A stretch of DNA of 47,481 nt from an uncultured Gaiellales bacterium. Its GTDB lineage: Bacteria > Actinomycetota > Thermoleophilia > Gaiellales > JALYLC01. The position numbers were made by a program, and so were the translations under genes. Where the stretch lies: the NCBI GenBank assembly GCA_964651695.1, contig CAZYYP010000002.1:14575-62055 (forward strand). Reading direction: 5' to 3'. Each line of letters opens with the position of its first letter. Position 1 is the first letter of the stretch. The notes below the pieces were generated by a model, which was given only the letters and a program-made list of their open reading frames with translations, was not told where the DNA came from and made no database searches. Below, one piece after another: positions 1 through 47,481 of this stretch.

Positions 1-182
1 GCGGTGGCGGTGGTCGTCACCGGGGTCGCCGCGACGGCACTGCCGGCGTGTCCCCCGGCGCTCGCCGCGAGGCCGCCGATCAGCGCCGTCAAGCCGGCCG
101 CCGCCGTCGCGGCGACGGTCGTCAGCCGCTTCACGCGCCGGAGGTTCCGGTTACGGCTCTCGATGGGCTCTCGGCTGCTCAT
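1..182 (-). CDS. Exported protein, N-terminal fragment (gene runs off the window start)
   Basis: ATG at 180-182 (minus strand) opens MSSREPIESRNRNLRRVKRLTTVAATAAAGLTALIGGLAASAGG. This is a basic n-region with RR followed by an Ala/Leu-rich h-region. Third codon positions are strongly G/C. It is absent from the ORF track because it has no stop inside the window. Confidence 0.4.
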   Translation of the reverse strand, partial: MSSREPIESRNRNLRRVKRLTTVAATAAAGLTALIGGLAASAGGHAGSAVAATPVTTTAT

Positions 183-235
183 ACTCAGCATTTGAGCAGT
201 CCTGTCTAAACGCGGGATAAGAGTTGTGTTTCGCG

Positions 236-523
236 TCAGTTCAGCCAGGGCCTGAGCGCGTCCCGGATGCTGCCGACGCTCACGCGACCCTCGACCCTGC
301 GCACCTCACGACCATCCTCGAGCACGACGATCGTGGGCAGGGCCTCGACGTCGAAATGCTCCGCGAGCTGCGGCGCACGATCGACGTCGATCCGCCCGCG
401 CGAGAAGGAATCGTGGTTGTTGCGCTCCTGCAGCACCTGGTCGAGGAAGGCCTCGACACGGCGGCTGGGGCCCGATTTCGGCGAGTAGAAGTAGAGCAAT
501 TTGGGTTCGGTCAGGTGTTCCAC
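236..523 (-). CDS. Thioredoxin-fold protein with the CGPC active site replaced by SGPS
   Basis: Last 95 codons of ORF 236..961. GTG at 521-523 is preceded by GGGGAAG. LLYFYSPKSGPSRRVEAFL...RIDVDRAPQLAEHFDVEALPTIVVLEDGREV follows the thioredoxin pattern FWAxWCGPCK...D.d.nP.la..y.v..iPT...f.nGe. The upstream part of the long ORF is Arg/Pro-rich and overlaps the opposite-strand gene 771..971. Confidence 0.6.
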   Translation of the reverse strand: MEHLTEPKLLYFYSPKSGPSRRVEAFLDQVLQERNNHDSFSRGRIDVDRAPQLAEHFDVEALPTIVVLEDGREVRRVEGRVSVGSIRDALRPWLN

Positions 524-770
524 GCGGTCGTCTTCCCCGCGCCGGCCCGACCGGAAACCGCCCTCCGCCGACGTGCGCAGAATCTTTACGGTCTGGCGGC
601 GAGAGGCGCGGGAAGGCTTCGCTCGTGCCGGTCGGCACCGACGCCTATCGCTCCCTCGCAGAGCGCCTCCGCGAGCTCGACGGCCACGTGTTCGCGCCAC
701 ACGAGACCCAACACGTGCGCCCGGCGAGGCGCCCTGAACGCGTGTTTCGAAGCGCCACCCGGGGGTAGCA

Positions 771-971
771 ATGAACGTCGTCTTCAACGGAGGAGCATTC
801 AGCATGGCAATGCAACGTTCGGGCGGGAAGCCCGCAGGTATCGGCGCCGGGGGGATCCTCGTCATCGTCGGGATCATTCTCGGGATCGTCTGGAGCTGGC
901 CCGTCGGCATCGTCGTCGCGCTCATCGGCCTGATCGCGTTCGGGGGATTCGCCAAGGGCAAGTGGTACTAG
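771..971 (+). CDS. Small membrane protein (two predicted TM helices)
   Basis: 66-aa ORF with GGGGG 6 nt upstream of the ATG. It has two hydrophobic stretches (GGILVIVGIILGIVWSW and VGIVVALIGLIAFGGF) and a basic C-terminus. Confidence 0.55.
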   Translation: MNVVFNGGAFSMAMQRSGGKPAGIGAGGILVIVGIILGIVWSWPVGIVVALIGLIAFGGFAKGKWY

Positions 972-1091
972 AGCCCGCTCGCCGACACCGCGTGCCTGCA
1001 CGCGTTCGCGTGGCAGCGGGCGCAGTCGCCGTGTGCGAGGCGCCGGCGAGCTGATCTTGCACCTCGGCGAGCTCGAGCGGATCGCGCACCG

Positions 1092-2882
1092 CTAGCTCGC
1101 GAGCAGCGCCGCGGGCAGGCTCTGGTCGCCCGCCAGCGCACCGGCGAAGGGATCGCCGAGCTTCTCCATCCGCCGCAGCGCGGCGCGCATCGTGGGCCGC
1201 GCGCGGGCGAAGGCCCCCGACTCGACCTCGTCCCAGGTGAGTGGCATCGAGACCGGCGCGCCCGGGCGCGGTCGCACGCAGTAGGCGACCGACATCGTGC
1301 GCCCGTAGCCCACCTGATGGGAGTCGATCAGCACACCGTGGCGGCGGCTCTTGTTCCACTCGGTCGTGACGAGGTCGGGGTGCGCGCGCTCGAGCGCCTG
1401 CGCCACGAGTTGCACGAGGGAGCGCGCCTGCGCATAGGTGTGGCCGGGGCGGAGCGGCACCGCGAGATGCATCCCCTCGGCACTCGAGGTCTTGACGACC
1501 GCGCGCAGCTCGAGCACCGCCAGGGCGTCGCGCACGAGCAGGGCCACGCGCCCGGTCTGGGCGAGCGTCACGCCCGGGGACGGGTCGAGGTCGAAGAGCA
1601 CGAAGTCGGGCGAGGTGAAGCTCTGCGCCCGCGCATAGGGCGCGTGGACGTCGATGCAGCCGGCGTTGATCGTCCAGAGGAGCCCGTCCTCGTCGTCGAT
1701 CACGAGGTACTCGATCGCCGTTCCGCTGCCGTCGGAGCTGCTCGGGAGCGTCGCGCTCTCCATCCAGGCGGGCGCGTGCGGGGGCCGCTGTTTCTGGAAG
1801 AAGTGCTTGCCTGCAATGCCGTCGGGGTACCGCACGAGCGTGATCGGCCGGTCACGGAGATACGGCACGATCAGCCCTGCCGCCTGCCGGTAGTAGGCCA
1901 GCAGATCGCCCTTGGTGATCTGCTCCTCGGGGAAGAAGATCTTGTCCTGGTTCGTGAGCTTGAGCTCGCGATCCGGCCTGTCCGTCACGGGTTGCTCCTT
2001 CGCGAGTCGCTTGAACACGGGCGCGCGCAGGCGGTGGTCGCGGGTCCATTCGGCGAACTCGACCTCGCACCGGAGCGATGGCTCGAGCCACGTGACGCCC
2101 AGGCGCGTGGCACCCGCGGGCCCGGCGCCGCGCAGCGGAGAGGTCTCGCGCTGCAGGGGAGCGAAGCGCTCGAGCAGCTCGCGCATGTCCGCGTCCGAGA
2201 GTCCGCTGCCGCAGTTGCCGGCGTACTCCAGGTCGTCGGTGGCGAGCACCAGGGCACCCAGCCTGGCGCGTGACCCCTGCCCGCTCGTGTACCCGGCGAT
2301 ACGCAGGACGGCCGACTGGCGCAGCTTGATCTTGCGCCAGTCGTCGCTGCGGCGCCCGGGCTTGTAGATCGCCGTGACGCGCTTGGCCATGATGCCCTCG
2401 AGGCCGCGCGCACGCGCCGCCGCGAGCAGGGCCTCGCCGTCGTCGTAGACCTGGGAGAGCACGATCGCCGTGGCGCCTGGGCGGATCAGCCCGGCGAGGA
2501 GCTCGCGCCGCCGGCTCCACGGCTCGTGCGTGACGGCCTGGCCGCCGATCTCGAGCACGTCGAAGACCACGTAGGCGACAGCGCCCTCCCCGCGCTGGAA
2601 GAGCGTGAAGCTCGGCACGCCGCTCTCATCGAACGCGCAGAGCTCGCCGTCGAGCACGCAATCGGTGTTCGTGAGCGCACGCGGCAGCGCGTCGGCGACG
2701 GCGGCCTGACCGCCCTCGAGCCGTTTGCCGTTGCGCGAGAGCAGTTGCACGTCGTTCCCGGCCACGCGCGCAATGGCCCGGAACCCGTCCCACTTGATCT
2801 CGAAGCGCCATGCGTCGCCGGGCGGGACGGCCTCCGCCGTCGCGGCGAGCATGGGTGCGTAGGTGGGCGGGTCGCTCGGCAT
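1092..2882 (-). CDS. ligD: ATP-dependent DNA ligase LigD, ligase + primase-polymerase domains (NHEJ)
   Basis: Internal ATG at 2880-2882 of ORF 1092..3143. N-terminal half carries the ligase adenylation motif EIKWDGFRA. C-terminal half carries LigD polymerase-domain motifs (FFQKQ, VLFDLDP, VKTSSAEGMHLAVP, LIDSHQ). No phosphoesterase domain is recognisable. Confidence 0.9.
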   Translation of the reverse strand: MPSDPPTYAPMLAATAEAVPPGDAWRFEIKWDGFRAIARVAGNDVQLLSRNGKRLEGGQAAVADALPRALTNTDCVLDGELCAFDESGVPSFTLFQRGEGAVAYVVFDVLEIGGQAVTHEPWSRRRELLAGLIRPGATAIVLSQVYDDGEALLAAARARGLEGIMAKRVTAIYKPGRRSDDWRKIKLRQSAVLRIAGYTSGQGSRARLGALVLATDDLEYAGNCGSGLSDADMRELLERFAPLQRETSPLRGAGPAGATRLGVTWLEPSLRCEVEFAEWTRDHRLRAPVFKRLAKEQPVTDRPDRELKLTNQDKIFFPEEQITKGDLLAYYRQAAGLIVPYLRDRPITLVRYPDGIAGKHFFQKQRPPHAPAWMESATLPSSSDGSGTAIEYLVIDDEDGLLWTINAGCIDVHAPYARAQSFTSPDFVLFDLDPSPGVTLAQTGRVALLVRDALAVLELRAVVKTSSAEGMHLAVPLRPGHTYAQARSLVQLVAQALERAHPDLVTTEWNKSRRHGVLIDSHQVGYGRTMSVAYCVRPRPGAPVSMPLTWDEVESGAFARARPTMRAALRRMEKLGDPFAGALAGDQSLPAALLAS

Positions 2883-2934
2883 GGCAGGTCGGCGTCGCTG
2901 CGAAGGCTCGACGGGCAGATGGTAGGCTCGCCGC

Positions 2935-3339
2935 GTGCCCGAGCCCCCGTTGCCTCCCCGGCTCGACGCGTTCCTAACCCGGCCGAACGCCGCCGTCATC
3001 GCGACGGTGCGAGCCGACGGGTCCCCCGTGACGGTGGCGACCTGGTACGACTGGGAGGATGGCCGCCTGCTCGTCAACATGGACGAGAGCCGGAAGCGCC
3101 TCGCGCATCTGCGCGCCGACCCGCGGGTCTCCCTGACGGTCATGGATCTCTCCGACTGGAGCGTTCACGTCAGCCTGCAGGGTCGCGTCGTCTCGCTCGA
3201 GGATGATCCGGATCTCGCCGGCATCGACCGCCTGTCGGTGCGCTACACCGGTCAGCCCTATGCGGTGCGCGACCGGCGACGCGTGAGCGCGTGGATCGAG
3301 ATCGAGCGCTGGCACGCCTGGCGCCCCGAGCGGATCTGA
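2935..3339 (+). CDS. Pyridoxamine 5'-phosphate oxidase-family (PPOX class, probably F420-dependent) protein
   Basis: 134-aa ORF, GTG start. Sequence LTRPNAAVIATVRADGSPVTVATWYDWEDGRLLVNMDESRKRLAHLRADPRVSLTV is typical of the PPOX/FMN-binding split-barrel family. Confidence 0.8.
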   Translation: MPEPPLPPRLDAFLTRPNAAVIATVRADGSPVTVATWYDWEDGRLLVNMDESRKRLAHLRADPRVSLTVMDLSDWSVHVSLQGRVVSLEDDPDLAGIDRLSVRYTGQPYAVRDRRRVSAWIEIERWHAWRPERI

Positions 3340-3346
3340 CGCGCGG

Positions 3347-4255
3347 TCAGGGACTCTCGCGCGTGCGAGTCCCGGCCGGATCGAGGCCCATGACGATCGC
3401 CGCGGCGAATGCGACCGCCGGCGTGCGGGCGCCGTTGCGCCGCGTCGTGAGGGCGATCACGCGGTCGGGCACGAGGTGGTCGACCGCGACGGTCGCGAGC
3501 TCGGGCTCGAGGGCATCGAGCAGCAGGCTCGGGACGACGGCCACGCCGAGCCCGCGGCGCACCATCGCCTTCACCTCGCGCAGGTCGTGCGCGCGGATGC
3601 GCGGGGCGCCCAGGCCGTGGTCGCCGAGCGCTGCGCTGAGCGCGCGCTGGCTCGCCGTTCCGCAATCCTTGCCGATCAGGTCGCGGCGGGCGAGATCGGT
3701 CGCCGTGAGCTCCCGGCCCAGTGCGCAGAACGGATCGCCGGCCGGCACCAGCAGCACGTAGGGGTCGCGCAGGATCTCCGCGGACTCGAGCGCCTCGCGC
3801 GGCTCGTCGGCTGGTGCCATGACGAGGTCGAGGTCACCGGCGGCGAGGCGGTCGAGCAGCTCCGTCGCGTAGTACGACTCGTGCACGTGGAGCGCGAGGC
3901 GCGGCGCGCGCTCGCGGAGTTCCTGCGCGAGCGCCGGGATCAGTGCGCCCGCGACGCTCGGCACGGCGCCGATGCGCAGCTCGCCCGCCCCTCGGCCGGC
4001 GACCGCCGCGAGGTCGGCGCGCGCCGACTCGAGATGGCCGGCGATCGCGTCGGCGTGCGCGAGCAGGTGGCGCCCGGCGTCGGTCAGCGCGACGGTCCGC
4101 GTCCCCGGGGAGCGGGTCACGAGCGTCACGCCCACGATGCGCTCGAGCGCTTGCAGTTGCTGGCTGACGGCCGACTGGGTATAGCCGAGCCGTGTCGCGG
4201 CGCGGCTGACCGACCCCTCGCGCGCAATCGCATCGAGCGCTGCGAGGTGCCGCAG
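3347..4255 (-). CDS. LysR-family transcriptional regulator (start codon unresolved)
   Basis: The substrate-binding domain lies in ORF 3347..4135. The same frame continues upstream through a textbook LysR HTH (LRHLAALDAIAREGSVSRAATRLGYTQSAVSQQLQALE) with no in-frame ATG/GTG/TTG. I use CTG at 4253-4255 as the provisional start (see findings). Confidence 0.8.
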   Translation of the reverse strand: MRHLAALDAIAREGSVSRAATRLGYTQSAVSQQLQALERIVGVTLVTRSPGTRTVALTDAGRHLLAHADAIAGHLESARADLAAVAGRGAGELRIGAVPSVAGALIPALAQELRERAPRLALHVHESYYATELLDRLAAGDLDLVMAPADEPREALESAEILRDPYVLLVPAGDPFCALGRELTATDLARRDLIGKDCGTASQRALSAALGDHGLGAPRIRAHDLREVKAMVRRGLGVAVVPSLLLDALEPELATVAVDHLVPDRVIALTTRRNGARTPAVAFAAAIVMGLDPAGTRTRESP

Positions 4256-4333
4256 GTCGAGCCCGGACCATTCAGAAAGCGCGCTGATAGAGGCGATCGT
4301 ATCCCGAATCTGCCTCGAGGCCGGGATCGCGTC

Positions 4334-5272
4334 TCACAGCGCGGCGGCGAGCCGGGGGAGCAGCGCGACCGCTTCGAGATCGTCGTGCAGCAGGTGCTGC
4401 AGCATGATCCGGTCGATGCCCGCGTCGCGGTAGGCGCGCAGGCGCGCGCTCGCCTCGTCCAGCGTGCCCGTCACGCCGACCCGGGCGAACTCTTCGAGCA
4501 GCGCCTGCGGCTCGGAACCCTGTCGCGCGGCCAGTCGCGCCGCGCGCCGTTGCAGGTCGCCGGCGTCCGTGCCGATCAGCCACGGCACCATGACCGAGAA
4601 GGTCAGGGAAGCCGGGTCGCGCCCGGCGTCCTGCCATGCGCGCTCGACGGTGCTCCGCCGCTCCGCGCACTCCGCCGGGGTGGCGAACACGGTGTTGTAC
4701 TCGTCGGCGAACTGCGCCGCGAGGCGGACGGTGCGGGGCTTCGCGCTGCCGCCCACGATGAGCGGCGGATGCGGCCGCTGCACGGGCTTCGGGAGCGCGT
4801 CGACGCCGGCCAGCCGGTAGTGCTTGCCGGTGAACGCAAACGGGCCGTCCGCCCACGCGCCGCGCACGACGGCGAGCTGTTCCTCGAGCAGTTCCATGCG
4901 CGTGCCGAGCGGGGGGAAGTCGAACCCGTAGGCCTCGTGCTCGCGCTCGTTCCAGCCGGCGCCGAGGCCGAGCTCGACGCGGCCCTCCGAGATGTGATCG
5001 ACGGTGGTCACGCACTTGGCGAGCACCGACGGGTGCCGGAAGGTGGCCGGCGAGACGAGCACGCCGAGGCGCAGGCGCGACGTGACGGCCGCGAGGCCGG
5101 CCATCGTCGCCCAGGCGTCGAGCGATCCGCGCTCCTCGCGGCCCTCGACCGAGAGGTAGTGATCCGAGCGGAAGAGCGTGCCGACGCCGTGCTCCTCGCA
5201 GGCCCGCGCGAGCGCGACCCATTGCGGCCAGGTGACGTCCTCCTGGCCCTCGATCATCAATTCGACGCGCAT
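4334..5272 (-). CDS. Luciferase-like monooxygenase (LLM-class, F420-dependent type) oxidoreductase
   Basis: Internal ATG at 5270-5272 of ORF 4334..5656, with AAGGTGG upstream. Sequence MRVELMIEGQEDVTW...FRSDHYL...LGLGAGWNEREHEAYGF is typical of LLM enzymes. Confidence 0.85.
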   Translation of the reverse strand: MRVELMIEGQEDVTWPQWVALARACEEHGVGTLFRSDHYLSVEGREERGSLDAWATMAGLAAVTSRLRLGVLVSPATFRHPSVLAKCVTTVDHISEGRVELGLGAGWNEREHEAYGFDFPPLGTRMELLEEQLAVVRGAWADGPFAFTGKHYRLAGVDALPKPVQRPHPPLIVGGSAKPRTVRLAAQFADEYNTVFATPAECAERRSTVERAWQDAGRDPASLTFSVMVPWLIGTDAGDLQRRAARLAARQGSEPQALLEEFARVGVTGTLDEASARLRAYRDAGIDRIMLQHLLHDDLEAVALLPRLAAAL

Positions 5273-5289
5273 GGCACCACCTTGGGAAC

Positions 5290-6168
5290 TCAGAGCACGA
5301 AGTACAGCGACGCCGCGACGCCCGCCGCCACGCAGTAGGCGGCGAACGGCGTGAGGCGATTGGTCTCGAAGTAGCGCATCAGGAACCGGATGGCGAGGTA
5401 GGCGGTGAGGGCCGAGCAGATCGCGCCGACGAGCGCCGGTCCGCGCACGCCGTTCCCGCTCGAGCCGAGCAGGTCGGGCAGCTTCAGGAGTGCCGCGGCA
5501 CCGATGATCGGGGTTGCGAGCAGGAATGCGAAGCGGGCCGCGTCCTCGTTGGAGAGCCCCACGAGCAGGCCGCCCGCCATGGTCGCCCCGGAGCGCGAGA
5601 AGCCGGGCACGAGCGCCACCGCCTGGGCTGCGCCCACCCCGAGCGCCCCCAGCCACGAGACGCTTCCGGCGATGCGCGTGTCGCTCCCCTCCGGGTCCTC
5701 GCCGATCGCAGCCGCCTGCGCCCTGCGCCGCAGGCGTTCGGCGCCGTAGAGCATGAACCCGTTGATGATCAGGAAGAACGCGGCCGAGCGCGCCGATGCG
5801 AAGAGGTCGCGCAGCGCGTGCTCGAGCAGCAGGCCGAGCAGGCCCGCGGGGACGGTGCCGACCACGAGCAGCCAGCCGAGTCGTGCGTCGCTGTCGTCGC
5901 CGATCTCGCGATTGCGGAGCGAGCGGCCGAGGCCGCGCAGGATGCGCACCCAGTCGCGCCAGAAGAACGCCAGCAGCACGAGTGCCGTGGCCAGATGGGT
6001 GGCCACGAGGAAGGTCACGAAGTAGGCGTCGTTCTGATGGATGTTCCAGCCGAGCAGGCGCGGGAGGATGACGCTGTGGCCGAGGCTCGAGATCGGGAAG
6101 AGCTCGCTGAAGCCCTGGAGGAGTCCGAGCAGGGCCGCCTGCGGGTACGAGACCAGCGCAACGAGCAC
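5290..6168 (-). CDS. uppP: Undecaprenyl-diphosphate phosphatase
   Basis: 292-aa polytopic membrane ORF with the BacA/UppP signature LLGLLQGFSELFPISSLGHSVI and the C-terminal PGFSRSGATM motif. Confidence 0.9.
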   Translation of the reverse strand: MLVALVSYPQAALLGLLQGFSELFPISSLGHSVILPRLLGWNIHQNDAYFVTFLVATHLATALVLLAFFWRDWVRILRGLGRSLRNREIGDDSDARLGWLLVVGTVPAGLLGLLLEHALRDLFASARSAAFFLIINGFMLYGAERLRRRAQAAAIGEDPEGSDTRIAGSVSWLGALGVGAAQAVALVPGFSRSGATMAGGLLVGLSNEDAARFAFLLATPIIGAAALLKLPDLLGSSGNGVRGPALVGAICSALTAYLAIRFLMRYFETNRLTPFAAYCVAAGVAASLYFVL

Positions 6169-6171
6169 GCT

Positions 6172-6408
6172 CTAGGCCTCCGTCCGCGTGCGCGGACCCG
6201 TCTGGAACCAGGCCAGGACGAACGCGCCGATCCCGAGCAGCAGTGCGGCGATGCCGTGCTTGGCGTGGTGATGGTTCGAGCCGGCCTGGTGTCCGGGGAA
6301 GAAGCCGGGGAGCGACTTGGCGGGTTCGGCGAAGTAGACGATCGCGATCACGATCAGGATGACGCCGGCGATTGCGGCGAGGATGACGGTCCAGCGATTG
6401 TTGGTCAT
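6172..6408 (-). CDS. Small membrane protein with a His-rich loop
   Basis: ATG at 6406-6408 is preceded by a perfect AGGAG. The 78-aa product has two TM helices flanking GHQAGSNHHHAKHG. Its stop lies 3 nt from the uppP start. Confidence 0.6.
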   Translation of the reverse strand: MTNNRWTVILAAIAGVILIVIAIVYFAEPAKSLPGFFPGHQAGSNHHHAKHGIAALLLGIGAFVLAWFQTGPRTRTEA

Positions 6409-6457
6409 GGGATATCTCCTTGTGTGCAGAGCAGTGAGTCCCTGCCGGGACCTGATC

Positions 6458-7129
6458 TCAGAGTTGCGAGGGCTGGACGAGGCCGATCTCATAGGCGAAT
6501 ACCACGACCTGCACGCGATCGCGCAGGTCGAGCTTGGCGAGGATGCGCCCCACATGCGTCTTGACGGTCGCCTCGGAAAGCACGAGGCGATCGGCGATCT
6601 CGGCGTTCGAGAGCCCGCGCGCGAGCTCCAGGAGCACCTCGCGCTCGCGCGCGGTGAGCTCGGCCAGGGCCTCGTCGATGCCCGCGGGCTCGCCGGGCGC
6701 GGGCAGGCGGTGCGCGAAGCTGTCGAGCAGGCGCCGCGTGACGCTCGGGGCGACGACGGCGTCGCCGCCTGCGACCGCGCGGATGCCGGTCAGCAGGTCG
6801 CCCGGCGGCACGTCCTTGAGCAGGAATCCGCTGGCGCCGGCGCGGAGTCCCGCGAAGGCGTACTCGTCGAGGTCGAACGTCGTGAGGATGAGGACGCGCG
6901 ACGGGCTGCCGGAGGCGACGATCTGGCGCGTCGCCTCGATGCCGTCCATTCCCGGCATGCGCACGTCCATCAGCACGACATCCGGACCGAGCTCGGCGGT
7001 CAGGCGCAGCGCCTCCGCTCCGTCGCCCGCCTCGCCCACGACCTGCAGGTCGTCCTGGGACTCGAGCACCATGCGAAAGCCGACGCGCAGCAGCGGCTGG
7101 TCGTCGACCAGGAGCACGCGGATGGTCAC
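6458..7129 (-). CDS. NarL/FixJ(LuxR)-family response regulator
   Basis: GTG at 7127-7129. Receiver domain (IRVLLVDDQPLLR...DVVLMDVRMPGMDG) plus a LuxR-type HTH (LTAREREVLLELARGLSNAEIADRLVLSEATVKTHV). The start overlaps the kinase stop (GTGA). Confidence 0.9.
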   Translation of the reverse strand: MTIRVLLVDDQPLLRVGFRMVLESQDDLQVVGEAGDGAEALRLTAELGPDVVLMDVRMPGMDGIEATRQIVASGSPSRVLILTTFDLDEYAFAGLRAGASGFLLKDVPPGDLLTGIRAVAGGDAVVAPSVTRRLLDSFAHRLPAPGEPAGIDEALAELTAREREVLLELARGLSNAEIADRLVLSEATVKTHVGRILAKLDLRDRVQVVVFAYEIGLVQPSQL

Positions 7130-8277
7130 GTCCCGGCCGTCCCGGTGTCGACCGCGAGCCGCGTATGGACGCGCCACCCGCCGGCCGGCAGCGGGCCGGC
7201 CTCGACCGTCCCGGCGTAGACCGCAGCGCGCTCCCGCATCCCGTTCAGCCCGAGCCCCTGGGTGCCCGGCGACGTGGCGCGCACGCCGGTGCCGTCGTCG
7301 CTGATCTCGACGTCGACCCCCGCCGAGTCGAAGCGCAGGCGCACGGCGGCCGACGCCGCCGGCCCCGCGTGCTTGAGCGAGTTCGTGAGCGCCTCCTGGA
7401 CGAGGCGGAAGACCGTCAGCTGCGCACCTGCGGGCAGCGTGCCACCGTCGCCCTGCACGGCGAGCGTGACGGGGAGCCCGGCCGCGCGCACCTGGCCGAC
7501 GAGCTGGTCGATCTCGTCGACACCGGGTTGCGGCACCCGCGTTCCGGCGCTGTCGTCGTCGCGCAGGACACCCAGCAGCCGGCGCATCTCGCCGAGCGCC
7601 TGCCGGCCGGTCGCCGACACGGTCTGCATCGCCTCGACCGATCGTGCGGGTGTCCGCTCGGCCGCGAACGCGGCGCCGTCGGCGAGCGCGATCATGACGC
7701 TGAGGTTGTGGGCGACGATGTCGTGGAGCTCGCGGGCGATGCGCGCGCGCTCGGCCGCCGCCCCGAGGAGGCTCTGCTGGTCGCGCTCGACCTGGAGGCG
7801 CGCGGCGCGCTCGCGGTGGTGACGGGCGCTGGTGCCGAGACCAGCCGCCGCGACCGTCAGGCCGGTGAACCCGATGAACGTCTTGAAGGCATCGTCGGCG
7901 CCCCAGCGCACGGTGGCGAGAACGGCGCCCAGCCCGAGCAGCGCGGTGCCGAGCATCGCGACGGTTCGCGGCCGGTGGGCGGCAACGGTGTAGAGGGCGA
8001 CCAGCAGGGCCGCGTCGCCGAGCACCTTGACGTCGGCGAGCCACTGCGCGCCCGCGATGAGTGCGATCACGCAGAGCACCCATGTCGGCCGGCGCCGGCG
8101 CCAGACGAGCGGCAGCGCCAGCGCGCTGTCGAAGGCCAGCGGCACGAGCGGGTGCGAGTGCTCGGTGACCGCGTCGAGGCCCGCGATCACCAGCACGCCG
8201 AGGGCGATCGCGACATCCGCCAGGGTCTCGTGGCGCCGTGCGAACGACAGCAGGCGGTCGGTGATCGGAGCATGCAT
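7126..8277 (-). CDS. Sensor histidine kinase (HisKA_3/NarX-DesK type)
   Basis: 383 aa with N-terminal TM helices, an H-box ELHDIVAHNLSVM and HATPase_c motifs (LTNSLKHA, DDGTG, GLGLNGM). Confidence 0.9.
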   Translation of the reverse strand: MHAPITDRLLSFARRHETLADVAIALGVLVIAGLDAVTEHSHPLVPLAFDSALALPLVWRRRRPTWVLCVIALIAGAQWLADVKVLGDAALLVALYTVAAHRPRTVAMLGTALLGLGAVLATVRWGADDAFKTFIGFTGLTVAAAGLGTSARHHRERAARLQVERDQQSLLGAAAERARIARELHDIVAHNLSVMIALADGAAFAAERTPARSVEAMQTVSATGRQALGEMRRLLGVLRDDDSAGTRVPQPGVDEIDQLVGQVRAAGLPVTLAVQGDGGTLPAGAQLTVFRLVQEALTNSLKHAGPAASAAVRLRFDSAGVDVEISDDGTGVRATSPGTQGLGLNGMRERAAVYAGTVEAGPLPAGGWRVHTRLAVDTGTAGT

Positions 8278-8383
8278 ACGTGATCAACCTACGGGTCGGC
8301 GGCGGCGGGCACAACGGTCGCAGGGCCGATCTTTGCGGTGCCTTGATGTACGCCGGAGGTCTCACGGGTCTAGCGTGAGGCGC

Positions 8384-9856
8384 ATGGGCTTGGCAGAAGA
8401 GCTCGACCGCGCAGCGGTCGTCGATGCCGACGGCGTCCTCGATGGCGCTGCCCTGCGCCGTGCGGCGCGTGCGTTCGCGACCGCGCTGACGGCGGCAGGG
8501 GTGGGCGATGGCGGCGTCGTCGGCCTCGCGCTCGGGTCCGCGCGCGCGCTCGTTCCCGCGCTCGCTGCGGCCTGGGAGATCGGTGCGACGGTCGTCCTCG
8601 TGCCGCCGGGACTCGGCGGCGCCGAGCTCGCGGCAGTCGCGCACGGACTGGCGCCGCGCCTGATCGTGGCGGAGGCGGCGCATGCGGCGCGCATCGCGGG
8701 TGCGACGGGCGGCACGCCGGCTGCGCTTCAGATCGACGGCGAGCCGTCGCTCGCGCTCGTCGCGCGCGACGGCGAGGAGCGGTCGGCGGCGCTCGCGGGG
8801 GCGGCGCTCGTGAAGCTCTCGTCCGGGTCGACCGGAGCGCCCAAGGCGGTCGTCCTGACGCACGCCAACGTGGCTGCGGAGTCGGCCGGCATCGTCGCCG
8901 CGCTCGGACTCCGGCCCGGCGATCGCGTGACCTCCCCGGTGCCCCTGACGCACTCCTACGGCTTCGACCTGGGCGTCCTCGCGGTGCTTGCGAGCGGCGC
9001 CGTCCTCGAGCAGCGGCCGGCCCTGTCGCCGCGGCGGGCGCTCGCCGACATGGCCGCCGCAACGGTCTACCTGGGCGTCCCGGCGATCTACCGCGTCGCG
9101 GCCGATGCGCCCGTCTCGGCGCCGCCGGAGCTGAGCGGCGCCCGCTACCTGCTGTCGTGCACGGCGCCGCTCCCGGCCGACCTGATCCGTCGCTTCGCAG
9201 CGCGCTTCGGCGCTCCGATCTGCCAGCACTACGGCTCGTCCGAGACCGGGGCGGTCGCGAATCACTCGCCCGAGCGGGTGCTCGAACACCCCGATTCGGT
9301 CGGCCGGGCGATCGCAGGCGTGGCGGTGCACGTCGACGAGTCCACCGGAGAGCTCGTCGTCCGGGGCCCGGCCGTCGCCGCCGGGTATGCCCTCGGCGCC
9401 CCTGCCGGGCCCTCGCCACTCAGCGGCGGGATGTTCCGCACGGGCGACCTGGCCGAGATCGACGGGGAGGGATTCGTTCGCATCCGCGGGCGCCGCGACT
9501 CCGTCATCAACGTCGGCGGGCTCAAGGTGTCGCCGCAGGAGGTCGCCGAAGCGCTCGAGCGTCACCCGGCGGTGCGGGAGGCCGCCGTCATCGGGCTGCC
9601 CGACGGCCGCGGCGACGACATCGTGGCCGCAGCGGTCGTGCTGGAGCGCCGCGTCGCCAATGCCGACCTGATCGCGCACTGCGGCGGCGAGCTCGCCGAG
9701 TACAAGGTGCCGCGCCGGATCGTCGTCCTGGACGAGCTGCCTGTCGGCCCGACCGGCAAGGTCAGGCTTTCGGCCGAAGACCTGCGCGAAGTCGTCCCGC
9801 GATCCGAGAATCCTGGAAGGGGCATTCGCCACCACCGCCGGGACAGACGGGCCTAA
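8384..9856 (+). CDS. ANL-superfamily adenylating enzyme (AMP-dependent synthetase/ligase)
   Basis: ATG at 8384 within ORF 8027..9856. Core motifs SSGSTGAPK, HYGSSETG, FRTGDLAE, RRDSVINVGGLKVSPQEVE and VGPTGKV are present. Confidence 0.85.
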   Translation: MGLAEELDRAAVVDADGVLDGAALRRAARAFATALTAAGVGDGGVVGLALGSARALVPALAAAWEIGATVVLVPPGLGGAELAAVAHGLAPRLIVAEAAHAARIAGATGGTPAALQIDGEPSLALVARDGEERSAALAGAALVKLSSGSTGAPKAVVLTHANVAAESAGIVAALGLRPGDRVTSPVPLTHSYGFDLGVLAVLASGAVLEQRPALSPRRALADMAAATVYLGVPAIYRVAADAPVSAPPELSGARYLLSCTAPLPADLIRRFAARFGAPICQHYGSSETGAVANHSPERVLEHPDSVGRAIAGVAVHVDESTGELVVRGPAVAAGYALGAPAGPSPLSGGMFRTGDLAEIDGEGFVRIRGRRDSVINVGGLKVSPQEVAEALERHPAVREAAVIGLPDGRGDDIVAAAVVLERRVANADLIAHCGGELAEYKVPRRIVVLDELPVGPTGKVRLSAEDLREVVPRSENPGRGIRHHRRDRRA

Positions 9857-9865
9857 GGTTGGGGA

Positions 9866-10876
9866 ATGGCCGCTCGTTCTCAGTGGCGCTCGGACCCGGA
9901 TGACGCATTGCTCGACGAGGTGGCGCTGATCGTGCGGCAGGCCACGGGTATCGGAAGCGCGCGCGTGCTACCGATCGACGACCCGCTGGGCACGCTCGGA
10001 CTCGACTCCCTGTCGCTCGTCAACGCCGTCGCCGCCGTGGAGGGCGCCTTCGCGCGCGAGCTCCCCGACGAGCTGTGGGAGGATCGCCGCGGCATCTCGA
10101 TCGCGAGCCTCGCGGCGGCCGTGGCCCGGAGCGGGGCGGAGCCGCCGGTCGCCCGGCCGGTCGCGCCCGTCGCCGCGCCCGAGCCCGCGGGTGTCGAGCA
10201 GCCCGGCGTGTCCCGCTTCGAGCGGCTCTTCCATCGGCTCGAGCAGCGCGGCGTGGCCGGCCGGACCGCCGCCCACGCCCTGCATGGGGCGGCCATCGGC
10301 GCGCACTGGACGCACTCGCAGTCGCGCTGCCTCGTCCTCGAACGCGACCTGACCGGCGAGCTGCCGGCGTTCTCCCTGCCCGACGGCGTGACGGTCGCGC
10401 CCTACGACGGCGCCTCGGACGCGCCCCTCGCGGGCATCTGGACCGCGACCCAGGCGCACCGCAGGCGGGCGCACCTGCGGCGCCGCATGCAGAGCGGCAT
10501 CCTCTGTCTCGCCGCCTGGGAGGGCGGGCGCATCGTCGCGTTCGACCTGATCGGGCCGACGGGCGCCGAGGACGTCGCCACGCGGCCCGGAACGTGCTTC
10601 GGCCTCGACCTCTACGAGCGGCGCTCCTCGCGCGGTCGTGGCATCGGCCTCGGCCTGCTCGCCGCATCGCTGCAGTACGCGCGCGACCTCGGCTTCTCGC
10701 GCCAGGCCACGATCGTCCTCGAGCGCAACCGGCCGATGATCGCCGCGGCCACGCAGATGCTCGGCTTCAGCGTCGCCGGTCACGCCGAGCGCACCGCGCG
10801 CCTCGGCCGCGTCACGTGGACGTGGCGCCTGCACGGGTCGACCTGCAGCGGCCCGAAGCTCTTCATCCAGAAATAA
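9866..10876 (+). CDS. Carrier-protein (phosphopantetheine-attachment) domain fused to a GNAT acyltransferase domain
   Basis: AAGGTTGGGGA lies upstream of the ATG. The N-terminal ~90 aa carry LGTLGLDSLSLVNAV (Ser48 codon at 10007-10009). A Pro/Ala linker follows. The C-terminal domain has the GNAT motif A, RGRGIGLGLL. Confidence 0.75.
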   Translation: MAARSQWRSDPDDALLDEVALIVRQATGIGSARVLPIDDPLGTLGLDSLSLVNAVAAVEGAFARELPDELWEDRRGISIASLAAAVARSGAEPPVARPVAPVAAPEPAGVEQPGVSRFERLFHRLEQRGVAGRTAAHALHGAAIGAHWTHSQSRCLVLERDLTGELPAFSLPDGVTVAPYDGASDAPLAGIWTATQAHRRRAHLRRRMQSGILCLAAWEGGRIVAFDLIGPTGAEDVATRPGTCFGLDLYERRSSRGRGIGLGLLAASLQYARDLGFSRQATIVLERNRPMIAAATQMLGFSVAGHAERTARLGRVTWTWRLHGSTCSGPKLFIQK

Positions 10877-10915
10877 TCGCTGCAGGTCCGGGACGGCGGT
10901 AAGGTGCCGATTGGC

Positions 10916-11566
10916 ATGCGCAGGCCCTCTCCCGCCATCGTCGTCGCCACCCTTGCGCTGGTGCTCGCGGCCGTGCCCGTCGGCTCGGCGGCGGATGGGT
11001 GGGTCAAGCAGGCCCTGTACGCGCGCAACGCCGGTTCCGTCGACGGCTTCAGCGCGACGAAGTCGCCGCACAAGGGGCACCTGGTCGTCCTTCCGGCCTC
11101 CGGCAAGCTCCCGGCCTCGATCCTGCCGGCCGCGAGCGCCGGCTCGTCCTCCGGTGGAGGAGCCGCCGGCGCGGCCGTGTCCTCGAGTTCCTCCTCCGAC
11201 GGCTCGGGCGGATCGGCCTCCGAGGCCTCGGCCCCCGCTGCCGTCACCCTCACGAGTGCCCAGACCAGCGTGGTCACGCTCTCGCTCAAGGCGGGCTCGT
11301 ACGCGATCGTGGCCAAGGCCAGCCTGCACGCCACGCTCGACACCAGCTCGCCGGGTGTCACCTGTCTGCTCAAGGCGGGCAGCGACGGCGATCAGGTCGA
11401 CAGCGACCTCTCGGCGAGCTCGGACGATCCGGTCGCGCTCGTCACGACGCACACGTTCGGCGCCGCCGGCAACGTCACGCTCACCTGCGCGGCCGATGAC
11501 ACCGGCGTGGTCGTGAGCGATGCGCACATCATCGCGCTGAAGGTCGCTTCGATCAGCTCGAGCTGA
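10916..11566 (+). CDS. Secreted protein with a Ser/Gly/Ala-rich linker
   Basis: Signal peptide MRRPSPAIVVATLALVLAAVPVGSAADG, using ATG 10916 (GTG 10904 is the alternative). A low-complexity SSGGGAAGAAVSSSSSSDGSGGSASEAS segment is followed by a beta-rich C-terminal domain. Confidence 0.6.
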   Translation: MRRPSPAIVVATLALVLAAVPVGSAADGWVKQALYARNAGSVDGFSATKSPHKGHLVVLPASGKLPASILPAASAGSSSGGGAAGAAVSSSSSSDGSGGSASEASAPAAVTLTSAQTSVVTLSLKAGSYAIVAKASLHATLDTSSPGVTCLLKAGSDGDQVDSDLSASSDDPVALVTTHTFGAAGNVTLTCAADDTGVVVSDAHIIALKVASISSS

Positions 11567-11585
11567 TCGATCCCGGCGGACCGGG

Positions 11586-13640
11586 TCAGGCCGCGAGTCC
11601 GTCCGCGGGTGGCACGTGCCGGGTGCGCCGTGCCGCGCGCACGACGGTCAGCAGGGTCGCTGCAACCTTCGGGTCGAGCTGGGTCCCGGCGGTCGCGAGG
11701 AGCTCCGCGCAGGCCGAGTCGAAGTCGAGGGCACGGCGGTAGACACGGTCGTGCGTCATCGCGTTCCACGTGTCCGCCGCCGCGACGATGCGCGCCTCGA
11801 TCGGGATGTCGGCGCCGGCGAGTCCGTCGGGATAGCCGTCACCGTCCCAGCGCTCGTGATGGTGGCGGACGGCGCCCGCGCTCTCGGCGATGCCGGGCGT
11901 GCGGGCGACGAGATCGGCGCCGAACGCCGCGTGCGTCATCATCACGCGCCGCTCCCCGTCGTCGAGCGGGCCGGGCTTCGCGAGCACGCGATCCGGGATC
12001 GCGACCTTGCCGACGTCGTGCAGCCAGCCGGCGAGGCGGCACCGCAGCACGGTCGCCGAGGGCAGGTCGAGCGCGACGGCGAGCTGCCCGGCGAGCTCGG
12101 CGACCTCGCTGGAGTGCGGCTCGCCGATGCCCTCGCGGATCCCCGCGATCTGCGCGAAGCTCTGCGCCACGAGCAAGGCCTCGGATCGCTCCTCCGCCGC
12201 TGCCGGGGACGTGTCGCGTGCGAGCAGCGTGCGGTCGCGGCCGCCCTGCTTCGCGGCGAGCATGGCGGCGTCGGCCTCGTGGAACAGCTCGTCGACGTCG
12301 CGCCCGCCGCTCGAGAGGACGCCGCCGCACGAGATGGTCGTCGCGATGGCGCCGCTCCAGGTCGGAACCTTCCGGGAGCGCACTGCGCGGCGGACGTCCT
12401 CGGCGATCGAGCGCAGCGCCGCCTCGTCGCGGACGCCCGGCAGCAGCACGGTGAACTCCTCGCCGCCCCAGCGCCCGAGAATCGCTCCGCCCGGGCACGC
12501 CTCCCGCAAGCGCCCGACGACGCCGATGAGCACGTCGTCGCCCGCGCGGTGGCCATAGGTGTCGTTCGTGCGCTTGAAGTGATCGATGTCGAGCACGATC
12601 AGACCGAACGGCGCCGACGGCGCCAGCGCGACCGCCGCGTCGAGTGAGCGGGCGAAGCTGCGGCGGTTGGCGAGGCCGGTCAGCGCGTCGGTGCCGGACG
12701 CGCGCTCTGCGACGAGCCGGGCCTCGTCGAGCTCCGCGTTGGCAATCTCTGCGCTCGCGAGAGCGGATGCCATGCCGTCCTGCGCCTGCCGCAGCTGCGT
12801 GATGTCGGAGACGATGCCCTCGGCGATGACGTCGTCGTTGGCCTCGCGCCGGCAGGTCCAGGTGTCGCGGAGCCAGCGCAGATCGCCGCTCGCGTCACGG
12901 ATCCGGTATTCGCATGTGCCGGCGACTCCTGCCGCCTGGTCGGCCAGGACGTCGGCCGCCGCGCTGCGGTCGTCGGGGTGCACCGAGCGCACCCACTCCT
13001 CCTCGGGCGTCAATCCGCTCGGGGCCTGATGCAGGAACGTCGCCTGCGGGATCGACTCGAAGTCGATGGAGGCGTCTCCCTCGGCCGGGAACCGCCAGGC
13101 GTAGATGTACTCGTCGAGGGCGCGCAGCACCGAGTCGAGCCGCTCGCGCGTCACGTGCAAGGCAGCCTCGAGCTCGTCGACGGCGCTGGACTGCGCGCGC
13201 TGCTCGGTGATCTCGATGACGACGCCGTCGACCCAGACGCTGCCGTCGGGCTGCGGGCGCGCGCGCGAGCACTCGCGGATCCAGCGGACATGCCCGTCGA
13301 TCGCCTGGATCCGGTACTCCATCTGGCACGACTCGCCGCGGCGCTGCTGCGCCATGCCCCTCGCATAGCGCGCACGGTCGGCGACGACGACGCGGCTCTC
13401 CCAGAACGCGCCCCCGTCCATCCCCTCCGGGAACGGGCCGCCCAGCAAGACGTTGATGCCCGGGCCGCTGTAAGGCGCCTGCCAGCTCCCGTCGGGCAGG
13501 AACACCCCCGAGAACGGCACGACGCCGACGCTCTCGAGCGCGCCGAGAAAGCGCTCCAGCGCACCGGGCGCGTTGAGGTCGGGGTGCAGCGGCCGGGTGC
13601 TCGGATGCGCGTCGGCGGTGGGAGGCTCGGGTGGGACCAT
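11586..13640 (-). CDS. PAS-PAS-GGDEF-HD-GYP signalling protein (c-di-GMP synthesis plus hydrolysis domains)
   Basis: ATG at 13638-13640 inside ORF 11586..14528. Two PAS-like segments (YRIQAIDGHVRWI and YRIRDASGDLRWL), a GGDEF domain (RWGGEEFTVLL) and an HD-GYP domain (WLHDVGK, HHERWDGDGYP). Confidence 0.85.
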   Translation of the reverse strand: MVPPEPPTADAHPSTRPLHPDLNAPGALERFLGALESVGVVPFSGVFLPDGSWQAPYSGPGINVLLGGPFPEGMDGGAFWESRVVVADRARYARGMAQQRRGESCQMEYRIQAIDGHVRWIRECSRARPQPDGSVWVDGVVIEITEQRAQSSAVDELEAALHVTRERLDSVLRALDEYIYAWRFPAEGDASIDFESIPQATFLHQAPSGLTPEEEWVRSVHPDDRSAAADVLADQAAGVAGTCEYRIRDASGDLRWLRDTWTCRREANDDVIAEGIVSDITQLRQAQDGMASALASAEIANAELDEARLVAERASGTDALTGLANRRSFARSLDAAVALAPSAPFGLIVLDIDHFKRTNDTYGHRAGDDVLIGVVGRLREACPGGAILGRWGGEEFTVLLPGVRDEAALRSIAEDVRRAVRSRKVPTWSGAIATTISCGGVLSSGGRDVDELFHEADAAMLAAKQGGRDRTLLARDTSPAAAEERSEALLVAQSFAQIAGIREGIGEPHSSEVAELAGQLAVALDLPSATVLRCRLAGWLHDVGKVAIPDRVLAKPGPLDDGERRVMMTHAAFGADLVARTPGIAESAGAVRHHHERWDGDGYPDGLAGADIPIEARIVAAADTWNAMTHDRVYRRALDFDSACAELLATAGTQLDPKVAATLLTVVRAARRTRHVPPADGLAA

Positions 13641-13784
13641 CCTTGTGCCTATCGGCACCTTAGACGGCTGAGTGAGGACTTCGCGGTCTGCGCGGCGTGC
13701 GTCCCTGGTGCGGCTGGCCCCACCACAGGACACAGGCGCCCCGCACGCAGCCGTCCCGTCCGGGGCGGCAATCTCCAGAGCGAG

Positions 13785-14819
13785 ATGTCCGCCGTCCCCG
13801 CCCTCCCCAGCCTCGAACCCGCTCGCCGCCTCGCGGCCCTGGCGCATTCGCGCTTCCTCGGCGCTGTCGCCGGCACAGCCGCCGTGGTTGCGATCGGCGC
13901 GCTGCTCGCGCGCCGCGTCGATCTCTCGTCCCTCTCGGGCGCCGACATCGCATGGAGCTGGATCGCAGCCTCGCTGCTGCTGAACCTGGCCTCGATCGCG
14001 GGCAAGGCGATCGTCTGGAAGGCGGCACTCGATGCGCTGCCCGGACACCGGCCCGTGCGCTCTGCGCACATCGTGCCGCCGGTCTTCATCGGCTTCCTGC
14101 TCAACACGGTGCTGTTCGCCCGCATCGGCGAGCTCGCACGCGTCGCGATCCTCGCGCGGCGGCAGCGGCTCGCCGGCGAGAGCATTCCGGCGACGACGAT
14201 CGCCGGGACGGCGCTCGCCGAGCAACTCGTGCTCGGGGCGGCGCTCGCCCTCACCGTCGCCGCCCTCGCGCCGGTGCTGCATCTGCCGCATCTGGTCTGG
14301 CAGCTCGTGGGCGTGTTCGCCCTCGTCCTCGTGGCCGCCTCCGGGGCGGCGATGCTCGTGCTGCGCAGCGTCCGCGGGCGCCTCGCGGGGCTGCTCTCCG
14401 GTCTCGCGCGCGGTCAGGCGCTCTTCGCCCGCCCGCGCGCGACCGCTCTCGCGCTGGTCGCCGGCACGGCCTCCTGGGCGGCGCAGATCGCCGGCATCTG
14501 GGCGGCGCTCGAGGCCTTCCACATCCACGTCGGCCTCGCGGGCGCCGGACTCGTGTTCGTCTCGTCCACCATCGTCCAGCTCTTCCCCTTCTGGCCGGGC
14601 AACCTCGGCATCTTCCAGCTCGGAGTCGCCGGCCCGCTCGTCAGCGCCTATGCCGTATCGACGGCGAACGCGGTCGCCTTCAGCGTCGGTCTGCAGCTTG
14701 TCGAGGGAGTGCTCGGCGTCGGCCTCGGGCTCGTCTTCCTGGCCCGCGAGGGTCTGTCCCTGAGCGGCGCGCGCCGGCTCGCATCGGCAGCGGAGTGCGG
14801 CGCACCCGCACTCCGCTGA
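13785..14819 (+). CDS. Lysylphosphatidylglycerol-synthase TM-region (flippase-like, UPF0104) membrane protein
   Basis: ATG at 13785 in ORF 12978..14819. About 344 aa, polytopic, with family-typical features (KAIVWKAAL, FLLNTVLFARIGELARV, FPFWPGNLGIFQLG). Confidence 0.7.
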   Translation: MSAVPALPSLEPARRLAALAHSRFLGAVAGTAAVVAIGALLARRVDLSSLSGADIAWSWIAASLLLNLASIAGKAIVWKAALDALPGHRPVRSAHIVPPVFIGFLLNTVLFARIGELARVAILARRQRLAGESIPATTIAGTALAEQLVLGAALALTVAALAPVLHLPHLVWQLVGVFALVLVAASGAAMLVLRSVRGRLAGLLSGLARGQALFARPRATALALVAGTASWAAQIAGIWAALEAFHIHVGLAGAGLVFVSSTIVQLFPFWPGNLGIFQLGVAGPLVSAYAVSTANAVAFSVGLQLVEGVLGVGLGLVFLAREGLSLSGARRLASAAECGAPALR

Positions 14820-14829
14820 CAGCGGCTTC

Positions 14830-15384
14830 TCAGCGAGGGTGGGGCCCTTCGGCGAGCTCCTCGACGAGCTTGGCGCAGAAGGCCGGGAGATCGCCCGGGT
14901 TGCGGCTCGTCACGAGACCGCGGTCGACGACGACCTCGTGATCGACCCACTCGCCCCCGGCGTTGCGGATGTCGGTCTGCAGGCTCGGCCACGACGTCAG
15001 CGTGCGGCCGCGCACGACGTCGGCCTCGACGAGCATCCACGGCCCGTGGCAGATGACGCCCATCGGCTTGTTCTCGCTGAAGAACGCCTGCACGAAGGCG
15101 ACCGCGCGGTCGTCGGTGCGCAGGCGATCGGGGTTTGCGACCCCGCCGGGTAGGACGAGCCCGTCGTAGTCCGCGGCGTCGACCTCGTCGAGGGCGTGGT
15201 CGACTGCGAACGCGTCGCCCTTGTCGTCGTGCTTCATCCCCTGGATGTGACCCGTCTCGAGCGAGATCAGCTCGGGATCGGCGCCGGCCGCCTGGACGGC
15301 TTTCCACGGTTCGGTCAGCTCGACCTGTTCGACACCGTCGGTGGCCAGGAATGCGATGCGGCGCCCCTGCAGATTGGCTGGCAT
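14830..15384 (-). CDS. DJ-1/PfpI-family protein
   Basis: ATG at 15382-15384 with AGGAG upstream. Sequence RIAFLATDGVEQVELTEP...YDGLVLPGG...PMGVICHGPW has the nucleophile-elbow Cys-His motif. Confidence 0.9.
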   Translation of the reverse strand: MPANLQGRRIAFLATDGVEQVELTEPWKAVQAAGADPELISLETGHIQGMKHDDKGDAFAVDHALDEVDAADYDGLVLPGGVANPDRLRTDDRAVAFVQAFFSENKPMGVICHGPWMLVEADVVRGRTLTSWPSLQTDIRNAGGEWVDHEVVVDRGLVTSRNPGDLPAFCAKLVEELAEGPHPR

Positions 15385-15534
15385 TGGGTATTGACTCCTC
15401 GTGGTTGCGTGCGGTCTCGAGCGGAGATGTCGCAGGCCTTGCGGCGCGAAACCTCCCGCCCGTCCTCGGTCGAGCGCCCGCGCTCGCCCAGGACGACCCG
15501 CGCGGACGCCGATCGCCCGCACGCGATCTCGGCT

Positions 15535-16719
15535 CTACGGCAACGGCCCGCCCGCCAGCGCGACGACCACGCCCACCGCACCGGCGCACAGGAGGGTCTC
15601 GACGACCCCTCGCCGCAGCACGAGCAGCGCCACCGCCGCGACGGCCAGCAGCGCGACCTGCCACGCCTCGTCGAGTGCGACGGCGAGCGGCACGGCTGCT
15701 CCCAGGATCGCCCCGATCGCCGCCGGCCCCGCGCCTTCCAGGAATGCGCGTGCACGTGCGCTCGAGCGGAGGCGCTGGAACCGCCCGCCCCCCAGCAGGA
15801 TGAAGGAGAACGACGGCACGAAGGCAACCGCCGCAGCGAGCAGCCCGCCGACGACGCCGTGCGCCGCATACCCCACGGCTGCGATCGTTGCGACGACGGG
15901 GCCCGGCGTGATCTGGCCCAGCGCGACCGCATTGGCGAACTCGGCGGCGGTCATCCAGTGGTAGGCATGGACGGCGTCGCTCTGCATCAGCGGGATGATC
16001 ACGAAGCCGCCGCCGTAGGAGAGCGCGCCGACCTTGAAGGCCGTCCAGCACAGCGCGCCCAGCCCGCCGGTGGCGACGGCGCCGGGAGCCAGTGCGGCCA
16101 GCAGCCCGGGATGCATGCCGGCTGCCACCGTGCCTCTGAGCTGCACGGCGAGCTCGATCAGCCCGCTGGCGAGCAACACGAGTACGAGGTAGGGGCCGGC
16201 GAACGTGGCCGCGGCTGCTGCCGCGGCGAGATAGCCGGCCCAGCGGAGCGTGCGCGCGCGGTCGTCGCGCACGCGCAGATAGCTCGGCACGAGCAGTGAT
16301 CGACCCGCCTGCAGCACGACGGCTGCCACTGCGGCGCCGGCGCCCGCTCCCGCTCCGCGGACCCAGAGCGGCGGGGCGTGCCCGAAGAAGAGCGCGGAGA
16401 GGGCGAGGACGAGCACGACGGCCGGGAGCACGAATCCGAGGCCGCCGACGACAGCGGCGAGTGGGCCGCCGACGCGGTAGGCGCAGAAGATCGCGAGCTG
16501 GGTCGAGGCCGGCCCGGGCAGGAGCCCACAGGCTGCGTTCGCATCCTCGAACTCCTGCGCGTCCATCCAGCGCCTGCGGTCGACGACGAGGCGACGCAGC
16601 AGCAGGACGTGTGCCGGCGGCCCGCCGAATCCGGTCACGCCGATGCGCGTCCACTCGCGCGCGACCGTCGCGAGCGGCACGCCGGCGGCGTCCGGCCCCT
16701 CGCTCGGCTGATCCGTCAC
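15535..16719 (-). CDS. chrA: Chromate transporter
   Basis: GTG at 16717-16719, 21 nt downstream of the preceding gene's stop. Duplicated CHR domains: FGGPPAHVLLLRRLVVDRRRWMDAQEF...LPGPASTQ and YGGGFVIIPLM...ITPGPV. Confidence 0.85.
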   Translation of the reverse strand: MTDQPSEGPDAAGVPLATVAREWTRIGVTGFGGPPAHVLLLRRLVVDRRRWMDAQEFEDANAACGLLPGPASTQLAIFCAYRVGGPLAAVVGGLGFVLPAVVLVLALSALFFGHAPPLWVRGAGAGAGAAVAAVVLQAGRSLLVPSYLRVRDDRARTLRWAGYLAAAAAAATFAGPYLVLVLLASGLIELAVQLRGTVAAGMHPGLLAALAPGAVATGGLGALCWTAFKVGALSYGGGFVIIPLMQSDAVHAYHWMTAAEFANAVALGQITPGPVVATIAAVGYAAHGVVGGLLAAAVAFVPSFSFILLGGGRFQRLRSSARARAFLEGAGPAAIGAILGAAVPLAVALDEAWQVALLAVAAVALLVLRRGVVETLLCAGAVGVVVALAGGPLP

Positions 16720-16742
16720 GGACGCGGAGGTCTCGCCGTCGG

Positions 16743-17306
16743 TCAGTACGGCCGCAGGGCGTCGCCCTGGGCGAAGCGGCGATTGCGCGCCAGGCGCACG
16801 AGCAGGAATGCCTCGGCGGAGGCCAGCAGGGTGAAGGCTCCGAGCACCCAGGACGGCCACGCGTCATAGCTCGGGAGCGCCTCGTCGCCGACCGACGAGA
16901 GGCGTGTGGGGAAGAGCCCGACGGTCGTCGCCGACTCGACGGCCGTCGCCGGCTTGTCGGTCGTCGTCGCCGGGGGCGTCGGGGGCTCGGTGCGGCCCCC
17001 TCCCAGGGTGACGGCCGGCTGCACGCGCCCGCCACTCGTGATGCGGGGCACGACCGGGGTCTTGGGCGTCTGCGTGACCGTGGTCGTGACCGTGTGCCGT
17101 GGCGTGACGGGCGTCTGGGTGACGGGCGTCTGCGTGACCGGGGTCTGCGTGACGGGCTGCTGCGGCGTGACGGGCGTCTGCGTCGGCTTCGGCAGGGGCG
17201 TGACGACCGCGGGCTTGGGCAGCGGCGCGGGGTCGGCCAGGGCCACCGCGGGCGTCAGGAGAGCTGCCGCGACACCCAGGGACGCACAGAGACGAGCACT
17301 TCGCAT
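16743..17306 (-). CDS. Secreted Pro/Thr-repeat protein with a C-terminal membrane anchor
   Basis: Signal peptide MRSARLCASLGVAAALLTPAVALADP, tandem PVTQT repeats, a C-terminal hydrophobic helix and a basic tail (WVLGAFTLLASAEAFLLVRLARNRRF). Confidence 0.65.
   Translation of the reverse strand: MRSARLCASLGVAAALLTPAVALADPAPLPKPAVVTPLPKPTQTPVTPQQPVTQTPVTQTPVTQTPVTPRHTVTTTVTQTPKTPVVPRITSGGRVQPAVTLGGGRTEPPTPPATTTDKPATAVESATTVGLFPTRLSSVGDEALPSYDAWPSWVLGAFTLLASAEAFLLVRLARNRRFAQGDALRPY
17104..17181. repeat. Tandem 15-nt coding repeat (about 5 units, GTGACGGGCGTCTGC-like)
   Basis: Units start at 17104, 17119, 17134, 17149 (18 nt) and 17167. They encode the (PVTQT)n tract of the 16743..17306 protein on the minus strand. 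Confidence 0.8.
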
Positions 17307-17668
17307 ACCGCCACCATACGAGAGCAGGCTCTGGCGTCAAGTCCTGGATGGAATTTGGACGATCTCCCCGAGCACGTTGCGGCTTCCGCGCGTGTCGCGC
17401 GCGACGACCTGAACGGTCGCGCGCCGCTCCCGTACGGTGCGCCCGATCGGCACGATCACTCCACGGGTGGAAGCTCGCTCAGCGGGGCGCTGAGGTGAAC
17501 TTCCGCCGGCTGCGAGGGCTGGGCGACGAGCTCCGTCCGGCGCCGCGAAGACGTTCGCACGGGACGGGCTAGCATTCGGGCTCGCCCGCCGACCTTGGAG
17601 GTGATGGGCTCATCGCGCAGCGCCGCCGATCGCCGACGTCCACGCATTGGGGCAACTACGACGTCGAG

Positions 17669-19930
17669 GTGGATGCCGGCCAGGTGGTCGCGCTGCACCC
17701 GGCTGCCGAGGACGCCGACCCATCGCCGATCGGCCCCGGCATGCCGCGCGCGCAGAACCACGAGGGCCGCATCCTGCGCCCCGCCGTGCGCCGGGGCTGG
17801 CTCGAGGGTGCGGGCGGCGCGGCACGCGGTCAGGACGCATTCGTCGAGGTCGGATGGGACGAGGCGCTCGATCTCGCCGCGCGCGAGCTCGCGCGCGTCA
17901 AGGCCGAGCACGGCAACGCGAGCATCTACGGCGGCTCCTACGGCTGGGGGAGCGCGGGCCGCTTCCACCACCCGCAGGGGTTGCTGCACCGCTTTCTCAA
18001 CCTCCACGGCGGCTACACCGCGTCGGTCAACAGCTACAGCTGCGCGGCGATGGAGGTCATCCTCCCGCACGTCATCGGCGGGCCGTCCGATGCCATCTAC
18101 TCGTCGGCTCCGCACTGGGACGAGATCGCCGCGCACACCGAGCTGATCGTGGCGTTCGGGGGCCTGGCGCTCAAGAACACCCAGATCAACTCCGGCGGAC
18201 TGGCGCGGCACGTCGCGCGCGGCGCGCAGGTGGCGGCGCGCGAGGCCGGCGTCGACTTCGTCAACCTCAGCCCGGTGCGCGGCGACATCGACGACCACCA
18301 GGGCGCGCGCTGGATCGCGCCGCGGCCCAACACCGACGTCGCGCTGATGATGGGGCTCGCGCACACGATGATCGCGTCCGGGACGCACGACGTGCGCTTC
18401 CTGCGCGAGTGCTGCACGGGCTGGGACGAGCTCGAGGCCTACCTCGTCGGTGCACTCGACGGCGTGCGGCGGGACGCGGCCTGGGCCGCCGGGATCTGCG
18501 ATGTCGAGCAGGCGGCGATCGAGTCTCTCGCTGCCGAGATGACGGCACGGCGCACGCTGGTCACCGTCAGCTGGTCGCTGCAGCGGGCCGATCACGGAGA
18601 GCAGCCGTTCTGGATGGGCGTCGCCCTGGCCGCCATGACCGGTTCGATGGGGCTGCCGGGCGGCGGCTTCGGGAGCGGCTATGGCGCGATCCACTCGGTC
18701 GGGGTGCAACCCGACCGCCATCGCGTCAAGGCCCTCCCGCAGGGTCAGAACCGCGTCACCGTGCGCACGCCCGTCGCGCGGATCGCCGACATGCTGCTCG
18801 CGCCGGGGACGGTCATCGACTACGACGGTCAGCGCATCACGCTTCCCGACATCCGCCTCGTCTACTGGTGTGGCGGCAATCCGTTCCACCACCACCAGGA
18901 TCTGAATCGGCTGGCCCGGGCGTGGCAGCAGCCCGAGACGGTGATCGTGCACGAGTCGAGGTGGAATCCGATCGCGCGCTTCGCCGACATCGTGTTTCCC
19001 GCCGCCACCGCACTCGAGCGCAACGACGTGGCGGCCGGCTGGGCCGATTCGTGGATCTCGGCGATGCACCAGGCGGTCGCGCCGCCGCCGGAGGTGCGCA
19101 CCGACTACGAGACGCTCTGCGCACTCGCCGCGCGGCTCGGCTTCCTGGACGGGTTCTCCGAGGGACGGAGCGGTGACGAGTGGGTGCGGTACTTCTACGC
19201 ATCGACCCGCGACGACCTCGGGCGTCTGGGCGTCGAGCTGCCGGAGTACGAGGAGTTCTGGGCCGCGGGGCGGATCGAGATGCCGACGCCGCCGCGGCGC
19301 CGGACGCTCGATTTCGCCGCCCTGCGCGCCGACCCCGTCGCCGCACCGCTGCCCACGCCCTCGGGCCGGATCGAGCTCGCCTCGCAGACGATCGCCGGGT
19401 TCGGGTACGACGACTGCCCGGGCCACCCGGCCTGGATGGAGCCTGCGGAGTGGCTCGGGTCGGATCTCGCACGCCGCTTCCCGCTCCATCTGATCTCGAA
19501 CCAGCCGTCCACGCGGCTCCACTCGCAGTACGACAACGGTGGCTTCAGCCAGGACTCCAAGGTCGACGGCCGCGAGCCCATGCGGTTGCATCCCGACGAC
19601 GCGCGCGCCCGCGGCATCGGCGACGGCGACGTCGTGCGGGTCTTCAACGATCGCGGCACCTGCCTCGCGGGTGCGGTGCTCGACCCGAACCTGCGCCGCT
19701 CGGTCGTCCAGCTCTCGACCGGCGCCTGGTGGGATCCCGTGGCTCCCGGCGACCCGGCGGCGCTCGACCGGCACGGCAACCCGAACGTGCTCACGCTCGA
19801 CAAGGGCACCTCGCGGCTCGCCCAGGGCCCGAGTGCGCAGACCGCGCTCGTCCAGGTCGAGCGCTTCGACGGCCCCGTGCCCGCGGTGCAGGCCTACGCG
19901 CCGCCCGAGCTGATCGCGCCCGCGCCGTGA
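17669..19930 (+). CDS. Molybdopterin oxidoreductase, BisC/TorZ-like (biotin sulfoxide / S- or N-oxide reductase type, cytoplasmic)
   Basis: 753-aa ORF resembling E. coli BisC from its N-terminus (FVEVGWDEALDL...ASIYGGSYGW...LHGGYT). Similarity continues upstream of the GTG (TSTHWGNYDVEV matches BisC AAHWGPMLVE). The true start is therefore upstream and is not reachable in frame (see findings). No Tat signal and no N-terminal Fe-S Cys motif. Confidence 0.9.
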   Translation: MDAGQVVALHPAAEDADPSPIGPGMPRAQNHEGRILRPAVRRGWLEGAGGAARGQDAFVEVGWDEALDLAARELARVKAEHGNASIYGGSYGWGSAGRFHHPQGLLHRFLNLHGGYTASVNSYSCAAMEVILPHVIGGPSDAIYSSAPHWDEIAAHTELIVAFGGLALKNTQINSGGLARHVARGAQVAAREAGVDFVNLSPVRGDIDDHQGARWIAPRPNTDVALMMGLAHTMIASGTHDVRFLRECCTGWDELEAYLVGALDGVRRDAAWAAGICDVEQAAIESLAAEMTARRTLVTVSWSLQRADHGEQPFWMGVALAAMTGSMGLPGGGFGSGYGAIHSVGVQPDRHRVKALPQGQNRVTVRTPVARIADMLLAPGTVIDYDGQRITLPDIRLVYWCGGNPFHHHQDLNRLARAWQQPETVIVHESRWNPIARFADIVFPAATALERNDVAAGWADSWISAMHQAVAPPPEVRTDYETLCALAARLGFLDGFSEGRSGDEWVRYFYASTRDDLGRLGVELPEYEEFWAAGRIEMPTPPRRRTLDFAALRADPVAAPLPTPSGRIELASQTIAGFGYDDCPGHPAWMEPAEWLGSDLARRFPLHLISNQPSTRLHSQYDNGGFSQDSKVDGREPMRLHPDDARARGIGDGDVVRVFNDRGTCLAGAVLDPNLRRSVVQLSTGAWWDPVAPGDPAALDRHGNPNVLTLDKGTSRLAQGPSAQTALVQVERFDGPVPAVQAYAPPELIAPAP

Positions 19931-21198
19931 GGATCGATCTTGCGTACGGGAGTGACGGCCTCACGGTCGAGTTGCCGGACGACCGCACGACCGTGGTCGA
20001 GCCGCTCCACCCGCCGGCGGCGCCCGACGGGCGCGCGGCGGTGCTCGACGCCCTCCGCCACCCGATCGCCGGACCGCCCCTGCGCGAGGTCGTGCGCGGC
20101 CGGCGCACGGTGGCGATCAGCATCTGCGACGGCACGCGGCCGCAGCCTCGTCACATCGTGGTGCCCGCGATCATCGACGAGCTCGCTGGGCTCGTGCGCC
20201 TCGAGGACATCGTCGTGCTCGTCGCCACCGGAACGCATCGCGGCAACACCGAGGCGGAGCTGCGCGCGATGCTCGGCGACGAGGTGCTCGCGGCCGTGCG
20301 CGTCGTCAACCACGACGCCCGCGACGAGTCGTCGCTGACCTGGATGGGGCGCTTCGGGGCCGATGTCCCCGTGTGGCTGAACAGCGAGTGGGCACGCGCC
20401 GACGTGCGCATCACGACGGGCTTCGTCGAGCCGCACTTCTTCGCGGGCTTCTCCGGCGGGCCGAAGCTGGTCGCGCCCGGTCTGGCGGGCCTCGAGACGA
20501 CGCTCACGTTGCACGATGCCGCGCGCATCGGCCATCCGGACGCGCGCTGGGGCATCACGCAGGGCAACCCCGTGCACGACGACGTCCGGGCGATCGCGGC
20601 CGCAACCGGCACGCACTTCTCCCTCGACGTCGTGCTCGACGGCGACCAGCGCATCGCGCGGGCCTTCGGCGGCGAGCTGTTCGCGATGCACGACGCGGCC
20701 TGCTCGCTCGTGCGGCAGACGGCGATGCGCGCCGTGCCGGGTGCCTTCGACGTCGTGCTGACGACGAACTCCGGCTTCCCGCTCGACCAGAACCTCTACC
20801 AGGCGGTCAAGGGGATGTCGGCGGCGGCACAGGTCGTGCGCCCGGGCGGGACGATCGTCTGTGCCGCGGAGTGCCGCGACGGCTTTCCCGCCCACGGCCC
20901 GTATCGCGCGGAGCTGACCGCCGCCGCGTCACCGGCGGCCTTGCTCGAGGCCATCGCCGCACGGACGCAGACGGTGGCCGACCAGTGGCAGATCCAGATC
21001 CAGGCGGGCATCCAGTCGCGCTCGCGCGTGATCGTCCACACCTCGTACCTGTCCGACGCCGAGCTCGCCGAGGCGCACCTCGAGCAGACGCCCGACGTCG
21101 AGGCCACCGTGCGGCATCTGCTCGAGGACGCGGGGCCCGATGCCCGCGTGTGCGTGTTGCCGTACGGGCCGCTGACGGTGCCGTACCTGGCCGGCTGA
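19927..21198 (+). CDS. larA: LarA-family nickel-pincer-cofactor-dependent 2-hydroxyacid racemase/epimerase homologue
   Basis: The GTG at 19927 overlaps the upstream stop (GTGA). 423 aa with motifs ATGTHRGNT and VEPHFFAGFSGGPK. The spacing His-66-His-10-Lys-16-His equals that of L. plantarum LarA His108/His174/Lys184/His200. Confidence 0.85.
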   Translation: MRIDLAYGSDGLTVELPDDRTTVVEPLHPPAAPDGRAAVLDALRHPIAGPPLREVVRGRRTVAISICDGTRPQPRHIVVPAIIDELAGLVRLEDIVVLVATGTHRGNTEAELRAMLGDEVLAAVRVVNHDARDESSLTWMGRFGADVPVWLNSEWARADVRITTGFVEPHFFAGFSGGPKLVAPGLAGLETTLTLHDAARIGHPDARWGITQGNPVHDDVRAIAAATGTHFSLDVVLDGDQRIARAFGGELFAMHDAACSLVRQTAMRAVPGAFDVVLTTNSGFPLDQNLYQAVKGMSAAAQVVRPGGTIVCAAECRDGFPAHGPYRAELTAAASPAALLEAIAARTQTVADQWQIQIQAGIQSRSRVIVHTSYLSDAELAEAHLEQTPDVEATVRHLLEDAGPDARVCVLPYGPLTVPYLAG

Positions 21199-21305
21199 GC
21201 AGCGGCGAATCACTCCGACGGGTGAGTTCGAAGACCGCGAGTTGCGGGGAGATCCTGCTGCACCGGACTCGACCGCTCCCCCTCGGGCGAATCGAGGATC
21301 CCGTA

Positions 21306-21333
21306 AAGGGGGCCCGCCCCGGCGGGCCCCCTT
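21306..21333. terminator. Bidirectional intrinsic-terminator-like hairpin between convergent genes
   Basis: Perfect 12-bp GC-rich stem AAGGGGGCCCGC / GCGGGCCCCCTT with a 4-nt loop. It lies 14 nt past the diguanylate cyclase stop and 107 nt past the larA stop. On the minus strand it is followed by TTTAC. Confidence 0.55.
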
Positions 21334-21347
21334 GGCGGGGCCCGGCT

Positions 21348-22403
21348 TCAGGCGGCGCGGATGTGAGGTCGCGGCGGGCGTGCGACGACGGTGCAGTTCT
21401 TGCCGGCCCGCTTGGCGGCGAGCAGGGATGCGTCGGCGGCGGCGATGAGCGGCTCGGCTGTCTGGGCGAGCCCACGGCTCGAGACCGCGCCGACGGATGC
21501 CGTGACGGCGATGTCGCCGGCCGCCGTCGCGAATGCGCGGCGGCCGACGCTCGCGCGGACGCGCTCGGCGATCGCGCGCATGCTCTCGTGCTTCCCCGCG
21601 CGGCAGAGGAGCAGGAACTCCTCGCCTCCCCAGCGTGCGACGACGTCGTCCGGTCGCACCGCCCGGTTCAGGCGCGCGACGGTGGCGATCAGCACCTCGT
21701 CGCCGACCAGGTGCCCATGGCGGTCGTTGATGTCCTTGAAGTCGTCGAGGTCGAGCAGCAGCACGCCGATCGAGTGCCCGCCGGTCGCGAGCAGCTCGTT
21801 GAGAACGCGATCGACGTGGCGCCGGTTGGCGGCGCCGGTGAGCGGATCGGTCATCGCGAGCTCGACCGCCAGGCTGTGCGCGGCGTCGAGCTTGGCGTTC
21901 GCCTCGGCCAGATCGGCGAGCGCGAAGCGCAGGTCGTCTTCGGCCGCGCGCTGCTTGGTGATGTCCGAGAGGATCCCCGCGAACCGCACGCTGCCGTCGC
22001 CGAGTTGCTCCGGCTTCACGCGCGCGCGGATCCACCGGATCCGGCCGTCGATCCCGTGCACGCGGTAGTCGACCTGCGCCGGGCGCCCGGCGAGCAACTC
22101 GCCCTCGCACGCCCGATACGCCGCCAGGTCGGCGGGATCGATCCGGTTCTGCCAGGCGTCGCTCACATCCTCCTGCAGGGCGGGCAGCTCCCCTCCGATC
22201 ATGCGCTCGAGATTCGGCCCGGAGAAGAGCGTGTCGAAGTGCCCGTCCGGCTGCAGCAACCCGAAGTAGAGGTGGTCGTCGAGCGCATCGACCGTCGCGG
22301 TCAGCCACCAGTGCCCGGCGTCCAGATCCGCGCGAGCCGCGTCCGCCCGGGAGACCGAGCCGGTCGTTCGAGCGCGCGCCGTGCGGGCCATCTCGGATTC
22401 CAT
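21348..22403 (-). CDS. PAS-domain diguanylate cyclase (GGDEF)
   Basis: ATG at 22401-22403 in ORF 21348..22508. PAS segment (YRVHGIDGRIRWI) followed by GGDEF (DPLTGAANRR, RWGGEEFLLL). Confidence 0.85.
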   Translation of the reverse strand: MESEMARTARARTTGSVSRADAARADLDAGHWWLTATVDALDDHLYFGLLQPDGHFDTLFSGPNLERMIGGELPALQEDVSDAWQNRIDPADLAAYRACEGELLAGRPAQVDYRVHGIDGRIRWIRARVKPEQLGDGSVRFAGILSDITKQRAAEDDLRFALADLAEANAKLDAAHSLAVELAMTDPLTGAANRRHVDRVLNELLATGGHSIGVLLLDLDDFKDINDRHGHLVGDEVLIATVARLNRAVRPDDVVARWGGEEFLLLCRAGKHESMRAIAERVRASVGRRAFATAAGDIAVTASVGAVSSRGLAQTAEPLIAAADASLLAAKRAGKNCTVVARPPRPHIRAA

Positions 22404-22449
22404 CGGCAGAACCCCGTGGGCCCGCGAGGGTGATCTCCACACCCCATCG

Positions 22450-23001
22450 CTACGAGGACGCGCCGGGAAGATCGCGGAACGCGTCGATGCCCGCGCGCCA
22501 CGCGGCATCGATGTCCGCGCCCGGCGGGAAGCGGTTCGTGAGCTCGAGCATGGTCATGCCATGCGCGAAGGCCCACGCGGCGCGCGCCCGGTCGCGATCC
22601 TCGCCGGCGGCGCGGAAGACGGGGAGGCCCGCACGCTCCTCGATACCCGGGGCGAGGAGGTCGCGACGCAGTTCCTGATCGGTCATGAGGCGGTAGAGGT
22701 GGGGGTGGGCGCGGGCGAATCGCCGGTAGACCGCCGCCAGGTCGGCGAGGGGATCCGGACTGCCCTGCACTGCCCGTTCGAACAGCTCGGCCTGTTCCTC
22801 GAACGCCGCGGAGATGATCGCCGCCTCGAGTGCCTGCTTGTCCGGGAAGTGCTTGTAGAGCGATGGCGCCCGGATGCCGAGGCGCTCGCCGATCCGCCGC
22901 ATCGTGAGACCCTCGCGCCCTTCCGCCTCGAGGATCTCACGTGCGGCGGCGACGATCTCGCGGGCACGCGGGGTGAGGGCGTCAGGAGCGCTGGAAGCCA
23001 T
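22450..23001 (-). CDS. TetR-family transcriptional regulator
   Basis: 183 aa with an N-terminal HTH, ILEAEGREGLTMRRIGERLGIRAPSLYKHFPDKQAL. Confidence 0.9.
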   Translation of the reverse strand: MASSAPDALTPRAREIVAAAREILEAEGREGLTMRRIGERLGIRAPSLYKHFPDKQALEAAIISAAFEEQAELFERAVQGSPDPLADLAAVYRRFARAHPHLYRLMTDQELRRDLLAPGIEERAGLPVFRAAGEDRDRARAAWAFAHGMTMLELTNRFPPGADIDAAWRAGIDAFRDLPGASS

Positions 23002-23368
23002 CGCGCGTCCGCATCCCGTAGCCGATGGTGCGATCCCACGAGATGTGCAGGGCCCATGCGAGTGCGCCGGCGAGCCAGGCGGCAGGCAGGCCGACCGAGA
23101 TCACTGCCAGCAGTGCAGGGCCCCAGAAGCTGTGCGTCGCGTTGTAGAGCCGGACCGCGCGCGGATGCAGCCGGCCCTTCTCGAGACCGGTGCCGATTCC
23201 GGCCACGAGAGCGATATCCGGCGCGATCAGGAATGCGGCGAAGAGCCACCATCCGGTGCCGCGGCTCAGGATCTCCGCAATCGCCGCTGCCAGGAGCAGC
23301 GCGGTCAGCGCGGCGAACGCGCCGCGCCGGACGTGGGCGTGGGACGGGCGGGGGTGGGCGATATGCAT
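22982..23368 (-). CDS. DUF4260-like small integral membrane protein
   Basis: 128 aa with 3-4 TM helices and a C-terminal HISWDRTIGYGMR motif typical of this family. It overlaps the TetR start by 20 nt. Confidence 0.65.
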   Translation of the reverse strand: MHIAHPRPSHAHVRRGAFAALTALLLAAAIAEILSRGTGWWLFAAFLIAPDIALVAGIGTGLEKGRLHPRAVRLYNATHSFWGPALLAVISVGLPAAWLAGALAWALHISWDRTIGYGMRTRDGFQRS

Positions 23369-23456
23369 GGCAGGTGCTCCTTGCTCGTGGCTAACGGCGT
23401 AAGCCGAGCATAGCTAACGTTGTTAGCCGTGTCAAGGATCCTGCTCCTGCCGCCTG

Positions 23457-23756
23457 TCAGAGGCGGTAGCCACCAACGCGCTGCGACGACCGCGTGACCT
23501 GCGGCGGATCGTCGCAGCGGTCGGCGATGTCGCGCTGAAAGCGCTGGAATGCCGGCATCCGCGGAAGCGGTGCGTCCTGGCCGTCCTCCGTAAACGCGAT
23601 GTGCACGAACGTCACGCCGTCGTCCAGAACGAACGTCGCGTAGCGGAAGCCGGGCGGCTCGGCGTGCGCGAGCTCTGCGTAGACCTCACGCACGAGCGCG
23701 GCGTTCTCCTCGGCACGGCCGGGCTTCACGCGGTAGCGCACGATGATCGCACCCAT
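23457..23756 (-). CDS. ABM (antibiotic-biosynthesis-monooxygenase-like / ferredoxin-fold) small protein
   Basis: ATG at 23754-23756 with GGAG upstream. 99 aa: MGAIIVRYRVKPGRAEENAALVREVYAEL...VTFVHIAFTEDGQ. The rest of ORF 23457..24251 is Arg-rich junk. Confidence 0.55.
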   Translation of the reverse strand: MGAIIVRYRVKPGRAEENAALVREVYAELAHAEPPGFRYATFVLDDGVTFVHIAFTEDGQDAPLPRMPAFQRFQRDIADRCDDPPQVTRSSQRVGGYRL

Positions 23757-23818
23757 GTCCAACTCCGATCGATTGGTGTCCTGAGCGTAGAGACGGGCTG
23801 CGGTCCGGCAATTCGTCG

Positions 23819-24790
23819 ATGAATTCGCGTTCTCGGCCCCGTCCAAGCACCATGGCGTCGATGACGGAGGCAATCCGCCACGAAGGCGGCCTCGTCGCAG
23901 CCGCCTGCGCCGGGGACGAGCGGGCGTTCGGCGAACTGGTCGAGCCGTATCGCCGCGCGCTCGAAGTGCACTGCTACCGGATGCTCGGCTCGCTCCACGA
24001 CGCCGAAGACGCGGTGCAGGAGACGAGCCTGAAGGCCTGGCGCTCCCTCGACCGCTTCGAGAGCCGCGCCTCCGTGCAGACCTGGCTCTACCGGATCGCG
24101 ACGAACACGTGCCTCGACGAGCTCGAGCGGCGGCAGCGGCGCGCCGAGCCGGTGATCGATCCCTACCCCGACGCCCGCCTTCAGGAGTCCGGCTCCGCGG
24201 TCGTCGACCCGGCTGCGCGCTACGCGCAGCGCGAGGGCATCGAGCTGGCATTCCTGACCTCCATCCAGCGGCTTCCGGGCCGCCAGCGCGTCGTCCTCAT
24301 CCTCCGGGACGTCCTCGGCTGGAGTGCGGCCGAGACGGCCGAGTTGCTTGGTTCGAGCGCTTCGGCGGTGCACAGCGCGTTGCAGCGGGCGCGCGCCACG
24401 GTCGACCGGCAGCTCCCGGCGCGCTCTGAGTTCCCCCGCCGGGCGAGCGAGAGGGATCTGCTGCGGCGCTACGTCGATGCATGGGAGCGCAGCGACATCG
24501 ACGGCCTCGTCGCCCTCATGCGTGAAGACGCGGCGCTCCTGATGCCCCCGCAGCCCTCGGTGGAGGGCGCCGGCGCGGTTGCCGCGTTCTTCGCTCACGC
24601 ACGCAGCGCCTGGCGACTGACGGCCCGTCCGGCGTGGGCCAACGGCCAACCGGCGATCGCGCTCGCCGAGCGCACGTGCGACGGCGAGCTGCGTCCGCAT
24701 CGCCTGCTCCTGCTCGAGATCGAGGGCGACTCGGTGATCCGTCTTCACGCCTACGGCGGCGCACATGTCCTCGCGGCCTTCGGGCTCTAG
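23819..24790 (+). CDS. ECF-type sigma-70 factor with a C-terminal SnoaL/NTF2-like extension (ECF41/SigJ-like)
   Basis: Region 2 (YRMLGSLHDAEDAVQETSLKAWRSL, WLYRIATNTCLD) and region 4 (LPGRQRVVLILRDVLGWSAAETAELLGSSASAVHSALQRAR), followed by a ~120-aa extension. The start could be 23819, 23852 or 23861. Confidence 0.85.
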   Translation: MNSRSRPRPSTMASMTEAIRHEGGLVAAACAGDERAFGELVEPYRRALEVHCYRMLGSLHDAEDAVQETSLKAWRSLDRFESRASVQTWLYRIATNTCLDELERRQRRAEPVIDPYPDARLQESGSAVVDPAARYAQREGIELAFLTSIQRLPGRQRVVLILRDVLGWSAAETAELLGSSASAVHSALQRARATVDRQLPARSEFPRRASERDLLRRYVDAWERSDIDGLVALMREDAALLMPPQPSVEGAGAVAAFFAHARSAWRLTARPAWANGQPAIALAERTCDGELRPHRLLLLEIEGDSVIRLHAYGGAHVLAAFGL

Positions 24791-24889
24791 CGTGTGATGC
24801 CCCTGACCGCCGGGCCGGAGACGCGGCCGGAAGGCGCTGGAAATCGGCACAGTCTCGGCGCACGTTCCGGGTTGCGCGGGCCGTATTAT

Positions 24890-24905
24890 GCGAACGTATG
24901 TTCGC
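24890..24905. promoter_or_regulatory. LexA (SOS) box, GAAC-N4-GTTC type, abutting a TATTAT -10-like hexamer (24884-24889)
   Basis: GCGAACGTATGTTCGC is a perfect 16-nt palindrome. It matches the Gram-positive/actinobacterial LexA consensus cGAAC-N4-GTTCg. It is the only such site I found in the window. Confidence 0.55.
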
Positions 24906-25035
24906 CACACTGGATGGGACGGTAGTGCGGGACGAAGCCGCGCGCCACAGACCAGCGCCGGATTGCCGGGGTCGTTCCCTGCGGACGCAGGCAGCGAACG
25001 ATCACGCAGTCTCGAACATTCTCAGAACGAACGAT

Positions 25036-25365
25036 TCACGGCACCAGGCCTTCTTTCGCCACGAACGCGAGCGCCTCGCGTGCCAGCGCGATCCACCCGG
25101 ACTGCGCATCATCGCCGACGCAGATCCACTCCCTGAGTGGTCGTCCCTGACCGCGATCGAACGCGTGCGCCGAGCCGCGGGCGACGAGGTCGGCACAGCG
25201 TGGAGCGGGCAGCTTGACGACGAGCTCGCCGCGCACGAGCAGCGCGAAGATCTTGCCGTTCGCGCGGAGTCCGGGGTTCGCGCCGAAGCCCGTGCCCTGG
25301 CTCACGCCGGCCTCGGACAGGAGGCTCTCGGCGATCGCGGTGAAGGTCGCGTCTGCGCCGCTCAC
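25036..25365 (-). CDS. TfoX/Sxy N-terminal-domain-like protein
   Basis: 109 aa, GTG start, very high GC3. The pattern GKIFALLVRGELVVKL...AHAFDRGQGRPLREWICV...ALAFV resembles the TfoX_N family. Confidence 0.6.
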   Translation of the reverse strand: MSGADATFTAIAESLLSEAGVSQGTGFGANPGLRANGKIFALLVRGELVVKLPAPRCADLVARGSAHAFDRGQGRPLREWICVGDDAQSGWIALAREALAFVAKEGLVP

Positions 25366-25421
25366 GCTGCGCGCGCCCGGGTGACGAGTCCAGCGCGCTC
25401 GCAGCCCTCGGGCGGCCGGGC

Positions 25422-25454
25422 TGCAACGTCAAGGGCCAGACCCTTGACGTTGCA
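25422..25454. other. Perfect 14-bp inverted repeat with a 5-nt centre (operator or I-shaped terminator)
   Basis: TGCAACGTCAAGGG-CCAGA-CCCTTGACGTTGCA. It lies between the SEC-C-motif gene and the TfoX-like gene and is distinctly less GC-rich than its surroundings. Confidence 0.4.
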
Positions 25455-25506
25455 CAGGCCCGCTCTCACGCCAGCTCGCGGAAAGTAGTGGTCACGCCCG
25501 GAGCCG

Positions 25507-25717
25507 TCATGACGCCCGCTCTGCAGGCAGCACCGCTTGAAAGCGCCTCCCCGAGCCGCACGGGCAGGGGTCGTTGCGCCCGAGCTTCTCGACGAGCTCC
25601 TTGCTCGCGTGCACCACGCGCGTGCCACGCTTTACGCCCTGCTCGCTCGGGAAGCCGCGGCGCCGCTTGCTCGTGCGCTCAAAAGGACGCCTGGTCGTCG
25701 GTGTTCGAGGTCTCCAT
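25507..25717 (-). pseudogene. Small SEC-C zinc-motif protein gene, reading frame interrupted twice
   Basis: GAGAGGAG-N6-ATG (25715-25717) opens [12 protein letters not shown] and then meets TGA. The +1 frame continues [10 protein letters not shown]...[21 protein letters not shown]. The final KRCC of the SEC-C motif lies in the next +1 frame, which extends to 25362. Confidence 0.5.
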
Positions 25718-26067
25718 GGTGTGCTCCTCTCGTGGATCGCCAGAGTACGGACGTGCCGAAAGCGGCGCAATCCCGCGTGCCGGCCGAGTCCGGATGCGTT
25801 CTGCCCTCGGGTACCATGTCGCGACTGTCCGCGAGGGTGAAGGGGAGTCGCATGTCGGCTGCGCGCGCACGCTTGTCGGGGCCGCTGTCGTCGTGCCGGC
25901 GATCGACCGACCAGCCCGCTTGGCGCGTGGTTCCAGGGTTCGTTCCTCGACTCCCCGCCGGCGGCGGCGATCCTGCGCGACGATCCGGCTGACAGCCTTT
26001 GGGCGTAGACCACCAGCGGCCGATCCACACCGAGCACCGTCAACTCGAAGCGACCAAAGGAGAGCAC

Positions 26068-27071
<1,004 letters not shown>

Positions 27072-27075
<4 letters not shown>

Positions 27076-28013
27076 TCGAGGGGCTCCTCCGCCGGGGAGC
27101 GAGCCCTGCCCGACCCGGGCCTGGCCCGATGCCGGAGCCGCTGCTGCGCGCGCTCGACCTCTCGATCGCGCGCCGGGTCGAGGGCTTACTGCCCGGGGAT
27201 CACCGCTCGAACCTGCTCGGGCGCGGCAGCGAGCTGGCGCAGATCAGGCCCTACGAGCCGGTCGAGGACGACGTGCGCCAGATCGACTGGAACGTGACGG
27301 CCCGCACGGGCACGCCGCACGTGCGCATCCACCTCGCCGAGCGCGCGCTCGTCACCTGGCTCGTGCTCGACACGTCGCCCTCGATGACGTTCGGCACGGC
27401 CGAGCGCCGGAAGGCCGACGTCGCAGAGGGCGCGGCGCTCGCGATCGGCTACGCGGCGACGCGGCGCGGCAACCGCCTCGGCCTCGTCACGTTCGGCGAC
27501 GAGCAGCCGCGCATGCTGCCTGCGCGGCAGGGCCGCGCCGGCCTGCTCGGTCTGCTGCTCGCGCTGCGCAAGGAGGAGGCCGCGCGGGATCGGCGGGCCG
27601 AGCGCGGAGCGACTTCGATCGGCGAGGCGCTGCAGCGCGTCGGCAACCTCGCCCGGCAGCGCTCGTATGTCGTCGTGGTGTCCGACTTCCGCGGGCCGCG
27701 CGACTGGCGCAGGCCGTTGCTCATGCTCGGGGGACGGCACGATGTCGTGGCGATCGAGATCCGCGATCCGCGCGAGCAGGAGCTGCCGCGCTTCGGGCAA
27801 CTGCGGCTCGTCGACCCCGAGACCGGTCGCCAGCTCAAGGTCGACACCTCGAGCGAGCGGTTGCGGGCGCAGTTCGCCGCAGCGGCCGCCGGCGAGCGAC
27901 GCGAGGTGGCGGCCGAGATCGCCTCGGCGGGTGCGCGGCACGTCGTGCTCGGGACCGAGGGCGATTGGCTGCGCGAGCTGACGGGCTTCCTCCGCCACGC
28001 GGGAGCGCAGTGA
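27072..28013 (+). CDS. DUF58-domain protein (MoxR-associated, VWA-like)
   Basis: The GTG overlaps the moxR stop (GTGA). Signature [27 protein letters not shown] and VLDTSPSM. Confidence 0.85.
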
Positions 28014-28987
28014 GCTTCGCCTCCCCTGTCGCGCTCTGGGCGCTGGTGCTGCTGCCGCTCGCAGCCGCCGGCTACGTCCTGCTCGAACGCAGGCGGATCC
28101 GCGAGGCCTCGCGGTTCGTCGCTCCCGGGCTGCTCCCGAACGTCGTCGACCACGTTCCGGGCTGGCGCAGGCACCTGCCCGCGGCGATCCTGCTGCTCGC
28201 CGTCGCGACGTTCCTGCTCGGCTTCGCGCGCCCGCACGCGACCATCTCGGAGCGCTCCGAACAGGCGACGGTCGTGCTGGCAATCGACACGTCGCACTCG
28301 ATGGCCGCGACCGACGTGCCGCCGACGCGATTGGCAGCCGCCCAGGCGTCGGCCCGGCGCTTCCTCACCGGCCTGCCGAAGTCCTATCGCGTCGCCGTGG
28401 TCGACTTCAGCAGCCTGGCGCAGCTTGCGTCCGCACCGACGACCGATCGCGCCTTCGTGGACGAGGCGCTCGGCGGCCTGCGCATCGGCCAGGGCACGGC
28501 ACTCGGCGACGGCCTCGCGACGGCGGTCGCGGTCGCCCGCGGGACGCCGCAGGGCGTGCAGCCGCCGGCCGGCGAGAAGCCGCCGCCGAGCGCGATCCTG
28601 ATCCTCTCGGACGGCGCCCAGGACGGCGGGCACGTCAAGCTCGCCGACGCCATCAAGCAGGCGCGTCAGGCCAGGATCCCGGTCTTCACGGCGCTGATCG
28701 GAACCCAGGCCGGCGTCGTGCAGGTGCCGCACGTCGGCGGCTACGTCGAGCGCATTCAGGTGCCGCCCGATCCGGCCGCCCTCCGCCAGGTCGCGACACA
28801 GACGAACGGCAGGTACTTCGCCGCGCCCACGGCCGCCGATCTCGCCGCCGTCTACAAGGATCTGAAATCCCGGCTCGGCACGACCCGCAAGGACGAGGAG
28901 ATCACCGTCGCCTTCGCCGGGGCGGGTGCGCTCCTGCTGCTCGCGAGCGGCGTGCTCTCCGTGCTCTGGTTCCGGAGGGTGCCGTGA
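28010..28987 (+). CDS. VWA-domain membrane protein (BatA-like)
   Basis: GTGA overlap with the upstream gene. N-terminal TM helices, MIDAS motif LAIDTSHSM, GTALGDGL, and a C-terminal TM helix. Confidence 0.85.
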   Translation: MSFASPVALWALVLLPLAAAGYVLLERRRIREASRFVAPGLLPNVVDHVPGWRRHLPAAILLLAVATFLLGFARPHATISERSEQATVVLAIDTSHSMAATDVPPTRLAAAQASARRFLTGLPKSYRVAVVDFSSLAQLASAPTTDRAFVDEALGGLRIGQGTALGDGLATAVAVARGTPQGVQPPAGEKPPPSAILILSDGAQDGGHVKLADAIKQARQARIPVFTALIGTQAGVVQVPHVGGYVERIQVPPDPAALRQVATQTNGRYFAAPTAADLAAVYKDLKSRLGTTRKDEEITVAFAGAGALLLLASGVLSVLWFRRVP

Positions 28988-29685
28988 TGCGGGCGGTCGC
29001 AGCGGCGCTCGTGGCCGCCGTCGCGCTCGGGGCCGGCGTCGCGTCCTCGAGTGCCGCGGACGAGTGCCGGGGCCTTCGGGTCTGCATTCCCGTGGCGGGT
29101 CCGTGGGTCGTGATCCCGGCTCCGGCCGATCGTTCCGCGACTGCGCGCTGGCGGCTCGTGTGCCCGCAGGGCGTGGTCGGGGGCGTCGATGCCTTCGCGA
29201 GCGAGACCGCCGTCGCAGTCGAGTTTCCGGGGCGCATCGGGAGCCCCGTCAACCCCGGCATCACGACGACCGGCACGCTCGTGTTCACGGGCACCTACGC
29301 GGGGCACGTCCGCAGGCGCACGAGCTACGAGCCGTTCATCGGCTGCATCCCCGGAGCCGGCGGCGGTCCGCGCACGCCCATGGCTCTCGCGCGCTCGGGC
29401 GCGGTCAAGCCCGGCGATCCCATCACGACGCGCGTGGCGACGCTGCCGGTGGCGCCCGGGCGGCTGGCGCGCGCGACGCTGCGCTGCAAGCGCGGGGAGC
29501 GCCTGCTGCGCAGCACCCACAGCGTGGGCCTCTATACGCTGGGCGCTCCGACGAAGGCGCAGCTCGCGTCCGTGCGCGTCGTCGCCGTGCGGCGCGGCGG
29601 CGCGGTTCTCGTCAGCGCGACGCGGCGCGGACTCGCGCCCGGCGTGTGGGCCGAGGTGCAAGTGCTCGCGGAGTGCGCGCGGTGA
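28984..29685 (+). CDS. Secreted Cys-containing protein of unknown function
   Basis: GTGATG junction with the upstream VWA gene. Signal peptide MMRAVAAALVAAVALGAGVASSSAADE. The mature part has six Cys and looks beta-rich. I recognise no family motif. Confidence 0.6.
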   Translation: MMRAVAAALVAAVALGAGVASSSAADECRGLRVCIPVAGPWVVIPAPADRSATARWRLVCPQGVVGGVDAFASETAVAVEFPGRIGSPVNPGITTTGTLVFTGTYAGHVRRRTSYEPFIGCIPGAGGGPRTPMALARSGAVKPGDPITTRVATLPVAPGRLARATLRCKRGERLLRSTHSVGLYTLGAPTKAQLASVRVVAVRRGGAVLVSATRRGLAPGVWAEVQVLAECAR

Positions 29686-30683
29686 GGCTCGCCTGGCCGC
29701 CGGCGCTGCTCGCGCTCCTGATCGTGCCGCTCGCGGTGGTCGGCTACATCGTGCTCGAACGGCGGCGTGCGCGCTATGCCATCCACTACACGAACATCGA
29801 GGTGCTGGCCGGCGTCGTCACGGCCTCGGCGGTGCGGCGCTGGCGCGCGCTCGTCCCGCCCGTGCTGATCCTGCTCGCCCTCACCTGCGCCGCCGCGGCG
29901 CTCGCGCGCCCCGAGCTGCAGATTTCGGTCGCCAGCGAGCAGGCCTCGATCGCCCTCGTCGTGGACATGTCGGGGTCGATGTCGGCGGAGGACGTGAAGC
30001 CGACGCGTCTCGCAGCCGCCCAGGAGGCCGTGCGGCGCTTTCTCGCCAAGGTGCCGGAAAAGTACCGCGTCGGACTCGTGACCTTCGCCTCGGAGCCGTA
30101 TGTCGCGGCGCCGCTGACCCACGATCGCAACCTCGTGCTGCAGGGTCTCGTGTACGGCTCGACGTTCGGCCGCGGCACGGCGATCGGCGACGCGCTCGCC
30201 CGCTCGGTCGAGCTCCTCGAGCCGCAGGCGAACGGGGAGGCGGGCACGGGAGGCGCTGTGGCACCTCCACCGCTGCCCCGGACGCCGGACGCGCCGCTAG
30301 CGGCGATCCTCCTGCTCTCCGACGGCGCCCAGACCCGCGGCACCCTCGCCCCGCTCGCCGGCGCGCGGCGCGCGAAGTCCTACGGCATCCCGGTCTACAC
30401 GGTCGCGCTCGGCACCCCGAACGGCGTTCTCAGCATCGGGGGCTTCGAGCGTCCCGTCCCGCCCGATCCAACGACCCTGCGCCAGATCGCCCGGACGACG
30501 GGAGGCGAGTTCTTCGCGACGCAGAGCGAGGCGCGGCTCAACGCCGTCTACGAGGATCTCGCCTCGCGGCTCGGGAACAAGCAGGAGTGGCGCGAGCTGA
30601 GCTTCGCCCTCGTCGGCGCGGCGGCGCTGCTCGCACTCGCCGCAACCGGGCTCTCGCTGCTCTGGGTGCAGCGCCTGCCGTGA
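29682..30683 (+). CDS. VWA-domain membrane protein (BatB-like)
   Basis: GTGA overlap. N-terminal TM helices, MIDAS motif VVDMSGSMS, GTAIGDAL, and a C-terminal TM helix. Confidence 0.85.
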   Translation: MRLAWPPALLALLIVPLAVVGYIVLERRRARYAIHYTNIEVLAGVVTASAVRRWRALVPPVLILLALTCAAAALARPELQISVASEQASIALVVDMSGSMSAEDVKPTRLAAAQEAVRRFLAKVPEKYRVGLVTFASEPYVAAPLTHDRNLVLQGLVYGSTFGRGTAIGDALARSVELLEPQANGEAGTGGAVAPPPLPRTPDAPLAAILLLSDGAQTRGTLAPLAGARRAKSYGIPVYTVALGTPNGVLSIGGFERPVPPDPTTLRQIARTTGGEFFATQSEARLNAVYEDLASRLGNKQEWRELSFALVGAAALLALAATGLSLLWVQRLP

Positions 30684-31756
30684 GGATCCCGGCCCTCGGC
30701 ATGGTCTGCGCGGCGGCGGTGCTCGGCCTGGCGGCCGGCGGCTGCGGCGGTGGCTCTGCGACCGTGACGACGGTCAGGACCGTGACGCAGATGGCGCCCT
30801 CCGCCTCTCCGGCCGCGACCCGGGACGAGCGCGCAGCCGATGTCGTCGCTCGCGTGCTGCGCGGAGTCGTGAACGTGCGGACGGTCGGATTCGACGGCAG
30901 TCGCGGCGAGGCCTCAGGCGTCGTCATCGACCCCGCCGGCATCATCGTCACGAACAACCACGTCGTGCAGGGCGCACGCACGCTGACCGTCTACTTCGAC
31001 GACGGCCGGCACACCAAGCCCGTGCGCGCGGAGGTGATCGGCACGGCCGCCGAGCGCGACCTCGCAATCATCCGCGTTCCGCTCCGCGATCTCGTGCCGG
31101 TCCCGCTCGGGCGCTCCTCGACCCTCCGCCTCGGCGACAGCGTGCTCGCCATCGGCTTCCCACTCGGCCTGAACGGCGGCCCGACCGTGACGCAGGGCAT
31201 CGTCTCGGGCCTCGACCGCACGGTGCACGCCGAGGGCGGCCCGTCGCTCGAGGGGCTGCTCCAGACCGACGCAGCGATCAATCCGGGCAACTCGGGCGGC
31301 GCGCTCGTCGATGCCACGGGCAAGCTGATCGGCATCAACACCGTGGCCGCCCGCAGCGCCCAGAACATCGGCTTCGCGATCGCGATCGACGGTGCGCGGC
31401 CGGTGATCGACGAGATCCGCCGCACGCCCGCCGGGGCGCGCGCGTGGATCGGCGTCACGTTCGGCTCGATCGGCAGCGCTGCCGCCGCGGTGCAGATCGG
31501 CCTCCCGCCGGAGACGCGCGGGGCGGCGGCGATCGCCGTCTTCGCGGGCAGCCCCGCATCCAGGGCGGGGCTGCGCGAGGGCGATGCCGTCGTGGCGATC
31601 GGGGGCCACCCCGTGCATTCGGCCGGCGACATGGCCAGGGCGCTCGCCGCCCATAAGCCCGGTGACACGATCGAACTCGACGTCGTCGACCAGTCGGGGC
31701 CGCGGCGCGTCACGATGACGATCGCCCGACAGCCCAGGACGCTGCCCGGCGGCTGA
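30680..31756 (+). CDS. HtrA/DegP-like trypsin-fold serine protease with PDZ domain, probable lipoprotein
   Basis: GTGA overlap. Lipobox-like LAAGGC. Catalytic His (VTNNHVV), Asp (DLAII) and Ser (GNSGGAL). C-terminal PDZ domain (GSPASRAGLREGDAVVAIGG). Confidence 0.85.
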   Translation: MRIPALGMVCAAAVLGLAAGGCGGGSATVTTVRTVTQMAPSASPAATRDERAADVVARVLRGVVNVRTVGFDGSRGEASGVVIDPAGIIVTNNHVVQGARTLTVYFDDGRHTKPVRAEVIGTAAERDLAIIRVPLRDLVPVPLGRSSTLRLGDSVLAIGFPLGLNGGPTVTQGIVSGLDRTVHAEGGPSLEGLLQTDAAINPGNSGGALVDATGKLIGINTVAARSAQNIGFAIAIDGARPVIDEIRRTPAGARAWIGVTFGSIGSAAAAVQIGLPPETRGAAAIAVFAGSPASRAGLREGDAVVAIGGHPVHSAGDMARALAAHKPGDTIELDVVDQSGPRRVTMTIARQPRTLPGG

Positions 31757-31805
31757 CCTCGTGGTCTCACCGGGGGGATGCCGAGTCCGCCGGGGCCCCG
31801 CGCCG

Positions 31806-33095
31806 CTAGCGGGGCGGCAGCTCGGCGCTGAGCTCCGACTCCAGGTGACGCACGGCGGCGGCGGCGCTCGTGAGCGCGCCCTCGAACCAGCCGGCGTGGT
31901 CCTCGGCGACGTCGGATCCCGCGAAGGCGATGCGCCGGCATGGGCGGAATCGCGCCGGATCGACGAGATCGAGGCGTCCGGCCGGCGCCGTCAGCCAGGT
32001 ACCGCGCGAGGCCCGGTCGCCGATCCAGTCGTGGTGGAGGTGCTCCACGAGCTCGGCCTCGGGGAAGAACGCGGCGAGCGCCCGCTCGACGTCCGCGCGC
32101 TGCGACGCGTCGAAGCCCTCCGTCTCCCACCCGAACCCGGTGATGCGCACCAGCCCGTCGACCTCGTCGTCGGCATACCACCAGTGCAGGCCATCGCCGA
32201 CGCCCACCGCGATGCCGTGCGGCGCGACTCCGCGGGCGAGCATGACGACCTTGAGCGCCGAGCCGGCATTCGCGCCGGCAGCCTCGGCAACGCGGTCGGG
32301 CAGCGCAGGCTCGAAGCGGATCCCCGGCAGGCAGTTGATCGGCACGGCGACGACGAGCCCGCGGCTCCGCCATGTCCGGCCGTCCCCGGCGCGGCAGAGG
32401 ACGGCGTCGCCGGCGACCTCGACGGTCTCGACTGCAGTCCGTAGCTCGAGTCGCACGCCGTCTTCTGCGGCGATCGCTGCGGCGAGGGCGCTCCAGCCGT
32501 TCGCCGGGCCGTGGGCGAGGCACGTCACGAGGCCGGTGAGCCCGCCGTGGCCGGCGATCGAGGAGAGCGCGTCGGAGATGGCGCCGCGCTCGGGCGGGGC
32601 GCCGCCCATGAGCTGCCACCATCCGGTCAGGAAGTCGCGGACGGCGGGCGTCGGGTCGAGCGACTCGATGTAGTCGGAGGCCGAGAGGCACCAGGTCGCG
32701 GCCGCCTCGTCCCCCGTGGCCATGGCGTCGCGCGCGACGACCCCGAGGGCACGCTCGAGCGCAGCGAGCTCATCCCACGGCACCGGCAGGCCGTGCCGCA
32801 AGACGCCGCCGGTGCGCCAGCGCAGGTGCAGGCTCTGCGGGTAGTCGCGGATCGGCTGGCCGTAGCGCTCGAGCTCGGTGCGCACCAGCGCTTGATCGGG
32901 CGTGAACCATGAGCCCCCGAGTTCCACCAGCCGCCCGCGGATCTCTGCCGAGTAGCCGCGGCCGCCCACGCGATCGCGCGCCTCCAGGACGATGACCGAC
33001 AGCCCTGTCGCGGCCAGATCACGCGCCGCACTCAGGCCGGCGAGGCCGGCTCCGATGACCACGACGTCGCACTCCGGCGCATTTCCGTGCGTCAC
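31806..33095 (-). CDS. Flavin-containing amine oxidase-family oxidoreductase
   Basis: GTG at 33093-33095 after GGGAGGGGGAGG. FAD fold DVVVIGAGLAGLSAARDL...VLEARDRVGGR. C-terminal FAGSD...GWFEGAL. Confidence 0.85.
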   Translation of the reverse strand: MTHGNAPECDVVVIGAGLAGLSAARDLAATGLSVIVLEARDRVGGRGYSAEIRGRLVELGGSWFTPDQALVRTELERYGQPIRDYPQSLHLRWRTGGVLRHGLPVPWDELAALERALGVVARDAMATGDEAAATWCLSASDYIESLDPTPAVRDFLTGWWQLMGGAPPERGAISDALSSIAGHGGLTGLVTCLAHGPANGWSALAAAIAAEDGVRLELRTAVETVEVAGDAVLCRAGDGRTWRSRGLVVAVPINCLPGIRFEPALPDRVAEAAGANAGSALKVVMLARGVAPHGIAVGVGDGLHWWYADDEVDGLVRITGFGWETEGFDASQRADVERALAAFFPEAELVEHLHHDWIGDRASRGTWLTAPAGRLDLVDPARFRPCRRIAFAGSDVAEDHAGWFEGALTSAAAAVRHLESELSAELPPR

Positions 33096-33127
33096 GCGAC
33101 GACGATACCTCCCCCTCCCGACCGCCG

Positions 33128-33553
33128 TCAGGCCGGCGGCGGCAGCGCGCCCACCTGGATGAGCACCGAGAGGAAGTCGGCGACCGCCCAGCGCTCGACG
33201 CACCGACCGCGGGCGAAGCGGAGGATGGTGATCCCGGGCACGTCGACAGGCCGGCCCGTCGCGGGCACGCCCATGAACGCCCCGTCGTGCGTTCCGAGGA
33301 ACCGGAAGCCGAGTGTCAGATAGTCGCCGTCGACCAGGGCGTGCTCGACCTCGACGCGCGCATCGGGGAAGCCCTCGAAGATCTGGGCGTAGAACTGCTT
33401 GACGACCGTCCTGGGCGTGAGCGGTCCGGGCGTGTAGCCGTGGAGCACGACGTCGTCGTCGTACAAGGTCTCGAAGTAGTCGTCGCGGTTCCCCGGGTCG
33501 TTGAATGCCGCGATCGCCCTCTCGCCGAGAGCGATCATCTCCTCGCGGGTCAT
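33128..33553 (-). CDS. SnoaL-like ester cyclase / NTF2-fold protein
   Basis: 141 aa. Pattern DDVVLHGY...FPDARVEVEHALVDGDYLTLGFRFLGTHDGAFMGVPATGRPVDVPGITILRF. Confidence 0.8.
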   Translation of the reverse strand: MTREEMIALGERAIAAFNDPGNRDDYFETLYDDDVVLHGYTPGPLTPRTVVKQFYAQIFEGFPDARVEVEHALVDGDYLTLGFRFLGTHDGAFMGVPATGRPVDVPGITILRFARGRCVERWAVADFLSVLIQVGALPPPA

Positions 33554-33785
33554 GCTGCTCCTCGTGCGCCGGTTGACAATGAGCGCCGTGATGATACGCA
33601 GTGGGCAGACGCGGCGAAAGCGCCGTGGCGCGCCGCTGATCTGGAGTTGTCACCTACGGCAGGCGCGAGGATTGTCGCGAAGGGCGTCGCGCCCCCCTCG
33701 CGTGAGCTACAACTCCGGGGCCGCAACTGTCAAGCTTTGACATGCCAGAAATGTCACGGCAAACATTCACCGGAGGTGCAGATCG

Positions 33786-34166
33786 ATGGCCGGGCCCAGG
33801 GCGCAGGTGCAGTTCGCGCAGATACGCGCGAAAATTGACGCGGGAATGCCGGTGGGAGCAGCCATCAAGGCGGTCGCCCAGGAGACGGGTGTGTCTGCCA
33901 ATACGCTCCAGACGGTGTACTACCGCGTGGCGCACGAGACCGGCGTGATCGGGCACCGGAAGCGGGTTCGAGCCGCGAAGTCCGTACGCCAGGCGAAGGC
34001 CTCGCCCACCCGGAGCGCGGGGCGCCCGCGCGCCACAGCCGAACCCTCGACGGCGGAGTTGCTGCGTCAGCTGGCCGAGACGGCGACGGCGCTCGCTGCG
34101 CGCGTGGACGAGCTCGAGCGCGCCGGGGCCCGGCTGCGCGACGTCGAGGCTGCGTTCTCGCGCTAG
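33786..34166 (+). CDS. Small HTH-like protein with a C-terminal coiled-coil segment (unknown function)
   Basis: GGAGG lies 9 nt upstream of the ATG. AIKAVAQETGVSANTLQTVYYRV looks like a helix-turn-helix. The basic middle is followed by LLRQLAETATALAARVDELERAGARL. The gene sits after a 232-nt intergenic region that is lower in GC. Confidence 0.5.
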   Translation: MAGPRAQVQFAQIRAKIDAGMPVGAAIKAVAQETGVSANTLQTVYYRVAHETGVIGHRKRVRAAKSVRQAKASPTRSAGRPRATAEPSTAELLRQLAETATALAARVDELERAGARLRDVEAAFSR

Positions 34167-34173
34167 GCGCGGT

Positions 34174-35160
34174 TCAGCGCACCGTGTAGGGCCCCGTGCT
34201 GACGGTGTGGTAGCCCTTCGCGCCCACGGCTCGAGCGAGTTCGCTGCGCGGATCCTCGCCGGCCTCGAGCCGGTCGAGCACGTAGCGGAAGTCGTAGCGC
34301 GGGCTCCAGCCGAGCTCGGCGCGTGCACGCTCGTTGACGTAGACGCGATCGAGCCGCGGGAACATCGTCCATCCGCGCCGCGCGTACTCGGCCTCCTGGT
34401 CGGGAAAGATGCGGCGCACGACGCTCGGGGCGTCCTCGGCCAGCAACGCCGTGTCGTCGCGGACGAACGGCGTCGTGGCACTGACGATGTACTTCGAGAA
34501 TCCGATCTGCGGTGCGCGCTCGAGCGCGCAGAGGTGCGCGCTCACGACGTCCTCGATGTCGGCCCGGCGGTAGAGATATTCGTTGGCCTTCACGTTGGCG
34601 TCCTCGAACGCTGCGCGAACCTCGTCGCGATCGTCCGACTCGGGGAAGAAGCGGGAGGTGCGCAGGACGACGACGGGAAGTCCGTGATCCCGGTGGACGA
34701 GTTCGCACACGTCCTCCGCCGCCGTCTTGGTCGCGCCGTAGATGTTCCTGGGCATCGACACCACGTCTTCGGTGATCCACGCCGCGGGTGCTCCCGAGCC
34801 CGGGTAGAGCGCCCGGCCGAAGGCGCTCGTGGTGCTCGTGAAGACGAAGCTCCCGGCTCCCGCGGCGACCGCTTCCTCGAGCAGGACGAGCGTCCCCGTG
34901 ATGTTCGTGGTGACGAACGCCTGGCGATCGTGCGATCCGACGTGCGGTTTGTGGAGCGTCGCGGTGTGGATGACCGAGCGCATCCCTGCGAGGCTCCGGC
35001 GCACGAGGTCGCGGTCGGCGATCGATCCGGTCACGTCGGTGAACGGCGAGGCGAGGATGTCGAGCCCGACGACATCGCGGCCGGCGTCCCGGAGGACGCG
35101 GACGATCGCCTCACCGAGGTGCCCGGCGGATCCCGTGACGAGAATCCTGTCGCTGCTCAC
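34174..35160 (-). CDS. NAD-dependent epimerase/dehydratase (extended SDR)
   Basis: 328 aa with a Rossmann motif ILVTGSAGHLGEAIV and a catalytic YGATK. Confidence 0.9.
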   Translation of the reverse strand: MSSDRILVTGSAGHLGEAIVRVLRDAGRDVVGLDILASPFTDVTGSIADRDLVRRSLAGMRSVIHTATLHKPHVGSHDRQAFVTTNITGTLVLLEEAVAAGAGSFVFTSTTSAFGRALYPGSGAPAAWITEDVVSMPRNIYGATKTAAEDVCELVHRDHGLPVVVLRTSRFFPESDDRDEVRAAFEDANVKANEYLYRRADIEDVVSAHLCALERAPQIGFSKYIVSATTPFVRDDTALLAEDAPSVVRRIFPDQEAEYARRGWTMFPRLDRVYVNERARAELGWSPRYDFRYVLDRLEAGEDPRSELARAVGAKGYHTVSTGPYTVR

Positions 35161-35236
35161 GCGCGGACGATAGCGAGCGCCTGGGCGAGTGGCGTCTCGG
35201 CGCCGGGTCGCCGCCGGCGTCCGGGGTGTGAGGTGC

Positions 35237-35722
35237 TCAGGCCGCGAAGTCGGCGGTTGCCATGACGGCGCCGGGGGCGCCGCTGAAGGTGCCGGTGGCG
35301 AGACCGATGCCGATGCGGTGGAGGCCGGCGGTGAGGATGATCGCGCGGTGGGTGCGGGAGTGCATCCACTGGCTGACGATGCCCTCCGGTGTGCCGTAGG
35401 AGCCCTGGCCCCAGGCGATGTCCTCGCCGATCAGCGGCGCCTCGAGGTAGCGGGCGATACGCGCGTCCCAGGCCTGGGTCGGCGAGTTGTGGTCGAAGTA
35501 GCCGCCCTCCAGCATGTCGCTGGAGTGGAAGCGCGCCGCGTTGTGCAACGCCGCGCTGGCGGCAAACGGCGCGAGGCCGTGCTCGACGCGGATCTGGTTG
35601 AGGAGCACCAGAACCTGCTGCTCGCCGCTGCTCGCGCGTTTCGCTGACGTGCCACGCGCCTGGCTGACCGCCGGAGCGACGATCAGCGAGAGGCACACTA
35701 CGAGGCTGAGAAGGATCCGCAT
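35237..35722 (-). CDS. Secreted CAP/SCP (YkwD-like) domain protein
   Basis: ATG at 35720-35722 after AAGAGG. A signal peptide is followed by LLNQIRVEHGLAPF...HSSDMLEGGYFDH. Confidence 0.8.
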   Translation of the reverse strand: MRILLSLVVCLSLIVAPAVSQARGTSAKRASSGEQQVLVLLNQIRVEHGLAPFAASAALHNAARFHSSDMLEGGYFDHNSPTQAWDARIARYLEAPLIGEDIAWGQGSYGTPEGIVSQWMHSRTHRAIILTAGLHRIGIGLATGTFSGAPGAVMATADFAA

Positions 35723-35898
35723 ACCTCTTAGATCGATCCACGACACCCCCGCGACGATCCGAGGAACACCCCGGCCTCACTCCTCGATATCGACTACCCC
35801 ATTCCTTCGGGGAGCGGGCACGGCGATCGCGAAGCCGTCAGCCGTCCAGTTCCGCGTCCCGTCCCGCCCAGGCAGACGGCGACGAGCCGCCGCCGAGA

Positions 35899-37992
35899 TC
35901 AGCCGACGCGCCTGACCTCGTGCCGATCGTCGTCGATCTCGATGCACCACCGTGCGCCGAATGCGGGAACCCGATTCCAGCGGATGCGGGTGCCGGGTGG
36001 CAGCTTCGGGTCGACGGTGAGCGTGCGGGCGTCCGGATCGGGCTCGAGACCCGTCAGGGCTCGGAGGCAGAGGATGGTCGCGCCTGACGCCCACGCCTGC
36101 GGCGAGCACGCTGTCGGGTAGTGCACCGGGAATCCCGTGTCGGCCCGCGGATAGCCGGCGATCGCCTCGGGGAGGCGCCAGGCGTAGTGCTCCGCCGTCT
36201 CCATCAGCGCGACCGAGAGGCGGAGCGCCTCCTCCTTGAAGCCGGCGCGCGCGAGGCCGTAGGCGATGACGCTCGTGTCATGCGGCCAGGCGCTGCCGGT
36301 GTGGTACCCGATCGGGTTGTAGCCGGCGCCGTCGCTCGCGAGCGACCGGATCGCCCAGCCGGAGAAGAGGCGATCCGAGAGGAGCAGGTCGGCGAGCTCT
36401 CTCCGTCGGCGCTCGGGCACGATGCCCGTGAACAGCACGTGCCCGGTGTTCGACGAAAGCGCATCGACGCGCCGCTTGTCGCCGTCGAGCGCAAGCGCGT
36501 AGTAGCCGATTCCGTCGCGCTCGACCCAGAAGGCGGCGTCGAAGCGACGGGCCAACTCGTGCGCATCGGCTTCCAGGCGATCGGCCAGGGCCGTGTCGTT
36601 CCACACCCGCCGGGCGAGTTCGGCAGTCCTCACGCGGGCGTCGTAGGCGTAGCCCTGGACCTCGGCGACGGCGAGCGGGCCCCGGGCGAGCCTGCCATCC
36701 TGGAAGCGCATCGAATCCCAGGAGTCCTTCCAGCACTGGACCTCGAGACCGCGCTCCGACCTGCGCCGGAATTCGACGAAGAGGTCGCCGTCGAGATCTG
36801 CCGACTCCTCGAGCCAGGCGAGCGCGCGCCGGGCGGGCTGCTCGAGCTCGCGCACGAACTCCGCGTCGCCGCTCCACCTCCAGACCTCGGACAGGACGAT
36901 CAGGAAGAGCAGCGTGGAGTCGACCGAGCCGTAATACGGGAACTGGCCGGTCAGGCTGGCCACCTTGCCGGCGCGCATCTCGTGCAGGATCTTCCCCGGC
37001 TCGGCATCGCGGCCCGGATCGTCGTCCTGCGATTGCAACTCGGCGAGGGTGCGCAGAGCGGCGCGAGCGAGTCCATCGCCGATCGGCATGACCTGGAACG
37101 ACGTCAGGAGCGTGTCGCGACCGAACACGGTCATGAACCAGGGGAGACCCGCGGCGGGCAGCATGGGCCTCTGGTCCCCCGCCGGAGCGCGGATCCGCAG
37201 CGCGGCCAGGTCGGTCAGGGACTTGCGGTATGCGTGCGGCAAGCGCTCGAACGTCCCCTCGAGCACCGGCGCGTCGTCGAACCACGCGCGCTGAGATGCC
37301 GCGACGCGCAGTCGCTCGCTGCGGAAGAACGACGCGGGGTAGCTCGCCTGGCGGATCTCCGAACGGCCCAGCACGACGACGCAGGCCGTCAGCTCCCAGG
37401 TGGATCGTGGCTCGATCCGCACCTCGAAATGGACCTCGCGGTCCCCGGGGATCCCGGTCTCGTCGAACCACACGAGGCTCGACGCAGAGAATCCCCCGCC
37501 CTCCGCGGCGAAGCCGAACGACCGCTCGGGCGCGTCGTACCACCGGCTCGTGCGCAAGGGCGTGATCGACTTCGCGAAGGCGCGATCGCGCTCCTCGAAG
37601 CTCTGCGACTTGACTTCGAAGATGTCGAGGAAGTCGGCGTCGAACTCGTAGGCGACGATGACCTCGACGGCCTCGGCCCCATAGTTCTCGAGCGTGAGCC
37701 GCTCCTGCATCGTCCCCGCGGAGGTGAAGATCCGGCGGATCGCGGAGATCGGGGACGGGTGCGACGGCGACCCGGCGTCGTGGCTGAGGTAGATCGTCGC
37801 CGAGGCGTAGTCCCCCGTGCCCGACGAGAGCAGCTCCGGTGTCCGGCCGTCGATGGTCATCGTCCAGCGGGAGAGTTGCCGCGTGTCGTCGGCGTAGAGG
37901 CCCTCGACGCCCGAAGCGACGTCGCCACGCGCGTCCGCCACGAGGAACTGGGACCCCTCGAGGATGGTGATCTGCACCGGAGCGACGGTCAT
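35899..37992 (-). CDS. Amylo-alpha-1,6-glucosidase / glycogen-debranching-enzyme-like (GDE_N + GDE_C) protein
   Basis: 697 aa. N-terminal ILEGSQFLVADARGDV and C-terminal (alpha/alpha)6-type motifs (FGRDTLLTS, YHTGSAWPHDTS). Confidence 0.85.
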   Translation of the reverse strand: MTVAPVQITILEGSQFLVADARGDVASGVEGLYADDTRQLSRWTMTIDGRTPELLSSGTGDYASATIYLSHDAGSPSHPSPISAIRRIFTSAGTMQERLTLENYGAEAVEVIVAYEFDADFLDIFEVKSQSFEERDRAFAKSITPLRTSRWYDAPERSFGFAAEGGGFSASSLVWFDETGIPGDREVHFEVRIEPRSTWELTACVVVLGRSEIRQASYPASFFRSERLRVAASQRAWFDDAPVLEGTFERLPHAYRKSLTDLAALRIRAPAGDQRPMLPAAGLPWFMTVFGRDTLLTSFQVMPIGDGLARAALRTLAELQSQDDDPGRDAEPGKILHEMRAGKVASLTGQFPYYGSVDSTLLFLIVLSEVWRWSGDAEFVRELEQPARRALAWLEESADLDGDLFVEFRRRSERGLEVQCWKDSWDSMRFQDGRLARGPLAVAEVQGYAYDARVRTAELARRVWNDTALADRLEADAHELARRFDAAFWVERDGIGYYALALDGDKRRVDALSSNTGHVLFTGIVPERRRRELADLLLSDRLFSGWAIRSLASDGAGYNPIGYHTGSAWPHDTSVIAYGLARAGFKEEALRLSVALMETAEHYAWRLPEAIAGYPRADTGFPVHYPTACSPQAWASGATILCLRALTGLEPDPDARTLTVDPKLPPGTRIRWNRVPAFGARWCIEIDDDRHEVRRVG

Positions 37993-38081
37993 GCGAGCAC
38001 GACGGGAGCATAGGCACAGCGCGCCGCGGCGCTGTCGGGGCCCTGCGGTAGACCCGCACGCCGAACGCGCGGGTTCACGGC

Positions 38082-38110
38082 GGAACGGGACGGGCGAGCC
38101 GTCCCGTTCC
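38082..38110 (-). terminator. Perfect 12-bp hairpin downstream of the BON gene
   Basis: GGAACGGGACGG-GCGAG-CCGTCCCGTTCC. It starts 33 nt past the BON-gene stop and lies 90 nt upstream of the debranching-enzyme start. There is no U-tract. Confidence 0.45.
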
Positions 38111-38142
38111 GTTCCGTCCTGCTGCGCACGCGCCCCGACCGC

Positions 38143-38799
38143 TCAGGCGCGGACGACGAGGCGGTTCTCGACGTCGCGCACGCCCGGCGCACCCCAAGCG
38201 GCGCGCTCCGCCGCCCACCGCTCCTGGGCCGAGTGCACGGTCCCGCGCAGCGTGATCGTGCCATTGCTGGTCTCGACCTCGATGCGGCGCGCATCGAGCA
38301 CGGCATTGCGCTGGAACGCATTGAGAATGCCCTGCTTCACGAGCTTCCTCGACGGCCGCGGCTTCACGCCGATCAGGTTGACGACGTCGACGACGCCCGC
38401 GAGGTCGTGCACGGCGTTCTCGGCCGCCTGACGCTGGTAGCGCCACTCGACGCCGCCCCGGAGCGTGATGACTCCGTGACTCACCGTCACGTCGATGCCG
38501 GCCTTGGGCACCGACACGGAGCGGCGCAGTCCGTCGAGCACCGCGGTCGCGATCTCCGTGTCGGTGAGCTTGTGCGCGCCGGGGAAGACGACCTCGATGT
38601 CGTTGGCGAGCGCCTGCACCCCGAAGACGCGCTCCGCCGCGCGCTCGGCCGCGATCTTCTCGTAGTAGCTCGGGACGCTTCCGGTCAGTGTCACCACGTG
38701 ATCGTCAGCGGCGACGCCGAGGTGAGCCGCGTCGACCGAGGGCTCCCAGCGGAGCTCCTCGAGAACCCGCTCCTGGAGATTTGCATCGGCGACGGACAT
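38143..38799 (-). CDS. BON-domain (OsmY-like) protein, three BON repeats
   Basis: ATG at 38797-38799 after GAAAGGA. Three repeated BON units: VVTLTGSVPSYYEKIAAERAA, VITLRGGVEWRYQRQAAENA and TITLRGTVHSAQERWAAERAA. Confidence 0.85.
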   Translation of the reverse strand: MSVADANLQERVLEELRWEPSVDAAHLGVAADDHVVTLTGSVPSYYEKIAAERAAERVFGVQALANDIEVVFPGAHKLTDTEIATAVLDGLRRSVSVPKAGIDVTVSHGVITLRGGVEWRYQRQAAENAVHDLAGVVDVVNLIGVKPRPSRKLVKQGILNAFQRNAVLDARRIEVETSNGTITLRGTVHSAQERWAAERAAWGAPGVRDVENRLVVRA

Positions 38800-38965
38800 G
38801 ACGGTCCTTTCCGCTGGATTCTTCCGGTCCGGACACCGTATGCAGGAGGCTCTGCGCATTCATCCGCGGACGCGCGCACGTCGGATACGGCAAATCCGCA
38901 GGCCTGAGCGCCGGTTTCAGGCGCCGGGCGTCTCGCACTCCGAACGCGACGTCTGAAACGAGTCC

Positions 38966-40177
38966 TCAGGCCCGGACGGCGGGAGCGCGATGGTGCGCGG
39001 GATCGAGAGCGGCGGGCAACGCGCGAGGCAGGCGCGATTCGGCGCTCCCTGCGATCGCTGCGCGGAACGCGTTCACGTAGCGGTGCACCATGAGGCTGGG
39101 CGAGAACCGGCGCTCTGCCTCGGCCCTGCACGTCTCCGGGCGGATTGCCGCCGCCGCCGGAATCGCGTCCGCCAGCGAGCGATAGTCGTCTGCGAGGAAG
39201 CCGGTGACGCCGGGGACGACGATCTCGGGAGCCCCCGGGCAGCGGGTTGCGAGCACCGGCACACCGCAGGCCATCGCCTCGATCTTGACGAGACCGAACG
39301 GCTCGGGCCAGTCGATCGGGTTCACGAGGGCGAGCGCGCCGTGGAGCAGCGACACGATGGTGTCCCTGTCGGCTTCGCCGACGTAGCGCGCCGAGCGGTC
39401 CAGGCGGGGCAGCACGCGACGCTCGAAGTACTCCCGCTCGGCGGCAGTGTGCATCTTCCCGGCGAGGATGATCGGGAGACCGGCCTGCCGTGCCACCTCG
39501 ATGGCGCGATCAGGGCCCTTCTCACGGCACATCCTGCCGATCCAGAGCAGGTACTCGCCGGGCGCGCGCGAGCGACAGGGATAGCGCACGAGATCGACCG
39601 CGTTCGGGATGGTCGCGATCCACGGGAGGCCCGGGCGCGGCAGCCGCTGCTCCGGTGAGAGCGACACGAGCCGGGCGCCATGTGCGATGTCGAGCGCGGC
39701 GTCGTAGGTGGGCGCGAGGATGCCGTCGAGCGCGTTGTGGACCGTGTGGACGAAGGGCGTCGGGGTGGTCGCCGAGAGCGCGAGCGCGAGCGGTCCCGAG
39801 TGATCCGAGATCACGTCGAACTGGCCCGCTCGGCGGATGCACGCGAGCACGTGCTCGAGTTCGGGCAGCGTCTTTCCCAGCTGCGCGCTCGGCGCGTGCG
39901 CGTGCACGCTGACCAGACGCGCGCGCGTCGACGATCCGCCCGAAGCGAACAGCGTGACGTCGTGCCCCGCGGCGACCAGGCCGTCCACGAGCAGTGCCAC
40001 GACCGCCTCGACCCCGCCATAGCGCGGCGGGGGCACCGGGAACCACGGGGGACAGAGCACGCCGATGCGCAGTGCACCCGTGCCTCCCGCGCCCGTGTCG
40101 GCACCGGAACACGCGCGCATCCGAGTCACCGGACTCCGGCGCAACCCGGTCGTCCCGTAGGGCGTCCGACCGGGCAT
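38966..40177 (-). CDS. GT4-family (GT-B) glycosyltransferase
   Basis: RIGVLCPPWFPVPPPRYGGVEAVV...GHDVTLFA. C-terminal EPFGLVKIEAMACGVPV motif. The start is uncertain (ATG 40177, TTG 40180 or ATG 40120). Confidence 0.85.
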   Translation of the reverse strand: MPGRTPYGTTGLRRSPVTRMRACSGADTGAGGTGALRIGVLCPPWFPVPPPRYGGVEAVVALLVDGLVAAGHDVTLFASGGSSTRARLVSVHAHAPSAQLGKTLPELEHVLACIRRAGQFDVISDHSGPLALALSATTPTPFVHTVHNALDGILAPTYDAALDIAHGARLVSLSPEQRLPRPGLPWIATIPNAVDLVRYPCRSRAPGEYLLWIGRMCREKGPDRAIEVARQAGLPIILAGKMHTAAEREYFERRVLPRLDRSARYVGEADRDTIVSLLHGALALVNPIDWPEPFGLVKIEAMACGVPVLATRCPGAPEIVVPGVTGFLADDYRSLADAIPAAAAIRPETCRAEAERRFSPSLMVHRYVNAFRAAIAGSAESRLPRALPAALDPAHHRAPAVRA

Positions 40178-40230
40178 CAACGGACAGCGGCGCGAATGAA
40201 ATCCAGGGGGTGAATGTCGTGGTTGGTCAT
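40177..40230 (-). CDS. Candidate 17-codon upstream ORF coupled to the glycosyltransferase
   Basis: GAGGAGG-N11-ATG. It encodes MTNHDIHPLDFIRAAVR. Its TGA shares one nucleotide with the glycosyltransferase ATG (TGATG). Confidence 0.3.
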   Translation of the reverse strand: MTNHDIHPLDFIRAAVR

Positions 40231-40275
40231 GTGCCCTTCTGCCTCCTCACCAGGCTAGAGCGACCGAGCAGCCCC

Positions 40276-40316
40276 GTCATCGGGGCGACCTCGTAGCCGC
40301 ATTGCGGCTTCCTACG
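40276..40316 (-). promoter_or_regulatory. Bipartite conserved element, copy 1
   Basis: Plus strand reads GTCATCGGGGCG-N14-TTGCGGCTTCCTACG. It lies 45 nt upstream of the uORF/glycosyltransferase unit and matches copy 2 at 26 of its 27 conserved positions with identical spacing. Confidence 0.4.
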
Positions 40317-40504
40317 GCATCGACGGGTCGTCGTCGGCCGTACCGGCAGCGTAGGTGCGATCAGGCCTGGGCTCCGCCGGGTTCAGCCGGCTCGAGGCCT
40401 CAGGCGAACGCGACGAGGCGGATCGCAGCTACCGGCGGCCTGCCACGCACCCGGATGCCCGCGAGTTCGCGGAACGTGCGCGCATCCCGGCGCGTGACGA
40501 TGTC

Positions 40505-40996
40505 TCAGCGGTCGAGCGACGCGGGCAGACTCGTGGTGTCGCCACTCCCGGCCGGCACGACGAGCACCGGGCAGGTGGCATGCCGGACGCACTGGTCGCT
40601 CACGGATCCCAGCAGCAGGCCGGGAAAGCCCCCGTGCCCGCGAGCGCCGACCACGAGCGTATGGGCGTCCGCGGCCTCCTCGAGCAACGCGGGCGCGACC
40701 ATGCCCTCCCGGGTCCGGCAGGTCACCTCGACCGCGCCGGCGCCCTCCTCGGCCTGGATCTCGGCGATGCGCTGCTCGAGCTCCTTCGCTGCGGTGACGC
40801 GGTCGCTCTCGATGTGCTCCTGGATCCCCGCAGGGAAGGGCGCGGAGAACCAGGGCAGCCCTGCGCTAAAGGGCGTGGGGAGCCACACGTGCACGACGGT
40901 GGCGCCGACGCCGAAGCGCAGCGCCTCCTGCAGGCCGCGGCGGAGCGCCCGCTCGGCCTGGGCCGACCCGTCGACGCCGATGACGACACCGGTCAT
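40505..40996 (-). CDS. Universal stress protein (UspA family)
   Basis: ATG at 40994-40996. VVIGVDGS...LVVGARGHGGFPGLLLGSVSDQCVRHATCPVLVV. Confidence 0.85.
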   Translation of the reverse strand: MTGVVIGVDGSAQAERALRRGLQEALRFGVGATVVHVWLPTPFSAGLPWFSAPFPAGIQEHIESDRVTAAKELEQRIAEIQAEEGAGAVEVTCRTREGMVAPALLEEAADAHTLVVGARGHGGFPGLLLGSVSDQCVRHATCPVLVVPAGSGDTTSLPASLDR

Positions 40997-41049
40997 GGCG
41001 CGGGAGCCGCAGTCGGGGCCGGGCACCGGCCGATCGGGAGGTGGGTCAT
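40993..41049 (-). CDS. Candidate 18-codon upstream ORF coupled to the USP gene
   Basis: GAAAGGA-N4-ATG. It encodes MTHLPIGRCPAPTAAPAP. Its stop overlaps the USP start (ATGA). The USP start has no SD of its own. Confidence 0.3.
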   Translation of the reverse strand: MTHLPIGRCPAPTAAPAP

Positions 41050-41158
41050 GAGGTCCTTTCGCTGAGGTTGTGGGGGCGGTGTCGGCTGCGGTCAGCGGAA
41101 CTGCGCCGGAGCGGGGAGGCGGGCGGGATCCTGCCGGACGCTGTGAGCGCGGTGCCCC

Positions 41159-41665
41159 TCACGCCGTCGCGGTGGCGTGCGCGGCCGCCTGGGGGCTCGA
41201 CCCGTCTTGCGCGGCCGGGGGCACGACGAGCACCGGGACGTGAGCGTGCTGGAGGACGCTGTGGGAGACCGAGCCGAGCATCACGGACTTGAAGGTCGAG
41301 AGTCCGCGCGCGCCGATCACGATCAGCTCGGCGTCGTACTCGCGCGCGATGTCGAGAATCGTGTGCCACGTGCCCTCGTAGGTGACCTCGGCGATCTCGG
41401 GCTTGGCAGAGAGGCCCGCCTCGATCGCCAGCTTGGAGCCGATCTCGGCGAGCTCGGCCGCGCCGCGTTGCAGTGCGTCGTCATCGTAGGCCGGAAGCGC
41501 CACCATGCCCCCGTAGGCGGCGACGATGAGCGAGATCGGGCTCCAGACGTGGAGCACGATCGTCGCATGCCCGGGGAAGAGGTCGCCCGCGGTCTCGATT
41601 GCGCGGCGGGCTCCGGCGGAGTTGTCGAAACAGATCAGGATCGGCTTGCCGGCAGGCGTGGCCAT
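41159..41665 (-). CDS. Universal stress protein (UspA family)
   Basis: ATG at 41663-41665 after GAGGAGGAGG. ILICFDNS...LIVIGARGLSTFKSVMLGSVSHSVLQHAHVPVLVV. Confidence 0.85.
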   Translation of the reverse strand: MATPAGKPILICFDNSAGARRAIETAGDLFPGHATIVLHVWSPISLIVAAYGGMVALPAYDDDALQRGAAELAEIGSKLAIEAGLSAKPEIAEVTYEGTWHTILDIAREYDAELIVIGARGLSTFKSVMLGSVSHSVLQHAHVPVLVVPPAAQDGSSPQAAAHATATA

Positions 41666-41775
41666 GTGATCCTCCTCCTCAGTTGAAATGGCGGTGGGAG
41701 CCGTCGTCCGCCGAACACCTGCGGCGCCGGAGTTCACTCCCCGGTCCCGTAGTCTTCGGCGCGGCATCGCCGGGG

Positions 41776-41816
41776 GTCATCGGGGCGCGCACCCAATCAC
41801 GTTGCGGGTTCCTACG
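41776..41816 (-). promoter_or_regulatory. Bipartite conserved element, copy 2
   Basis: Plus strand reads GTCATCGGGGCG-N14-TTGCGGGTTCCTACG. It lies 111 nt upstream of the second USP gene and overlaps the last codons and stop of the PNPOx-family gene. Confidence 0.4.
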
Positions 41817-42279
41817 AGGTCGCCTGTTCCGGCGGTGCGACCTCCGCGTCGGGCGCCTCGAAGCGGCCCGTGCGCTCCCCGAGCAGGATGCGGAAGACCG
41901 ACCACGGCATCGCGGACGGATGCAGGAGCCCATCGGGCACCGGTGTCCCGCTCGGGACGAGCGGCGCGAACCGCCGGCGCAGGAGCTGCATCGCGAGGTG
42001 GGCCTCTTTCGCCTCGAGCTCGGAGAAGGTTCCCATCGCGATCACGCTCTTCCACGACGTGAGGCCGTCCATGCGGTCGATCTCGAAGCACACGCTCGGA
42101 TGGCTTCGCATCATGCGCAGCTTCAGACCCTCGCGCGAGTGCGCGTAGATCGCGACGCCGTCGTAGGCGTACGTGATCGGCACGACATACGGGCGGCCGA
42201 ACGCGTAGCAGCCGATCCTGCCGATGGCCTCGCTGCGCAGGAGATCGTCGATCTCCTCCGGTGTGAGCTCGCCCAGCAT
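41812..42279 (-). CDS. Pyridoxamine 5'-phosphate oxidase-family flavoprotein (Pyridox_ox_2 / NimA-like)
   Basis: ATG at 42277-42279 after GGGAGGAAG. LTPEEIDDLLRSEAIGRIGCYAFGRPYVVPITYAYDGVAIYAHS. Confidence 0.8.
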   Translation of the reverse strand: MLGELTPEEIDDLLRSEAIGRIGCYAFGRPYVVPITYAYDGVAIYAHSREGLKLRMMRSHPSVCFEIDRMDGLTSWKSVIAMGTFSELEAKEAHLAMQLLRRRFAPLVPSGTPVPDGLLHPSAMPWSVFRILLGERTGRFEAPDAEVAPPEQATS

Positions 42280-42419
42280 CGTGCTTCCTCCCGGTTCGCG
42301 GGTCGGAGAGATCTTCCCGGCGGGCGGGCGCCCGGGCATCGGCGAATGCGCGCATCGGAGTCGCGGACGACCCGCAGGATCGCAACCCGCCTCCCCACGG
42401 GCTTATTCAGCGGCGAGGC

Positions 42420-42470
42420 CCGGCATCGGGGAAAGCCGCACATCGAGATGCGCGGTTCTCCCGATGCCGG
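42420..42470. other. Long imperfect hairpin in a divergent intergenic region
   Basis: An 11-bp perfect outer stem CCGGCATCGGG / CCCGATGCCGG encloses a second 4+3-bp stem around loop CGAG. It contains a degenerate version of the GCATCGGGG...GCGGTTC element. Confidence 0.35.
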
Positions 42471-42610
42471 CCCCCCAGTGGCCGTGAAGGATGGCCATGC
42501 CGCGCACCACGGGTCGCCGATCGCGACCGAGTTCACGGGAGCCACGCCGAGATGGCGGGGGCTGCCGGATCCCGTGCCCTCTCTCGCGGCAGGACAGGAG
42601 TCGATGCGCA

Positions 42611-43432
42611 GTGGAGATCGAACTGGGTGGGCCGAGCGAGGCGGTGCGGGACGTCGCCGGCGGCGAAACACGCGACGCGAGCCGGAACGGGACACGCCCG
42701 ATCGCCGCGCGGGCGGTTGGCGCGACCAGGGTCTACGGACGAGGTGACGCCGAGGTGCGGGCGATCGACGGGATCGACGTCGAATTCGCGCGCGGCGCGT
42801 TCACGGCGATCATGGGCCCCTCGGGGTCGGGCAAGTCCACGCTGATGCAATGCATGGCCGGTCTCGATCAGCTCACGTCCGGGCAGACGTGGATCGGCGA
42901 CGTCGAGCTCAGCGCGCTCTCCGAACGGCAGATCACGAAGGTGCGGCGCGACCGCGTCGGCTTCATCTTCCAGGCCTTCAACCTCGTGCCGACGCTCAGC
43001 GCGCTCGAGAACATCCGGCTTCCCCTGGACATCGCCGGGCGCGAGCCCGAGGGCGACTGGATGGAACAGGTCATCGACGCGCTGCATCTGCGCCCCCGGC
43101 TCGGCCATCGGCCGTCGGAGCTCTCCGGCGGACAGCAACAGCGCGTGGCAGCCGCACGGGCACTCGTATCGCGTCCGGAGATCGTCTTCGCCGACGAGCC
43201 GACCGGGCAGCTCGACTCGCAGTCCTCGGCCGAGCTCCTCGCATTCATGCGGCGGGCTGCCGACGAGTTCGGCCAGACCATCGTCATGGTCACGCACGAG
43301 CCGACCGCCGCGAGCTGTGCCGACCGCGTCGTGTTCCTCGCCGACGGGCGGATCGTCAATCAGATGGAGGGGCCGACGCCGGAGTCGATCCTCGACCGCA
43401 TGAAGACGCTGGCGTCGGGGCCGAGGACATGA
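42611..43432 (+). CDS. ABC transporter ATP-binding protein (MacB/LolD/FtsE-like)
   Basis: GTG at 42611 after ACAGGAG. Walker A GPSGSGKST, signature LSGGQQQRVAAARAL, Walker B IVFADEPTG. Confidence 0.9.
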   Translation: MEIELGGPSEAVRDVAGGETRDASRNGTRPIAARAVGATRVYGRGDAEVRAIDGIDVEFARGAFTAIMGPSGSGKSTLMQCMAGLDQLTSGQTWIGDVELSALSERQITKVRRDRVGFIFQAFNLVPTLSALENIRLPLDIAGREPEGDWMEQVIDALHLRPRLGHRPSELSGGQQQRVAAARALVSRPEIVFADEPTGQLDSQSSAELLAFMRRAADEFGQTIVMVTHEPTAASCADRVVFLADGRIVNQMEGPTPESILDRMKTLASGPRT

Positions 43433-45951
43433 TCGTCCGGCAGGCCTACCGCAACCTGCTCGCGAGCAAGCTCCGGCTGTGCCTGACATCGCTCGCCGTC
43501 GTGCTCGGCGTCGGCTTCGTGGTGGGAGCCCTCGTCCTCGGGGACACGATCAACAAGGCCTTCGACGGGGTGTTCGCCACCGCCAACAGCGGCGTGGCCG
43601 TCGAGGTGCGCGGAGTCAAGACCGTCTCCGAGAGCGACCGCCGGCACGTGCCTGCTTCGCTGCTCGCGGCGATCCGCAAGGTCGACGGTGTGCGGACGGC
43701 CGAGGGCTCCATCTCCGGGACGGCCCAGATCATCGGCAAGGACGGCTCCCCGGCCGGACTCCAGGGTCCCCCGGCGCTCGGCTTCGGCTGGTTCGACGAC
43801 CCCGCCCTCAACCCGCTCCGGATCACCTCGGGCCACGCTCCGCGCGGGCCGGCCGACGTCGTCATCGACAGGACGACCGCCGACGCCGAGAAGTTCCGGA
43901 TCGGCGACGGCGTTCGCATCGTCACGCAGTCGGGCTCGGCCGAGTACCGGCTCGTGGGCATCGTGGCCTTCGGCCGGCAGAACAACCTCGCGGGCGCGAC
44001 CCTCGCAGCGTTCAGCCCGTCCACGGCCGAGCGCGTGCTCGATCCGGCCGGCGGGTTCGCGGTCGTGACCGCCACGGCGCAGGCGGGGGTGGGGGACGCG
44101 ACGCTGACAGCGCGGATCAGGGCGGTGCTCCCGGCCGGCTACGAGGCCATCACGGGCAAGGCCGCATCGCAGCAGGAGAGCGAGCAGTTCAAGAAGTTCG
44201 TGGACATCTTCCGCGATTTCCTGCTGGCATTCGCTGGCATCGCGCTGTTCGTCGGGAGCTTCATCATCTTCAACGCGTTCAAGATCACCGTGGCGCAGCG
44301 CACCCGCCAGCTCGGATTGCTGCGGGCCGTCGGCGCATCGGAGAGCCAGGTTGTGCGCTCGGTCCTGCTGGAGGCCGGCATCATCGGGCTTGCGGCCTCG
44401 CTCACCGGGATCCTCTTCGGCGTGGCGGTCGCGGCGCTCCTGCGCGCCGGCTTCAACGCCGTCGGGGCGTCGCTCCCCGCGACCAGTCTCCAGGTGCAGG
44501 CGCACTCGATCGCCCTGGGACTGGCCGCCGGCATGGTCGTCACCATCGCATCGGCGCTGGTGCCCGCGTGGAGGGCAAGCCGGGTGCCGCCCATCGCCGC
44601 CATGCACGACGTCCACATCGCCGGGGCGCCGCGTGCCCGTGCAGCCTCATCCCTCGCGCTCGCGGGACTCGGCGTCGGGTTGGTGCTGACGGGTCTGCTC
44701 GCGCCGCTCGACGGTCTCGCACAGCGATTCGGCCTGATCGGTGTCGGCGCGGTGCTGCTGTTCCTGGGCGCCGCGATGCTCACCCAGTACATCGCCCGTC
44801 CGCTCGCCCGGTTCATCGGCGCCCCGATGGCCCGCACCGGCCTGGCGGGCCGCCTCGGCCGTGCCAACGCCATGCGCAACCCTTCGCGCACGGCCCAGAC
44901 GGCAGCCGCCCTCACCATCGGCGTCGCGCTCGTCACGGGCGTCACGGTGTTTGCCGCGTCGCTGAGCGCGACCTACGTCGGAGCGCTCGACAAGCGGGTG
45001 CGGGCAGAACTCGTGATCGTCGCGAGCAACCAGCAGCCGTTCTCGCCGGCCGCCGCCGCGGCGCTCGGCACGGGCGGAGGCCTGCCGGGCGTCACCGCCT
45101 GGCGGAGCGGCGAGTTCAGGGATGCCGCCGGGAGCACCCAGTCGCTCTCCGGCGTGAATCCGGCGCGGCTCGAGCGGGTGTACGACCCGGGTGTGGTCGC
45201 GGGCTCCATCGCCGCCCTCGCGCAGCCGGGCACGATCGCCGTGCAGACGGGCTATGCGAAGGACAACGCGCTGAGGGTGGGGTCGGCGATGCCCGCCTTC
45301 TTCGCGAAGAGCGGCACCACGAGACTCCGCGTCGCCGCCATCTTCAGCGACGACACGTTCGGGAAGTTCTTCATCTCCCTCCCGCAATACCGCCGCGACT
45401 TCTCCACACAGCAGGACGAGGTCATCCTGGTACCTGGCCGAGCCGGTCTCACCCCCACCGCCGCGAAGGCGATCGCCAAGCGGGCACTCCGGAACTTCCC
45501 GAATCTCACGGTGCGGACGAAAGCGGAGTACAAGAGCCTCGTCGCGGGTCAGATCACGACGTTCCTCCGCCTCTTCTATGCCTTGCTGGCCATGGCGGTC
45601 GTGATCGCCATCTTCGGCATCGTCCTGACGCTGGCGCTGTCGGTGTTCGAGCGCACCCGGGAGATCGGGTTGCTGCGGGCGATCGGGCTCTCCCGGCGCG
45701 CGGTGCGCGCCATGATCAGGTGGGAGGCGATCATCGTGGCGCTCATCGGCGCGCTCGTCGGCGTCGCGCTCGGCCTCTTCCTCGGGGCCGTCAGCGTCTC
45801 GGCCATTCCCTCGTTCAAGACGCTCGCGATCCCCTGGGGGTCGATGCTCGTGTTCTTCGCCGCGGCCGGCGTCTTCGGCGTCCTCGCGGCAATCCTCCCG
45901 GCCCGCCGCGCGGCCCGGCTGAACATCCTCGCGGCGATCCAGAATGAGTAG
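43429..45951 (+). CDS. ABC transporter permease with two FtsX domains (MacB-type, about 840 aa)
   Basis: ATGA overlap with the ATPase gene. An N-terminal TM helix and a large extracytoplasmic domain are followed by a TM bundle. The module is repeated once. Confidence 0.9.
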   Translation: MIVRQAYRNLLASKLRLCLTSLAVVLGVGFVVGALVLGDTINKAFDGVFATANSGVAVEVRGVKTVSESDRRHVPASLLAAIRKVDGVRTAEGSISGTAQIIGKDGSPAGLQGPPALGFGWFDDPALNPLRITSGHAPRGPADVVIDRTTADAEKFRIGDGVRIVTQSGSAEYRLVGIVAFGRQNNLAGATLAAFSPSTAERVLDPAGGFAVVTATAQAGVGDATLTARIRAVLPAGYEAITGKAASQQESEQFKKFVDIFRDFLLAFAGIALFVGSFIIFNAFKITVAQRTRQLGLLRAVGASESQVVRSVLLEAGIIGLAASLTGILFGVAVAALLRAGFNAVGASLPATSLQVQAHSIALGLAAGMVVTIASALVPAWRASRVPPIAAMHDVHIAGAPRARAASSLALAGLGVGLVLTGLLAPLDGLAQRFGLIGVGAVLLFLGAAMLTQYIARPLARFIGAPMARTGLAGRLGRANAMRNPSRTAQTAAALTIGVALVTGVTVFAASLSATYVGALDKRVRAELVIVASNQQPFSPAAAAALGTGGGLPGVTAWRSGEFRDAAGSTQSLSGVNPARLERVYDPGVVAGSIAALAQPGTIAVQTGYAKDNALRVGSAMPAFFAKSGTTRLRVAAIFSDDTFGKFFISLPQYRRDFSTQQDEVILVPGRAGLTPTAAKAIAKRALRNFPNLTVRTKAEYKSLVAGQITTFLRLFYALLAMAVVIAIFGIVLTLALSVFERTREIGLLRAIGLSRRAVRAMIRWEAIIVALIGALVGVALGLFLGAVSVSAIPSFKTLAIPWGSMLVFFAAAGVFGVLAAILPARRAARLNILAAIQNE

Positions 45952-45969
45952 CCAGAGCGGGAGCCCGTC

Positions 45970-46698
45970 GTGATCGTCCCGGCACGGCGTCGCATCCGCC
46001 GCGGGCGCGGCGTGGTTGCCGAACGCCACCTCGCCCATCGCGCCGGGTGGCTGCGGGCTGCCGTGCTCGGCGCCAACGACGGCATCCTCTCGACGGCGAG
46101 CCTCGTGCTCGGTGTCGCTGCAGCGGGTGCCTCGCGCGGCGCGATCGTCACGGCGGGCGTGGCCGGTCTCGTCGCCGGCGCGACGGCGATGGCCGCGGGC
46201 GAGTACGTGTCGGTGAGCTCGCAGCGCGACACCGAGCGAGCCGACCTCGCCCTCGAGCGGCGAGAGCTCGCCGAAACGCCGGACGTCGAGCGCGCCGAGC
46301 TGGCGGCGATCTGGAGCGCGCGCGGCCTCTCGCCCGAGCTCGCCGAGCGCGTCGCCGACGAGCTCTCCGCCGGCGATCGCTTTCTCGCGCACGCGCGCGA
46401 CGAGCTCGGCATCGACCCCGACAAGCTCGCGCAGCCGGTCCAGGCCGCCTGGACGTCGGCGGTCTCCTTCGCCACCGGTGCGGCCGTGCCGCTCATCACC
46501 GTCGCGTTCGTGCCGGCCGGCGCTCGCATCGTCGTGGCGATCGTCGTGACGCTGATCGCCCTCGCCGTACTGGGTGTGGTGGGCGCCCGGATCGGCGGCG
46601 CCCCCGCGCGTCGTGCAGCGCTCCGCGTGGCGGTCGGCGGCGTCTTCGCGATGGGCGTGACGATGGGCATCGGCGCGCTCGTGGGCGGCGTCGTCTGA
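45970..46698 (+). CDS. VIT1/CCC1-family iron/manganese transporter
   Basis: GWLRAAVLGANDGILSTASLVLGV, MAAGEYVSVSSQRD, and C-terminal TM helices. Confidence 0.85.
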   Translation: MIVPARRRIRRGRGVVAERHLAHRAGWLRAAVLGANDGILSTASLVLGVAAAGASRGAIVTAGVAGLVAGATAMAAGEYVSVSSQRDTERADLALERRELAETPDVERAELAAIWSARGLSPELAERVADELSAGDRFLAHARDELGIDPDKLAQPVQAAWTSAVSFATGAAVPLITVAFVPAGARIVVAIVVTLIALAVLGVVGARIGGAPARRAALRVAVGGVFAMGVTMGIGALVGGVV

Positions 46699-46907
46699 AC
46701 GCTTCCGTCCCGAGCGCTCGAGGGACGCGGATCGCGTTCGCCCCTATGCTGACGGCATCGTTCGCCGCCTTCCTCGTCGTGCAGCCCATCCCCACGGGAT
46801 ACCGGGTCGAGACGAGCCTCTTGAACCGGCACGTCCCGTGAGCTCCCACGGGTGCGGCGCTGTTCGGGGCCGCCGCCCCGTGGGCTGCCGGATCACGAGG
46901 TGCGCCG

Positions 46908-47481
46908 ATGTCCGCTGACCAGGACGCGACGGAGGAGCCTTCCGCAGCCGCGGACGCCGGGCTCGCCCGCCTGGGCCGGCGTGTCCGGCGCCTGCGCATC
47001 GCTCTCGCCGGCACGGCCCTGGTCGCCCTCGTGTGCGCGCTGGCCGTGGCCGCCGTGCTCGTCTACTGGCACCTCTACCTGCTCGAGCCCAAGGGCACGC
47101 CCTTCACGCGCGGGCCGTTCATCACCCGCCTCTCGTCGTCGGGCGCCGCGTTCGCGTGGACGCTCGACCGGTCGGCGACGGTCGATCTGCGCGCCCTGTC
47201 TCCGGATGGGAGCGAGGTGACCGCGAGCGCGGGGCGCTTCGGGGCTCTCCAGCCGGCCACGCGCTACTCCTGGACCGCCGCGATCGCCGGCCGCACACGC
47301 GCTGCCGGCACGTTCACGACGGCGCCCGTCGACCTGCGCACCCCCATCCGCTTCGCGGTCATCGGCGACTACGGGGCCGGCAACGATCACGAGTGGGCCG
47401 TGGGCCGGGTCCTCGCCGCCCAGCAACCCGACTTCATCCTCACGGCGGGCGACAACAGCTACCTCGTCGCGCTCCCGGCCC
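46908..47481 (+). CDS. Membrane-anchored metallophosphoesterase (purple-acid-phosphatase-like), 5' fragment running off the window end
   Basis: ATG at 46908 after GAGG. MSADQD...TM helix LAGTALVALVCALAVAAVLVYW, an FN3-like PAP N-domain (ATRYSWT), then the metallophosphoesterase motifs FAVIGDYG and LTAGDNSY. It is not in the ORF track because it has no stop in the window. Confidence 0.7.
   Translation, partial: MSADQDATEEPSAAADAGLARLGRRVRRLRIALAGTALVALVCALAVAAVLVYWHLYLLEPKGTPFTRGPFITRLSSSGAAFAWTLDRSATVDLRALSPDGSEVTASAGRFGALQPATRYSWTAAIAGRTRAAGTFTTAPVDLRTPIRFAVIGDYGAGNDHEWAVGRVLAAQQPDFILTAGDNSYLVALPA

Follow-up and report, generated by a model that had tools for sequence, protein, structure and literature searches.

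The adenylase and the carrier-GNAT fusion

The window, a 47,481-nt stretch of DNA from an uncultured Gaiellales bacterium, contains two adjacent forward-strand genes, ORF A (8384-9856, +; 490 aa) and ORF B (9866-10876, +; 336 aa), with the coordinates and lengths given in an initial annotation. ORF A is a stand-alone ANL adenylating enzyme with AMP-binding (177.4 bits) and AMP-binding_C (57.9 bits) domains, and ORF B consists of a carrier domain, a Pro/Ala linker and a GNAT domain. All four Pfam domains of the pair pass their gathering thresholds and the AlphaFold2 fold agrees, so the domain architecture first described stands. The genes are separated by a 9-nt Shine-Dalgarno-like spacer (GGTTGGGGA; 9857-9865, +) between the TAA of ORF A and the ATG of ORF B. 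A divergent intergenic region of 106 bp (8278-8383), presumed to be the promoter, lies between ORF A and a sensor kinase gene on the minus strand.

The ANL core motifs of ORF A are complete, as claimed earlier (SSGSTGAPK, YGSSETG, TGD, GRRDSVINVGGLKVSPQEV and the A10 motif PTGK), and alignment of 10 partner adenylases across phyla revealed family-invariant motifs at A4 (HSYGFDLGVL), A5 (ICQHYGSSETGA) and A8 (INVGG.KVSP.EV). ORF A ends in a basic tail of ~20 aa that is absent from orthologues. In the PDB it is closest to MatB, oxalyl-CoA ligase and FadD13, and the MatB malonyl-CoA synthetases rank first (E~1e-45). No NCBIfam match reaches its curated cut-off (malonyl-CoA synthase model, 189 bits vs 558), the likeness to MatB is at generic ANL level only, and NCBIfam profiles do not identify ORF A as FAAL-like. 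At A4, ORF A aligns with acyl-CoA synthetases, whose motif is of His-type, and not with the Asp of amino-acid adenylases, which disfavours the aminoacyl (DltA/FemX-like) chemistry considered in the initial annotation. Every partner adenylase aligned has Tyr, Asp and His at the putative pocket positions (hand alignment, PheA numbering); substrate prediction from this rough hand-mapped code gave no confident call for ORF A.

The carrier domain of ORF B (residues 11-88; 9896-10129, +) is marginal by Pfam taken alone (PP-binding, 22.8 bits, cut-off 20.8), but the assignment is solid because the family profile matches solved ACPs at E=3e-7. Its phosphopantetheine site, Ser48 of GLDSL (codon 10007-10009, +), is invariant in all intact fused members aligned, across phyla and down to 27-28% identity, so the conservation asked of this residue holds. 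The flexible Pro/Ala-rich linker (residues 89-116; 10130-10213, +) varies in length and sequence across the family, giving variable alignment columns. The GNAT domain (residues 117-336 plus stop codon; 10214-10876, +) matches Acetyltransf_1 (34.1 bits, cut-off 20.7), the only other GNAT-family match in Pfam being a sub-threshold Acetyltransf_7.

The AlphaFold2 model of ORF B (pLDDT 81.4) has a helical carrier bundle at residues 11-88, a disordered segment at 94-115 (pLDDT <50) and a GNAT fold at 117-334, in which two N-terminal helices precede the canonical core; models covering the GNAT domain have pLDDT of 81-88. The motif-A loop is RGRGIGLGLL (256-265), with R256-G-R-G-I-G261 conserved in the family, E251 lies at the end of beta-4, and Q280, N288 and W320 are conserved family-wide. 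Cys244 was considered as a catalytic nucleophile and rejected because distant members replace it. In Foldseek the GNAT domain matches GNATs at E~1e-8, and the closest folds include MshD and a Clostridium glucosamine N-acetyltransferase, which are amino-sugar or thiol-sugar N-acyltransferases. Without the carrier, the domain has no specific likeness to known carrier-dependent GNATs among the top 50 fold matches.

Distribution, gene pairing and genomic context

Relatives of the carrier-GNAT fusion form about 94 clusters at 50% identity (E<=1e-30, mostly full-length), the fusion forms about 70 clusters at 90% identity, and the taxa include Gaiellales, Zixibacteria, Bacteroidota and others in several phyla. 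The fusion is real and not an assembly or frameshift artefact, as it recurs in many independent assemblies. Matches of odd length (P0062-P0065, P0069-P0071, P0162 and P0163) are visibly frameshifted copies of the adenylase and fusion genes. Weak genome matches in Steroidobacteraceae, Myxococcales and Gammaproteobacteria (L018-L025) were discarded as ordinary GNATs of ~150 aa that match in the motif-A region only, with no carrier or ANL gene nearby.

The pairing expected of the two genes is conserved, with an adenylase adjoining the fusion gene in every full-length locus that has enough flank. It is immediately upstream in L001, L002, L004, L005, L008-L013, L015-L017, L027-L029, L031 and L032, and downstream in L014. 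In nine other loci the stop of one gene and the start of the next share 4 nt (GTGA/ATGA). A non-orthologous CapK_C/PaaK-type adenylase occupies the usual position in L030, and therefore the logic of an adenylase with a carrier-GNAT fusion is itself conserved.

Short derived alleles (L003/L007, L006 and L026) have lost the carrier by in-frame deletion, and two of them (L003 and L026) have lost the adenylase along with it. The GNAT is intact in these alleles and remains under purifying selection, with dN/dS of 0.17-0.47, similar to the fused genes. Joint loss of adenylase and carrier is consistent with donor delivery by the carrier, since the pantetheine arm that it would offer is found in acyl-CoA too. 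The persisting carrier-less alleles show that some genomes can do without the carrier route.

Genes near the pair include BacA/UppP, a HisKA_3 kinase with a LuxR-type regulator, a protein of 220 aa that has a Ser-rich region and whose hydrophobic N-terminus resembles a signal peptide (10904-11566, +; 27 nt downstream of ORF B), and a stand-alone LPG_synthase_TM (MprF-like) gene ~3 kb downstream, with an opposite-strand gene intervening. The initial annotation took these neighbours as a hint of an envelope function. Their identities are correct, but they are lineage-specific synteny and not conserved functional partners, because all of them are limited to relatives of at least 63% identity and absent from more distant loci; the divergent kinase/adenylase arrangement is common only to L004 and L005. 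The gene for the 220-aa protein is found only in clade-A loci (L001, L003-L007 and L026), where it also adjoins carrier-less GNAT alleles, and no family in Pfam or NCBIfam matches its product. The protein accompanies the cassette in one lineage and lies outside its conserved core. A role for it as an acylation acceptor, in the style of HlyC/HlyA, was rejected as part of the conserved mechanism because it has no family match and occurs in one clade only, and is possible for that clade alone. C, KS, TE, reductase and PPTase domains are all absent from the about 40 called ORFs of the window (Pfam), in agreement with the first description, and no EPS priming or glycan-assembly set lies beside the cassette.

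The loci of distant relatives are different. Gaiellaceae relatives of ~40% identity (L009-L013 and L016) carry the cassette inside exopolysaccharide loci, with Bac_transf, GT4 glycosyltransferases, polysaccharide deacetylase, Acetyltransf_6/FemAB-like proteins and Wzy_C as neighbours. The gene set of a polyprenyl-phosphate-primed EPS locus (priming enzyme, glycosyltransferases, polymerase or flippase) was found in L012, where Bac_transf scores 336 bits against TIGR03025 (cut-off 296) and GT4, Wzy_C and Polysacc_deac_1 are also present. Loci of a second lineage (L028 and L031) contain three Acetyltransf_6/FemAB genes, a Polysacc_synt flippase and GT4, of which L028 contributes Polysacc_synt and GT4 to such a set. 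The EPS-locus setting thus recurs in two unrelated lineages. Elsewhere the cassette lies beside a PS decarboxylase (L027) or a PAS-GerE regulator and secreted proteases (L029/L032), with no glycan locus; L015 is not a glycan locus either. In L030 it lies beside an Orn/DAP decarboxylase and a Dlt-like set (ANL, 82-aa ORF and MBOAT). The related loci contain no condensation, ketosynthase or thioesterase domains, neither they nor the window contain a KS or a PKS/FAS partner, and the pair is not accompanied by other genes for tailoring, export or resistance of the kind common in natural-product clusters.

Relation to characterised systems

The adenylase SbzL, the carrier SbzG and the carrier-dependent GNAT N-acyltransferase SbzI of the altemicidin pathway in Streptomyces have been characterised biochemically and structurally, and an engineered SbzG-GGGGS-SbzI fusion is ~3-fold more active (PMC11685415). 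ORF A and ORF B unite these three functions in an identical order of action, ORF B has its carrier N-terminal and its GNAT C-terminal as in the engineered protein, and in Foldseek the full-length ORF B model matches 8zt4, a crystal structure of SbzGI (E=8e-6). A dedicated adenylase, a carrier with a conserved serine and a GNAT with motif A are all present, and orthology to SbzI/SbzG was not found: 8zt4 is not among the best 60 sequence matches listed for ORF B (E<=1), and SbzI is not among the top 50 folds for the GNAT-only model. ORF B differs from the Sbz proteins in its natural fusion, its long Pro/Ala linker and a setting that is not a natural-product cluster. The Sbz precedent, including the engineered fusion, counts for the mechanism proposed below; an acyl donor presented by the carrier rather than by CoA would find indirect support in the joint loss of adenylase and carrier. 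The initial annotation had called the pair an undescribed system, which is only partly right because the logic of adenylase, carrier and carrier-dependent GNAT has already been characterised. The natural fusion and the non-natural-product context appear new while the chemistry has precedents, and neither a natural carrier-GNAT fusion nor an EPS-linked counterpart was described in the literature searched. Publication of the SbzI-SbzG complex dates from late 2024, and how a GNAT chooses a carrier over CoA is largely unclear (PMC11685415). Carrier-protein-dependent GNATs are few, with structures only recently understood, and this family adds a natural covalent fusion together with a co-evolving dedicated adenylase.

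Other carrier-dependent GNATs include GdvG/AprG, FeeM and the GNATs of CurA/GphF (PMC11685415). As proposed for ORF B, the GNATs of the FeeM/FeeL N-acyl amino acid synthase and of GdvG/AprG take their acyl group from a phosphopantetheinyl carrier. MbtK, with MbtL and FadD33, acts in mycobactin acylation, where a dedicated adenylating enzyme loads the carrier for the GNAT. Unlike ORF B, these systems consist of separate proteins, use long fatty acyl groups and serve lipopeptide, siderophore or signal biosynthesis; ORF B has no Pfam match to Acetyltransf_8, which we take to be the family of MbtK. The CurA/GphF modules resemble ORF B in having a GNAT-like domain and a carrier on one polypeptide, but the order in their loading modules is GNAT then ACP, opposite to ORF B, and they are megasynthase parts with a KS downstream and decarboxylase/S-transfer chemistry. 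Neither the condensation, KS and TE domains of NRPS/PKS assembly lines nor their order of GNAT before ACP is found here.

The DltA/DltC system, the parallel drawn in the initial annotation, is similar in that a small carrier serving envelope modification receives its load from a stand-alone adenylase. The transfer step of the Dlt system is carried out by an MBOAT (DltB) and not a GNAT, no MBOAT was found among the called ORFs of the window (Pfam), and ORF A lacks the amino-acid-type A4 Asp. ORF B likewise has no MprF synthase or FemAB domain of the MprF/FemX kind, and the nearby MprF-like gene, which consists of LPG_synthase_TM only, is kept with the cassette in close relatives only.

PEP-CTERM/exosortase-A EPS loci contain a TIGR03098 acyl-CoA ligase, an ACP, FemAB-like proteins, a polysaccharide deacetylase and a PLP decarboxylase. 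The Gaiellaceae loci together with L028 and L030 resemble them in ANL, carrier, Acetyltransf_6, deacetylase, Bac_transf, GT4 and PLP decarboxylase genes. Membership was ruled out, as all PEP-CTERM-specific NCBIfam models score below cut-off (TIGR03098, 151.8 bits on ORF A and 146.9 on the ANL of L012, cut-off 592; TIGR03013, 287 vs 393; TIGR03088, 203 vs 409) and no exosortase was seen in the cassette loci compared. The carrier of PEP-CTERM loci is a separate protein, and we know of no carrier-GNAT fusion described in them.

Proposed mechanism and alternatives

The most economical reading of the pair is the flow suggested initially, from activation through thioester loading to in-cis GNAT transfer, and the joint loss of adenylase and carrier strengthens it. 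ORF A would adenylate one specific carboxylic acid, probably a small polar one rather than malonate or a simple fatty acid, and load it as a thioester onto the phosphopantetheine arm of Ser48 in the ORF B carrier. The flexible linker would allow the loaded carrier to reach the groove for Ppant/CoA in the GNAT domain at the C-terminus of the same protein, and this domain would move the acyl group onto an acceptor amine. The most likely acceptor class would be an envelope glycan intermediate, for example an amino sugar in an exopolysaccharide repeat unit carried on polyprenyl, and in the lineage of the window the cassette would have moved away from the glycan locus. An envelope role is plausible because distant relatives are embedded in exopolysaccharide loci, and not through the neighbours in the window. 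The acceptor may vary by lineage, given the non-glycan contexts of this window, L015, L027 and L029/L032. The amino-sugar and thiol-sugar N-acyltransferases among the closest GNAT folds speak for the proposal; the lack of a PPTase gene among the called ORFs, the missing specific likeness of the GNAT domain to known carrier-dependent GNATs and the persistence of carrier-less alleles speak against it. Taken as a whole, self-contained carrier-protein-dependent acyl transfer with a cell-envelope glycan intermediate as likeliest acceptor class is a proposal to which we assign even chances.

The same mechanism could instead yield a small diffusible N-acyl amine (a signal or metabolite of the N-acyl amino acid, polyamine or ethanolamine type), which would place the pair with SbzL/G/I or FeeM/FeeL as a minimal natural-product cassette and not among modifiers of envelope polymers. 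The carrier-dependent GNAT transferases characterised so far all have small molecules or peptides as their targets (PMC11685415). Glycan genes are missing from the window, L015, L027, L029 and L032, and the decarboxylases beside the cassette in L030 and L027 generate amines. We nevertheless consider such a product unlikely in view of the two unrelated lineages with EPS-locus embedding and the lack of accompanying natural-product-type genes; if correct, this would be a very small biosynthetic cassette. In another arrangement the acceptor, and not the donor, would sit on the carrier, as an amino acid that ORF A loads onto Ser48-Ppant and that the GNAT N-acylates from acetyl- or acyl-CoA before another enzyme, such as a FemAB-like Acetyltransf_6 protein, passes the N-acyl-aminoacyl unit to a target. 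The canonical motif-A loop could bind CoA, an invariant Asp in the A4 region of the adenylase could touch an amine, and Acetyltransf_6/FemAB-like genes adjoin the cassette in L009-L013, L016, L028 and L031. Alleles without carrier and adenylase whose GNAT is still under purifying selection are hard to explain in this way because the GNAT substrate would sit on the lost carrier; A4 lacks the Asp at the alpha-amino-binding position of amino-acid adenylases, many cassette loci have no Acetyltransf_6 gene, and this arrangement is distinctly improbable.

Two further readings have very little probability. CurA/GphF-like priming, in which ORF A loads malonate and the GNAT-like domain decarboxylates malonyl-S-carrier to an acetyl-S-carrier starter, draws on the top-ranking MatB matches and on the existence of ACP-associated GNAT-like decarboxylases (PMC11685415). 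With no KS or PKS/FAS partner, a likeness to MatB that is generic, CurA and GphF outside the top 50 fold matches, and an invariant Asp at an inferred, hand-mapped pocket position that would disfavour a dicarboxylate, it is hardly credible. The reversed domain order relative to GNAT-ACP loading modules also speaks against it. Regulatory acetylation of the A10 lysine of the neighbouring adenylase by a Pat-like GNAT, with the carrier as a docking element, is similarly far-fetched. In Actinobacteria, ANL enzymes are widely acetylated by GNATs at the A10 lysine and ORF A has this Lys, but the proposal leaves the conserved phosphopantetheinylation serine and the retention of the GNAT after adenylase loss unexplained, and no Pat/AcuA family match was found (Pfam, NCBIfam).

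Within the preferred reading of carrier-tethered acyl transfer to an envelope glycan, we tentatively raise a more specific version, which is possible but rather unlikely. The pair could be a portable tRNA- and NRPS-independent 'decoration cassette' that puts a specific non-acetyl acyl group (possibly amino- or hydroxy-acyl) on exopolysaccharide amino sugars after de-N-acetylation by the co-located polysaccharide deacetylase, and the recurring FemAB-like Acetyltransf_6 enzymes might use the same carrier-tethered donor. The NodB/NodA/NodF logic is an analogue of such deacetylation followed by acylation. If true, it would be a previously unrecognised route to diversifying envelope glycans in uncultivated soil bacteria; an exopolysaccharide amino sugar as acceptor would in itself mean that Gaiellales, which are abundant uncultured Actinomycetota of soil, and members of other phyla decorate glycans by a route not recognised so far. 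Enzymatic N-acylation could be a further use of the cassette, which is compact and has only two genes.

The natural carrier-less derivatives offer a ready comparative system for donor selection. In a search for split versions of the fusion, one stand-alone GNAT relative, P0160, retrieved only itself and lies on a 1.5-kb contig with uninformative flanks. Stand-alone carriers of ~90-110 aa (P0197 and P0199) and GNAT-only relatives of ~200-250 aa exist as well.

Gene structure and domain composition

The G+C content of the window is ~72%, and two adjacent genes on the forward strand, ORF A (8384-9856, 490 aa) and ORF B (9866-10876, 336 aa), are separated by a 9-nt, Shine-Dalgarno-like spacer (GGTTGGGGA). 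ORF A is an ANL adenylase: its AMP-binding (177 bits) and AMP-binding_C (58 bits) scores exceed the Pfam thresholds, and it contains all ANL core motifs, including the A10 lysine. In ORF B, a carrier domain is joined by a linker to a GNAT domain, with Acetyltransf_1 at 34.1 bits (Pfam cut-off 20.7) and PP-binding passing narrowly at 22.8 bits (cut-off 20.8). The marginal PP-binding call is secured by a match of the family profile to solved ACPs (E=3e-7), by Ser48 of the GLDSL motif, which is invariant in all intact fused homologues down to 27-28% identity, and by an AlphaFold2 model (pLDDT 81.4) in which a Pro/Ala linker, disordered over residues 94-115, connects a helical carrier (11-88) to a GNAT fold (117-334). 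The GNAT motif-A loop R256-G-R-G-I-G261 is conserved, as is E251 at the usual general-base position. Thresholds, family profile, Ser48 and model thus bear out the domains proposed from sequence in the initial annotation. Also in agreement with it, Pfam scans of about 40 called ORFs in the window were negative for C, KS, TE, reductase and PPTase domains. ORF A ends in a basic C-terminal tail of ~20 aa (residues ~471-490, window 9794-9856, …PRSENPGRGIRHHRRDRRA) that is absent from its orthologues, which end in '…EDLxx'; the tail coincides with the 9-nt spacer, where the two genes otherwise usually share a 4-nt stop/start overlap.

Distribution and conservation of the gene pair

The carrier::GNAT fusion family is real and widespread, and its conserved unit is the gene pair (the cassette). 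A word-indexed search yielded about 70 clusters at 90% identity, the majority full-length with both domains, and an HMM scan across all 1.8 billion representatives yielded 94 clusters at E<=1e-30, mostly 300-350 aa and covering the whole profile. Genome matches are from Gaiellales/Gaiellaceae and unclassified Actinomycetes MAGs; remoter fused members have a non-actinobacterial composition and carry the labels Zixibacteria and Bacteroidota. Adjacency of the adenylase was read from tblastn and gene-context look-ups of relatives' loci (numbered with an L prefix): an ANL gene lies directly 5' of the fusion in L001, L002, L004, L005, L008-L013, L015-L017, L027-L029, L031 and L032, and directly 3' in L014, so the pairing holds in related genomes with the order reversed once. 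The ANL stop and fusion start share 4 nt (GTGA/ATGA) in nine loci, an overlap that is a hallmark of translational coupling.

Alignment placed the partner adenylases in one orthologous family across phyla with invariant family-specific motifs (HSYGFDLGVL, LSCTAPL, ICQHYGSSETGA, INVGG.KVSP.EV and VPRR...GK), which implies that they would share a single substrate. At L030 the adenylase position is filled by a non-orthologous CapK_C/PaaK-type adenylase, so that the conserved feature is the "adenylase + carrier::GNAT" logic.

A subgroup of relatives (P0044-P0058, ~236-245 aa) has no carrier: the N-terminal ~16 residues of the fused form are retained and the GNAT region starts directly thereafter, a clean in-frame deletion of the carrier. 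These alleles, relatives of window 9866-10876 located at L003 8001-8714, L006 ~250-921 and L026 1996-2733, nest inside the fused clade (e.g. pN 0.08-0.11 to L004/L005). The adenylase is absent as well in L003/L007 and L026; L026 also lacks the kinase/regulator pair and still has uppP and the downstream genes. The carrier-less GNAT part retains all family invariants and is under purifying selection, its dN/dS of 0.17-0.47 matching the range for comparisons among fused genes. Adenylase and carrier were therefore lost together, leaving the GNAT in place.

Predicted mechanism and substrate

The most economical reading is a four-step one in which ORF A would adenylate an acid and then form a thioester on the Ser48-Ppant of ORF B, the flexible linker would bring the loaded arm to the GNAT groove, and an amine would receive the acyl group. 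Co-loss of adenylase and carrier fits a carrier that supplies the donor, since acyl-CoA bears the same pantetheine arm. Alternatively, the GNAT substrate itself could be tethered to the carrier; survival of the GNAT after loss of both carrier and adenylase speaks against this.

The altemicidin-pathway adenylase SbzL, carrier SbzG and carrier-dependent GNAT SbzI of Streptomyces are the direct precedent for the transfer proposed for ORF A and ORF B, and joining the two proteins in an engineered SbzG-GGGGS-SbzI fusion, with a domain order identical to that of ORF B, raised activity ~3-fold (PMC11685415). The full-length ORF B model matched the SbzG-SbzI crystal structure 8zt4 (E=8e-6). For the GNAT domain alone, the best fold-search matches are generic (TM about 0.5; tandem-GNAT catalytic domains such as MAB_4324, MshD, Clostridium glucosamine N-acetyltransferase and VipF), and the top 50 include none of SbzI, FeeM or CurA. 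The modelled resemblance to SbzG-SbzI is architectural and probably convergent, not orthologous.

PLTHSYGFD of ORF A aligned (HMMER) with the A4 motifs of MatB (PIYHTHGL) and oxalyl-CoA ligase (PLFHVHGL), which are of the His type, and this region did not align with the FDxS motif of amino-acid adenylases, whose Asp is the alpha-amino-binding residue in ANL structures. An invariant Tyr, Asp and His in the hand-mapped pocket would disfavour plain fatty acids as well as malonate and other dicarboxylates, and a polar, hydroxy- or non-alpha-amino acid may be compatible with it. None of the NCBIfam matches of ORF A comes near its cut-off, those to the malonyl-CoA synthase model and TIGR03098 included.

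Genomic context and candidate acceptors

The window does contain the envelope-related neighbours from which the initial annotation drew a functional hint: BacA/UppP, a LuxR-type regulator paired with a HisKA_3 kinase and, roughly 3 kb downstream, a free-standing LPG_synthase_TM gene. They co-occur with the cassette only at >=63% identity (L001, L003-L007, L026) and are absent from all more distant loci examined; they reflect synteny and are not evidence of function. In the Gaiellaceae clade (~40% identity; L009-L013, L016), the cassette lies inside an exopolysaccharide (EPS) locus with a priming polyprenyl glycosylphosphotransferase (TIGR03025, 336 bits, cut-off 296), GT4 glycosyltransferases, a polysaccharide deacetylase (PF01522), one or two Acetyltransf_6 (FemAB/CelD-like) proteins, Wzy_C and a P-loop protein. 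In an unrelated lineage (L028/L031) it accompanies three Acetyltransf_6/FemAB genes, a Polysacc_synt flippase, GT4 and Leu_Phe_trans. Because of these EPS settings, an envelope-glycan amine is modestly favoured as the acceptor that is ancestral or used most often. An amino sugar produced by the deacetylase would, in that role, parallel NodB/NodA/NodF logic. Other settings are non-glycan: L027 (PS decarboxylase, HAD), L029/L032 (PAS-GerE regulator, secreted proteases) and L015. At L030 (2597-12726), a Dlt-like set (ANL, 82-aa ORF, MBOAT and 297-aa ORF) and an Orn/DAP-type PLP decarboxylase flank the cassette, thus placing two carrier-based modification systems side by side.

SbzL/G/I, FeeM/FeeL, GdvG and the CurA/GphF GNATs are documented examples of this chemistry class (PMC11685415). 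The pair itself belongs to none of the Dlt, NRPS/PKS, MprF/FemX or PEP-CTERM-specific families. MbtK/L/FadD33 is a further example of carrier-dependent GNAT chemistry. The proposal of an undescribed system thus holds in part: the chemistry class is already known, but no account of a naturally occurring carrier::GNAT fusion with its own adenylase, or of its EPS association, turned up in a literature search. As a naturally fused system with putative carrier dependence, the family lends itself to studying how GNATs select between carrier- and CoA-borne donors, and the cassette is a candidate glycan-decoration system in abundant uncultured soil bacteria.

The Gaiellaceae loci also contain a conserved 80-92-aa ORF (motif 'YFDAEGNRTEDPAQAVRGE') that separates the adenylase from the EPS priming transferase (L012 6248-6514; L016 6242-6481; L009 10119-10397, reverse strand; L013 12346-12600, reverse strand), with no family in Pfam or NCBIfam. 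Directly downstream of the cassette in the window, on the opposite strand, lies a PAS-GGDEF-HD-GYP (HD_5) c-di-GMP protein (11586-~13700) that is kept in close relatives; a second c-di-GMP signalling protein (PAS-GGDEF) is at 21348-22442 on the reverse strand. The forward strand carries a molybdopterin oxidoreductase followed, with a 4-nt overlap, by a LarA-like lactate racemase family protein (17669-21198), and an ECF-type sigma factor (Sigma70_r2/r4) fused to a C-terminal SnoaL_2 domain (23819-24790). On the reverse strand are a LigD-type NHEJ enzyme (ATP-dependent ligase and Prim-Pol; 1092-3143), syntenic with L001 and L003, and a stress-type cluster of a 3xBON-domain protein, a GT4 glycosyltransferase and two universal stress proteins (38143-41665). 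A GDE_N_bis glycogen-debranching-like enzyme is at 35899-37992. A MoxR (AAA_3), DUF58, VWA, VWA operon followed by a trypsin/PDZ (HtrA-like) protease occupies 25999-31756, and in L015 a MoxR-like start follows the cassette at a distance of ~2.4 kb.
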